Below are positions 1 to 64,000 of a stretch of DNA of 64,000 bases, one piece after another. A program made the position numbers and the translations under genes. The notes beneath the pieces are model-generated. The model had not been told where the DNA came from, did no database searches, and saw only the letters and a program-made list of their open reading frames with translations. Positions within the stretch are counted from its first letter, which is position 1. Each line of letters opens with the position of its first letter. This DNA is from Monocercomonoides exilis PA203 (taxonomy: Eukaryota; Protista; Preaxostyla), in contig LSRY02000071.1 in assembly GCA_001643675.2 (NCBI GenBank), forward strand, positions 108,347-172,346. Direction: 5' to 3'.

Positions 1-708
1 GAATTTATTTTATTTGAAAAAAAAGGATAAAACGGTATTTGTATTGAATTATCAGTTTCCGATATTTAATAATTAGATCGAAAGATAAAGATAATTTGTG
101 ATTCATTATCGGCAAAGGAGATTACGGAAAATGGATACTTTATCAACTTAATTCGATAATTTTGATAACTCTTTTGAATAAAAACTTTCCATTTCTTTGC
201 GTTTTGGCATCTAAGAAAAATAAACAAAGAAATAGCATCAAAATCAATCACTCAGCCAATGAAAACAATATCTAATCATTGTCAAAATCTTTTCTAATCT
301 CATTCATTTTTGGATACATTTTTTGTGACTATAAACGATTGTGATTATTAGCAAGGGTCAAAGAGAGTGCATCTACAGCCAAGCCTGTTACAGATGCGAT
401 TGTGAATATTATATATTTTTTTGATTTTAAACCAAAAAGCCATAACAATTTCATATTTCCATTCCTGATTTTTTTGAAACACTCAAATACATGCATTGTT
501 TCATCATTGTTAAAGTTTGTTTTTTTTCCTTTTCTTTTTCTTTTTAGCTTGATTGAATACTTTTAAAATATTACATAAGCAAATTATTTCGATTTTTTCA
601 ATCAAAATACTATTCTATTTCACTTTTTCTAATACAAAAGACAAAATCTCGCAACAGGCAAAAAATCTTGTACCAACAATGAAAAGTGCTCAAACAATAA
701 ACATAATC

Positions 709-2451
709 TCAATGATGTTCACATTGTGAGTCCGATATTTCCAAAGATGATGAATTCTCTCCTGTTCCAATGACTGAAATCTTCTTTTCCCCAATATCAA
801 TTGTTGTTGCCTCGCTTTGATGATTCCCGTCCATCAGCGTGACTGACAGGCTCACTTGAATCACGCTCCGAATGACTGCAACACCAATTGTTCGGCATGC
901 ACTTGACTCATCCAGTCCACACAGATCTTCTTCACCGCCACCACTCACAGCCACAAACCGATTGAGAATCCCTCTCTTCAGCCAATCCCACTTTTCTGTG
1001 TGCTGAAATGTCCAACCCGTTGAACTCGAATAATCATGTCCATAGCACACCCTCTGGTCATCTGTATTTGTTGTATAGCATTCATAGAAAGGATTGTCTG
1101 AATTCAAAAAGACTTTGTAATAATCTAAGTATATCATATCGTGACCATATGAAACATTGGCCAAGCATTTGCATTCATGGAAGAAGAGGAAATAGCAATA
1201 AATTGTTTCATTTGGCGCTGTTTGTTTTGCTGGCTCCAAATGAAATCCGCCTCCCCTTGTCATTGCAGAACATGAAATGAACTGAATGCTCCTCATTTTG
1301 AATTGATTAGGAACTCCATAACAGTACATGCCTCCTCCCCAACTGTTCGTAAGTGAACATGAAGTGAAGCTGCAGTCAAATACACACGCACTTTCCCCTC
1401 CTCCATTTTCTGTTCCAATGCATCCTGATCCTGAAACATCAAAAGTATGAAGCAAAAGTCCTCCTCCACATTCTCTTCCATTGCAATTCTGGAATTCACA
1501 TCCGCTGATCCGAACACACAATTTAATAGTATGAATGAACATCCCACCACCACGATAACTTTGTGCAGTACAAGAATCAAAGGTGTTGTTCACAATCTCA
1601 ACAGATTTGATATTGTAACAATAAATACCGCCTCCTGCATAATAAGCATAGCAGTTGTTGAAAGAGCAATGAGAAACAGACACAGAGGCGTTTGATTGAC
1701 CATACATGCAGATAGCCCCACCACTCGATTCTCCATCCGTCCATGAATCGCTTTCTCCTGTTGTCTTCGACCCATCCCATTCGCACCAAGTGAATGAATT
1801 AGCTCCATTGAATGTTTCATTCTGTCTGTCTGGAGTCAGCTTATGATCTGCATTTCCTTCGCAAACAACATTCCTTGTCCGACAACACTCAACAAACGAG
1901 GTGTTCGAGACAGCTAGAGATGCAAAGGGGTTGTTCAGAGAAGGAACAATCCCGCCATCATACGCATCGCAGACTGATGAGAATGAGCAGCTGTTCATCA
2001 AACACGAGGTTTGGGTTGATATTGTGGTTGAAGGTGAGCATGCATCATTTGCTGTTGAGATGTTGAAAAAAGTGAGTTTGGAGAGGGATATTAGAGGAAT
2101 TGAAGGGGATGAGAGGAATGGGGCTGATGAGACACAAAAAGAAGAGAATCGTGATTCGCTCACCGAAATACTCCCTTCGATGCCTTCTCCATATCCATCT
2201 CCTTCTCTTCCTCTTCCTCTTCCTCTTTCTCCTCCTTCACTCGCTTTTTCTTTGCCTTCACCTCCACCCTTCTCCCCTCCATATCCCTTCCCTCCAAACA
2301 GCCTGCCCAAGTATATCTCTCCCTCTCTTCTCCACCCTTTCAATGTAATGTTTGTCAACGCCCCAATGCTCCCACTCACATCAAATGCCCCTCCCTCAAC
2401 ATCCTTCTCCATCCCCATAACAAACTTTTCATCCCCTTCCATTTTTCTCAC
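709..2451 (-). CDS. Cassette C1: Cys-rich beta-helix (pectin-lyase-like/Pmp-like) repeat protein fragment with Gly/Glu-rich leader, 3' module type A, truncated after ISVIGTG
   Basis: 580-aa ORF with repeated GGAI/GGG + FxxC motifs and family anchors (FFNISTANDACS, ENGGGESACVFDC, FKMRSIQFISCSA, YCYFLFFHEC, WLKRGILNRFVAVSGG). Homology stops at ~760; start codon is non-ATG. Confidence 0.8.
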   Translation of the reverse strand: MRKMEGDEKFVMGMEKDVEGGAFDVSGSIGALTNITLKGWRREGEIYLGRLFGGKGYGGEKGGGEGKEKASEGGERGRGRGREGDGYGEGIEGSISVSESRFSSFCVSSAPFLSSPSIPLISLSKLTFFNISTANDACSPSTTISTQTSCLMNSCSFSSVCDAYDGGIVPSLNNPFASLAVSNTSFVECCRTRNVVCEGNADHKLTPDRQNETFNGANSFTWCEWDGSKTTGESDSWTDGESSGGAICMYGQSNASVSVSHCSFNNCYAYYAGGGIYCYNIKSVEIVNNTFDSCTAQSYRGGGMFIHTIKLCVRISGCEFQNCNGRECGGGLLLHTFDVSGSGCIGTENGGGESACVFDCSFTSCSLTNSWGGGMYCYGVPNQFKMRSIQFISCSAMTRGGGFHLEPAKQTAPNETIYCYFLFFHECKCLANVSYGHDMIYLDYYKVFLNSDNPFYECYTTNTDDQRVCYGHDYSSSTGWTFQHTEKWDWLKRGILNRFVAVSGGGEEDLCGLDESSACRTIGVAVIRSVIQVSLSVTLMDGNHQSEATTIDIGEKKISVIGTGENSSSLEISDSQCEHH

Positions 2452-3280
2452 TCTTCTTCAAATATTTCAATAAAAATCATATAATCTATCTTCTCTTTCC
2501 GTTCCTCTTATTTCCCTCCTTTCATTCCTTTTCAATCTGTTTTCTTATAAATACCTTCTTCTTCTCAATTATTTCTCAAATTTCTCCTTCTGCCATTTCT
2601 TCAATTTCTCTTCTCTCTATCTTTTATCGTTTTCCTTCCCCCTTTTCAAAATACCTTTTCCATTTCGCAAATCCAACCTTTTCCATCCATTTCATATCTT
2701 TCCCTTTGCTCACTCATCTATGCCCATTCCGTTTCCCGCCTTCTGCCATCTTCCCGGGATTGCCTCAAAATCCATCTTTTCTCATATCTTGCGCTTTTAT
2801 CCAACGAAGATATTCTTCCAAAAAGATCCTAATTTCAATATATATATATATATTAGAAAATTTTGATAAAATGTTATTTCTTTTGTTTAAAAAAAATATG
2901 TATTCATGCCTTTAACAATCTCCATTCTTCATTGCTTCTGTTCTTCTTCTTTCTCCTTCTTCAGATTATTTCCTTTCTGTAAACGCACACATTTCCCAAA
3001 ACTCCGCCTTCTGTCACACAATTAACAGCTTTGTATCTCTTCTGCTCCTCCAAAAAAAAAAAAAACATTCCATTTCCATTCTCCTGTTCTGCTTCCATTC
3101 GAATTGCTCCTTCAACTTGTGCTTTCAAAAATAGGCGAGGACGACTCAGAAGAGGAAGAAGAAGGAGATGATGATGGCTAAGAAGGGCAAATCGAAGGAA
3201 AAAATGAAATTAATAAATTAAGGGGAGTGGATAATGGCGAAGATGGCGAAGAAGAATGATAGAAGAGAAAGAAGAGGAAT

Positions 3281-3282
3281 AA

Positions 3283-3358
<76 letters not shown>

Positions 3359-3366
3359 AAGAAGGC
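3281..3366 (+). repeat. 9-bp tandem repeat (AAGGCGAAG) x ~9.5 in a purine-rich low-complexity tract
   Basis: Directly visible; it produces the spurious AFFAFF ORF on the minus strand. Confidence 0.9.
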
Positions 3367-3599
3367 TTGGAGGAAAATGAAGAAGAATATTAGGAAGAAG
3401 AAGAGGAAGATAAATATGATTATGACCAAGAAGAGAAAAATTATATAAAATTTTAATTGTTGAGGAGATGCATTTGAAAATAATGACGAAGAAGAATTCG
3501 ATGAAGGAAATGAAGACGATGAAGAGAATGAAGATGAAGAAGAGATAAAAAAGTTGAAGATGAAGGTGTAGAAGAGGCTTTTAAGATCTTTTATTTCGG

Positions 3600-4140
3600 A
3601 TATTTTCTGTCGAAGATAGCTTCAAAAAAAAACCTCGTTCTCTGATTCAATGGATAACCCTTCGATGACATAAGGCTGAAGACAAAGGTTAAATGATTCA
3701 AAGTCCATTTTGCCTATCATTTTCCTCAGCTGCCTGTATAACGCCAAACTTTCTGTTTTTCTCGTATTTTCGCCTCTCAAGCCAAGCAATGAAAAGCAGT
3801 TCCATCGCTCCCCCGGTCCATAAAAGCAATGTCTTGCCATTCACATCCCAAGAAAGTCGCCTTGTTCTGCTGCAGCTGCCTCCAAAGTTGTGTTTCAGTC
3901 ATCTGCTCCAATCTCTTCAACAAATTCTTCAATATTTCCTCTTCTTCTTCAAATAGGTTCCCTTTTCATTGAATTTGGCTGTTCTTCCTTTTTGCCTTGG
4001 ATATCTTCCAACCCCGTTCATTTCTGCTCCATCAATATTCATTTTTCATCGTATTTCCATATGCCACATGTTGAGTCCAAAATGAGTAACATAAACATTT
4101 ATGATAAAATATATTCAGGCTTTAATATATTTGTAAGATA
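3600..4140. repeat. Decayed coding-like dispersed repeat 'X' (copy 1 of 5)
   Basis: Homologous by eye to ~18770-19330, ~32760-33370, ~42240-44320 (split by Merlin) and ~58030-58590. Shared words include TTTCTGCTCCATCAA, GTCCATTTTGCC and CCTCGTTCTCTG. Stops interrupt the frames I translated. Confidence 0.6.
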
Positions 4141-6330
4141 ATATTTGGCTCACTTCCTCGCTGTTCTGCTCTGCAAAGAATAGATTGTCCATTTTAAATA
4201 AATCGTCTGAATCACGACTTTGGAGAGGATACGGACGGAAATATCTTCACAACATATAGAACAATATAAAATGCATACATTGAAAATTCTTCATTTCCAT
4301 CGAAAATATTGTTGCTCCACAGCATTCCATCAATCAAAATGAACAATTTCATCTTCCATCAAACAAATATTCTTTTGCAATACTCAACCCATTCGCTGGA
4401 AATATTTCACTTGGTCAATCTGCCTTTGTTTTAGCTTCGGAGTCTCACTCCGTTGGCAGTTTCTGAGCGTTTGACATTTCTTGATCATTTTCCATAACGA
4501 ATTAGAGCCACAAAAGAAAAAGAGCACAACTCGATGTGTCGTGGATGAACGGGCATATGAAGACAACGCGATTGTAAAAGAATGGATTTATGGTGTGGGG
4601 TGATGGAGTTGAGTTTTTTGAGGGAACAGGGTTTTGGAGGGGGAAGAAACGATAAAAAGATATTTTTGGAGGGAGAAAGAGGTGTTTTTGGGAGGTTTAA
4701 GAGGCATAATGGATGTTTGGGAGATGGATTGGGATGAGGTTGTGTGGGGTTGTTTTTGAGATTTTTGTGAGTTGGAAGGCGTGGAGGTCGTGTTTATTGT
4801 TGGAGAAATGGAATTTGTTGTTGAGGAGGTGGGGCGAGGGGGAAGATAAGAAGAGCGGAAGATGGGTAGAGTGAATGGAATATTTATTGGAGGAGAGGAT
4901 GAGGGATGGATAGATATGTGGAGGAGGTGTTTTTTTTTTTCAAATGCAGAGAGAGAGGGGGTTCATATGGGGCAGGGCAAGAGGGAGAGTATTTGCGAAC
5001 TGATGTTTGATAAGAAAGAGAAGTGGGGTTGAAGAAAAAAAAGTGAAGAAAAATTTTCTTCATATTTTTATATAATTTATTTTGTGAACCGTTTGGCCGC
5101 GCCTCTCATTTGCAGGACAAGTGTTGGAGGCGGATGCGGAGGAAGACGGGAAGAAGGAACATCAGCGCTGGCACTTTGCATTGGAGGTGTGGAGACAGAG
5201 GAAGATGAGGAGCTGACTATGGGAGGTGTTTTGCAATGGAAAGAGACAGAAAAAGGATGGAGGTATTTATTTTTTGATTAGAGAAGGATGATGGGAAAAG
5301 GTGTTACAAGGAGTGAAAAAGAAAGGAATTTTGCAATTGTTTATGGAAGAGATGGAGGATATGTGGTGGAGGGGCGTTGTTGTTGTTTTGGAGGAAACGG
5401 AGAGAAGAAGAAGGCGATACAGCGGAAAGGGATGGGAAGGGGTTATTCAGATAGAATGCTCATGTCTTTTCATTTTTTTATAGAATGGAGTTTGTGGAGG
5501 TTATTTGAGAGAAGCAGAACAAGAAGTTGGACTTTGACTAATATTTTTTGAGGAATTGGAGGTGAAGCGAAGACGAGACAGATGGAATCTATAGGCAGAA
5601 AGGAACGATATTTGGAGGAGGAGAAGAAAGTTTGAGAAGAATGATCATTATAAGGGTGCGTATTTATATTTTTTTAATTTTAATTTTTTATATATTTTTT
5701 ATTTATGAAATTAGGTTTTTTCACAGGACTGCTCAATGGCAATGAATGAACAAGGAATATGTCAAGAGGGGATATTGGATGCATTAAAAGAAATCAGGAC
5801 ATAATAATTGGAGGGGAGTAATGAGAAATGAGCCGGATGAAATATCAAGGAAACGAGAAGAAGATATTTTTATTTGAAGGTTTTGGAAGGCATTTACGAT
5901 GAAACTTGTTTAAAGCGAAAAATGAGATCAAGGAATTGATGATATGGCAGAAGAAGAAATTTGAGAAAAAGTCGAGAAGAAGAAGTGGAAGATGGTGAAA
6001 AGAAAATGGTACGGGGCTTTTCATATTAATTAATTGAAATTTTTATTACAATTTTATATTTTTGTATTTTTTATAAATTTTGTTTTATTAAATATATATT
6101 TTTTTAATGATAGCAGGGGTTTTTTGCGTGAATATTCAAAATGAATGGATGCGAATGGAACAAGGTTAGGAGCAAAAGATGGAAACAAAAGGAAAAGGAA
6201 TACCGGGAAAGCAGACGATGAAGAAGGGGCGGAAGAGATTGGAAAAAGGAATCTGAGCTTATTTAGATATTTTGCTTCGTGGCGCCAAGAGGCATGAGGA
6301 AGAGAAGGAGGCAAAAAATGAAGAATTTCA

Positions 6331-8003
6331 GTGAATGAATCGCATTTCTCATCTTCAACGGCATTTCTCTCGTCACGTTCCATTCCTCTTGTATCCCTTT
6401 CCAAGCTCACTTTTTCAATATTTCAACAGCAACATCGGAATGTTCATCTCAAACAACTACGTCAACCAAAACCTCATGTTTTATGAGCAGCTGCTCATTC
6501 TCATCAGTCTGCGATGTGTATGATGGCGGAATTGTTCGCTCCCTCAACAATCCCTTGGCCCCTCTGACTGCCTCAAACACTTCATTTATTGGGTGTTGTC
6601 GGACAAAAAACGTTGTATGTGAAGGAAATGCAGATAATAAGAAACAGCCAGAGAGACAAAGCATTACAGAAAATATAGCGAATACATTCACTTGGTGCGA
6701 GTGGAATGGATCAAAGGCTACAGGAAATGTTCAAGACGGTTCTGATAGCGGTTCGAATGGCGGTGCGATTTATATGCATAATCTTAAGTCTGGAGAAATG
6801 TTCGTTACGCATTGTGCATTCAATGACTGTTACGCAAGTTGGGATGGAGGAGCCATCATGGCACATACAATCAAATCGGTGGACATCAGAAACAACTTTT
6901 ATAATTCTTGTATTGCTCAAAATCAATTTGGCGGAGGAATGTGCGTTCATGCGATTTCAACATGTGTTCGGATCAGCGGATGCGAATTCCAGACTTGCAA
7001 AGCAAGCAGTGGCGGGGGAGGACTTTATCTTAATGATTTTCAGGTTTCAGGAGCAGGATGCATCCCAACAGAAAATGGAGAAGGGGAGAGTGCGTGTGTG
7101 TTTGACTGCTGTTTCACTTCATGCTCAGTCACAAATTCATATGGCGGAGGCATGTATTGTCGAAGTGTGCCCGCAACAGAATTCAAAATGAGAAATATCA
7201 AATTCATATCGTGCACAGCGTTTTCGCATGGCGGGGGATTGGATTTGTTTCCAGACAAGACTTCAGCGCCTGTCAATGATTATTATTGTTTCTTCCTTTT
7301 CTTTCACGGATGTAGATGTTCAAGAGATCAGCCTCATGGCCATGATGTATATTATGAAGATCGATATAGCCTGTATTTATCCTCGAATAGTCCGTTCTAT
7401 GAATGTTACACAACAAATACAGATGATCAGAGAGTATGCTACGGATATGATTATACGGATTCTAAGGGTTGGACATATCAGCACAAGGAAAAGAAGGATT
7501 GGCTGAAGGATAAGACGATTTATGTTTCTGTGAGTGGGAATGATACATCTCCATTTTGCGGGGCAAATGGATCAAATCCGTGTCTGACAGTGAAGAAGGC
7601 GTTTGAGATGTGTGAAATACAGATAAGCTTGTCAGTCACGCTGATGGAAGGGGATCACACAAGCGAAGCAACAACGATTGATATTGGAGAAAAGAAGATT
7701 TCAGTTATTGGAATGGGCAAAGAGAAGAGCGTGATTGGAACAGGAGCTGTTTTGCTTTTATTCTCTGCTCTGCAGTATTTTTATTCTCTTCCTTTTATTT
7801 TTTCATCTCCTTCAGACACATTTTCACCTTCTTCTTCTTCTTCATTAATATCTTCAATTTCTGTTTTAGTATCTTCAATTATATTGTCTCCATCGTCTAT
7901 TTTTAATATTTTGGCTGTTGGAATTATTCGGCTGGAAGCCATGATGAGGAAAGGAAATGAACAAAATTTGGAAGCAGAAGAGGATCGATTTCATTGGTCG
8001 TGA
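6331..8003 (+). pseudogene. Cassette C2 (mirror of C5), module B; 1-bp poly-T frameshift at 6411-6415, possibly a consensus error
   Basis: Core identical to C5. In-frame TGA at 6319-6321 just upstream. Family homology ends at IGTGA (~7748). Confidence 0.8.
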
Positions 8004-8519
8004 GATGGAAAGCGGAGATGGAGAAGAAGGGTTTTGAGATTGAAATTGGAGGGATGAGGGAATACTGGTTGGAGGAGGAGAAGAAACAACGAGGAAGAAA
8101 AAGTGTGTGAAGAAAACTCAAAATAAAAAGGTTAGCTGTATAATTTGTTTTATTTTTCTTGTACAATATTAATTCTTTGATGTTTCTGTTATATTTTTTT
8201 CATATTTTTCTTTGAACGATTTTAAATCATTTATTTTTTTATAATTATTTTATTTCAATAAGAATTTTTTGCATGAATATTCAAAAGCGAAGAATGCGAA
8301 TGGAATATAGAAAGAAGGCAGCAGATTATAGTAGCCGAAAAAGAGAATTTGTTGAAGATAGATAATGAAGAATGTTTGAATGTAGTTTCCATTCAGAAGC
8401 ATTGAAGAAAAAAGATGATTTTCTGCTTTTAATAGGAACCAATCGTCTCCAGCAGAAGAGGCGGGGAAAGAATCTGACTTTAGAAAATTATTTGCGGAAG
8501 GCGCCAAGAGGCAAAAAAG

Positions 8520-10186
8520 GTGTATGGTCAAAAAATCAAAAGAGAAGGAAGCGTTTCAATAAGAAAATCTCTCATCTCATCTTCTTCCTCATTCCTCTCA
8601 TCGCCTTCCATCCCTTTTGTATCCCTCTCTCATTTGATATTTTTCAACATCTCAACAGCAAATGAGGCATGCTCACCTTCAACCACTGCGTCAGCCCAAA
8701 CCTCATGTTTTCTGAACAGTTGCTCTTTTTCATCAGTTTGTGATACATATGATGGCGGAATTGTCCCCTCTCTGAACAACCCCTTAGCCTCTTTGACAGC
8801 CTCAAACACCTCATTCATTGGGTGTTGTCGGACAAGAAATGTTGTATGCGAAGGAACTGCAGAGGTACCATTGAAACCAGACAGACAGAATGAAACATTC
8901 AATGGAGCGAATACATTTGTTTGGTGCGAATGGAGTAGATCGAGGACAACAGGAACAAGCGATTCTGTTTCAGATGGAATATCGAGTGGTGGGGCTATCT
9001 GCATGTACAGCCAGACGTCAGCATCGGTGTCCGTTTCCCACTGCACTTTCAACAACTGCTATGCGTATTATGATGGAGGAGCAATCATGTGCTATAACAT
9101 CAAATCTGTTGGGGTAGTTAACAATACATTCAACTCATGCTCCACGCAAGCCTGGGCCGGAGGTGGAATGTACGCTTATGTAATTTCTTCATGTATTTGT
9201 ATCGGTGAGTGTGACTTCCAGAATTGTAGAGCAAATTATTACGGAGGAGGATTATGCCTTGATAATTTTCAGGTTACAGAAACAGGATGCATTCCAACAG
9301 AAAATGGAGGAGGGGAAAGTGCGTGTGTATTTGACTGCAGCTTCACTTCATGCTCATTGACAAACAATGGGGGTGGAGGCATGTATTGTGTAAATATCCC
9401 TTCAACTCAGTTCAAAATGAGGAGCATTCAGTTTATTTCATGTTCAGCAATGGGATATGGAGGAGGTTTGGAATTATATCCAAATCGAGCAGCAGCACCA
9501 AATGATAAAAATTATTGTTATTTTTGTTCTTCCATGAATGCAAGTGCAGAACAACTTCTACTCCGTATGGGCATGATGTTGAATATGTTGATACTTACAA
9601 TGTCTATTTGAACTCAGGAAATCCGTTCTTTGAATGCTATACAACGAACGCAGATGAGAAGAGAATGTGCTATGCATACAACTACTCGAATGCAGGTGCT
9701 TGGACATTTGATCAAACATCAAAAAAGGATTGGCTGAAGGATAAGACGATTTATGTTTCTGTGAGTGGGAATGATACATCTCCATTTTGCGGGGCAAATG
9801 GATCAAATCCGTGTCTGACAGTGAAGAAGGCGTTTGAGATGTGTGAAATACAGATAAGCTTGTCAGTCACGCTGATGGAAGGGGATCACACAAGCGAAGC
9901 AACAACGATTGATATTGGGGCAAAGAAGATTTCAGTCATTGGGAAGGGAAGGGAAGCAAGTTCGATTGGAACAGGAACACTTTCAGCAGCAGAAGCGCTG
10001 TTCAGTATGACGAGTGGCCATTTGGGAATGAGCCATTTGAAGGTTGATTGCAACTCAACAGCAGATTTTTCTTCACCAAGCGTGGTAGTGGCATCTGATG
10101 GAGCAGGCAGAACACTTTCCCTGAAAGAATGTTTCAGGAAGAGAGTTATTTGTATGCAGAAAACGATAGCCGAAGGATGCAAATAG
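8520..10186 (+). pseudogene. Cassette C3 (mirror of C4), module B; split by a 1-bp poly-T difference at ~9521-9525
   Basis: ORFs 8520-9611 and 9515-10186 together equal the 555-aa C4 ORF; T5 here versus T6 in the mirror copy. Confidence 0.8.
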
Positions 10187-12715
10187 ACATGGCTTGCAAT
10201 GGCAGTGATATTTTCATCGTGCCCTGAATCAGTTCTTGTGTATGCAATTTTTCTTTCAAAAATTGTTCGAAGATATGATGCATCAGTTGATATGTGTTTC
10301 TTCTTCTTTTTTTCTTTTCTTTTGGAGGGAGGGGAATAAAAAATAAAATATTAAAAACAAAAAAAATCTAAGCTTATGGATGAATTATTTATTTTTAAAG
10401 AGGAACTGAAAAAAAAAAAAAAATAAAAACAGTTGTTGTTTGATCTTTCTCTGAACCATTTAACTCATCAATCCCTTTTTGTCAATGATAATATTTTTAT
10501 TTTTTGATTTTTGAAGAGGCTTGGAGATGTTCAAGGAGATTCAAATAAATATTATTATTATTTTCTGAATATTGTGTTTGTTTTGCGAAGCATTTTAAGA
10601 ACATTTTGTTTTGGAAGTTTGTTTTTGTTTACAGATGTGCGATTACTGGCTGAGAGTTTTTTCAGAGAAAGTTAGTTCTGATTTTTAAAAATACTTTTGA
10701 GGTTGATCCGTCACGGGCATTTATTTATTATCTATAACACACACACACACACAACACACTCAAACAAATAGAAATCAAAAAATACAGACATTTTATAAAA
10801 TGCTCATGTTTTGTGTTTTTTCTTTCCATGTTTTTTTTTTAACAAAAATCTTTAATTCTTCAATAAATTGTGTTTTTTTCTGTGTGACTTTGTTTTATAG
10901 AAGAATTAAAAAATTTTGGAGGAAAACAAGGAATTGTGACAATTTTTCATTTTTCAGATGAAAGAGAAGAGAAGAGAAGATGAAAGTGGTTTGTTTCTTT
11001 TATTTTTCCCGACAATGAAATGTTTGTTCGAGAGATATGTGAAAATAAGAAAATAAGGATTATCAATGGCATTGATCCGATTGAATTCATGATTTTATTC
11101 AATGGAGAATGAATCACTCAAATTTATTATTTTCTGTTGAATCCCGATAATATGGCAAAACAATGAAAATACTGATTTCAAAAAGAATCACCCATCCATT
11201 TCCTTGAGAAAACAGGAAAAAATATTGATATGGAACTCTTCCTTTGATAAGTTGTGATTCACCAAAATTATTCTTGAACAATCTTTTTGAAATTGATTGA
11301 ATGAGAATATAATTTCAAAAAACAGCCCTTTGTTCCAATTTGTTTCCAATAAGTGAACAATTCCGTTTTCATTTTCCAAAGAAATATCACAATAATAAAT
11401 GATCAACAAAGCCAATAAAATTCATATAAATTAACATGAATGTTTTTGCAAATAATATCACTTATCAAAAAAGAAAGATTGGTATTTTAATTCATTTTTA
11501 ATTGGAAATGTTCCTAAATCACTTTGGAAAATGAAAATGGAATTATTGACTTTTTGGAAACAAATTGGAACAAATGGTTGATTTTTGAAATTATATTCTC
11601 ATTCAATCAATTTCAAAAAGATTGTTCAAGAATAATTTTGGTGAATCACAACTTATCAAAGGAAGAGTTCCATATCAATATTTTTTCCTGTTTTCTCAAG
11701 GAAATGGATGGGTGATTCTTTTTGAAATCAGTATTTTCATTGTTTTGCCATATTATCGGGATTCAACAGAAAATAATAAATTTGAGTGATTCATTCTCCA
11801 TTGAATAAAATCATGAATTCAATCGGATCAATGCCATTGATAATCCTTATTTTCTTATTTTCACATATCTCTCGAACAAACATTTCATTGTCGGGAAAAA
11901 TAAAAGAAACAAACCACTTTCATCTTCTCTTCTCTTCTCTTTCATCTGAAAAATGAAAAATTGTCACAATTCCTTGTTTTCCTCCAAAATTTTTTAATTC
12001 TTCTATAAAACAAAGTCACACAGAAAAAAACACAATTTATTGAAGAATTAAAGATTTTTGTTAAAAAAAAAACATGGAAAGAAAAAACACAAAACATGAG
12101 CATTTTATAAAATGTCTGTATTTTTTGATTTCTATTTGTTTGAGTGTGTTGTGTGTGTGTGTGTGTTATAGATAATAAATAAATGCCCGTGACGGATCAA
12201 CCTCAAAAGTATTTTTAAAAATCAGAACTAACTTTCTCTGAAAAAACTCTCAGCCAGTAATCGCACATCTGTAAACAAAAACAAACTTCCAAAACAAAAT
12301 GTTCTTAAAATGCTTCGCAAAACAAACACAATATTCAGAAAATAATAATAATATTTATTTGAATCTCCTTGAACATCTCCAAGCCTCTTCAAAAATCAAA
12401 AAATAAAAATATTATCATTGACAAAAAGGGATTGATGAGTTAAATGGTTCAGAGAAAGATCAAACAACAACTGTTTTTATTTTTTTTTTTTTTTCAGTTC
12501 CTCTTTAAAAATAAATAATTCATCCATAAGCTTAGATTTTTTTTGTTTTTAATATTTTATTTTTATTCCCCTCCCTCCAAAAGAAAAGAAAAAAAGAAGA
12601 AGAAACACATATCAACTGATGCATCATATCTTCGAACAATTTTTGAAAGAAAAATTGCATACACAAGAACTGATTCAGGGCACGATGAAAATATCACTGC
12701 CATTGCAAGCCATGT

Positions 12716-14383
12716 CTATTTGCATCCTTCGGCTATCGTTTTCTGCATACAAATAACTCTCTTCCTGAAACATTCTTTCAGGGAAAGTGTTCTGCCTGCT
12801 CCATCAGATGCCACTACCACGCTTGGTGAAGAAAAATCTGCTGTTGAGTTGCAATCAACCTTCAAATGGCTCATTCCCAAATGGCCACTCGTCATACTGA
12901 ACAGCGCTTCTGCTGCTGAAAGTGTTCCTGTTCCAATCGAACTTGCTTCCCTTCCCTTCCCAATGACTGAAATCTTCTTTGCCCCAATATCAATCGTTGT
13001 TGCTTCGCTTGTGTGATCCCCTTCCATCAGCGTGACTGACAAGCTTATCTGTATTTCACACATCTCAAACGCCTTCTTCACTGTCAGACACGGATTTGAT
13101 CCATTTGCCCCGCAAAATGGAGATGTATCATTCCCACTCACAGAAACATAAATCGTCTTATCCTTCAGCCAATCCTTTTTTGATGTTTGATCAAATGTCC
13201 AAGCACCTGCATTCGAGTAGTTGTATGCATAGCACATTCTCTTCTCATCTGCGTTCGTTGTATAGCATTCAAAGAACGGATTTCCTGAGTTCAAATAGAC
13301 ATTGTAAGTATCAACATATTCAACATCATGCCCATACGGAGTAGAAGTTGTTCTGCACTTGCATTCATGGAAGAACAAAAAATAACAATAATTTTTATCA
13401 TTTGGTGCTGCTGCTCGATTTGGATATAATTCCAAACCTCCTCCATATCCCATTGCTGAACATGAAATAAACTGAATGCTCCTCATTTTGAACTGAGTTG
13501 AAGGGATATTTACACAATACATGCCTCCACCCCCATTGTTTGTCAATGAGCATGAAGTGAAGCTGCAGTCAAATACACACGCACTTTCCCCTCCTCCATT
13601 TTCTGTTGGAATGCATCCTGTTTCTGTAACCTGAAAATTATCAAGGCATAATCCTCCTCCGTAATAATTTGCTCTACAATTCTGGAAGTCACACTCACCG
13701 ATACAAATACATGAAGAAATTACATAAGCGTACATTCCACCTCCGGCCCAGGCTTGCGTGGAGCATGAGTTGAATGTATTGTTAACTACCCCAACAGATT
13801 TGATGTTATAGCACATGATTGCTCCTCCATCATAATACGCATAGCAGTTGTTGAAAGTGCAGTGGGAAACGGACACCGATGCTGACGTCTGGCTGTACAT
13901 GCAGATAGCCCCACCACTCGATATTCCATCTGAAACAGAATCGCTTGTTCCTGTTGTCCTCGATCTACTCCATTCGCACCAAACAAATGTATTCGCTCCA
14001 TTGAATGTTTCATTCTGTCTGTCTGGTTTCAATGGTACCTCTGCAGTTCCTTCGCATACAACATTTCTTGTCCGACAACACCCAATGAATGAGGTGTTTG
14101 AGGCTGTCAAAGAGGCTAAGGGGTTGTTCAGAGAGGGGACAATTCCGCCATCATATGTATCACAAACTGATGAAAAAGAGCAACTGTTCAGAAAACATGA
14201 GGTTTGGGCTGACGCAGTGGTTGAAGGTGAGCATGCCTCATTTGCTGTTGAGATGTTGAAAAATATCAAATGAGAGAGGGATACAAAAGGGATGGAAGGC
14301 GATGAGAGGAATGAGGAAGAAGATGAGATGAGAGATTTTCTTATTGAAACGCTTCCTTCTCTTTTGATTTTTTGACCATACAC
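12716..14383 (-). CDS. Cassette C4: beta-helix repeat protein fragment, module B, extends to VVASDGAG
   Basis: 555-aa ORF, GTG start, no signal peptide; contains all family anchors and WLKDKTIYVSVSGND..CG..SNPCLTVKKAF. Confidence 0.8.
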   Translation of the reverse strand: MYGQKIKREGSVSIRKSLISSSSSFLSSPSIPFVSLSHLIFFNISTANEACSPSTTASAQTSCFLNSCSFSSVCDTYDGGIVPSLNNPLASLTASNTSFIGCCRTRNVVCEGTAEVPLKPDRQNETFNGANTFVWCEWSRSRTTGTSDSVSDGISSGGAICMYSQTSASVSVSHCTFNNCYAYYDGGAIMCYNIKSVGVVNNTFNSCSTQAWAGGGMYAYVISSCICIGECDFQNCRANYYGGGLCLDNFQVTETGCIPTENGGGESACVFDCSFTSCSLTNNGGGGMYCVNIPSTQFKMRSIQFISCSAMGYGGGLELYPNRAAAPNDKNYCYFLFFHECKCRTTSTPYGHDVEYVDTYNVYLNSGNPFFECYTTNADEKRMCYAYNYSNAGAWTFDQTSKKDWLKDKTIYVSVSGNDTSPFCGANGSNPCLTVKKAFEMCEIQISLSVTLMEGDHTSEATTIDIGAKKISVIGKGREASSIGTGTLSAAEALFSMTSGHLGMSHLKVDCNSTADFSSPSVVVASDGAGRTLSLKECFRKRVICMQKTIAEGCK

Positions 14384-14996
14384 CTTTTTTGCCTCTTGGC
14401 GCCTTCCGCAAATAATTTTCTAAAGTCAGATTCTTTCCCCGCCTCTTCTGCTGGAGACGATTGGTTCCTATTAAAAGCAGAAAATCATCTTTTTTCTTCA
14501 ATGCTTCTGAATGGAAACTACATTCAAACATTCTTCATTATCTATCTTCAACAAATTCTCTTTTTCGGCTACTATAATCTGCTGCCTTCTTTCTATATTC
14601 CATTCGCATTCTTCGCTTTTGAATATTCATGCAAAAAATTCTTATTGAAATAAAATAATTATAAAAAAATAAATGATTTAAAATCGTTCAAAGAAAAATA
14701 TGAAAAAAATATAACAGAAACATCAAAGAATTAATATTGTACAAGAAAAATAAAACAAATTATACAGCTAACCTTTTTATTTTGAGTTTTCTTCACACAC
14801 TTTTTCTTCCTCGTTGTTTCTTCTCCTCCTCCAACCAGTATTCCCTCATCCCTCCAATTTCAATCTCAAAACCCTTCTTCTCCATCTCCGCTTTCCATCT
14901 CACGACCAATGAAATCGATCCTCTTCTGCTTCCAAATTTTGTTCATTTCCTTTCCTCATCATGGCTTCCAGCCGAATAATTCCAACAGCCAAAATA

Positions 14997-16574
14997 TTAA
15001 AAATAGACGATGGAGACAATATAATTGAAGATACTAAAACAGAAATTGAAGATATTAATGAAGAAGAAGAAGAAGGTGAAAATGTGTCTGAAGGAGATGA
15101 AAAAAATAAAAGGAAGAGAATAAAAATACTGCAGAGCAGAGAATAAAAGCAAAACAGCTCCTGTTCCAATCACGCTCTTCTCTTTGCCCATTCCAATAAC
15201 TGAAATCTTCTTTTCTCCAATATCAATCGTTGTTGCTTCGCTTGTGTGATCCCCTTCCATCAGCGTGACTGACAAGCTTATCTGTATTTCACACATCTCA
15301 AACGCCTTCTTCACTGTCAGACACGGATTTGATCCATTTGCCCCGCAAAATGGAGATGTATCATTCCCACTCACAGAAACATAAATCGTCTTATCCTTCA
15401 GCCAATCCTTCTTTTCCTTGTGCTGATATGTCCAACCCTTAGAATCCGTATAATCATATCCGTAGCATACTCTCTGATCATCTGTATTTGTTGTGTAACA
15501 TTCATAGAACGGACTATTCGAGGATAAATACAGGCTATATCGATCTTCATAATATACATCATGGCCATGAGGCTGATCTCTTGAACATCTACATCCGTGA
15601 AAGAAAAGGAAGAAACAATAATAATCATTGACAGGCGCTGAAGTCTTGTCTGGAAACAAATCCAATCCCCCGCCATGCGAAAACGCTGTGCACGATATGA
15701 ATTTGATATTTCTCATTTTGAATTCTGTTGCGGGCACACTTCGACAATACATGCCTCCGCCATATGAATTTGTGACTGAGCATGAAGTGAAACAGCAGTC
15801 AAACACACACGCACTCTCCCCTTCTCCATTTTCTGTTGGGATGCATCCTGCTCCTGAAACCTGAAAATCATTAAGATAAAGTCCTCCCCCGCCACTGCTT
15901 GCTTTGCAAGTCTGGAATTCGCATCCGCTGATCCGAACACATGTTGAAATCGCATGAACGCACATTCCTCCGCCAAATTGATTTTGAGCAATACAAGAAT
16001 TATAAAAGTTGTTTCTGATGTCCACCGATTTGATTGTATGTGCCATGATGGCTCCTCCATCCCAACTTGCGTAACAGTCATTGAATGCACAATGCGTAAC
16101 GAACATTTCTCCAGACTTAAGATTATGCATATAAATCGCACCGCCATTCGAACCGCTATCAGAACCGTCTTGAACATTTCCTGTAGCCTTTGATCCATTC
16201 CACTCGCACCAAGTGAATGTATTCGCTATATTTTCTGTAATGCTTTGTCTCTCTGGCTGTTTCTTATTATCTGCATTTCCTTCACATACAACGTTTTTTG
16301 TCCGACAACACCCAATAAATGAAGTGTTTGAGGCAGTCAGAGGGGCCAAGGGATTGTTGAGGGAGCGAACAATTCCGCCATCATACACATCGCAGACTGA
16401 TGAGAATGAGCAGCTGCTCATAAAACATGAGGTTTTGGTTGACGTAGTTGTTTGAGATGAACATTCCGATGTTGCTGTTGAAATATTGAAAAAAGTGAGC
16501 TTGGAAAGGGATACAAGAGGAATGGAACGTGACGAGAGAAATGCCGTTGAAGATGAGAAATGCGATTCATTCAC
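14997..16574 (-). CDS. Cassette C5: beta-helix repeat protein fragment, module B
   Basis: 525-aa ORF, GTG start a few codons after an in-frame TGA; family homology ends at IGTGA and the remainder is read-through into low-complexity flank. Confidence 0.8.
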   Translation of the reverse strand: MNESHFSSSTAFLSSRSIPLVSLSKLTFFNISTATSECSSQTTTSTKTSCFMSSCSFSSVCDVYDGGIVRSLNNPLAPLTASNTSFIGCCRTKNVVCEGNADNKKQPERQSITENIANTFTWCEWNGSKATGNVQDGSDSGSNGGAIYMHNLKSGEMFVTHCAFNDCYASWDGGAIMAHTIKSVDIRNNFYNSCIAQNQFGGGMCVHAISTCVRISGCEFQTCKASSGGGGLYLNDFQVSGAGCIPTENGEGESACVFDCCFTSCSVTNSYGGGMYCRSVPATEFKMRNIKFISCTAFSHGGGLDLFPDKTSAPVNDYYCFFLFFHGCRCSRDQPHGHDVYYEDRYSLYLSSNSPFYECYTTNTDDQRVCYGYDYTDSKGWTYQHKEKKDWLKDKTIYVSVSGNDTSPFCGANGSNPCLTVKKAFEMCEIQISLSVTLMEGDHTSEATTIDIGEKKISVIGMGKEKSVIGTGAVLLLFSALQYFYSLPFIFFISFRHIFTFFFFFINIFNFCFSIFNYIVSIVYF

Positions 16575-19500
16575 TGAAATTCTTCATTTTTTGCCTCCTT
16601 CTCTTCCTCATGCCTCTTGGCGCCACGAAGCAAAATATCTAAATAAGCTCAGATTCCTTTTTCCAATCTCTTCCGCCCCTTCTTCATCGTCTGCTTTCCC
16701 GGTATTCCTTTTCCTTTTGTTTCCATCTTTTGCTCCTAACCTTGTTCCATTCGCATCCATTCATTTTGAATATTCACGCAAAAAACCCCTGCTATCATTA
16801 AAAAAATATATATTTAATAAAACAAAATTTATAAAAAATACAAAAATATAAAATTGTAATAAAAATTTCAATTAATTAATATGAAAAGCCCCGTACCATT
16901 TTCTTTTCACCATCTTCCACTTCTTCTTCTCGACTTTTTCTCAAATTTCTTCTTCTGCCATATCATCAATTCCTTGATCTCATTTTTCGCTTTAAACAAG
17001 TTTCATCGTAAATGCCTTCCAAAACCTTCAAATAAAAATATCTTCTTCTCGTTTCCTTGATATTTCATCCGGCTCATTTCTCATTACTCCCCTCCAATTA
17101 TTATGTCCTGATTTCTTTTAATGCATCCAATATCCCCTCTTGACATATTCCTTGTTCATTCATTGCCATTGAGCAGTCCTGTGAAAAAACCTAATTTCAT
17201 AAATAAAAAATATATAAAAAATTAAAATTAAAAAAATATAAATACGCACCCTTATAATGATCATTCTTCTCAAACTTTCTTCTCCTCCTCCAAATATCGT
17301 TCCTTTCTGCCTATAGATTCCATCTGTCTCGTCTTCGCTTCACCTCCAATTCCTCAAAAAATATTAGTCAAAGTCCAACTTCTTGTTCTGCTTCTCTCAA
17401 ATAACCTCCACAAACTCCATTCTATAAAAAAATGAAAAGACATGAGCATTCTATCTGAATAACCCCTTCCCATCCCTTTCCGCTGTATCGCCTTCTTCTT
17501 CTCTCCGTTTCCTCCAAAACAACAACAACGCCCCTCCACCACATATCCTCCATCTCTTCCATAAACAATTGCAAAATTCCTTTCTTTTTCACTCCTTGTA
17601 ACACCTTTTCCCATCATCCTTCTCTAATCAAAAAATAAATACCTCCATCCTTTTTCTGTCTCTTTCCATTGCAAAACACCTCCCATAGTCAGCTCCTCAT
17701 CTTCCTCTGTCTCCACACCTCCAATGCAAAGTGCCAGCGCTGATGTTCCTTCTTCCCGTCTTCCTCCGCATCCGCCTCCAACACTTGTCCTGCAAATGAG
17801 AGGCGCGGCCAAACGGTTCACAAAATAAATTATATAAAAATATGAAGAAAATTTTTCTTCACTTTTTTTTCTTCAACCCCGCTTCCCCCTCTAATTATAC
17901 ACGCACTCACAAAAACTTTTCCACCTTGCCCTGCCTCATATGAACCCCCTCTCTCTCCCTGCATTTGAAAATAAAAAAACATCTCCTCCACACATCTCTC
18001 CATCTCTAATCCTCCACTCCGATAAATATATTCCATTCGCTTCACCCATCTTTTGCCCTTCTTGTTTTCCCCTCTTATCCCACCTCCTCCACATCAAATT
18101 CCTTTTCTCCACAATAAACACGACTTATGCACCTTCCAACTCACAAAAATCTCAAAAATAACCCCTCCAGGCTCCATCCTTATCCATCTCCCACACATCC
18201 ATTTTGCCTCTGAAATATCACTAAAACACCTCTTTCTCCCCCAAAAATCTTCCTTTTATCGTTTCATTTCCTCTCAAAACCCTGCCTCCTCCAAAAACGT
18301 AACTTCATCACCCCACGCCATAAATCCATCCTATTGTTATCGCATTGTCTTCATATGCCCGTTCAGCCACGACACATCGAGTTGTGCTCCTTTTCTTTTG
18401 TGGCTCTTATTCGTTATGGAACATGATCAAGCAATATCAAATGCTCAGAAACTGCCAACGGAGTGAGACTCCGAAGCTAAAACAAAGGCAGATTGACCAA
18501 GTGAAATATTTCCAGCGAATGGGTTGAGTATTGCAAAAGAATATTTGTTTGATGGAAGATGAAATTGTTCATTTTGATTGATGGAATGCTGTGGAGCAAC
18601 AATATTTTCGATGGAAATGAAGAATTTTCAATGTATGCATTTTATATTGTTCTATATGTTGTGAAGATATTTCCGTCCGTATCCTCTCCAAAGTCGTGAT
18701 TCAGACGATTTATTTAAAATGGACAATCTATTCTTTGCAGAGCAGAACAGCGAGGAAGTGAGCCAAATATTTTCTTACAAATATATTAGAGCCTGAATGT
18801 ATTTTATCATAAATATTTATGTTACAAATTTTGGACTCAACATGCACAATCGATAGAAATGCGATGAATATGAATATTAATGGAGCGGAAATCAACGGGG
18901 TTGGAAGATATCCAAGGCCAAAAGGAAGAATGTCCAATCTCTATGAAAAGGGAGCGATTTTTTTGAAAAAAGGAAGAGGACATTTTCAGAAAAAGCATTG
19001 TTGGAAAGATTGGGGCAAATGACTGAAACAGGAGATTGAAATCAGTTTGGACAGAACAAGGAGCCTTTCTTTGGAGAAGAAGGGCAAGACATTGATTTTA
19101 CGGACCAAGGGGAGCGATGGAACTGGAATTCATTGCTTGGCTTTTGAACCAAATATACGAGAAAAACAGGCAGTTTGGAGTAATACAGGCAGCTGGAGGC
19201 AAATGATAGGCAAAATGGACTTTGAATCATTTTGCTATCGCCTTTTGCATTGCATCATCGAAGGGTTATTCACAAGAGCAGAGAACGAGGTTGCGATGCT
19301 GAAGATATCTTCTGACAGAAGACACATAGTATTCAAACTTGACAATAACATCGCATTCACCATCTTCATCATCTTCATCTCTGTCATTGCCATCATTGCT
19401 GTCATTATCTTCTTCTTCTTCATTAAAAATTATATTGAAGCATTTTTATTATTTGTGTGTTATTCGAGCGGAATCAGTGCCGAGGATTGGAAATAAAGCA

Positions 19501-20233
19501 AGTTGTTGGAAGCAGAACAGAATCAATTCCATTGGCAATGAAATTGGCAGCGGAGACAGATCAGCTGGATGTTGTTGGCAGAAAAGAACAATATTTTGAG
19601 AGGCACTCGAAGAAGAAGAAGAAAGCGTGTGAAGATTGGCAATAAATATATTTTTAGAGTGTGTTTTGTATTATTTTTTTTCTCTATTTTTTCAAACATT
19701 TTATTTTATTTATTTATTTTATTTTGAGGGATTAAGATTTATGGAAGGACATTTTCAGGGAATGAATGAACATGGGAAAAAGAGCACATTGGATGCTTTT
19801 CAGAAATCAAGCAATGACAAAAATTTTGAGAATATCGAAGAATGAGCAAAAGAAGATAAATGAAATGAATGGAAGAGAAGACCTTTGAAGATTTATGTTA
19901 AATTTTGAAAAAGAAGGAGGGGAAGCGACAGAAAAGAAAAATCGGAAAATTGAGGAAATGGCTGAAGAAGAAATGTGACAGGAAGTCAAGAAGGATATGA
20001 AGATGAAGAAAAGGAAGCAGATTGCGAAAAGAAAATGGTACTGGTTTGTGATATTTTGTATTACATTTTAAATATTTTTTTTCTTTTTTTTTTAATTGAT
20101 AATAGGGACTTTTGCATGAATATTCAAAAGGGATGAATGCGAATGGAATACAGAAAGAAGGCAGGAGACGAAAAGCGGAGAAAAGGATATTTAAAGAGAG
20201 CATGTAATCAAAAGAAGTGGAAGAGGCAAGACA

Positions 20234-21763
20234 ATGGGATATGAGCTTCTTGAGATATTTTGCGACATGACTCCAAGAGCAAGGAGAAGAGAAGGAGGCG
20301 AAGATGGAAGCGTTTCGACATGCGAATCTCTTATCTCATCTTTAACAGCATTTCTTTCATCACCTTCCATTCCCCTTGTATCCCTCTCCAAACTCACATT
20401 TTTCAATATTTCAACAGCAAATGAGGCATGCTCACCTCCAACCACTACGTCAACCCAAACCACGTGTATGATGAACAGCTGCTCATTCTCATCAGTTTGT
20501 GACGTTTATGATAGCGGGATTGTTCATTCCCTCAATGACCCCTTGACCTCTTTGACCACCTCAAACACATCATTCATTGGGTGTTGTCGAACAAAAAATG
20601 TTGTATGTGAAGGAAAATCAGATGGAAAGTTGACTCCTGGGAGGCAAAACACAACAGATAATGGAGCGAATACATTTGTTTGGTGTGAATGGAATGGATC
20701 AAAGACAACAGGAGAAAGTGACTCGTATGCTGATGGAATATCGAGTGGCGGGGCTATCTGCATGTACAATCTCAATTCTGGAGAACTTTTTGTTTCGAAT
20801 TGTCTGTTTAATAACTGTTTTGCATTCAGCCGTGGGGGTGGGATTATGTGTCATACAATCAAATCTGTGTATATCGAAAATAATGTGTTCAATGCTTGCA
20901 CAGCACAAAACCATTACGGAGGAGGATTATATGTTGTTACGATTTCATCGTGTGTTCGAATCAGCGGATGTGAATTTCAAAATTGTAAAGCAAATTATAA
21001 TGGAGGAGGTCTTGATCTTGATAATTTTCAGGTTTCAGTACAAGGATGCATTGGAACAGAAAATGGAGAAGGGGAGAGTGCGTGTGTATTTGACTGCATT
21101 TTCACTTCGTGTTCAGTCACAAATTCATATGGTGGAGGAATGTTTTGCCAAAGCGCTCCAATTGCATTTAAAATGAGGAGCATTCAGTTTATTTCGTGTA
21201 ATGCATCGTTATATGGGGGAGGATTTTGGTTTCATCCTGCTCAATCAACAGCACCTAATGATAAAATTTATTGTTATTTTTTGTTCTTTCATGAATGTCA
21301 TTGTTCAGCCAATCCTCCTTATGGGCATGATGTGATGTATTATGATAAAAATAATCTCTATATATCCCAAAATAATCCATTTCATGAATGTTACACAACG
21401 AATACAGATGAGCAGAGAGTATGTTATGGATATGATAATACGGGAAGTAGTTGGACATATGACCAAACAATGAAAAAAGGTTGGTTGAAGAGAGGGATTC
21501 TCAACAGATTTGTGGCAGTGAGTGGAGGAAACGCAGAAGAGTTGTGTGGATTGGACGAGTCAAGTGCATGCCGAACCATTGGTGTTGCAGTTGAAAAGAG
21601 CGTGATCCAGGTGAGCCTGTCAGTCACGCTGATGGAAGGGAATCACACAAGCGAGGCAACAACGATTGCGATTGGAGAGAAGAAGATCTCAGTCATTGGG
21701 ACAGGCAAAGATAAGTATTCGATTGGAATAGGAGCACTTTCATCATCTTCTTCTTCATCATGA
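20234..21763 (+). CDS. Cassette C6: beta-helix repeat protein fragment, module A
   Basis: 509-aa ORF with family anchors, ending GALSSSSSS*. Positional mirror of C13 in P2. Confidence 0.8.
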   Translation: MGYELLEIFCDMTPRARRREGGEDGSVSTCESLISSLTAFLSSPSIPLVSLSKLTFFNISTANEACSPPTTTSTQTTCMMNSCSFSSVCDVYDSGIVHSLNDPLTSLTTSNTSFIGCCRTKNVVCEGKSDGKLTPGRQNTTDNGANTFVWCEWNGSKTTGESDSYADGISSGGAICMYNLNSGELFVSNCLFNNCFAFSRGGGIMCHTIKSVYIENNVFNACTAQNHYGGGLYVVTISSCVRISGCEFQNCKANYNGGGLDLDNFQVSVQGCIGTENGEGESACVFDCIFTSCSVTNSYGGGMFCQSAPIAFKMRSIQFISCNASLYGGGFWFHPAQSTAPNDKIYCYFLFFHECHCSANPPYGHDVMYYDKNNLYISQNNPFHECYTTNTDEQRVCYGYDNTGSSWTYDQTMKKGWLKRGILNRFVAVSGGNAEELCGLDESSACRTIGVAVEKSVIQVSLSVTLMEGNHTSEATTIAIGEKKISVIGTGKDKYSIGIGALSSSSSSS

Positions 21764-24700
21764 ACTTCTCCCTATTTATCATTTATCCTCGAGAAAAAGT
21801 GATTCAACAGCTTCGGTTCATTTCATGTCAACCATTAATCAACAAAAATCTTATTTTCAACATCCCTTCTCTTGTTATTTTTTCCGAGCAGGCATTTGAG
21901 GTAATGAAGAACTCGGAGCAGAAAGACAGAATCAGAGCATTTGTTGATACTGCTAATTGCGAAGGATATGCTTAATATTCATTTGTTCTTTCCAACTTTT
22001 TCATTAATAATTTTTTTTTGTTCAAAAAAAGCTTCTTATCCATCTTTTTATTCCTCATTTTCTTCTTCATCCTCATCTCAATTTTTTTATTCTTTCCTTT
22101 CCTTTTCTTTCCTTTTATTTCCTTGTGTTGTCTTTTTTTTTCTTATGTTTCATCAACTTAAACTGAATAACAATGAAGTTTTTTTTTTAACTTTTTCTTT
22201 ATTGGATGAAAATTGATTGGAACAACACGTGTCGATTGAATGACATATTGTGTGAGAAAAATCAAAAAATCAAAACAAAGGAGAAAACAAAAGAAAACAA
22301 TGTTGAATGCCATGGAGAAATAGGATTGTCCATTTTTAGGGAAAGCTTTTCAGCTCCAAATGGCTATTCGATGCATCGGCTGGCTGAAAATATAAACATA
22401 TGTGATAATAAAATTCAATCTGTTGATCAAATAATGTTGGCGAAAGCCAAAAACAAAAATCTGTTTGACAAAAATGAAAAAAGAAAAAATCTAATTCGAA
22501 AATAATCAAAGAAAAAAATAATAAAAATAATAAGAATATTTAAATACCATCGAAATTGATGAAGCAAATGATGATATCCTCGTCCTCAGAAGATAAATTC
22601 GTCATTATTTCGCAAGTGCTTCTTGCACACCAACACCAACTCCAATGCCAACACCAACAGACAGCACAACAGCTGAGCCTCATCTCTTCCAATAGGTCAC
22701 TTCTCAAAATGACAAATTTCTTTCTTTTTTTTCTCTTTTTCTCTTTCTCTCTTTATGTTTCTCCTGTTTCGCAGTTGCATCTCAAATCATTCGCATCTTC
22801 TATCTGACAAAGCACACAGCCTTCTTCTGCTCTGCTTATCCCCCTTGCTGTCTCAGATGGCCACACACACGCACACACACAAACACCTCTTCCTTTCCCA
22901 ATGCAACAAATTGGCGCTCAATTCCTCATCAAGAATTCATTTCTTGCCTTTGAAAAAAAAGATACCCATGTTGAAAAGAAAAATCGTGAAAATTGTGCTT
23001 TTCTTCTTCTTTTCCCTCTTTTCTGATGAAAAATCAATTGATCAAAAAAAGATAAATAAATCAATTAATCAATAAAACAAACAAACAAACCTTCAAACAT
23101 CATCAATTTGAATGTCTCTTCACCCATTTTCCCCCTTCCATTGCAAATATCAAATGAATATTTCATCCCATCTTCATTTCTTCATCCAAATTGCTTGGCT
23201 GTTTCCTCCTCAATAAAGAAAGCAATTAGCGAATAACGCTCTTCATTCATCTCTCTGCCTCAATCGCCTTCTTCTGATCTGTCATTGAAATGTGATTGAA
23301 ACAAACAACGAAGAAATAATTTCATTTTCGTTATAAGAACTTTTTTGTGTGAATCAGTGAAGAATGATGATGTTGTTGTTGAAGATGGCTTCGTATTCCA
23401 ACAAATGCTGCAATCAAATAGAACCAATGATGGCAGGGGAAGGATGTTCATCATTGATTGAATGGCAAATGGCAGTCTCGTTGTCTTTTCATATCGTTTC
23501 TTTGGTAGAGTTTCTCCACTGAGGCTGAAATTGGTGGTAAGACAATGAATGTGGTGAAGAAATATGTAGAATTTCTTTGTAGGAGGACAATAATATGCTT
23601 GGTCGAAAATCATGTTCCGAGGCTCCAATAACGCTTCTTTGGAGGGAACGGTGAATAACTCAAAAAGGATCAGTGAAAAATCATCAAGACTCAATCTGCA
23701 AAAATGCTTGCGAAAAGCTTCATCAGCTCAATCCATGATACGAATTATTGCATTTCGCTCATATGTGAGGGCAAACAAATTGCTCTGTTCAAATCAACGG
23801 AGAAATTGCGACAAGCAACCAAAAAATCGTCATCGGCTCAAGTCGGCAAAGACATCGAAGAGAAAATATCGGATATACGCTTGATCATGTAGCAATACTC
23901 CAAGTATTCTCACTCCACGTGATTTGTGAGGGATTCTGTTCTGCAATGTTTTGTAAAAAAAAAAATAAATTCAAATACAGCATCGGTTGTTGTCCAAAAA
24001 AAAAGTGCATGAAATCCATGCGGCAGAATTCATGTTTGGCGATGTACAACCGGTATTTCGAACAATCGCACACAATCTTGAGTGTTCATGAAAACATCTC
24101 GTTTCTTGTCGTTTCCCCTCCTTTCATCCAAAATACAAATTGGAAAGATTCCGTGAAGCTGCTCGTGCACCAGACTCTGTTGGTGGGTGCCCAGTAACTG
24201 TGAGTGTCTTTTTGTGGAACAACTGCTGGAACAAACAGAATGAGGAAATTTAGTGATTTCGATGCAAAACTGTTCATTGTTCGTTCCAAAAAAGACATGT
24301 CATTTTCGGTAATGAAGCACCTGGCAAGCCTCTCCATTCTGCTCGCGATGTCACATCGTTGCTCAGAAAGTATTCGGTGTTTCTGGAGAAAAAAAATAAG
24401 TTTTGTTCTCACAAAATCACATTCCAACTTATATTTCGATCAATAAATTAGAAAAAAACAATCAATCAACTTGAATTCAACAAAAAATAAAGATAATAAA
24501 TTATTATTAATTGTGATTATTGTTGATAGTTGTTTTGTTGCAAAAGGCGAGTTTTGAATCGTTTCTTTTTTGAAAAAAATATATTTGAAAAATTCGAAAT
24601 AAATATCATTTCAAGGAATTTGGACAAGATAACAGTGAATCCGCAAACCGTGATATCAAAAACTCTTTGTCTAAATATCTTGTTGATTTGAACAAAAAAA

Positions 24701-26768
24701 ATCATATTTTTCATTTTTTGATTTGAAAGGATAACAGTGATTCATTAAAATTCACTTCAAAAAGAAGAATAAACTGATTAGAATTTAAAAGTCAAAATCT
24801 ATTTGATTTGAATGATTTATTGAACCGAGAACACATTTCCTTTTTAATATCCAAAAGAAATTGAAATTTTGTACTCCGTCGAGTTCAGTAGTATTATCTC
24901 TTCAAGGTTGAAACATTATTTCAGTTCGGTCAATGACATGGAGAATGAATGACAGAAAGAAATATGAGATAAAGGATGGAACTTCAATCACTTTTTATAA
25001 AAAATACGAATAGTGAATAAAATTTATAGTTTTTAAAAAAAACACTTAAAATAAAAATTGTTTGAAAAACACATATTCCTTGTTTCCAAACAATATTTCA
25101 TCAAAATTCTTGTATTTCATAACAAACATGAAAAAGAAATTTATTCATGATTTCCAGCCAGAATGTTGAGTTTATTTGGAGAAGAGAAGTTATGATGAAT
25201 TGTGAAAAAAAATGCTTGAAAATCAACATTCTAAATGAAGTCGGATATTTGTTTTGCACCTGAATTGATGTCTGGAAATATTTGTGGTTTCACAAAAATG
25301 ATTGTTTCACAGAAAATGAAGATTTCCTTTGAAGGACTCAACACACATTCACACATTTGTTATTCAAAAGAAAAAGTCATACCAATCAGATCGGTCCTTT
25401 TTTTAATTTGGAGTGTGGGTGATTCTTTTTGATTTCACATTTTTCCTATCAATATTTTGGAATCAACAATTTGTCACAAATTCTTTAAAATCAATCCATT
25501 ATTTCAATAAAAATCTTGAATGATCTTTTCTGTCTTTCAATGACAATGTGTGTTTGGAAAACAATAATTTGAAAACATGTGACACTTTTGTTAAAATTCT
25601 TTTGCAAATAACTGTGAATCAGTAAATGACACATTCTCCGAAAAATGTCATGATTTCAAAAATAATCATCCATATTCTCATTTGAATGCTTTCTTCTATT
25701 TAATCGTTAATGTTTTGATTGAGCTCTTGTGTTTCCGTTGAGTATTCGAAAAGAAGTGAAAAAAGCAAAAACACTCAATACATTAAAATAATCACAAACA
25801 AATCACAGAAAACATTTTCAACTCAATGAGAGATTCAGCCAGATTTTTTGGGTGATTATTTTTGAAACCACAATTCTCATGCTGGATTGTTATTCAACAA
25901 AAACAGCTTCATTCAAATGAATCCGCATCATTACTATTTTTTGATTGTTTTTAGAAAAAGTTATTTTTTCATGAACACAATTCAATTGATGTTTGAATAA
26001 AAAGAAAAGAAAAAGAAAACTCGGAATGTGCATGTTTTTTTTTGAACAAATCAATAATATGTCATAAAGTCTGAAATATTAATCAAAATTCTGATAATAT
26101 TGAAAATTTTCGTTCTGTCTTTAAATTCATCCGTTATTTTTTTTCGTCCTTCTTTGAATTCACATGTTAAAAAAAATTTAAGAAACAAGAAACAATTTTA
26201 TAACTTTATTTTTTCCCATTGAAAACAGGAATAATTTTTTTCAAATATCTCTTCTTTGATGAAAAAAGAAATGAAAGATCATATTTGAAAATTCAATAAA
26301 ACAAACAAACAAATGAGTAAAAAAGATAATGATTTAAACAAAAAATACAAGAAATGAGATTATTCTGTTGAAGGTGAAAAAGATTTTTTGTTAGGCATAA
26401 GAATTTCATTCTTTATGAGTAATATTCACAAGATGATGAATATTTCATGAAAAAGAATTATTTTCAATATTACTTTTTCAACAATCTTTTCTCTTTTCAA
26501 GAAATGAAAAAATGGCATTGAAGAGGTTTTTCTTCTTTTCTTCTTTTTCATTTATTCTTGAAAAAATAACAAATATTTGAATTTTTGAAAAATTATTTCT
26601 TTTTTCCATCTCGCAAAAAATCCATAAAAATTATAATGAAATGAAAACAATATGCATTTGAAAACAAAACACAACGAAATATGAATATAACAAATACAAA
26701 AAATCAAACAAATAACATGCAACTTTTGAGACATTGTCTTTCTCCATTTCTCATTTGACAAAATTACT

Positions 26769-28652
26769 TTAAAATTCTAATGAATATATTTCACTTTCAT
26801 AAAAAACAACCACACTCGGCGAAGGACTTGCACTTGAGTTGCAATCAACCTCCATGTGCAATAAACCAAGATGACCTGTCGTCACACTGAACAACGTTCC
26901 TACTGCTGATGATGATGAAAGGGCTCCTGTTCCAATCGAACTCTCCGTCCTCCCTTTCCCAATGACTGAAATTTTCTTCGATCCAATCTCAATTGTTGTT
27001 GTCTCGCTCGTGTGATTCCCTTCCATCAGCGTGACTGACAGGCTCACTTGAATCACGCTCCTTTCAACTGCAACACCAATGGTTCGGCATGCACTTCGCT
27101 CATCCAATCCACATAACTCTTCTGTGCTTCCTCCACTCACAGCCACAAATCGATTGAGAATCCCTCTTTTCAGCCAATTCCACTTTTCGGTGTGCTTGTG
27201 GATCCAATTAGTACCATCATAGTGTTCATAAAACATTCTCCTATCATCAGCATTTGTAGTATAGCACTCGTAAAACGGATTACCAGAATCCAAAAATTGT
27301 TTGTGATAATCTGCATATGCAATATCATGGCCGAATGGAGGATTGGCCGAGCATTTGCATTCATGGAAGAAAAGGAAATAGCAATAAATAATATCATTTT
27401 GCGATGTTTGTCTATTCGGATACAATCTTAAACCTCCGCCATATGCAGTTGCAGAGCAAGAAATAAACTGAATGCTCCTCATTTTGAATTGCGTGGCAGG
27501 AACAGAAGCGCAATACATGCCTCCACCATAATTATTTGTAATTGAGCATGAAGTGAAACAGCAGTCAAACACGCACGCACTCTCCCCTTCTCCATTTTCT
27601 GTTGGAATGCATCCTGTTCCTGAAACCTTGAAATCATTAAGATAAAGCCCTCCTCCATAGCCAGAAGCCTGACAACTCCGAAATTCACATTCGCTGATTC
27701 GAGTGCATGTTGAAGTTGTATAAACACATATCCCTCCTCCAATCCATGTTCGAGCAGTGCACGAGTCGAATGTGTTATTTGTAATATCAACCGATTTGAT
27801 GTTGTAGCAATGAATGCCTCCTCCCGAATAATACGCTTCACATCCACTGAACGAACAGCATTTCACTGAAAGCGTTCCAGACGATAAGCTGAACATGCAG
27901 ATTGCTCCACCATTCGAAGAGCCATCGGTGTATGAGCTAACTTCTCCTGTTGTCTTCGATCCGTTCCACTCGCACCAAGTGAATGAATTAGCTCCATTGG
28001 CTGTTGTGTTCTGTCTCCCTGGCTGTTTCTTATTATCTGCATTTCCTTCACATACAACATTTCTTGTCCGACAACATCCAACGAATGATGTGTTCGAAAC
28101 AGATAAGGAAGCCAAGGGGCTGTTCAGAGAAGGAACAATCCCGCCATCATATGCATCACAAACAGACGAAAATGAGCAACTGCTCATCAAACATGAGGCT
28201 TGGGTTGACGTAGTTGTTGAAGGTGAACATGCATCATTTGCTGTCGAGATGTTGAAAAAAGTGAGTTTGGAGAGGGACATTAGGGGAATAGAAGGGGATG
28301 ACAGGAATGGGGCTGATGAGACACAAAAAGAAGAGAAATGTGATTCACTCACTGAAATACTCCCTTCAATGCCTTCTCCATATCCATCTCCTTCTCTTCC
28401 TTTTCCTCTTCCTCTTTCTCCTCCTTCTCCTCCTTTTTCTTCATCTCCACTCTTCTCCCTTCCATGTCCCTTCCCTCCAAACAGCCTGCCTGAATAGATC
28501 TCTCTCCCTCTTCCCCACCCTTTCAATGTAATGTTTGTCAACACCCCAATGCTCCCACTCACATCAAATGCCCCTGCCCCATCATCCTTCCCCATTCCCA
28601 CAACACACCCTCTCACCACAACCACACTCCCCTTCCTTCCACTCACCCCCAA
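26769..28652 (-). CDS. Cassette C7: beta-helix repeat protein fragment with Gly/Glu-rich leader, module A (mirror of C12)
   Basis: 627-aa ORF, TTG start; leader homologous to C1; homology ends at PSPSVVV. Confidence 0.8.
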   Translation of the reverse strand: MGVSGRKGSVVVVRGCVVGMGKDDGAGAFDVSGSIGVLTNITLKGWGRGREIYSGRLFGGKGHGREKSGDEEKGGEGGERGRGKGREGDGYGEGIEGSISVSESHFSSFCVSSAPFLSSPSIPLMSLSKLTFFNISTANDACSPSTTTSTQASCLMSSCSFSSVCDAYDGGIVPSLNSPLASLSVSNTSFVGCCRTRNVVCEGNADNKKQPGRQNTTANGANSFTWCEWNGSKTTGEVSSYTDGSSNGGAICMFSLSSGTLSVKCCSFSGCEAYYSGGGIHCYNIKSVDITNNTFDSCTARTWIGGGICVYTTSTCTRISECEFRSCQASGYGGGLYLNDFKVSGTGCIPTENGEGESACVFDCCFTSCSITNNYGGGMYCASVPATQFKMRSIQFISCSATAYGGGLRLYPNRQTSQNDIIYCYFLFFHECKCSANPPFGHDIAYADYHKQFLDSGNPFYECYTTNADDRRMFYEHYDGTNWIHKHTEKWNWLKRGILNRFVAVSGGSTEELCGLDERSACRTIGVAVERSVIQVSLSVTLMEGNHTSETTTIEIGSKKISVIGKGRTESSIGTGALSSSSAVGTLFSVTTGHLGLLHMEVDCNSSASPSPSVVVFYESEIYSLEF

Positions 28653-29402
28653 CCACCAGCCCTGCCCTCTTCATCTCAACTGATGAGTTCCACAACTCTC
28701 TCATATAAATATTTCTTCCTCTTCTTCTTTCTTTCTATTTTTCCTCAAGCATCCCTCAAAATCATATAATCCATCTTCTCTTTCCCTTCTTTCTTCTCAT
28801 TCACAGATTTTCATAAAACTTTCTCTTTCAATCGAAGTTCCAAAAAAAATATTTCTTCTTCTCAATCTCTCGTCAGACTCCTTCTTCTGTCATTTCATCA
28901 GTTTTTTTCTTTTTTTTTCTTTTCTTTTGGCATGACTGCACTATATGCCTCACAAAGCAATAAAAGGACTCCTCTTCTATTCGTTTCCATTGTTGAGCCC
29001 GCATTTTCCTTTATCTATACAAAAACCGTTGAACCTTTTGCTGAGCAAAAATGTCAAAACGCCATCTTTCCATATTCCTTGCGAGTGCATTGGCATTGGG
29101 AATTTGTGCAAACATTCCAATATCATTAAAAGAAAATATTTGAAAAATTGAAAAAGAAAAATTGAAAAAGAAACATTTTTATTTCATGAGCTTCAAAAAT
29201 AATCACACTTCATTTACATATTCTTCTTCATCATCATCTTTTGTCTTTCAAAATATTGCTCCTTTCTGCTTGCAAAACCCATCTGCTATGTCTCAGCTGC
29301 CAGTATCACAGCCAATAGCATTGCTTCTCTTCTGCTCCAAAATTGTGCTCATTTCCAATCTCAGCTTCGCTCGCACTCGAACAATTCATGCAACCAAAAT
29401 GT

Positions 29403-31079
29403 TTAAAATTGACGAGAATAACGAAGAAAGCGAAGAAGAGGAAGAAGATGAAAATTGTTGAATAAGGGAAAAACAGCTTCTGTTCCAATCGAACTCTCCG
29501 TCCTCCCTTTCCCAATGACCGAAATCTTCTTTGATCCAATATCAATCGTTGTTGCTTCGCTTGTGTGATTCCCTTCCATCAGCGTGACTGACAGGCTCAC
29601 TTGAATCACGCTCCGACTGACTGCAACACCAATGGTTCGGCATGCACTTGACTCATCCAGTCCACATAACTCTTCTGCGTTTCCTCCGCTCACCGCCACA
29701 AACCGATTGAGAATCCCTCTTTTCAGCCAATTCCACTTTTCGGTGTGCTTGTGGATCCAATTAGTACCATCATAGTGTTCATAAAACATTCTCCTATCAT
29801 CAGCATTTGTAGTATAGCACTCGTAAAACGGATTACCAGAATCCAAAAATTGTTTGTGATAATCTGCATATGCAATATCATGGCCGAATGGAGGATTGGC
29901 CGAGCATTTGCATTCATGGAAGAAAAGGAAATAGCAATAAATAATATCATTTTGCGATGTTTGTCTATTCGGATACAATCTTAAACCTCCGCCATATGCA
30001 GTTGCAGAGCAAGAAATGAACTGTATGCTCCTCATTTTGAATGCAACTGGAACAGTGTTACACCACATCCCTCCACCAACAGAATTAACAACCGAGCATG
30101 AAGTGAAATTGCAGTCAAACACACACGCACTTTCCCCTTCTCCACTTTCTGTTTCAATGCATCCTGTTCCAGATACCTGAAATGATTGCAATATTAATCC
30201 TCCTCCATAGCTTGATGCCTTGCAATTCCGGAATTCACAATCACTGATCCGAGCACATGATGAAATAGAGCTGGCATACATTCCGCCTCCATGTTGGTTT
30301 TGAGCTGTACACGCATTGAACACATTATTTTCGATATACACAGAATTGATTGTGTTGCACATAATTCCACCTCCACGGCTGTATGCAAAGCAATTATTAA
30401 ACAGACAACGTGAAACAGAGAGCTCTCCATTTCCCTTGTTGTACATCCAAATTGCACCTCCACTCGATATTCCATCAGCATACGAGTCACTTTCTCCTGT
30501 CGTCTTCGATCCATTCCATTCACACCAAACAAATTTATTCGCTCCATTATCTGTTGTATTTTGCCTCTCTGGAGTCAACTTTCCATCTGAAGTTCCTTCA
30601 CATAAAACATTCCTTGCCCGACAACATTTAATAAAAGAGGTGTTTGAAGCTGTCAGAGAGGTAAAGGGATTGTTGATGGAAGGGACAATCCCGCCATCAT
30701 ATGCATCACAAACAGACGTAAATGAGCAGCTGCTCATCAGACATGTAGCTTGGGTTGACATTGTGGTTGAAGGTGAACATGCCTCATTTGCTGTTGATAT
30801 GTTGAAAAATGTCAAATGAGAAAGAGATATAAGGGGTGAAGAGGGAGATGATAAAAAATTGGCAAAAAGAAGAGAAGTGCAACTCACACACAAAAATACT
30901 ATCTTCGACGCTGTCTTCTCTTCCTCTGCCTCTTGGAGCAATCTGGCAAAATATTTAATAAATTCAAAATCCCTCTTCCCGCCTCTTCCGCTGCTTCTCA
31001 AAGGGATATCCATAAGAGAAAAGCATCTTTTTTCTTCAGTGCCACCAAATGGAAACGGAACTCCAATATTATTTGTCAA
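29403..31079 (-). CDS. Cassette C8: chimeric copy (C11 backbone with a C12/C7-type segment at 29582-30012), module A
   Basis: 558-aa ORF identical to C11 except between FIS and MEGNH. Confidence 0.85.
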   Translation of the reverse strand: MTNNIGVPFPFGGTEEKRCFSLMDIPLRSSGRGGKRDFEFIKYFARLLQEAEEEKTASKIVFLCVSCTSLLFANFLSSPSSPLISLSHLTFFNISTANEACSPSTTMSTQATCLMSSCSFTSVCDAYDGGIVPSINNPFTSLTASNTSFIKCCRARNVLCEGTSDGKLTPERQNTTDNGANKFVWCEWNGSKTTGESDSYADGISSGGAIWMYNKGNGELSVSRCLFNNCFAYSRGGGIMCNTINSVYIENNVFNACTAQNQHGGGMYASSISSCARISDCEFRNCKASSYGGGLILQSFQVSGTGCIETESGEGESACVFDCNFTSCSVVNSVGGGMWCNTVPVAFKMRSIQFISCSATAYGGGLRLYPNRQTSQNDIIYCYFLFFHECKCSANPPFGHDIAYADYHKQFLDSGNPFYECYTTNADDRRMFYEHYDGTNWIHKHTEKWNWLKRGILNRFVAVSGGNAEELCGLDESSACRTIGVAVSRSVIQVSLSVTLMEGNHTSEATTIDIGSKKISVIGKGRTESSIGTEAVFPLFNNFHLLPLLRFLRYSRQF

Positions 31080-34000
31080 CTGTTTTCCACAGAATCTCTT
31101 TTTCTTCTGTTGTCATTTCCTGTCTTCTTTCCAAATTCAATTTTCTCGCATATATTTTGAACACATGCAAGGGCTCCAGTATCAATAAAAAAACAGAAAA
31201 AAATATAAAGAAAAATAACAGACAACGAAAATAAATATATTTCAATATAAAAAAATATGAAATTAAAAAACAAAGTATTTTTATAAAAATAAAAATTAAT
31301 AAATAAACTGTACCTCTTTCTTTTTGCAATCTTCCTCTTCTCCTTCCTCTTCTTTTCTTGCCAGCCCCAGCCTGTTCAGCATTGCTTCCTCCGTTCTTCA
31401 CCTCGCAAACAGACCTCCCAGCCCTGTCACTTCTCAATGCTTCCAATGCTATTTCGTGCTATCCTCTCATCGCGCCAGATCAATCTTCACTTTTGTCAAT
31501 CATTTTCACAAAAAAGCACATATCTCTTTGAAAATAAAACCATAAACAAACAAACAAAAAAACAAATAAACAAATAAATATCGAATTCACACACACCTCA
31601 TGTGTCAACATCCAGAAATGATAACTGCCCCCCTTCCGCTTCCCTTCCCTCCTCTTCCCTGTCCTTTCCGCTCAACTCTCCCTTCCTCCAGCAAAGCACG
31701 CGGCCCACACCTTGCCCATTTGCTTCATCGCAGCAACACCAAAACCCCCAAGATGTCACCTCTCTCAGCCATCATTCACCCCATTTTTCTGCCATCTTCC
31801 TTTGCTCTTTCCTTCTCATCCCATCTGCTCCCCTCTCCTGCTGCCAATTTCCGACACTTCCACAGCCTTCATCTTTCTATTGCCTCTTCGCCTTTTCCCC
31901 TCCTCCCTTTCATTCCTCTATTGATTTATTTCATTTTTTCATATTGTAATTTTCCATTTCTCTCTCTCTAAAATATCACACTTCCCCAACCAACCCTCTT
32001 CTGCTAGCATCCATTTCATCCTCAATGCGCAACACTGCCACCACCGTTACTGCCCACAATACACATTATCCACAACAAACCACAAGAATCAAAAAACATA
32101 GCAAACACATTCTAACAACCTGCTGAAAGCAAAAGGCAAAACATCCTCATCTTCTAAAATTTTCTTTCCTCTTGTCCTCCCTTCATCTCCACAACTCTCC
32201 CCAAAAAAACACACAAAACAATCCCAATTATCGAATTAGCCAACATCCCCGACACCAACGCCCTTTCAAATTCAAAACACCCGCAACCACCTCGCCGTAA
32301 TGCAAATAACATCCGTCATTGCACATCTGCCGGCCTTTGCGTCAGTACTCGGAGTGTACCGAGAAAAATACAATTTGTCTATTCCAGTCTTTAATTATGC
32401 ATACGATCGTCACAATTTTGAAAAAAAAGAAAAAACTGAAAACTACCTTTGTTAATGGGAGGGCATCAGACAATAATATTTTATGGTGGATTTGCTAAAT
32501 TATTGTTTTTGAAGGCGCCTTGTGCGACTGGGACTGGTGTTGAATTTGGAAAGATATGAAGTGATTTTTTGTTCAAGAAAGGGCATGGAGCACCGATGCT
32601 TTGAAAATATAATATATATCACGGGATATATGTATTTCTGATAATTCTATATAATGTGAAGATATTTTCATCCGTATCCTTCCCCAAGTCATGATTCGGA
32701 CAATTTATATTATAAGTCAATTTATTTTTTTTATTAATGAAGAGGAGAACAACAGGGAAGGAAGCCAAACATTATCTTAAAAATAGCAGATATTAAAACA
32801 TGAAGGCTTTTTTTAACGAAAATTTTCACAGTTATTTTTGACTCAACATGCAATGGGTCGAAATGCAACGAAAAACGAGTTTTGATGGAGCAGAAATTCA
32901 TGGAGTCGGAAAATGCCAAAGACAAGAAGGAAGTGTGACCAATTTTTCTGAAAAGGCTGCCTTTTTTTAAAAAAGAGAAAGAAGACATTTTCAGAAAATA
33001 TGTTGGAGGGATTGGAGTGGATGCATTGAATGGAAAATGGAGACAAGTGGCTGAAACAGGAGATTGGCGGTTGTTGCTGGACGAATGGATTTTCTTGGGT
33101 TGATAAGGACAAGACAATATTTTTACGGACTGAGAAAAGGTGTGGAACTACTTTTCATTGCTTAGCTTGAAAGTCGAAAATACGAGAATATTTGGCAGTT
33201 CGGCATCATAGAAGCAGCCGGAAGCGGATGAAAAGCAAAATGGATCTTAACTATTTTAACGCTTGCCTTAGCCTTATGTCATCGAAGCGTTATCCACAGG
33301 AGCAGAGAACGAGGCTGCGATGCTGAGGCCATCTTCGACAGAAAATGTCCGACATTAAAGATCTCTAAAGCATTTTCTCCACCTTCAGCCTCATCGTTTT
33401 CTTCATCTTCGTATTAGGCATCATTGTTTTCATTTGCACCGCATCAGCAAATTTTATTGCATACACACATATTTTATCTTCGTTGTCGTGTCATCTCTCT
33501 CTTCTTCGACTTCTTGGTCACTATCATTTTCGCCTCTTCCTCCTCTTCTTCGTCTCTTTTTTTGGAATGAAGTTGGCGGAGTTATTTGAGCAAAAGCGAA
33601 GCCGAGGACCGGAATTTGGCTATATTTTTAGGAGGAAGAAGGGAAGCGAAGTTATTAGCAGTTATTTAGGCAGCGAAGGCGAAGCAAACGAGTTTTGTAG
33701 GCAGTACAGAGAAATATTTAGAGAGGAAGAGGATATGAAGAAGAGCCGATGATTTAGAAAAAATGTGTGAAGAAAATTCATTATCAAAAAGCTCATGACA
33801 TGATTTATTTTAATTAATTTTTTTTTTAATTTTTTTTATTTTTCTTTTAAATTTTTCTATATCCTTTAATTTCTTATTTTCAATTTTTATTATTTTTCTT
33901 AATTTTTATAATTATTTTTATGAATTTTGATTTTTGCGATCGCATTTATAAGAGATGAAAGCGAATAGAATTTGAAAAGAAGGCGGAATATGGAAACAGA

Positions 34001-34254
34001 AGAAAAAGAGATTTTAGGGAAAAGACAGATGGCGAAGAATGTTGGAATACATTTCCATTTTGAGGTGCTGAAGGGAAAGATTCATTTCTATTATTTTACA
34101 AAAAACTTTTCAGAAGGTGCAAAAGAGGCAGGAAAATGGAATTTGATCTTTTCCGAGTTTATTTCAAAATTGTGGATAAATACAAGAGAAGCACATAGTA
34201 AATGGGTGAAGAGAAAGGAAGAATTATTGTGAATGAATCACACCTCTTCTCTTT

Positions 34255-36474
34255 TTGCCCATTCCTCTTAACTCCCTCGATATCCTTTGCTTCCCTCTCC
34301 AAACTCATTTTTTTTTCAACATTTTAACAGCATCTTCAGATTGTCCGTCCCCAGCAACTACATCAACCCAAGCTACATATTTTATGAACAGTTGCTCGTT
34401 CTCATCAGTTTGCAATGGGTATGATGGAGGGATTGTTCATTCCCTCAACAACCCCTATGCCTCTCTGACAGCCTCAAACACCTCATTTGTTGGGTGTTGT
34501 CGGACAAGAAACGTTGTATGTGAAGGAAATGCAGAGGTACCATTGAAACCAGACAGACAGAATGAAACATTCAATGGAGCTAATTCATTCACTTGGTGTG
34601 AATGGGATGGGTCGAAGACAACAGGAAAAGAGAATTCATACACCGATGGGGAGTCAAGTGGAGGGGCTATCTGCATGTACGGTCAATCAAACGCTTCTGT
34701 GTCTGTTTCTCATTGTGCGTTCAATGGATGCGTTGCATACAGTCGGGGCGGGGGAATAATGTGTGCAAGCATAAAAGAAGTTAAAATAGAGAACAATTCA
34801 TTCAATGCATGCACAGCTCAAAATCAAGAAGGGGGCGGAATATTTATTCTATCAATTTCAGCATGTGCTCGGATCAGCGAGTGCGAATTTCAGAATTGCA
34901 AAGCAGTTTATAATGGAGGAGGGCTTTATCTTAATGATTTTCAGGTTTCAAGAACAGGATGCATTGAAGCAGAAAATGGAGAAGGTGAAAGTGCGTGTGT
35001 GTTTGACTGCAGTTTCACTTCATGCTCAATCTCAAGTACACAAGGTGGAGGTATGTGTTGTGCTACTGTTCCTGCTGCATTCAAAATGAGGAGCATTCAG
35101 TTTATTTCATGTTCGGCATTTTCATATGGAGGAGGATTATATTTTAATCCAAATAGACAAACAGATCTAAATAACGCATTCTATTGTTATTTTTTGTTCT
35201 TTCATGAATGCAAATGCTCGGCCAATCCTCCTTATGGCCACGATGTTCATTTTTATGATCGTTATGATTTTTTTAAGTTATCTGGAAATCCATTTCATGA
35301 ATGTTACACAACGAATACAGATAGTAGGAGGGTATGTTATGGATATAATTACACGGGAAGTAGCTGGCTATTTCAACACACAGAAAAGAAGGATTGGTTG
35401 AAAGATAAAACGTTATATGTTTCGGTGAATGGAAATGATGCATCTCCGCTGTGTGGGGCAAATGAATCAAATCCGTGCAAAACGGTGAAGAAGGCGTTTG
35501 AGATGTGTGAGGTGCAGATAAGCTTGGCAATCACATTAATGGATGGGAATCACACAAGCGAGGCAACAACAATTGAGATTGGGACAAAGAAGATTTCAGT
35601 CATTGGGACAGGCAAAGATAAGAGTTCGATTGGAACAGGAGCCCTTTCATCGGGAGGAACGCTGTTCAGTGTTTCGACAGGTCATCTTGGCTTATTGCAC
35701 ATGAAGGTTGATTGTAACTCAAATTTAAGTCCTTCTATGCCGAGTGTGGTTGTGGTGTCTGATGGGAGTGGGTCACTCTCGTTGGAGGATGTTGTGATCA
35801 CCACGAGTGTTTCTTCAGGAAACTATGTGATGTCGTCGTCAGTGTTTGTGGTGCCGCTGTCACAGCTGTCGATGGTTGATGTGGAGATCATAAATATGAA
35901 TGTCTCAAAACCGTTGTTCTCTGAGCCGGATCCATCTTCTCCTTCTTCTTCTTCTTCATTGTCTTCATCTGCACTGTATCTGACAGCCACAGCATCAGGA
36001 GACAGCGTGCTGGTGAATGTGAAAGTGACGAATGTGAAGTTGACTGAAGGAGATGGGGTGGTTGTGGCAAAGAGTGTGAAGGCAGGAGAGACGTTCGGGA
36101 TGATGAGCACGAGAACAGAAGGGGAGCAGAGTGGTTGTATGTTTGGGAAGGGTGATTCTGAGATGAATTTTTGGTCACATGTGAATTTGGAGGGAGGAAT
36201 AAAAAATCATAGGTGCGTTGCGATTTTGTTTCTGTTTTGCTGCAACCCGTGCAACCCACATAAAATAAGCGCCATCACTGCTGCAAAACTCGAAATCTCC
36301 TGTTTTATCGAGGAGCAGAAAATCGGGTTTATTTGTGAAAAGGAAAGGAAGAAAGGCGACTTATTTGATGGAACATCAACGATTTATTTTTTCTTTGAAA
36401 AAAAAGAGTATTCGAATTATTTTGCCATTTTCGATGTTTTGCAAAAACAAAAAGTGGACAAGTTTCTTTGTTGA
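34255..36474 (+). CDS. Cassette C9: longest family fragment, module B, continuing ~160 aa past the usual end (mirror of C10)
   Basis: 739-aa ORF. Its first ~20 codons are out of the family frame because of a T9 run at 34308-34316 present in both arms. The C-terminal ~120 aa look like read-through. Confidence 0.8.
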   Translation: MPIPLNSLDILCFPLQTHFFFNILTASSDCPSPATTSTQATYFMNSCSFSSVCNGYDGGIVHSLNNPYASLTASNTSFVGCCRTRNVVCEGNAEVPLKPDRQNETFNGANSFTWCEWDGSKTTGKENSYTDGESSGGAICMYGQSNASVSVSHCAFNGCVAYSRGGGIMCASIKEVKIENNSFNACTAQNQEGGGIFILSISACARISECEFQNCKAVYNGGGLYLNDFQVSRTGCIEAENGEGESACVFDCSFTSCSISSTQGGGMCCATVPAAFKMRSIQFISCSAFSYGGGLYFNPNRQTDLNNAFYCYFLFFHECKCSANPPYGHDVHFYDRYDFFKLSGNPFHECYTTNTDSRRVCYGYNYTGSSWLFQHTEKKDWLKDKTLYVSVNGNDASPLCGANESNPCKTVKKAFEMCEVQISLAITLMDGNHTSEATTIEIGTKKISVIGTGKDKSSIGTGALSSGGTLFSVSTGHLGLLHMKVDCNSNLSPSMPSVVVVSDGSGSLSLEDVVITTSVSSGNYVMSSSVFVVPLSQLSMVDVEIINMNVSKPLFSEPDPSSPSSSSSLSSSALYLTATASGDSVLVNVKVTNVKLTEGDGVVVAKSVKAGETFGMMSTRTEGEQSGCMFGKGDSEMNFWSHVNLEGGIKNHRCVAILFLFCCNPCNPHKISAITAAKLEISCFIEEQKIGFICEKERKKGDLFDGTSTIYFFFEKKEYSNYFAIFDVLQKQKVDKFLC

Positions 36475-39134
36475 ATCCTTCTATTTTTTCAATGTAACAA
36501 TTCATATGATTTTTATTTTTTCATTCATTAGCCAACTGCTTTTGAATGATTTTTCAGACAACAAAGTTTTTCTTTAAAAAAACTTCAGATTTTTCTTTTT
36601 TCATTCTTTTTTTTTTTTAAATGTTATTTACACAGCATTTTTTTATAACAAAATAAAAAAAATCAAACAGTTCCCTTGTTTGAAAGGAAATATGAAATTT
36701 CGGAACAAACTGTTGAAGAACTTCAAAAATGATTTGTTGATGAACAAACAAACAAATGGATAAATGAATGGATGAATGGATGAAAATATGGAAAGGATGA
36801 ATATTACCAGACAAGAGTATTTTCACAGCAACTGATGAATGAAAAAGGAAAACGATAACTTTTTTTTTGTATTTTTGTCAAATAATATCAAACTCTTCTG
36901 ATTTGTCAATCATTCATTTTCATTTTGACAGGGGAAAATAAAAATGAAAACAATTATTCATTGAGAAATCAGGGGAATTAGAAAATGGGCTTTATCGTGA
37001 TTTAAATGAGAAATATTTATCAAAATGAAAAATTAAAATAAAAAAAGAAATCAAAACTTTTTTATTAGAAATGATTATTTTTCATTGATATTTAACTATA
37101 TATCCTTTTTTATATCCACCATAAGGCACTCAATGGCTTTCAAAATCATGATTTCAAAATTAATCACTCATATTGATTTTTTTAGAATTGAATGTTTCTT
37201 TTTTGTTTATTTTGATTTCATTTCTTTTTTACCAAAACAAATTATTCTTTCACAAAACGATGAAAAAGAAGTTTTTGAAATGTGCCAACACCGATTCATT
37301 TGTTCTTTTTATGTTTTTGTTTTCCAATTTCAATTTTGATAGTTTATTTTGATGAGGGAGATTGCTTATCTTATCTCATAAGTTTTCTGTCAAAAATATC
37401 GGTTTGAAATTGAGATTGGGACACTTTGAAATGGACACTTGAAAGTGATAACAGCATTGTGACAGTTCATTATTTGAATTTTTTTGTCTCAAATATAAGG
37501 TTTGTTTGGTTATTGAAATGCTTGGATCGTTTCAACTGAATATTCACAAAACAATCTCGAAAAACTGTGTGATCATCCATTCTCCAAATAATTTTCTGGT
37601 CTCATAAATCATTTTTTATCTTAATCTTAATTATTTCTTTTCATTTGATTCAAAATTTGTGGAATATATTTATTGTCTCATTCATAGAATATTTCTTTTT
37701 GAAAATTCATGAATGTCATTTCAAAAAATAAGTTTGATTGTTTCTTATATTTTGATGATTTTCATATTATAGCATTTCATTAAATCGAAAATATAAAGTT
37801 TGTAAAATACATTGAATGTGCTACTGCAATTTATTGAATGTGTTTGATGAGTTTAATCAAAAACCTTTGAAATAATACAAATAACCTTTTGATTACTTCG
37901 TTTGAGACTTTTCAAAAAGAAATTGAAATAGAATAAGATAATAAATCTAATCCACAAATATTGAACCAAATGAAAAGAAATAATCGAGATCAATATGGAA
38001 AATGATTTTTGAGATCAGAAAATAAATTGGAGAATGGATGATCATACAGCTTTTCGAGATTGACTTGTGAATATTCAGTTGAAGTGATATAGGCTTTTCA
38101 ATAACCAAACAAACCTTATATTTGAGACAAAAAAATTCAAATAATGAACTGTCACAATGCTGTTATCACTTTCAAGTGTCCATTTCAAAGTGTCCCAATC
38201 TCAATTTCAAACCGATATTTTTGACAGAAAACTTATGAGATAAGATAAGCAATCTCCCTCATCAAAATAAACTATCAAAATTGAAATTGGAAAACAAAAA
38301 CATAAAAAGAACAAATGAATCGGTGTTGGCACATTTCAAAAACTTCTTTTTCATCGTTTTGTGAAAGAATAATTTGTTTTGGTAAAAAAGAAATGAAATC
38401 AAAATAAACAAAAAAGAAACATTCAATTCTAAAAAAATCAATATGAGTGATTAATTTTGAAATCATGATTTTGAAAGCCATTGAGTGCCTTATGGTGGAT
38501 ATAAAAAAGGATATATAGTTAAATATCAATGAAAAATAATCATTTCTAATAAAAAAGTTTTGATTTCTTTTTTTATTTTAATTTTTCATTTTGATAAATA
38601 TTTCTCATTTAAATCACGATAAAGCCCATTTTCTAATTCCCCTGATTTCTCAATGAATAATTGTTTTCATTTTTATTTTCCCCTGTCAAAATGAAAATGA
38701 ATGATTGACAAATCAGAAGAGTTTGATATTATTTGACAAAAATACAAAAAAAAGTTATCGTTTTCCTTTTTCATTCATCAGTTGCTGTGAAAATACTCTT
38801 GTCTGGTAATATTCATCCTTTCCATATTTTCATCCATTCATCCATTCATTTATCCATTTGTTTGTTTGTTCATCAACAAATCATTTTTGAAGTTCTTCAA
38901 CAGTTTGTTCCGAAATTTCATATTTCCTTTCAAACAAGGGAACTGTTTGATTTTTTTATTTTGTTATAAAAAAATGCTGTGTAAATAACATTTAAAAAAA
39001 AAAAGAATGAAAAAGAAAAATCTGAAGTTTTTTAAAGAAAAACTTTGTTGTCTGAAAAATCATTCAAAAGCAGTTGGCTAATGAATGAAAAAATAAAAAT
39101 CATATGAATTGTTACATTGAAAAAATAGAAGGAT

Positions 39135-41354
39135 TCAACAAAGAAACTTGTCCACTTTTTGTTTTTGCAAAACATCGAAAATGGCAAAATAATTCGAATA
39201 CTCTTTTTTTTCAAAGAAAAAATAAATCGTTGATGTTCCATCAAATAAGTCGCCTTTCTTCCTTTCCTTTTCACAAATAAACCCGATTTTCTGCTCCTCG
39301 ATAAAACAGGAGATTTCGAGTTTTGCAGCAGTGATGGCGCTTATTTTATGTGGGTTGCACGGGTTGCAGCAAAACAGAAACAAAATCGCAACGCACCTAT
39401 GATTTTTTATTCTTCCCTCCAAATTCACATGTGACCAAAAATTCATCTCAGAATCACCCTTCCCAAACATACAACCACTCTGCTCCCCTTCTGTTCTCGT
39501 GCTCATCATCCCGAACGTCTCTCCTGCCTTCACACTCTTTGCCACAACCACCCCATCTCCTTCAGTCAACTTCACATTCGTCACTTTCACATTCACCAGC
39601 ACGCTGTCTCCTGATGCTGTGGCTGTCAGATACAGTGCAGATGAAGACAATGAAGAAGAAGAAGAAGGAGAAGATGGATCCGGCTCAGAGAACAACGGTT
39701 TTGAGACATTCATATTTATGATCTCCACATCAACCATCGACAGCTGTGACAGCGGCACCACAAACACTGACGACGACATCACATAGTTTCCTGAAGAAAC
39801 ACTCGTGGTGATCACAACATCCTCCAACGAGAGTGACCCACTCCCATCAGACACCACAACCACACTCGGCATAGAAGGACTTAAATTTGAGTTACAATCA
39901 ACCTTCATGTGCAATAAGCCAAGATGACCTGTCGAAACACTGAACAGCGTTCCTCCCGATGAAAGGGCTCCTGTTCCAATCGAACTCTTATCTTTGCCTG
40001 TCCCAATGACTGAAATCTTCTTTGTCCCAATCTCAATTGTTGTTGCCTCGCTTGTGTGATTCCCATCCATTAATGTGATTGCCAAGCTTATCTGCACCTC
40101 ACACATCTCAAACGCCTTCTTCACCGTTTTGCACGGATTTGATTCATTTGCCCCACACAGCGGAGATGCATCATTTCCATTCACCGAAACATATAACGTT
40201 TTATCTTTCAACCAATCCTTCTTTTCTGTGTGTTGAAATAGCCAGCTACTTCCCGTGTAATTATATCCATAACATACCCTCCTACTATCTGTATTCGTTG
40301 TGTAACATTCATGAAATGGATTTCCAGATAACTTAAAAAAATCATAACGATCATAAAAATGAACATCGTGGCCATAAGGAGGATTGGCCGAGCATTTGCA
40401 TTCATGAAAGAACAAAAAATAACAATAGAATGCGTTATTTAGATCTGTTTGTCTATTTGGATTAAAATATAATCCTCCTCCATATGAAAATGCCGAACAT
40501 GAAATAAACTGAATGCTCCTCATTTTGAATGCAGCAGGAACAGTAGCACAACACATACCTCCACCTTGTGTACTTGAGATTGAGCATGAAGTGAAACTGC
40601 AGTCAAACACACACGCACTTTCACCTTCTCCATTTTCTGCTTCAATGCATCCTGTTCTTGAAACCTGAAAATCATTAAGATAAAGCCCTCCTCCATTATA
40701 AACTGCTTTGCAATTCTGAAATTCGCACTCGCTGATCCGAGCACATGCTGAAATTGATAGAATAAATATTCCGCCCCCTTCTTGATTTTGAGCTGTGCAT
40801 GCATTGAATGAATTGTTCTCTATTTTAACTTCTTTTATGCTTGCACACATTATTCCCCCGCCCCGACTGTATGCAACGCATCCATTGAACGCACAATGAG
40901 AAACAGACACAGAAGCGTTTGATTGACCGTACATGCAGATAGCCCCTCCACTTGACTCCCCATCGGTGTATGAATTCTCTTTTCCTGTTGTCTTCGACCC
41001 ATCCCATTCACACCAAGTGAATGAATTAGCTCCATTGAATGTTTCATTCTGTCTGTCTGGTTTCAATGGTACCTCTGCATTTCCTTCACATACAACGTTT
41101 CTTGTCCGACAACACCCAACAAATGAGGTGTTTGAGGCTGTCAGAGAGGCATAGGGGTTGTTGAGGGAATGAACAATCCCTCCATCATACCCATTGCAAA
41201 CTGATGAGAACGAGCAACTGTTCATAAAATATGTAGCTTGGGTTGATGTAGTTGCTGGGGACGGACAATCTGAAGATGCTGTTAAAATGTTGAAAAAAAA
41301 ATGAGTTTGGAGAGGGAAGCAAAGGATATCGAGGGAGTTAAGAGGAATGGGCAA
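39135..41354 (-). CDS. Cassette C10 (mirror of C9)
   Basis: 739-aa ORF; only one amino-acid difference from C9 seen (LEGG/LEGR). Confidence 0.8.
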   Translation of the reverse strand: MPIPLNSLDILCFPLQTHFFFNILTASSDCPSPATTSTQATYFMNSCSFSSVCNGYDGGIVHSLNNPYASLTASNTSFVGCCRTRNVVCEGNAEVPLKPDRQNETFNGANSFTWCEWDGSKTTGKENSYTDGESSGGAICMYGQSNASVSVSHCAFNGCVAYSRGGGIMCASIKEVKIENNSFNACTAQNQEGGGIFILSISACARISECEFQNCKAVYNGGGLYLNDFQVSRTGCIEAENGEGESACVFDCSFTSCSISSTQGGGMCCATVPAAFKMRSIQFISCSAFSYGGGLYFNPNRQTDLNNAFYCYFLFFHECKCSANPPYGHDVHFYDRYDFFKLSGNPFHECYTTNTDSRRVCYGYNYTGSSWLFQHTEKKDWLKDKTLYVSVNGNDASPLCGANESNPCKTVKKAFEMCEVQISLAITLMDGNHTSEATTIEIGTKKISVIGTGKDKSSIGTGALSSGGTLFSVSTGHLGLLHMKVDCNSNLSPSMPSVVVVSDGSGSLSLEDVVITTSVSSGNYVMSSSVFVVPLSQLSMVDVEIINMNVSKPLFSEPDPSSPSSSSSLSSSALYLTATASGDSVLVNVKVTNVKLTEGDGVVVAKSVKAGETFGMMSTRTEGEQSGCMFGKGDSEMNFWSHVNLEGRIKNHRCVAILFLFCCNPCNPHKISAITAAKLEISCFIEEQKIGFICEKERKKGDLFDGTSTIYFFFEKKEYSNYFAIFDVLQKQKVDKFLC

Positions 41355-42413
41355 AAAGAGAAGAGGTGTGATTCATTCACAATAATTCTTCCTTTCTCTT
41401 CACCCATTTACTATGTGCTTCTCTTGTATCTATCCGCAATTTTGTAATAAACTCGGAAAAGATCAAATTCCATTTTCCTGCCTCTTTTGCACCTTCTGAA
41501 AAGTTTTTTGTAAAATAATAGAAATGAATCTTTCCCTTCAGCACCTCAAAATGGAAATGTATTCCAACATTCTTCGCCATCTGTCTTTTCCCTAAAATCT
41601 CTTTTTCTTCTGTTTCCATATTCCGCCTTCTTTTCAAATTCTATTCGCTTTCATCTCTTATAAATGCGATCGCAAAAATCAAAATTCATAAAAATAATTA
41701 TAAAAATTAAGAAAAATAATAAAAATTGAAAATAAGAAATTAAAGGATATAGAAAAATTTAAAAGAAAAATAAAAAAAATTAAAAAAAAAATTAATTAAA
41801 ATAAATCATGTCATGAGCTTTTTGATAATGAATTTTCTTCACACATTTTTTCTAAATCATCGGCTCTTCTTCATATCCTCTTCCTCTCTAAATATTTCTC
41901 TGTACTGCCTACAAAACTCGTTTGCTTCGCCTTCGCTGCCTAAATAACTGCTAATAACTTCGCTTCCCTTCTTCCTCCTAAAAATATAGCCAAATTCCGG
42001 TCCTCGGCTTCGCTTTTGCTCAAATAACTCCGCCAACTTCATTCCAAAAAAAGAGACGAAGAAGAGGAGGAAGAGGCGAAAATGATAGTGACCAAGAAGT
42101 CGAAGAAGAGAGAGATGACACGACAACGAAGATAAAATATGTGTGTATGCAATAAAATTTGCTGATGCGGTGCAAATGAAAACAATGATGCCTAATACGA
42201 AGATGAAGAAAACGATGAGGCTGAAGGTGGAGAAAATGCTTTAGAGATCTTTAATGTCGGACATTTTCTGTCGAAGATGGCCTCAGCATCGCAGCCTCGT
42301 TCTCTGCTCCTGTGGATAACGCTTCGATGACATAAGGCTAAGGCAAGCGTTAAAATAGTTAAGATCCATTTTGCTTTTCATCCGCTTCCGGCTGCTTCTA
42401 TGATGCCGAACTG

Positions 42414-43875
42414 GGCAAGTGCATACTTAACCTTACATGAAATTTTTTAAATATTTTTTATCAAAACAATAAAAAATATTATTACAAGCAATTATCAATT
42501 CAAATTAGCAGCGGAAAATTGTATATAAAAAATGAAATATTTTTTGAAAAGATCAAAAATACCATAATTAAAATTTTTCATTTGGGCACAAAATATGGAA
42601 ATTTTGTTAATATGAGGATTTATAACAAAAATAATCGAATGTTTATTAATTATTTTTTCACCCATGTCTCTAGTTCCTGATAAGAAATCAGATGTTGCTG
42701 ATTATAACAAGCTTTTTCAAGATTTAGAAAAGAGTTGGGAGTGGTTCATTCATATTATCAACTTAAATGAAACGAAAAAATGTCCATCTTGCAGAAGATA
42801 CATGAAACTTACAACAGTTGATGAAACAAATCGATCATGGAGATGTTCAGCATGTAACAAATTCATTTCATATTTGAAGGAGACATCTTTTTATCGAAGT
42901 CATATCAAATTCAACTCAATATTTCTTATTCTTTTGCATTTCTGGCTGAAAATTCGAATTGATCAATGCTCATATATGACTGGAGTTGGTCGAAATACAG
43001 TCGGTTATTGGTATTCTGTTGCAAGAGCATCAATTGGAATTCGAATGTCGAGTGTGAGGTTTGCTCTTGGAGGAGAAGGATGCATTGTGGAAATAGATGA
43101 GGCAATTCTGAGAAAAAGAAAATTTCACAAAGGGAAAAAGAAGAAACAAATATGGCTTTTTGGTTCAGTGGAAAGAAAAGAAAATGATGAAATTGGAAAA
43201 TGTTTAATAATCAGAGTTCCAAACAGAAAAAAGGAGACTCTGATTCCCATCATTGAAGCCAACATCCAGAAAGGAACAACGATTTACAGTGATGAGTGGG
43301 GCGCATATAAATGCTTGAATGAATTAGGTTACAAACATCAGACAGTTTGCCACAAATACGAATTCAAAAATACAGAAACAGGAGTATGCACAAATTTGAT
43401 AGAAGGTTGTTGGTCTCATTTCAGAAGATCATTGCCTCCATGTGGAATCAAAGAAAAGTTCATTGATGATTTTATTGCTTCATTTTTGCTTCAACGAGAA
43501 AAAGATATGCTATTCCCAGAGTTTGTGAGGAATGTTACTAATTTCAAACCTACTGAAGCTGCATTTCCCCATGACTATGATGATGGAGAAGGAGACGATG
43601 AAGCAGATGTTCCCCAAATTGAGCAGGAAGCAGTTGAAATTCATGAAGATGATTATGACGATCCATAAGATGGAGCAGATGCTAGTGAATATTCTGAATC
43701 TTAACATTTTTGATCATATTAAATAATTATTTTTTTATTTTTTCATACACTTTTTTAATTGAAATAACTAAAACCCGCAATTATTAACATGTTATTTATG
43801 CATTACAACAATTAATTAATAAAACCAAAGTCGTTTGAATCATTTTTGGCTTGTAAGGTAAAGTGAGCATATGCC
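42414..43875 (+). mobile_element. Merlin-superfamily (IS1595/IS1016-related) DNA transposon, 1,462 bp, apparently autonomous
   Basis: 8-bp TSD CCGAACTG (42406-42413 and 43876-43883). Imperfect 24-bp TIRs starting GGCA (19/24 match). Empty site with a single CAGTTCGG at 33196-33203 in the other arm. Confidence 0.93.
42664..43668 (+). CDS. ISXO2-like / DDE_Tnp_IS1595 (Merlin) transposase
   Basis: 334 aa with ATG start; N-terminal CPSC..CSAC Zn ribbon; motifs VEIDE, IYSDEWGAY, H.TVCH, TNLIEGCWS; acidic tail. Confidence 0.92.
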   Translation: MSLVPDKKSDVADYNKLFQDLEKSWEWFIHIINLNETKKCPSCRRYMKLTTVDETNRSWRCSACNKFISYLKETSFYRSHIKFNSIFLILLHFWLKIRIDQCSYMTGVGRNTVGYWYSVARASIGIRMSSVRFALGGEGCIVEIDEAILRKRKFHKGKKKKQIWLFGSVERKENDEIGKCLIIRVPNRKKETLIPIIEANIQKGTTIYSDEWGAYKCLNELGYKHQTVCHKYEFKNTETGVCTNLIEGCWSHFRRSLPPCGIKEKFIDDFIASFLLQREKDMLFPEFVRNVTNFKPTEAAFPHDYDDGEGDDEADVPQIEQEAVEIHEDDYDDP

Positions 43876-45997
43876 CCGAACTGCCAAATATTCTCGTATT
43901 TTCGACTTTCAAGCTAAGCAATGAAAAGTAGTTCCACACCTTTTCTCAGTCCGTAAAAATATTGTCTTGTCCTTATCAACCCAAGAAAATCCATTCGTCC
44001 AGCAACAACCGCCAATCTCCTGTTTCAGCCACTTGTCTCCATTTTCCATTCAATGCATCCACTCCAATCCCTCCAACAAATTTTCTGAAAATGTCTTCTT
44101 TCTCTTTTTTAAAAAAAGGCAGCCTTTTCAGAAAAATTGGTCACACTTCCTTCTTGTCTTTGGCATTTTCCGACTCCATGAATTTCTGCTCCATCAAAAC
44201 TCGTTTTTCGTTGCATTTCGACCCATTGCATGTTGAGTCAAAAATAACTGTGAAAATTTTCGTTAAAAAAAGCCTTCATGTTTTAATATCTGCTATTTTT
44301 AAGATAATGTTTGGCTTCCTTCCCTGTTGTTCTCCTCTTCATTAATAAAAAAAATAAATTGACTTATAATATAAATTGTCCGAATCATGACTTGGGGAAG
44401 GATACGGATGAAAATATCTTCACATTATATAGAATTATCAGAAATACATATATCCCGTGATATATATTATATTTTCAAAGCATCGGTGCTCCATGCCCTT
44501 TCTTGAACAAAAAATCACTTCATATCTTTCCAAATTCAACACCAGTCCCAGTCGCACAAGGCGCCTTCAAAAACAATAATTTAGCAAATCCACCATAAAA
44601 TATTATTGTCTGATGCCCTCCCATTAACAAAGGTAGTTTTCAGTTTTTTCTTTTTTTCAAAATTGTGACGATCGTATGCATAATTAAAGACTGGAATAGA
44701 CAAATTGTATTTTTCTCGGTACACTCCGAGTACTGACGCAAAGGCCGGCAGATGTGCAATGACGGATGTTATTTGCATTACGGCGAGGTGGTTGCGGGTG
44801 TTTTGAATTTGAAAGGGCGTTGGTGTCGGGGATGTTGGCTAATTCGATAATTGGGATTGTTTTGTGTGTTTTTTTGGGGAGAGTTGTGGAGATGAAGGGA
44901 GGACAAGAGGAAAGAAAAATTTTAGAAGATGAGGATGTTTTGCCTTTTGCTTTCAGCAGGTTGTTAGAATGTGTTTGCTATGTTTTTTGATTCTTGTGGT
45001 TTGTTGTGGATAATGTGTATTGTGGGCAGTAACGGTGGTGGCAGTGTTGCGCATTGAGGATGAAATGGATGCTAGCAGAAGAGGGTTGGTTGGGGAAGTG
45101 TGATATTTTAGAGAGAGAGAAATGGAAAATTACAATATGAAAAAATGAAATAAATCAATAGAGGAATGAAAGGGAGGAGGGGAAAAGGCGAAGAGGCAAT
45201 AGAAAGATGAAGGCTGTGGAAGTGTCGGAAATTGGCAGCAGGAGAGGGGAGCAGATGGGATGAGAAGGAAAGAGCAAAGGAAGATGGCAGAAAAATGGGG
45301 TGAATGATGGCTGAGAGAGGTGACATCTTGGGGGTTTTGGTGTTGCTGCGATGAAGCAAATGGGCAAGGTGTGGGCCGCGTGCTTTGCTGGAGGAAGGGA
45401 GAGTTGAGCGGAAAGGACAGGGAAGAGGAGGGAAGGGAAGCGGAAGGGGGGCAGTTATCATTTCTGGATGTTGACACATGAGGTGTGTGTGAATTCGATA
45501 TTTATTTGTTTATTTGTTTTTTGTTTGTTTGTTTATGGTTTTATTTTCAAAGAGATATGTGCTTTTTGTGAAAATGATTGACAAAAGTGAAGATTGATCT
45601 GGCGCGATGAGAGGATAGCACGAAATAGCATTGGAAGCATTGAGAAGTGACAGGGCTGGGAGGTCTGTTTGCGAGGTGAAGAACGGAGGAAGCAATGCTG
45701 AACAGGCTGGGGCTGGCAAGAAAAGAAGAGGAAGGAGAAGAGGAAGATTGCAAAAAGAAAGAGGTACAGTTTATTTATTAATTTTTATTTTTATAAAAAT
45801 ACTTTGTTTTTTAATTTCATATTTTTTTATATTGAAATATATTTATTTTCGTTGTCTGTTATTTTTCTTTATATTTTTTTCTGTTTTTTTATTGATACTG
45901 GAGCCCTTGCATGTGTTCAAAATATATGCGAGAAAATTGAATTTGGAAAGAAGACAGGAAATGACAACAGAAGAAAAAGAGATTCTGTGGAAAACAG

Positions 45998-47677
45998 TTG
46001 ACAAATAATATTGGAGTTCCGTTTCCATTTGGTGGCACTGAAGAAAAAAGATGCTTTTCTCTTATGGATATCCCTTTGAGAAGCAGCGGAAGAGGCGGGA
46101 AGAGGGATTTTGAATTTATTAAATATTTTGCCAGATTGCTCCAAGAGGCAGAGGAAGAGAAGACAGCGTCGAAGATAGTATTTTTGTGTGTGAGTTGCAC
46201 TTCTCTTCTTTTTGCCAATTTTTTATCATCTCCCTCTTCACCCCTTATATCTCTTTCTCATTTGACATTTTTCAACATATCAACAGCAAATGAGGCATGT
46301 TCACCTTCAACCACAATGTCAACCCAAGCTACATGTCTGATGAGCAGCTGCTCATTTACGTCTGTTTGTGATGCATATGATGGCGGGATTGTCCCTTCCA
46401 TCAACAATCCCTTTACCTCTCTGACAGCTTCAAACACCTCTTTTATTAAATGTTGTCGGGCAAGGAATGTTTTATGTGAAGGAACTTCAGATGGAAAGTT
46501 GACTCCAGAGAGGCAAAATACAACAGATAATGGAGCGAATAAATTTGTTTGGTGTGAATGGAATGGATCGAAGACGACAGGAGAAAGTGACTCGTATGCT
46601 GATGGAATATCGAGTGGAGGTGCAATTTGGATGTACAACAAGGGAAATGGAGAGCTCTCTGTTTCACGTTGTCTGTTTAATAATTGCTTTGCATACAGCC
46701 GTGGAGGTGGAATTATGTGCAACACAATCAATTCTGTGTATATCGAAAATAATGTGTTCAATGCGTGTACAGCTCAAAACCAACATGGAGGCGGAATGTA
46801 TGCCAGCTCTATTTCATCATGTGCTCGGATCAGTGATTGTGAATTCCGGAATTGCAAGGCATCAAGCTATGGAGGAGGATTAATATTGCAATCATTTCAG
46901 GTATCTGGAACAGGATGCATTGAAACAGAAAGTGGAGAAGGGGAAAGTGCGTGTGTGTTTGACTGCAATTTCACTTCATGCTCGGTTGTTAATTCTGTTG
47001 GTGGAGGGATGTGGTGTAACACTGTTCCAGTTGCATTCAAAATGAGGAGCATACAGTTCATTTCATGTTCGGCGCGACAAGAGGGAGGAGGATTATGCTT
47101 CAGACCAGAAAAAACAGAAAAACCAGTCAATGGAACTTATTGTTATTTTTTGTTCTTTCATGAATGCAATTGCAGGGATGCAACTAATCCATACGGGCAT
47201 GATGTTGAGTATGTCGATACATACAATCTGTATTTGGGTTCAGGAAATCCGTTTCATGAATGTTACACCACAAACACAAACGATAAGAGGATCTGCTTTG
47301 CATTCAATTATGCTGATGCAGGTGCTTGGTCATATCAACACACAGAAAAGATGGATTGGCTAAAGGATAAGACGATATATGTTTCTGTTGGTGGAGATGA
47401 TAATTTTGAGTTGTGTGGGTCAAATGAATCAAATCCGTGTCTGACAGTGAAGAAAGCGTTTGAGATGTGTGAGGTGCAGATAAGCTTGTCAGTCACGATG
47501 ATGGAAGGGAATCACACAAGCGAAGCAACAACGATTGATATTGGATCAAAGAAGATTTCGGTCATTGGGAAAGGGAGGACGGAGAGTTCGATTGGAACAG
47601 AAGCTGTTTTTCCCTTATTCAACAATTTTCATCTTCTTCCTCTTCTTCGCTTTCTTCGTTATTCTCGTCAATTTTAA
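45998..47677 (+). CDS. Cassette C11 (mirror of C8) carrying its own unique variable segment and module B
   Basis: 559-aa ORF, TTG start; 47065-47498 differs from the mirror copy. Confidence 0.85.
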   Translation: MTNNIGVPFPFGGTEEKRCFSLMDIPLRSSGRGGKRDFEFIKYFARLLQEAEEEKTASKIVFLCVSCTSLLFANFLSSPSSPLISLSHLTFFNISTANEACSPSTTMSTQATCLMSSCSFTSVCDAYDGGIVPSINNPFTSLTASNTSFIKCCRARNVLCEGTSDGKLTPERQNTTDNGANKFVWCEWNGSKTTGESDSYADGISSGGAIWMYNKGNGELSVSRCLFNNCFAYSRGGGIMCNTINSVYIENNVFNACTAQNQHGGGMYASSISSCARISDCEFRNCKASSYGGGLILQSFQVSGTGCIETESGEGESACVFDCNFTSCSVVNSVGGGMWCNTVPVAFKMRSIQFISCSARQEGGGLCFRPEKTEKPVNGTYCYFLFFHECNCRDATNPYGHDVEYVDTYNLYLGSGNPFHECYTTNTNDKRICFAFNYADAGAWSYQHTEKMDWLKDKTIYVSVGGDDNFELCGSNESNPCLTVKKAFEMCEVQISLSVTMMEGNHTSEATTIDIGSKKISVIGKGRTESSIGTEAVFPLFNNFHLLPLLRFLRYSRQF

Positions 47678-48427
47678 ACATTTTGGTTGCATGAATTGTT
47701 CGAGTGCGAGCGAAGCTGAGATTGGAAATGAGCACAATTTTGGAGCAGAAGAGAAGCAATGCTATTGGCTGTGATACTGGCAGCTGAGACATAGCAGATG
47801 GGTTTTGCAAGCAGAAAGGAGCAATATTTTGAAAGACAAAAGATGATGATGAAGAAGAATATGTAAATGAAGTGTGATTATTTTTGAAGCTCATGAAATA
47901 AAAATGTTTCTTTTTCAATTTTTCTTTTTCAATTTTTCAAATATTTTCTTTTAATGATATTGGAATGTTTGCACAAATTCCCAATGCCAATGCACTCGCA
48001 AGGAATATGGAAAGATGGCGTTTTGACATTTTTGCTCAGCAAAAGGTTCAACGGTTTTTGTATAGATAAAGGAAAATGCGGGCTCAACAATGGAAACGAA
48101 TAGAAGAGGAGTCCTTTTATTGCTTTGTGAGGCATATAGTGCAATCATGCCAAAAGAAAAGAGAAAAAAAGAAAAAAACTGATGAAATGACAGAAGAAGG
48201 AGTCTGACGAGAGATTGAGAAGAAGAAATATTTTTTTTGGAACTTCGATTGAAAGAGAAAGTTTTATGAAAATCTGTGAATGAGAAGAAAGAAGGGAAAG
48301 AGAAGATGGATTATATGATTTTGAGGGATGCTTGAGGAAAAATAGAAAGAAAGAAGAAGAGGAAGAAATATTTATATGAGAGAGTTGTGGAACTCATCAG
48401 TTGAGATGAAGAGGGCAGGGCTGGTGG

Positions 48428-50311
48428 TTGGGGGTGAGTGGAAGGAAGGGGAGTGTGGTTGTGGTGAGAGGGTGTGTTGTGGGAATGGGGAAGGATGATG
48501 GGGCAGGGGCATTTGATGTGAGTGGGAGCATTGGGGTGTTGACAAACATTACATTGAAAGGGTGGGGAAGAGGGAGAGAGATCTATTCAGGCAGGCTGTT
48601 TGGAGGGAAGGGACATGGAAGGGAGAAGAGTGGAGATGAAGAAAAAGGAGGAGAAGGAGGAGAAAGAGGAAGAGGAAAAGGAAGAGAAGGAGATGGAGAT
48701 GGAGAAGGCATTGAAGGGAGTATTTCAGTGAGTGAATCACATTTCTCTTCTTTTTGTGTCTCATCAGCCCCATTCCTGTCATCCCCTTCTATTCCCCTAA
48801 TGTCCCTCTCCAAACTCACTTTTTTCAACATCTCGACAGCAAATGATGCATGTTCACCTTCAACAACTACGTCAACCCAAGCCTCATGTTTGATGAGCAG
48901 TTGCTCATTTTCGTCTGTTTGTGATGCATATGATGGCGGGATTGTTCCTTCTCTGAACAGCCCCTTGGCTTCCTTATCTGTTTCGAACACATCATTCGTT
49001 GGATGTTGTCGGACAAGAAATGTTGTATGTGAAGGAAATGCAGATAATAAGAAACAGCCAGGGAGACAGAACACAACAGCCAATGGAGCTAATTCATTCA
49101 CTTGGTGCGAGTGGAACGGATCGAAGACAACAGGAGAAGTTAGCTCATACACCGATGGCTCTTCGAATGGTGGAGCAATCTGCATGTTCAGCTTATCGTC
49201 TGGAACGCTTTCAGTGAAATGCTGTTCGTTCAGTGGATGTGAAGCGTATTATTCGGGAGGAGGCATTCATTGCTACAACATCAAATCGGTTGATATTACA
49301 AATAACACATTCGACTCGTGCACTGCTCGAACATGGATTGGAGGAGGGATATGTGTTTATACAACTTCAACATGCACTCGAATCAGCGAATGTGAATTTC
49401 GGAGTTGTCAGGCTTCTGGCTATGGAGGAGGGCTTTATCTTAATGATTTCAAGGTTTCAGGAACAGGATTCATTCCAACAGAAAATGGAGAAGGGGAGAG
49501 TGCGTGCGTGTTTGACTGCTGTTTCACTTCATGCTCAATTACAAATAATTATGGTGGAGGCATGTATTGCGCTTCTGTTCCTGCCACGCAATTCAAAATG
49601 AGGAGCATTCAGTTTATTTCTTGCTCTGCAACTGCATATGGCGGAGGTTTAAGATTGTATCCGAATAGACAAACATCGCAAAATGATATTATTTATTGCT
49701 ATTTCCTTTTCTTCCATGAATGCAAATGCTCGGCCAATCCTCCATTCGGCCATGATATTGCATATGCAGATTATCACAAACAATTTTTGGATTCTGGTAA
49801 TCCGTTTTACGAGTGCTATACTACAAATGCTGATGATAGGAGAATGTTTTATGAACACTATGATGGTACTAATTGGATCCACAAGCACACCGAAAAGTGG
49901 AATTGGCTGAAAAGAGGGATTCTCAATCGGTTTGTGGCGGTGAGCGGAGGAAACGCAGAAGAGTTATGTGGACTGGATGAGTCAAGTGCATGCCGAACCA
50001 TTGGTGTTGCAGTCAGTCGGAGCGTGATCCAGGTGAGCCTGTCAGTCACACTGATGGAAGGGAATCACACAAGCGAGACAACAACAATTGAGATTGGATC
50101 GAAGAAAATTTCAGTCATTGGGAAAGGGAGGACGGAGAGTTCGATTGGAACAGGAGCCCTTTCATCATCATCAGCAGTAGGAACGTTGTTCAGTGTGACG
50201 ACAGGTCATCTTGGTTTATTGCACATGGAGGTTGATTGCAACTCAAGTGCAAGTCCTTCGCCGAGTGTGGTTGTTTTTTATGAAAGTGAAATATATTCAT
50301 TAGAATTTTAA
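48428..50311 (+). CDS. Cassette C12 (mirror of C7), Gly/Glu-rich leader, module A
   Basis: 627-aa ORF; differs from C7 at two isolated codons plus a clustered patch at ~49929-50071. Confidence 0.8.
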   Translation: MGVSGRKGSVVVVRGCVVGMGKDDGAGAFDVSGSIGVLTNITLKGWGRGREIYSGRLFGGKGHGREKSGDEEKGGEGGERGRGKGREGDGDGEGIEGSISVSESHFSSFCVSSAPFLSSPSIPLMSLSKLTFFNISTANDACSPSTTTSTQASCLMSSCSFSSVCDAYDGGIVPSLNSPLASLSVSNTSFVGCCRTRNVVCEGNADNKKQPGRQNTTANGANSFTWCEWNGSKTTGEVSSYTDGSSNGGAICMFSLSSGTLSVKCCSFSGCEAYYSGGGIHCYNIKSVDITNNTFDSCTARTWIGGGICVYTTSTCTRISECEFRSCQASGYGGGLYLNDFKVSGTGFIPTENGEGESACVFDCCFTSCSITNNYGGGMYCASVPATQFKMRSIQFISCSATAYGGGLRLYPNRQTSQNDIIYCYFLFFHECKCSANPPFGHDIAYADYHKQFLDSGNPFYECYTTNADDRRMFYEHYDGTNWIHKHTEKWNWLKRGILNRFVAVSGGNAEELCGLDESSACRTIGVAVSRSVIQVSLSVTLMEGNHTSETTTIEIGSKKISVIGKGRTESSIGTGALSSSSAVGTLFSVTTGHLGLLHMEVDCNSSASPSPSVVVFYESEIYSLEF

Positions 50312-50846
50312 AGTAATTTTGTCAAATGAGAAATGGAGAAAGACAATGTCTCAAAAGTTGCATGTTATTTGTTTGATTTTTTGTATTTGTTATATTCATA
50401 TTTCGTTGTGTTTTGTTTTCAAATGCATATTGTTTTCATTTCATTATAATTTTTATGGATTTTTTGCGAGATGGAAAAAAGAAATAATTTTTCAAAAATT
50501 CAAATATTTGTTATTTTTTCAAGAATAAATGAAAAAGAAGAAAAGAAGAAAAACCTCTTCAATGCCATTTTTTCATTTCTTGAAAAGAGAAAAGATTGTT
50601 GAAAAAGTAATATTGAAAATAATTCTTTTTCATGAAATATTCATCATCTTGTGAATATTACTCATAAAGAATGAAATTCTTATGCCTAACAAAAAATCTT
50701 TTTCACCTTCAACAGAATAATCTCATTTCTTGTATTTTTTGTTTAAATCATTATCTTTTTTACTCATTTGTTTGTTTGTTTTATTGAATTTTCAAATATG
50801 ATCTTTCATTTCTTTTTTCATCAAAGAAGAGATATTTGAAAAAAAT

Positions 50847-51086
50847 GGGTAATTCTTTTTGAAAAGTCGCAAATGTTAAATTTTCAAATAAATCAAAAAC
50901 TTCATATTTGGCTCAAATTTTCGTTGGCATACACCAAACTTCACTAATATGGAATGTATTTAAGGATGATGCTATTTCACACATTCGAAAGAAGATTCAT
51001 AAGTGGAAACGAAAATTTGAACACAATATGAAATTTTTGAATTATTTGAAAATTAAACATTTGCGACTTTTCAAAATGAATGACCC
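50847..51086. mobile_element. 240-bp MITE with ~78-bp imperfect TIRs (GGGT...ACCC) and 4-bp TSD AAAT
   Basis: TSD at 50843-50846 and 51087-51090; empty site at ~26231-26245 in the mirror arm; TIR core TTTTGAAAAGTCGCAAATGTT at both ends. Confidence 0.88.
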
Positions 51087-52889
51087 AAATTATTCCTGTT
51101 TTCAATGGGAAAAAATAAAGTTATAAAATTGTTTCTTGTTTCTTAAATTTTTTTTAACATGTGAATTCAAAGAAGGACGAAAAAAAATAACGGATGAATT
51201 TAAAGACAGAACGAAAATTTTCAATATTATCAGAATTTTGATTAATATTTCAGACTTTATGACATATTATTGTTTTGTTCAAAAAAAACATGCACATTCC
51301 GAGTTTTCTTTTTCTTTTCTTTTTATTCAAACATCAATTGAATTGTGTTCATGAAAAAATAACTTTTTCTAAAAACAATCAAAAAATAGTAATGATGCGG
51401 ATTCATTTGAATGAAGCTGTTTTTGTTGAATAACAATCCAGCATGAGAATTGTGGTTTCAAAAATAATCACCCAAAAAATCTGGCTGAATCTTTCATTGA
51501 GTTGAAAATGTTTTCTGTGATTTGTTTGTGATTATTTGAAGGGATTGAGTGTTTTTGCTTTTTTCACTTCTTTTCGAACACTCAACTGAAACGCAAGGGC
51601 TCAATCAAAATAAAACGATTAAATTGGGGAAAGCATTCAAATGAGAATATTTATAATTGTTTTTTAAATCAAAACATTTTTCGGAGAATGTGTCATTTTC
51701 TGATTCGCAGTTATTTGCAAAAGAATTTTAACAAAAGTGTCACATGTTTTCAAATTATTGTTTTCCAAACACACATTGTCATTGAAAGACAGAAAAGATC
51801 ATTCAAGATTTTTATTGAAATAATGGATTGATTTCAAAGAATTTGTGACAAATTGTTGATTCCAAAATATTGATAGGAAAAATGTGAAATCAAAAAGAAT
51901 CACCCACACTCCAATAAAAAAGAAAAATCGATCTGATTGGTATGACTTTTTCTTTTGAATAACAAATGTGTGAATGTGTGTTGAGTCCTTCAAAGGAAAT
52001 CTTCATTTTCTGTGAAACAATCATTTTTGTGAAACCACAAATATTTCCAGACATCAATTCAGGTGCAAAACAAATATCCGACTTCATTTAGAATGTTGAT
52101 TTTCAAGCATTTTTTTCACAATTCATCATAACTTCTCTTCTCCAAATAAACTCAACATTCTGGCTGGAAATCATGAATAAATTTCTTTTTCATGTTTGTT
52201 ATGAAATACAAGAATTTTGATGAAATATTGTTTGGAAACAAGGAATATGTGTTTTTCAAACAATTTTTATTTTAAGTGTTTTTTTAAAAACTATAAATTT
52301 TATTCACTATTCGTATTTTTTATAAAAAAGTGATTGAAGTTCCATCCTTTATCTCATATTTCTTTCTGTCATTCATTCTCCATGTCATTGACCGAACTGA
52401 AATAATGTTTCAACCTTGAAGAGATAATACTACTGAACTCGACGGAGTACAAAATTTCAATTTCTTTTGGATATTAAAAAGGAAATGTGTTCTCGGTTCA
52501 ATAAATCATTCAAATCAAATAGATTTTGACTTTTAAATTCTAATCAGTTTATTCTTCTTTTTGAAGTGAATTTTAATGAATCACTGTTATTCTTTCAAAT
52601 CAAAAAATGAAAAATATGATTTTTTTTGTTCAAATCAACAAGATATTTAGACAAAGAGTTTTTGATATCACGGTTTGCGGATTCACTGTTATCTTGTCCA
52701 AATTCCTTGAAATGATATTTATTTCGAATTTTTCAAATATATTTTTTCAAAAAGAAACGATTCAAAACTCGCCTTTTGCAACAAAACAACTATCAACAAT
52801 AATCACAATTAATAATAATTTATTATCTTTATTTTTTGTTGAATTCAAGTTGATTGATTGTTTTTTTCTAATTTATTGATCGAAATATA

Positions 52890-54500
52890 AGTTGGAATGT
52901 GATTTTGTGAGAACAAAACTTATTTTTTTTCTCCAGAAACACCGAATACTTCTTGAGCAACGATGTGACATCGCGAGCAGAATGGAGAGGCTTGCCAGGT
53001 GCTTCATTACCGAAAATGACATGTCTTTTTTGGAACGAACAATGAACAGTTTTGCATCGAAATCACTAACTTTCCTCATTCTGTTTGTTCCAGCAGTTGT
53101 TCCACAAAAAGACACTCGCAGTTGCTGGGCATCCACCAACAGAGTCTGGCGCACGAGCAGCTTCAGCGAATCTTTCCATTTTGTGTTTTGTGTGAAAGGA
53201 GGGGAAACGACAAGAAACGAGATGTTTTCATGAACACTCAAGATTGAGTGCGATTGCTCGAAATACTGGTTGCATATTGCCAAACATGAATCCTGCCACA
53301 TGGATTTCATGCACTATTTTTTTTGGACAACAACCGATGCAGTATTTGAATTTATTATTTTTTTTACAAAACATTGCAGAACTGAATCCCTCACAAATCA
53401 CGTGGAATGAGAATATTTGGAGTATTGCTACATGATCAAGCGTATATCCGATATTTTCTCTTCGATGTCTTTGCCGACTTGAGCCGATGACGATTTTTTG
53501 GTTGCTTGTCACAATTTCTCCGTTGATTTGAACAAAGCGATTTGTTTGTCTCCAAAAATGAGCGAAATGCAATAATTCGTATCATGGATTGAGCTGATGA
53601 AGCTTTTCGCAAGCATTTTTGCAGATTGAGTCTTGATGATTTTTCACTGATCCTTTTTGAGTTATTCACCGTTCCCTCCAAAGAAGCGTTATTGGAGCCT
53701 CGGAACATGATTTTCGACCAAGCATATTATTGTCCTCCTACAAAGAAATTCTACATATTTCTTCACCACATTCATTGTCTTACCACCAATTTCAGCCTCA
53801 GTGGAGAAACTCTACCAAAGAAACGATATGAAAAGACAACGAGACTGCCATTTGCCATTCAATCAATGATGAACATCCTTCCCCTGCCATCATTGGTTCT
53901 ATTTGATTGCAGCATTTGTTGGAATACGAAGCCATCTTCAACAACAACATCATCATTCTTCACTGATTCACACAAAAAAGTTCTTATAACGAAAATGAAA
54001 TTATTTCTTCGTTGTTTGTTTCAATCACATTTCAATGACAGATCAGAAGAAGGCGATTGAGGCAGAGAGATGAATGAAGAGCGTTATTCGCTAATTGCTT
54101 TCTTTATTGAGGAGGAAACAGCCAAGCAATTTGGATGAAGAAATGAAGATGGGATGAAATATTCATTTGATATTTGCAATGGAAGGGGGAAAATGGGTGA
54201 AGAGACATTCAAATTGATGATGTTTGAAGGTTTGTTTGTTTGTTTTATTGATTAATTGATTTATTTATCTTTTTTTGATCAATTGATTTTTCATCAGAAA
54301 AGAGGGAAAAGAAGAAGAAAAGCACAATTTTCACGATTTTTCTTTTCAACATGGGTATCTTTTTTTTCAAAGGCAAGAAATGAATTCTTGATGAGGAATT
54401 GAGCGCCAATTTGTTGCATTGGGAAAGGAAGAGGTGTTTGTGTGTGTGCGTGTGTGTGGCCATCTGAGACAGCAAGGGGGATAAGCAGAGCAGAAGAAGG
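52890..54500 (+). pseudogene. Probable decayed gene of unknown function with one intron-like segment (54230-54297); mirror at ~22820-24430 on the minus strand
   Basis: Higher-GC coding-like stretch broken into 113-aa and 144-aa ORFs by stops; GAAG|GTTTGT...TCATCAG| boundaries. No recognised domain. Confidence 0.35.
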
Positions 54501-55428
54501 CTGTGTGCTTTGTCAGATAGAAGATGCGAATGATTTGAGATGCAACTGCGAAACAGGAGAAACATAAAGAGAGAAAGAGAGAAAGAGAGAAAAAGAGAGA
54601 AAAAGAAAGAAATTTGTCATTTTGAGAAGTGGCCAATTGGAAGAGATGAGGCTCAGCTGTTGTGCTGTCTGTTGGTGTTGGCATTGGAGTTGGTGTTGGT
54701 GTGGAAGAAGCACTTGCGAAATAATGACGAATTTATCTTCTGAGTGTGAGGATATCATCATTTGCTTCATCAATTTCGATGGTATTTAAATATTCTTATA
54801 ATTTTTATTCTTTTTTTCTTTGATTATTTTCGAATTAGATTTTTTCTTTTTTCATTTTTGTCAAACAGATTTTTGTTTTTGGCTTTCGCCAACATTATTT
54901 GATCAACAGATTGAATTTTATTATCACGCATGTTTATATTTTCAGCCAGCCGATGCATCGAATAGCCATTTGGAGCTGAAAAGCTTTCCTTGAAAATGGA
55001 CAATCCTATTTCTCCATGACATTCAACATTATTTTCTTTTGTTTTCTCCTTTGTTTTGATTTTTTGTTTTTTCTCACACAGTATGTCGTTCAATCGACAC
55101 GTGTTGTCCCAATCAATTTTCATCCAATAAAGAAAAAGTTAAAAAAAAAATATCATTGTTATTCACTTTAATTTGATAAAAGAACAATAATAAAAGATAA
55201 CACAAGGAAACAAAATGAAAGAAAAGGAAAAGAAAGAATAAAAAAATTGAGATGAGGATGAAGAAGAAGATGAGGAATAAAAAGAGGGATAAAAAGCTTT
55301 TTTTGAACAAATAAAAATTATTGATGAAAAAGTTGGAAAGAACAAATGAATATTAAGCATATCCTTCGCAATTAGCAGTATCAACAAATGCTCTGAATCT
55401 GTCTTTCTGCTCCGAGTTCTTTGTTGTC

Positions 55429-57039
55429 TCAAATATCTGCTCGGAAAAAATAACAGGAGAAGGGATGTTGAAAATAAGATTTTTGTAGATTAATAGTTGA
55501 CATGAAATGAGCTGAAGCTGTTGAATCACTTTTTCTCGAGGATAGTTGATAAATAGGGAGAAGAAAGAATGAGCAGAAAAAGATAAAGAAGAGAATGATG
55601 AAATATAAAAAATTTGTTTCTGTTCCAATCGAACGTGTTTCTCTTCTTTTCCCAATGACTGAAATCTTCTTTTCTCCAATCTCAATTGTTGTCACCTCGC
55701 TTGTGTGATCCCCTCCCATCAGCGTGACTGACAGGCTCACCTGAATCACGCTCTTTTCAACTGCAACACCAATGGTTCTGCATGCACTTGACTCATCCAG
55801 TCCACACAACTCTTCTTCACCGCCACCACTCACAGCCACAAATCGGTTGAGAATCCCTCTCTTCAGCCAATCCCACTTTTCTGTGTGCTGATATGTCCAA
55901 CCCTTGGAATCCGTATAATCATGTCCATAGCACACCCTCTGGTCATCTGTGTTTGTGGTGTAACATTCATAGAACGGATTATTCGAAGATAAGAAAACAT
56001 TATATCGATCATAATATACCATATCATGACCATATGGCGTATCTGCAGAGCATTTGCATTCATGAAAGAACAAAAAATAACAATAAATCACGTCATTTTG
56101 TGATGCTTGTCTGTATGGATACAGCTCCAATCCACCTCCATGTGCCGATGCTGAACATGAAATAAACTGAATGCTCCTCATTTTGAATTGCGTGATTGGA
56201 ATATTTGCACAATACATGCCTCCACCGTAGTAATTTGTCACCGAGCATGAAGTGAAACTGCAGTCAAACACACACGCACTCTCCCCTTCTCCATTTTCTG
56301 TTGGAATGCATCCTGCTCCTATGGCATTAAAATTATCAAGATCAAGACCTCCTCCATTATAATTTGCTTTACAATTCTGGAATTCACATCCGCTGATTCG
56401 TACACATGTTGAAATCGTTACAACGTATAATCCTCCTCCGTAATGGTTTTGTGCTGTGCAAGCATTGAACATGTTATTTTCGATACGCACAGTCTTGATT
56501 GTGTTGCACATAATTCCACCTCCACGGCTGTATGCAAAGCAATTATTAAACAGACAATGTGAAACAGAGAGCTCTCCAGAATTGAGATTGTACATGCAGA
56601 TAGCCCCGCCACTCGATATTCCATCTGAAACAGAATCGCTTTCTCCTGTTGTCTTCGATCCACTCCACTCACACCACGTGAATGTATTCGGTCCATTGGC
56701 TGTTATGTTCTGTCTTTCTGGTTGTTTCTTATTAGTTTCAGTTCCATTGCATTCAACATTTCTTGTTCTGCAACACCCAACAAACGAGGTGTTTGAGGTG
56801 GTCAAAGAGGTCAAGGGGTCATTGAGGGAATGAACAATCCCGCTATCATAAACGTCACAAACTGATGAGAATGAACAACTATTCATTAGATATGAGGTTT
56901 GGGATGATGTAGTCGTTGAAGGTGAGCATGCTTCATTTGCTGTTGAGATGTTGAAAAATGTGAGTTTGGAGAGTGAAACAAGAGGGATTGAAGGTGATGA
57001 GAGGAATGGGGTTGAAGATTGGACAAGAAATTCTCTCAC
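55429..57039 (-). CDS. Cassette C13: mosaic beta-helix fragment, module A (positional mirror of C6)
   Basis: 536-aa ORF, GTG start; homology ends at SIGTE (~55617). Confidence 0.8.
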   Translation of the reverse strand: MREFLVQSSTPFLSSPSIPLVSLSKLTFFNISTANEACSPSTTTSSQTSYLMNSCSFSSVCDVYDSGIVHSLNDPLTSLTTSNTSFVGCCRTRNVECNGTETNKKQPERQNITANGPNTFTWCEWSGSKTTGESDSVSDGISSGGAICMYNLNSGELSVSHCLFNNCFAYSRGGGIMCNTIKTVRIENNMFNACTAQNHYGGGLYVVTISTCVRISGCEFQNCKANYNGGGLDLDNFNAIGAGCIPTENGEGESACVFDCSFTSCSVTNYYGGGMYCANIPITQFKMRSIQFISCSASAHGGGLELYPYRQASQNDVIYCYFLFFHECKCSADTPYGHDMVYYDRYNVFLSSNNPFYECYTTNTDDQRVCYGHDYTDSKGWTYQHTEKWDWLKRGILNRFVAVSGGGEEELCGLDESSACRTIGVAVEKSVIQVSLSVTLMGGDHTSEVTTIEIGEKKISVIGKRRETRSIGTETNFLYFIILFFIFFCSFFLLPIYQLSSRKSDSTASAHFMSTINLQKSYFQHPFSCYFFRADI

Positions 57040-60000
57040 AGAAATTTCTTTCCTTCAACGTTTCCTTCTCTTCCCCTTCATTCAGAAAAATTTTGCAAAA
57101 TATCCCAATAAGTTTTAGTATCTTTTTTTTGTCTTCGCTCGCCTCTTCTGATAGGAATGTTTTCGCCTAAATCTTTTTTTTCCTTCTGTTTCCGTTTTCT
57201 TCCTTCTTTCCATATTCCATTCGCATTCATCCCTTTTGGATATTCATGCAAAACTCCCTGTCATCATAAAAAAAAAAAAGAAAAAAAATATTTAAAATGT
57301 AATACAAAATATCACAAACCAGTACTATTTTCCTTTCGCAATCTGCTTCCTTTTCTTCATCTTCATATCCTTCTTGACTTCCTGTCACATTTCTTCTTCA
57401 GCCATTTCCTCAATTTTCCGATTATTCTTTTCTGTTGCTTCCCCTCCTTCTTTTTCAAATCGCTGCACAAATCTTCAAAGCCCTCCTCTTCCATTCATTT
57501 CATTGATTTCCTCCAGCTCATTCTTCGATATTCTCAAAAAAATTGTCATTGCCTGCTTTCTGAAAAGCATCAAATATGCTCTTTTCCCCATGTTCATTCG
57601 TTGCCTGAAAATGTCCTTCCATAAATCTTAATCCCTCAAAAAAAAAAAATAAAATGTTTGAAAAATTGGAGGAAAAAAATAATACAAAACAAACTCTGAA
57701 ATATATTTATCGCCAATCTTCACACACTTTCTTCTTCTTCTTCGAATGCCTCTCAAAATATTGTTCTTTTCTGCCAACAAAACTCGCCTTTTTTGCTTCC
57801 CTTGTATGTTTCATTGCCAATGAAAGTGATTCTGTTCTGCTTCCAAAAACTTGCTTCATTTCCAATTCTCGGCACTGATTCCGCTCGAATAACACACAAA
57901 TAATAAAAATGCTTCAATATAATTTTAATGAAGATGAAGAAGATAATGACAGCGGTGATGGCGATGATAGAGATGAAGATGATAAAGTTGGTGAATGCGA
58001 TGTTATTTTCAAGTTTGAATACTATGTGTCTTCTGTCAGAAGATATCTTCAGCATCGCAACCTCGTTCTCTGCTCTTGTGAATAACCCTTCGATGATGCA
58101 ATGCAAAAGGCGATAGCAAAATGGCTCAAAGTCCATTTTGCCTGTAATTTGCCTCCAGCTGCCGTATTACGCAAAACTGTCTGTTTTTCTCGTTTTTTCG
58201 CCTCTCAAGCCAAGCAATGAAAAGCAGTTCCATCCCTCTCCTCAGTCCGTAAAATCAATGTCTTGTCCTTCTTCTCCAAAGAAAGGCGCATTGTTCTGTC
58301 CAAACTGATTTCAATCTCCTGTTTCAGTTATTTGCCCCAATCTCTCCAACAAACTTAAAAATGAAAATGTCCTCTTCCTCTTTTTAAAAAACTCTCCCTT
58401 TTCATAGATATTGAGCATTCTTCCATTTTGCCTTGGAAGTCTTCCAATCCCGTTGACTTCTGCTCCATCAAAACTCATTTTTCGTCGTATTTCTATCCAT
58501 CGCGCATGTTGAGTCCAAAATAATTGCCACAAATATTTATGACAAAATATATTCAGGCTCTAGTAATATATTTGTAAAATAATGTTTGTCTCACTTCATT
58601 GCTGTTCTCCTCTGCAAAGAATAAATTGTCCATTTTAAATAATTTGTCTGAATCACGACTTTGGAGAGGATACGGATGGAAATATCTTCACAACAAATAG
58701 AACAATAAAAATTACATACATCAAAAATTCTTCATTTCCATCGAAAATATTGTTGTTACACAGCCATCCAGCAATCAATATGAACAATTTCATCTTCCAT
58801 TAAACAAATATTCTTTTGCAATACTCAACCCATTCGCTGGAAATATTTCACTTGGTCAATCTGCCTTTGTTTTAGCTTCGGAGTCTCACTCCGTTGGCAG
58901 TTTCTGAGCATTTGATATTGCTTGATCATTTTCCATAACGAATAAGAGTCTCAAAAGAAAAGGAGCACAACTCGATGTGTCGTGGCTGAATGGGCATATG
59001 AAGACAATGCGATAACAAAAGGATGGATTTGTGGTATGGGGTGAAGGAGTTGAGTTCTTGGAGGAAACAGGGTTTTGAGAGGGAAAGGAGCGACAAAAGG
59101 ATGTTTTTTGTGGAAAAGAGGTGTTTTTGCGAGATTTCAGATGCAAAACGGATGTGCGGGAGATGGATTTGGATGGGATTTTGAGGGGTTGTTTTTTCGA
59201 TTTTTATCATTGGGAAGGTGTTGAGGCAGTGTTTATTATTTGAGAAAAGGAATTTGTTGTTGAGGAGGTGGGATAAGAGGGAAAACAAGAAAGGTGGAGT
59301 GAATGGAATATATTTATTGGAGAGGAGGATAAGAGATGGAGAGATATGGAAAAGGGATATTTTTTTTTTTCAAATGCAGGGAGAGAGAGGAGGGAGGCAT
59401 ATGAGGCGGAACAAAGAGAAGAGATTTTGTGGGCTTATGTTTGATAAGAAGGAAAAGTGGGATTGAAGAAAAAAAAGTGAAGAAAAATATTCTTCAAATT
59501 TTTATATTATTTATTTTGTGAACCGTTTGGCCGCGCCTCTCATTTGCAGGGCAAGTGTTGGAGGCAGAGGTGGAGAAAGACAGGAAGAAGGAACATCAGC
59601 GCTGGCACTTTGCATTGGAGGTGTGGAGACAGAGGAAGATGAAGGGCTGACAATGAGAGAGTATTTTGCAATGGAAAGAGACAGAAAAAGGATGGAGGTA
59701 TTTTTTTTTTTTTTTTTTTGGTTGGAAGAAGGGCATGGGAGATGAGGAGACAGGGATTGTGATATTTGGCGTGGTGGTATTATTGTTGTTTTGGGGGGAA
59801 ATGGAGAGAAGAAGAAGAAGATTTGGGCAAGGGATGGGAAGAGATTCTTTGGATAGAATCTTCTTCTTTGCCAGTTTTTTTAAAAGAATGGAATTTGTGG
59901 AGGTAATTTGAGAGGAAGCAGAACAGAAGATTGAGCTTTTGTTAATATTTTAAAAAGAAGAAGAAAGAAAAAGCCAGCGAAAGGCGGTCATTGTGAAAGA

Positions 60001-60678
60001 TATAGGTTTGGATATTTTTAATTATAATTTTTCATATATTATTTTTTTATGAAACTAGGATTTTTGCAAGAATGTTCAACGAAAACGAATGAACAAGGAG
60101 TATGGAAAGAGGGGATATTGGATGCATATAAAGAAATCTGGAGATAATAATTGGAAGGCGTTTGGTGGAGTGAGCTGGCGCAAAATATAAATGAAAGGAA
60201 AAGAGAAGAAGATATATTTTTATTTGAAGGTTTTGGAAGACATATATAATGAATCTTAACGAAAGCGAAAAATGAGATCAAGGAATTGATGATATGACAG
60301 AAGAAGAAATTTGAGAAAATTTGAGAAGAAGAAGCGGAAGATGGTGAAAAGAAAATGGTACGGGGCTTTTCATATCTATTATTGGAATTTTTTTAACAAT
60401 TTTATATTTTTGTATATTTTTAAATTTTTGTTTTATTAAATATATTTTTAAATGATAGCAGGAGCTTTTGCGTGAATATTCAAAATGAATGGATGCGAAT
60501 GGAACAAGGTTAGGAGCGAAAGATGGAAACAAAAGGAAAAGGAATACCGGGAAAGCAGACGATGAAGAAGGGGCAGAAGAGATAGGAAAAGGGATACGGC
60601 CACATTAGGATATTTTGTGAAATTTCACCAAGAGGCAAGGGGGAGAGGAAGAGAAGGAGGCAAAAAAGAAGCGTTTCA

Positions 60679-63092
60679 GTGAGTGAGTCAAACTCCATTC
60701 CTCTCAACTCCCTCGATGCCATTTGCTTCTCTCTTCCAACTGATTTTTTTCAATATTTCAACAGCAAATGAAGCATGCTCGCCTTCAACCACCTCCTCAT
60801 GCCAAGCTACATGTTTTATAAGTAGTTGCTCATTTTCGTCAGTCTGTGACGTTTATGATGGAGGTATTGTTCCTTCACTCAACAACCCCTTAGTCTTTTT
60901 GACAGCCTCAAACACCTCGTTTGTTGGGTGTTGCAGAACAAGGAATGTTGAATGTGAAGGAACTGCAGACAGAAAGTTGATTCCAGACAGACAGAACACA
61001 ACAGCCAATGGAGCAAACTCATTCACTTGGTGTGAATGGAATGGATCGAAGACAACAGGAGAAAGCGATTCTGTTTCAGATGGAATATCGAGTGGCGGGG
61101 CAATCTGCATGTTCAGTCAATCAAATGCCTCTGTGTCTGTTTCTCATTGCACTTTCAGCAGCTGCTATGCTCATTATGCAGGGGCGGTATAAATTGCTAC
61201 AATATCAAATCGATTGAGATTGAAAACAACACATTTGATTCTTGTACTGCACAGAATTATCGTGGGGGTGGAATATTCATTTATTTGATTTTGAAATGTG
61301 TTCGGATCAGCGGGTGCGAATTCCAGAATTGTAAAGCATATAGCCATGGAGGAGGACTTTATTTGGATAATTTTCAGGTTTCAGAGGCAAACTGTATTGG
61401 AGCTGAAAATGGAGAAGGGAGAGTGCGTGTGTGTTTGACTGCAGTTTCACTTCATGCTCATTGACAAACAATTATGGAGGAGGTATGTTTTGCTATAATG
61501 TTCCTGGCACACAATTCAAAATGAGGAGCATTCAGTTTATTTCATGTTCTGCGTTGGCAAGGGAGGAGGATTTTATTTTGATCCAAACAAGCTACACCAA
61601 AAATAATTCAAAGTCGAAAAACTTTCAATCAAAATCGAAAAACTTTCAACCAAAGTCGAAAAACTTTCAAACGAAATCGAAAATTATTATTCAAAGTTGG
61701 AAAACTTTCATTCAAAGTCGAAAGTTTTCATTCGAAGTCGAAAAAGTTTCATTCAAAGTCGAAAATTATTATTCAAAGTCGAAAAAGTTGCAAACGAAAT
61801 CGAAAACTTTCAATCGAAATCGAAAGACTTTCAAACAAAGTCGAAAATTTCACAAAAAATAAATGTAAAATAAAAAGTATTCCACAAAAGATGAAAATAT
61901 TCTTTTGTTTTTGGATATATTATCAGCAATGTTTGCGTTGTCGATTTCTGCAAATTTTAAAGATTGCGAACCAAAATTAATTCAAAAATCAACTCAAAAC
62001 ACATCTCAGAACATTTGTTTCCTTCAATAAGAAATGAGTCGTTTGTGATGAAAAAACTTTAAATAAGAGAGTCAATAATGTGTTCTTTATTCTTCATTAA
62101 ATAGGAAAAAAATAACAATTTTCTGAAGTAAATTTTCTGTGAAGAAGAGTGCTTTCAACTGAAATGAGATAAAAATATGTCAGAATTTCTCTCATAATTT
62201 TAAATTTGTAATTGGTCTTAAGAAAGCTAAGAAAAACACCGGAAAAAAGATAAAAACATTTTTATTACAAATGTGATTGATATTTCAACAAAAACAATGT
62301 TTTTTGACTTGTATTAATTTTTGTCATCTTTTGAAAATTTAAAGTTTTTCGAACTTTCGACTTTGTTTGAAAGTTTTTCGACTTTGTTTGAAAGTTTTTC
62401 GATTTCGATTGAAAGTTTTTCGATTTCGTTTGCAACTTTTTCGACTTTGAATTATAATTTTCGACTTTGAATGAAACTTTTCGACTTCGAATGAAAACTT
62501 TCGACTTTGAATGAAAGTTTTCCGACTTTGAATAATAATTTTCGATTTCGTTTGAAAGTTTTTCGACTTTGGTTGAAAGTTTTTCGATTTTGAATAATTT
62601 TGGTGTAACAGCACAAAATGAAACAATTTATTGCTATTTCCTCTTCTTCCATGAATGCAACTGTTTGGCCAATATTCCATATGGTAATGATATGATGTAT
62701 GTTGATTATTACAATGTTTTTGAGCACAGGAAATCCGTTCTATGAATGCTACACCACAAACACAGATGAGAAGAGAATGTGCTATGCGTATAATTACTCG
62801 AATGCAGGTGCCTGGACATTTGATCAATCAATGAAAAAGGATTGGCTGAAGGACAAGACAATTTATGTTTCGGTGAATGGAAATGACTTGAATGAGCTGT
62901 GTGGGGCAAATGAATTAAATCCGTGTCTGACGGTGAAGAAAGCGTTTGAGATGTGTGAGGTGCAGATTAGCTTGGCAATCACGCTGCTGGATGGGAATCA
63001 CAAAAGCGAGGTGACAACAATTGAGGCTGGATCAAAGAAGATTTCAGTCATTGGGAAGGGAAGGGAAGCAAGTTCGATTGGAACAAGAGCTG
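60679..63092 (+). pseudogene. Cassette C14, module B, interrupted by a 1,011-bp transposon and several homopolymer frameshifts (positional mirror of C5)
   Basis: ORF pieces 60683-61192, 61036-61464, 61431- and 62699-63223 carry consecutive family anchors. Removing the insertion restores ...FDPNKLTAQNETIYCYFLFFHEC. Confidence 0.88.
61595..62605. mobile_element. Non-autonomous foldback-like DNA transposon, 1,011 bp, CACC...GGTG ends, TA TSD, ~260-bp TIRs built from ~21-bp tandem units
   Basis: TA at 61593-61594 and 62606-62607; arms ~61595-61852 and ~62336-62605 made of (TTCAAACAAAGTCGAAAAACT)-like units; AT-rich non-coding centre. Confidence 0.88.
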
Positions 63093-64000
63093 TTTTGCTT
63101 TTATTCTCTGCTCAGCAGTTTTTTAATCATCCGTTTTTTTATTTTCCTCCTTCTCATCGTTGCCCTATGAAAAAGCGTATCTCAGTCACTTTAGCTGTCT
63201 TCATAACAACAAAAGAATTCTAGCGGCTTCTAATCAATTTTTCTGCTTTTATTGGTTTTTACTGGGTAAACTTTCATGAGCAGAAAGAAGGAGGAGCAGA
63301 AAGATAGAGGCTGAGTCTTTGTTGGCTATGATAATTGTGTAGGTTGTGCCAAATGTACATTTATCATCACCAACTTTTTCATCAATAATTTTAAAAAAAA
63401 AAAATAAACCTTCATCCTCCTCTTTTTTTCATTTTCTTCCTACTTCTTCTTTATCATCGTAATCTTTTTTCTTCCTCTTCTTCATTTTTCTAGTCTATGC
63501 ATTAGATTCTGGCCAGGAGTTAATTGAGTGGAAGAACTGAGGGTTTTAAAGGGGTGGTTTTTGAGGTCAAAGGGAAGCGATGCAATCGGAAATGGGATCG
63601 GCAGCAGAGATGGGGCAAGCGGGTGTGCCAGCAGAAAGGACGATATTTAGAGGAGGAGGAGGAAGAGGAGGAAAAGAAAAAGAAGAAGAAACGACGAGTT
63701 GGAAAAAGTCAGCGAAAAAAAAATCGAATAAAAAGGTTTCTTGTATGTTTTGTTTTGTTTTTTTCTTGCACAAAGGTTATGCCTTGATGCTTATTTTTCT
63801 GATTTTCATATATTTCATAAATGATTTTATTTCGATCATTTTTCTTGTATATTTGTATTGTTGTGTACTTAGAATTTTTTTACGAATGCCAATTAAAGCG
63901 ATGAAAGAAAAATGGATTTTTTGAAAAAAGCAGAAGATTGCAACAAAAGAAAAAGGGATATGAGGAAAGCAGACGATGAAGAAGGGCAGAAAAGATGAAA

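Follow-up and report, generated by a model that had tools for sequence, protein, structure and literature searches.

A probable gene-conversion tract within palindromic arrays of truncated receptor cassettes in Monocercomonoides exilis

Why would one of two otherwise identical mirror copies carry several hundred base pairs that belong to a different paralogue? The question is raised by a 64,000-nucleotide stretch of Monocercomonoides exilis contig LSRY02000071.1 (the window), in which a single coding module is present 14 times across two palindromes. Copy C8 (29403–31079, minus strand), the recipient, is the mirror of C11 (45998–47677, plus strand), whereas C7 (26769–28652, minus strand) is the mirror of C12 (48428–50311, plus strand), the donor type. 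Our answer, held with moderate confidence, is that ectopic gene conversion likely produced the C8 tract, and that the palindromic arrays of truncated cassettes in which it lies likely form an archive for the hypervariable tip, a predicted β-helix, of a family of giant, membrane-spanning receptor-like proteins.

In the pairwise alignment of C8 and C11, all 188 differing columns fall within 29582–30012 of C8 (431 bp, minus strand) and 47065–47498 of C11 (434 bp), where C11 retains a module-B tract. A preliminary description of the locus had taken the two copies to be identical on both sides of this tract, and they are: exact identity extends over 1,502 bp to one side and 645 bp to the other; within the gene, the flanks are identical at 783/783 and 92/92 positions. 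It had also held that the frame is kept, as it is, with ORFs of 558 and 559 residues. Inside the tract the two types of sequence are about 58% alike (238/407). C11 is the only carrier of its version in the window, the best other copy matching at 331/434.

C8 positions 29605–30017 are identical to C12 positions 50028–49616 at all 413 bases, and C7 has 314 of these as a single run. In the sequence upstream of the tract, just 558/783 positions of C8 agree with C12, so the match within the tract lies far above chance. At the sites that separate C7 from C12, C8 is of the C12 type at 13/13 from 29703 to 29615 and of the C7 type at the next 3/3 (29604, 29601 and 29583). The alignment of C7, C8, C11 and C12 that had been called for thus shows the C12-then-C7 order first described, C12-type as far as 29605, a mosaic from which a single donor does not follow; P0095, a close relative of C7/C12 (87 identical residues), lies elsewhere on the same contig, outside the window. 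The pattern may reflect template switching, later C12 patching or a donor beyond the window.

The 5′ junction lies in the 5-bp sequence ATTTC (30013–30017, minus strand) within the conserved FKMRSIQFIS strand, exactly where it had been placed. The 3′ junction also falls in a conserved box, LMEGNHT (29557–29581, minus strand), and narrows to 29581–29563 if the template was C7. Here, C8 reverts to the C11 type although homology with C12 continues. These comparisons support a recent segmental replacement in C8 that left the frame intact and has both junctions in conserved boxes. The absence of any change in 413 bp implies a recent event but gives no date, and the earlier wording, that it was caught in the act, claims more than this. 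The exchange is likely a shuffling from archive to archive.

The larger palindrome (15645–61591) has arms at ~15.6–37.7 kb and ~37.9–61.6 kb around a ~200-bp spacer. The arms (about 22 kb) are 99.3–99.8% alike inside and 87–91% outside. A second tract is seen where C7 and C12 differ at 17 sites in 27009–27150; beyond both tracts, a comparison of about 6.4 kb of the inner arms shows 5 substitutions and 4 homopolymer indels. Only the right arm carries a transposon, together with its target duplication. The smaller palindrome (3605–19320; arms 3605–11381 and 11522–19320) holds C2–C3 and C4–C5. An origin of the palindromes as amplification or fold-back artefacts was rejected, as the arms diverge outward and differ by the transposon with its target duplication; the accessible part of the published assembly methods describes no amplification step (PMC8767320). 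In the portion of PMC8327919 available, primate sex-chromosome palindromes likewise have multi-kb arms more than 99% alike, a short spacer and gene-family copies. Unlike arm-to-arm conversion in those palindromes, which copies the mirror position, the C8 tract matches C12/C7 rather than C11; its source is a non-mirror paralogue, and it lowers the likeness of the arms.

Truncated cassettes and their receptor-like relatives

The preliminary description missed the nature of the copies, which alters the meaning of the C8 event: the 14 cassettes span only about residues ~200–730 of receptor-like proteins of ~2,700 residues. The receptor profile starts on the copies at 193–235 and ends at 682–731 (831 for C9/C10), with weak receptor remnants in C7/C12 back to position 137. 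In C8 the receptor-homologous part covers about 29469–30921, with a frame break at the 5′ edge. C2 (6325–7763, plus strand) is the mirror of C5 (14997–16580, minus strand), and C3 (8517–10126, plus strand), with a 1-bp homopolymer gap at 9520 that is likely a sequencing error, is the mirror of C4 (12716–14386, minus strand), which lacks the usual Met; a 194-bp run is common to C2–C5. The longest copy, C9 (34208–36474, plus strand), runs up to profile position ~830 and mirrors C10 (39135–41401, minus strand). The others are C1 (709–2451, minus strand), C6 (20234–21763, plus strand), C13 (55429–57039, minus strand) and C14 (60683–63109, plus strand), which is broken by frameshifts and a 1-kb inserted element.

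The nine window ORFs examined have no common start, their C-terminal ends are unrelated run-off tails, and a hydrophobic N terminus was found in 0/9. In both arms, C8/C11, C9/C10 and C7/C12 have frame breaks at their 5′ edges. Meanwhile, the cores are open in 8/9 non-redundant copies, C14 being the broken one, and their lengths (1,255–1,267) differ by multiples of three. A count of nucleotide indel lengths (52/87 multiples of three) is noisy and was not used. The median dN/dS of the cores is 0.30 (28 pairs of 8 non-redundant cores, dS 0.5–1.2), where a value below 1 may be inherited. Pfam returned no family for 10 cassette ORFs at E ≤ 0.1. Many copies are listed as genes in the NCBI gene models of M. 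exilis, with named proteins matching the window at 99–100%; others, among them C8, C9 and C11, lack annotation. Four RNA runs contain 0.22–0.31 of the window's words, and run X5 contains exact pieces of it, though such libraries may include DNA.

A search for longer relatives gave 98 proteins, weak long homologues among them, of which the 68 with at least 1,900 aa form the long set (P0210–P0218 and long hits below 1,900 aa were left out). One strong membrane helix is present in 59 of the 68. All 68 match the window within the 14 copies only, save for one 15-aa piece just upstream of C7/C12. In the receptor tails, the PK_Tyr_Ser-Thr profile PF07714 scores above cut-off in 4/4 M. exilis receptors scanned, only over profile positions ~158–257. 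The kinase catalytic motifs VAIK, HRD and DFG were each found in 0/59 receptors by pattern search, and an APE-like motif in 53/59. As VAIK, HRD and DFG are missing in 59/59, the prediction is that the tails are pseudokinases. The receptors probably form part of the tyrosine kinase-like family, which, in the accessible text of the two genome papers, makes up 320 of 332 M. exilis kinases, is the largest gene family (PMC6759080) and overlaps the unclassified repeats (PMC8767320).

Cassettes and receptors are laid out differently in the genome. Among the best 120 of 162 matches to C8, contig size was available for 104 short homologues, and four contigs hold 82 of these, many of them bearing locus tags that run consecutively. 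The long receptors are found on none of the four array contigs (0/62) and nowhere in the window, being spread over 31 contigs. One protein of 1,066 aa lies on an array contig.

Shared tracts and possible exchange between cassettes and receptors

Outside the window, comparisons were made between predicted proteins rather than DNA. The array set comprises 78 proteins and 10 window ORFs, with the window-encoded P0001, P0002, P0003 and P0114 left out, and C8 and C12 also omitted from the best-match, mean-identity and tree comparisons. At this level, 10/68 receptors share a tract of at least 60 aa at 88% or more with a cassette. Sharp-edged tracts are shared by P0170/P0094 (MONOS_9379/MONOS_16173; 200 aa, 94%, against 0.57 before and 0.75 after), P0132 (MONOS_4340)/C13 (95 aa, 93%), P0173/P0082 (MONOS_538/MONOS_15766; 80 aa, 95%) and P0164/P0006 (MONOS_14575/MONOS_15866; 68 aa, 97%). 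The partners sit on separate contigs. Collapsed assembly is disfavoured as their source, the identities being 93–97% and not 100%. Position 494, in FKMRS, is the start of three of the runs listed: C8/C12, P0116/P0066 and P0006/P0164.

The zone of sharing is also the zone in which receptors are scrambled. For 11 disjoint pairs of sister receptors, selected on residues 1301–2200 only, residues 361–660 are less alike than residues 721–1300 in 11/11 (median 0.53 vs 0.85; Wilcoxon p = 0.001). Identity per bin is 0.77–0.93 at 1–300, falls to 0.51–0.70 at 331–690 and returns to 0.77–0.91 at 721–1290. In 30-aa bins over 361–600, sister pairs equal random pairs (0.51–0.62 vs 0.51–0.59), whereas one pair, P0153/P0157, is barely scrambled (0.87 in the zone). 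The cassettes, with their conserved flanks, bracket this zone. At 230–330, trees separate receptors from cassettes (12 label changes vs 34.6 shuffled), at 491–600 they mix the two classes (38 vs 44.3 shuffled, minimum 34), and at 331–490 and 601–690 a partial separation persists (26 vs 44.7 and 28 vs 48.0). With equal pools, the best match of receptor segments within 411–610 is a cassette in 0.50–0.71 and another receptor in 0.21–0.33.

These observations can be read in two ways. The first is the likely archive set out above; its boldest form, somewhat less likely than not, is that dedicated silent cassette libraries (at least four arrays, partly in giant palindromes, some matched to receptor subfamilies) continually rewrite the ligand-binding β-helix of dozens of giant receptor pseudokinases, by changes that would be heritable and templated in this single-celled gut commensal and fast enough to arise during laboratory culture. 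The second, somewhat unlikely but the strongest of the alternatives, is that the tract reflects routine ectopic conversion, in a genome full of repeats whose breaks are mended by homologous recombination only; the short copies would be expressed proteins or passive sinks, and the receptors would diversify mainly among themselves and by positive selection. One argument for it is that exact peptide runs of at least 40 bits are rarest between cassettes and receptors (0.67 per 1,000 pairs, against 5.3 between receptors and 27.7 between cassettes, the last inflated because cassettes were picked by likeness to C8). Tracts of at least 60 aa are shared with another receptor in 15/68 receptors, sister pairs included, compared with the 10/68 for cassettes, and non-sister receptors share them too (P0182/P0208, 130 aa at 94%; P0170/P0144, 84 aa at 98%). 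The best score goes to a cassette in 36 receptors and to a receptor in 28, and mean cassette–receptor protein identity is 0.574 at residues 331–690. The RNA runs and the NCBI gene listing point the same way. Against ordinary conversion stand copies that lack a common start (C4 has no Met) and a signal peptide and end in unrelated tails, copy limits that bracket the scrambled zone, and frame breaks that lie at the edges and not in the cores. Moreover, the shared tracts nest among cassettes, the next-closest sequence being a cassette in 10/10 checked, though the tracts could instead enter the arrays and then spread there.

For the archive reading, a mechanism can be proposed. Each cassette consists of a variable core between conserved flanks; it matches receptor residues ~200–730 and lacks signal peptide, anchor and tail. 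Should a cassette or receptor gene suffer a break, homologous recombination would mend it, and any copy with homology could serve as template. The conserved boxes (FKMRSIQFIS, LMEGNHT) would supply this homology, and strand exchange would begin and end in them, which is probably why the frame is kept. In the available part of PMC6759080, M. exilis is described as monoploid, lacking end joining (NHEJ) and retaining homologous recombination. The cassettes often show such tracts, C8 being one example, and the archive stays mosaic as a result; the dispersed receptors appear to draw on the same pool, having sharp-edged tracts in common with cassettes and being scrambled in exactly that zone. Net flow would run from cassettes to receptors, and would account for the open cassette cores. 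The swapped residues are predicted to line one face of the β-helix and would alter which ligands, for example bacterial or host glycans, the receptor binds.

Other routes to the C8 tract

The event had been called non-reciprocal because the donor-type copies still carry the sequence. This argument fails in a monoploid cell: a reciprocal, unequal double crossover between sister chromatids, pairing the C8/C11 type with C12/C7, gives an identical sequence and sends the other product to the sister cell, so that an unchanged C12 is uninformative (monoploidy is reported in the accessible text of PMC6759080). Both junctions do lie in homologous boxes, as such a crossover would have it. We nevertheless consider this route improbable. 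Two crossovers would have to fall about 430 bp apart in sequences that agree at 238/407 positions (about 58%) between them; copying from a template, or patching at a later time, accounts better for the C12-then-C7 mosaic; and the C11 tract is found in no other window copy (best 331/434).

The sequencing runs bear on whether the tract could be an assembly or polishing chimera, the true C8 being equal to C11 and a third copy of the tract lying at another locus. Of nine public runs that contain the window, six were compared with it. Words starting at 29988–30012 are unique to C8 within the window. Run X2, a DNA run, has an exact 34-letter record, 29988–30021, made of C8-only words at depth 90; it starts exactly at the predicted 29988 and joins one C8/C11-type base to 25 C12-type letters. 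The adjoining tract record ends at 30017 at depth 313. The pieces common to C8 and C11 have depths of 214, 224 and 199, the tract piece 355, and joint records of other paralogues fall at 82–116 in 6/7 cases. These depths fit 1:2:3 copies (one junction, two flanks and three tracts), with the qualification that depth in X2 is not a strict copy number and that X2 may be the data underlying the assembly.

The other runs are less telling. The C11-type junction is present in X3 (2016), where a 91-letter record runs unbroken from 30054 through 30013 into C11-type letters at depth 8.7 (adjoining common pieces 7.6–9.8). A C8 junction record was not found in X3, where depth is low and contigs drop variants; a sample lacking the event would be expected to show this pattern, but at such depth it was not used as evidence. 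X5 has the tract record ending at 30017 without a junction record, and no X6 records were placed on the window. When X1–X4 were compared with C11 and C12, the 47064-to-49621 joint was not listed, the junction record being too short and too C12-like to appear. The C8/C11 motifs are carried by 0/120 near-length proteins among the matches listed.

A chimera would draw on the error-prone assembly of repeats, seen in the homopolymer indels between arms, and on the ten Pilon rounds that followed Canu and Nanopolish in the published long-read assembly, as given in the accessible methods text (PMC8767320). In addition, no record in the contigs of the runs compared bridges the C8 junction with 31 letters on each side, and the full-depth variant flanks point to further loci of similar sequence. 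Nevertheless, the exact X2 record of C8-only words makes a chimera unlikely; C12-type short reads could also hardly map onto a C11 tract 58% alike, and the tract is a C12/C7 mosaic that reverts to the C11 type while C12 homology goes on. We thus regard the tract as very probably genuine.

Known cassette systems and the predicted fold

A lone conversion tract in a repeat array is ordinary, but the cassette–receptor setting is not. The nearest comparison is the vls/vlsE silent-cassette system of Borrelia, with Anaplasma msp2, Neisseria pilS/pilE and trypanosome VSG archives named as related (PMC11499132 in the part available). As in vls, M. exilis has arrays of partial copies that match the variable middle of a gene for a surface protein; open cassette frames, variation between conserved blocks, segmental tracts and cassettes missed by automatic annotation are also common to the two. 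There are differences. The vls recipient is a single adjacent, head-to-head expression site, whereas M. exilis has at least 59 dispersed recipients, with 0/62 on array contigs, and these are single-pass receptors with a kinase-like tail. Identity to the recipient is ~90% in DNA for vls, whereas M. exilis cassettes are ~57% alike to receptors in protein. Transfer in vls is one-way; in M. exilis the tracts nest among cassettes (10/10), yet cassette–receptor runs are the rarest class. Silence is a feature of vls cassettes, and those of M. exilis lack a signal peptide and common start, although RNA contigs contain pieces of them, perhaps from DNA. Without the single adjacent site and the ~90% identity, the system works like the vls type but is not classed as a member.

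Vertebrate immune receptors offer a second comparison. In the chicken pseudo-V and lamprey VLR systems, a receptor varies its binding face with the help of partial donor segments, and the process is somatic, deaminase-driven and confined to one locus per cell lineage. Lamprey VLRs resemble the M. exilis family in having solenoid repeats with variable residues on successive turns; in contrast to both systems, the changes in M. exilis would be heritable in a unicell. Pseudo-V conversion of chicken immunoglobulin genes and the assembly of lamprey VLR cassettes are the subjects of the excerpts available (PMC12916377, PMC12264053). Among protists, expanded transmembrane kinases likewise occur as the TMKs of Entamoeba (available text of PMC10463195).

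In their accessible portions, the accounts of M. exilis TKLs and Entamoeba TMKs (PMC6759080, PMC8767320, PMC10463195) give no description of the ectodomain, of a hypervariable zone, or of cassette arrays or conversion, and those of PMC10703272 and PMC10463195 do not mention a cassette–receptor system. A search of openly available full texts found no description of this architecture. Cassette archives were previously known from antibody-evading pathogens and vertebrate immune receptors; in M. exilis, a gut protist that can be cultured, one archive seems to supply an entire family of signalling-type receptors. Part of the largest gene family of M. exilis, and part of its unclassified repeats, would thereby gain a function, and the finding suggests that some 80 or more ‘uncharacterized proteins’ are cassettes rather than genes. 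Whether unicellular eukaryotes use templated recombination to build diversified repertoires of sensors, be it for bacterial prey, for partners or for the surfaces of hosts, also becomes testable.

The C8 core (443 aa) was modeled from a 104-row alignment with a mean pLDDT of 69; residues 66–358 are mostly at 70–96, and residues 1–65 and 360–443 below 50. In the model, residues ~66–358 form the stacked rungs of a right-handed parallel β-helix of the pectin-lyase type. A VIA structure comparison gave Z 18.8 and an r.m.s.d. of 3.7 over 256 aligned residues, with tailspikes and glycan lyases tied in the top rows; a Foldseek search with the model found no match at E ≤ 0.001. From rung to rung, the columns that vary most flank each GGG turn on both sides, and would stack into one face of the predicted helix. 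The C8 tract codes for residues ~269–412 and exchanges the last rungs together with module A/B. Motifs similar to module A/B, which we take to resemble DUF1565, recur further along the receptor, where they likely cap the next helix. Glycan binding by the modeled tip is a guess, as a shared fold alone shows no function. The GG(A/G)-type β-helix repeats of the M. exilis family resemble Pmp and DUF1565 clusters, with Atlas look-alikes at 0.92–0.95 for the homologue P0006, a likeness that takes in the Pmp proteins of trichomonads and chlamydiae (available parts of PMC6701047 and PMC11166332).

Conversion-like tracts and palindrome centres

Besides the tract in C8, the cassette copies carry a second conversion-like tract, which distinguishes C7 from C12, mirror copies in the large palindrome. 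Across a 142-bp stretch (27009-27150 and 49930-50071, respectively) there are 17 differing sites between the two, and the surrounding arms are near-identical. Both allele types of this tract are also found in the cassettes C1, C6 and C13. In the smaller palindrome, a 194-bp exact run of the segment called module B is common to the non-mirror copies C2/C5 and C3/C4 (7494-7687, 9725-9918, 12984-13177 and 15217-15410). Both arms already contain this tract, which is older.

In both palindromes, divergence is distinctly higher in the sequence adjoining the spacer (11322-11581 and 37519-38095) than in the arms, as expected if arm-to-arm homogenization weakens toward the centre.

Related loci and gene models

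In the C11 flanks (45803-46089 and 47738-48311), the main contigs of the public sequencing runs X2 and X3 both carry variant letters at full depth, pointing to either additional near-identical loci outside the window or merged variants. Elsewhere, cassettes of the P0066-P0116 group of predicted proteins, on an 810,774-bp contig, pair with one receptor set (P0125, P0173, P0180 and P0192), hinting that some cassette arrays may be subfamily-specific.

The NCBI model MONOS_16254 (P0001; 6483-10186) joins C2 and C3 into one 968-residue protein, a fusion that spans a homopolymer gap. C8, C9 and C11 are absent among the matches listed.

Inserted elements and a tandem repeat

A Merlin/IS1595-type transposon (42414-43875) is found in the large palindrome's right arm but not in its left. 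Its terminal inverted repeats are imperfect, it has an 8-bp target duplication, and it encloses an ISXO2-like transposase open reading frame at 42664-43668 (PF12762, E=1e-21). C14 is interrupted by a 1-kb non-coding element (61595-62605) whose long terminal inverted repeats are made of ~21-bp tandem units and which has a TA duplication, read by eye; it looks like a foldback/MITE element. A perfect 9-bp tandem repeat of about nine copies lies at 3281-3366.
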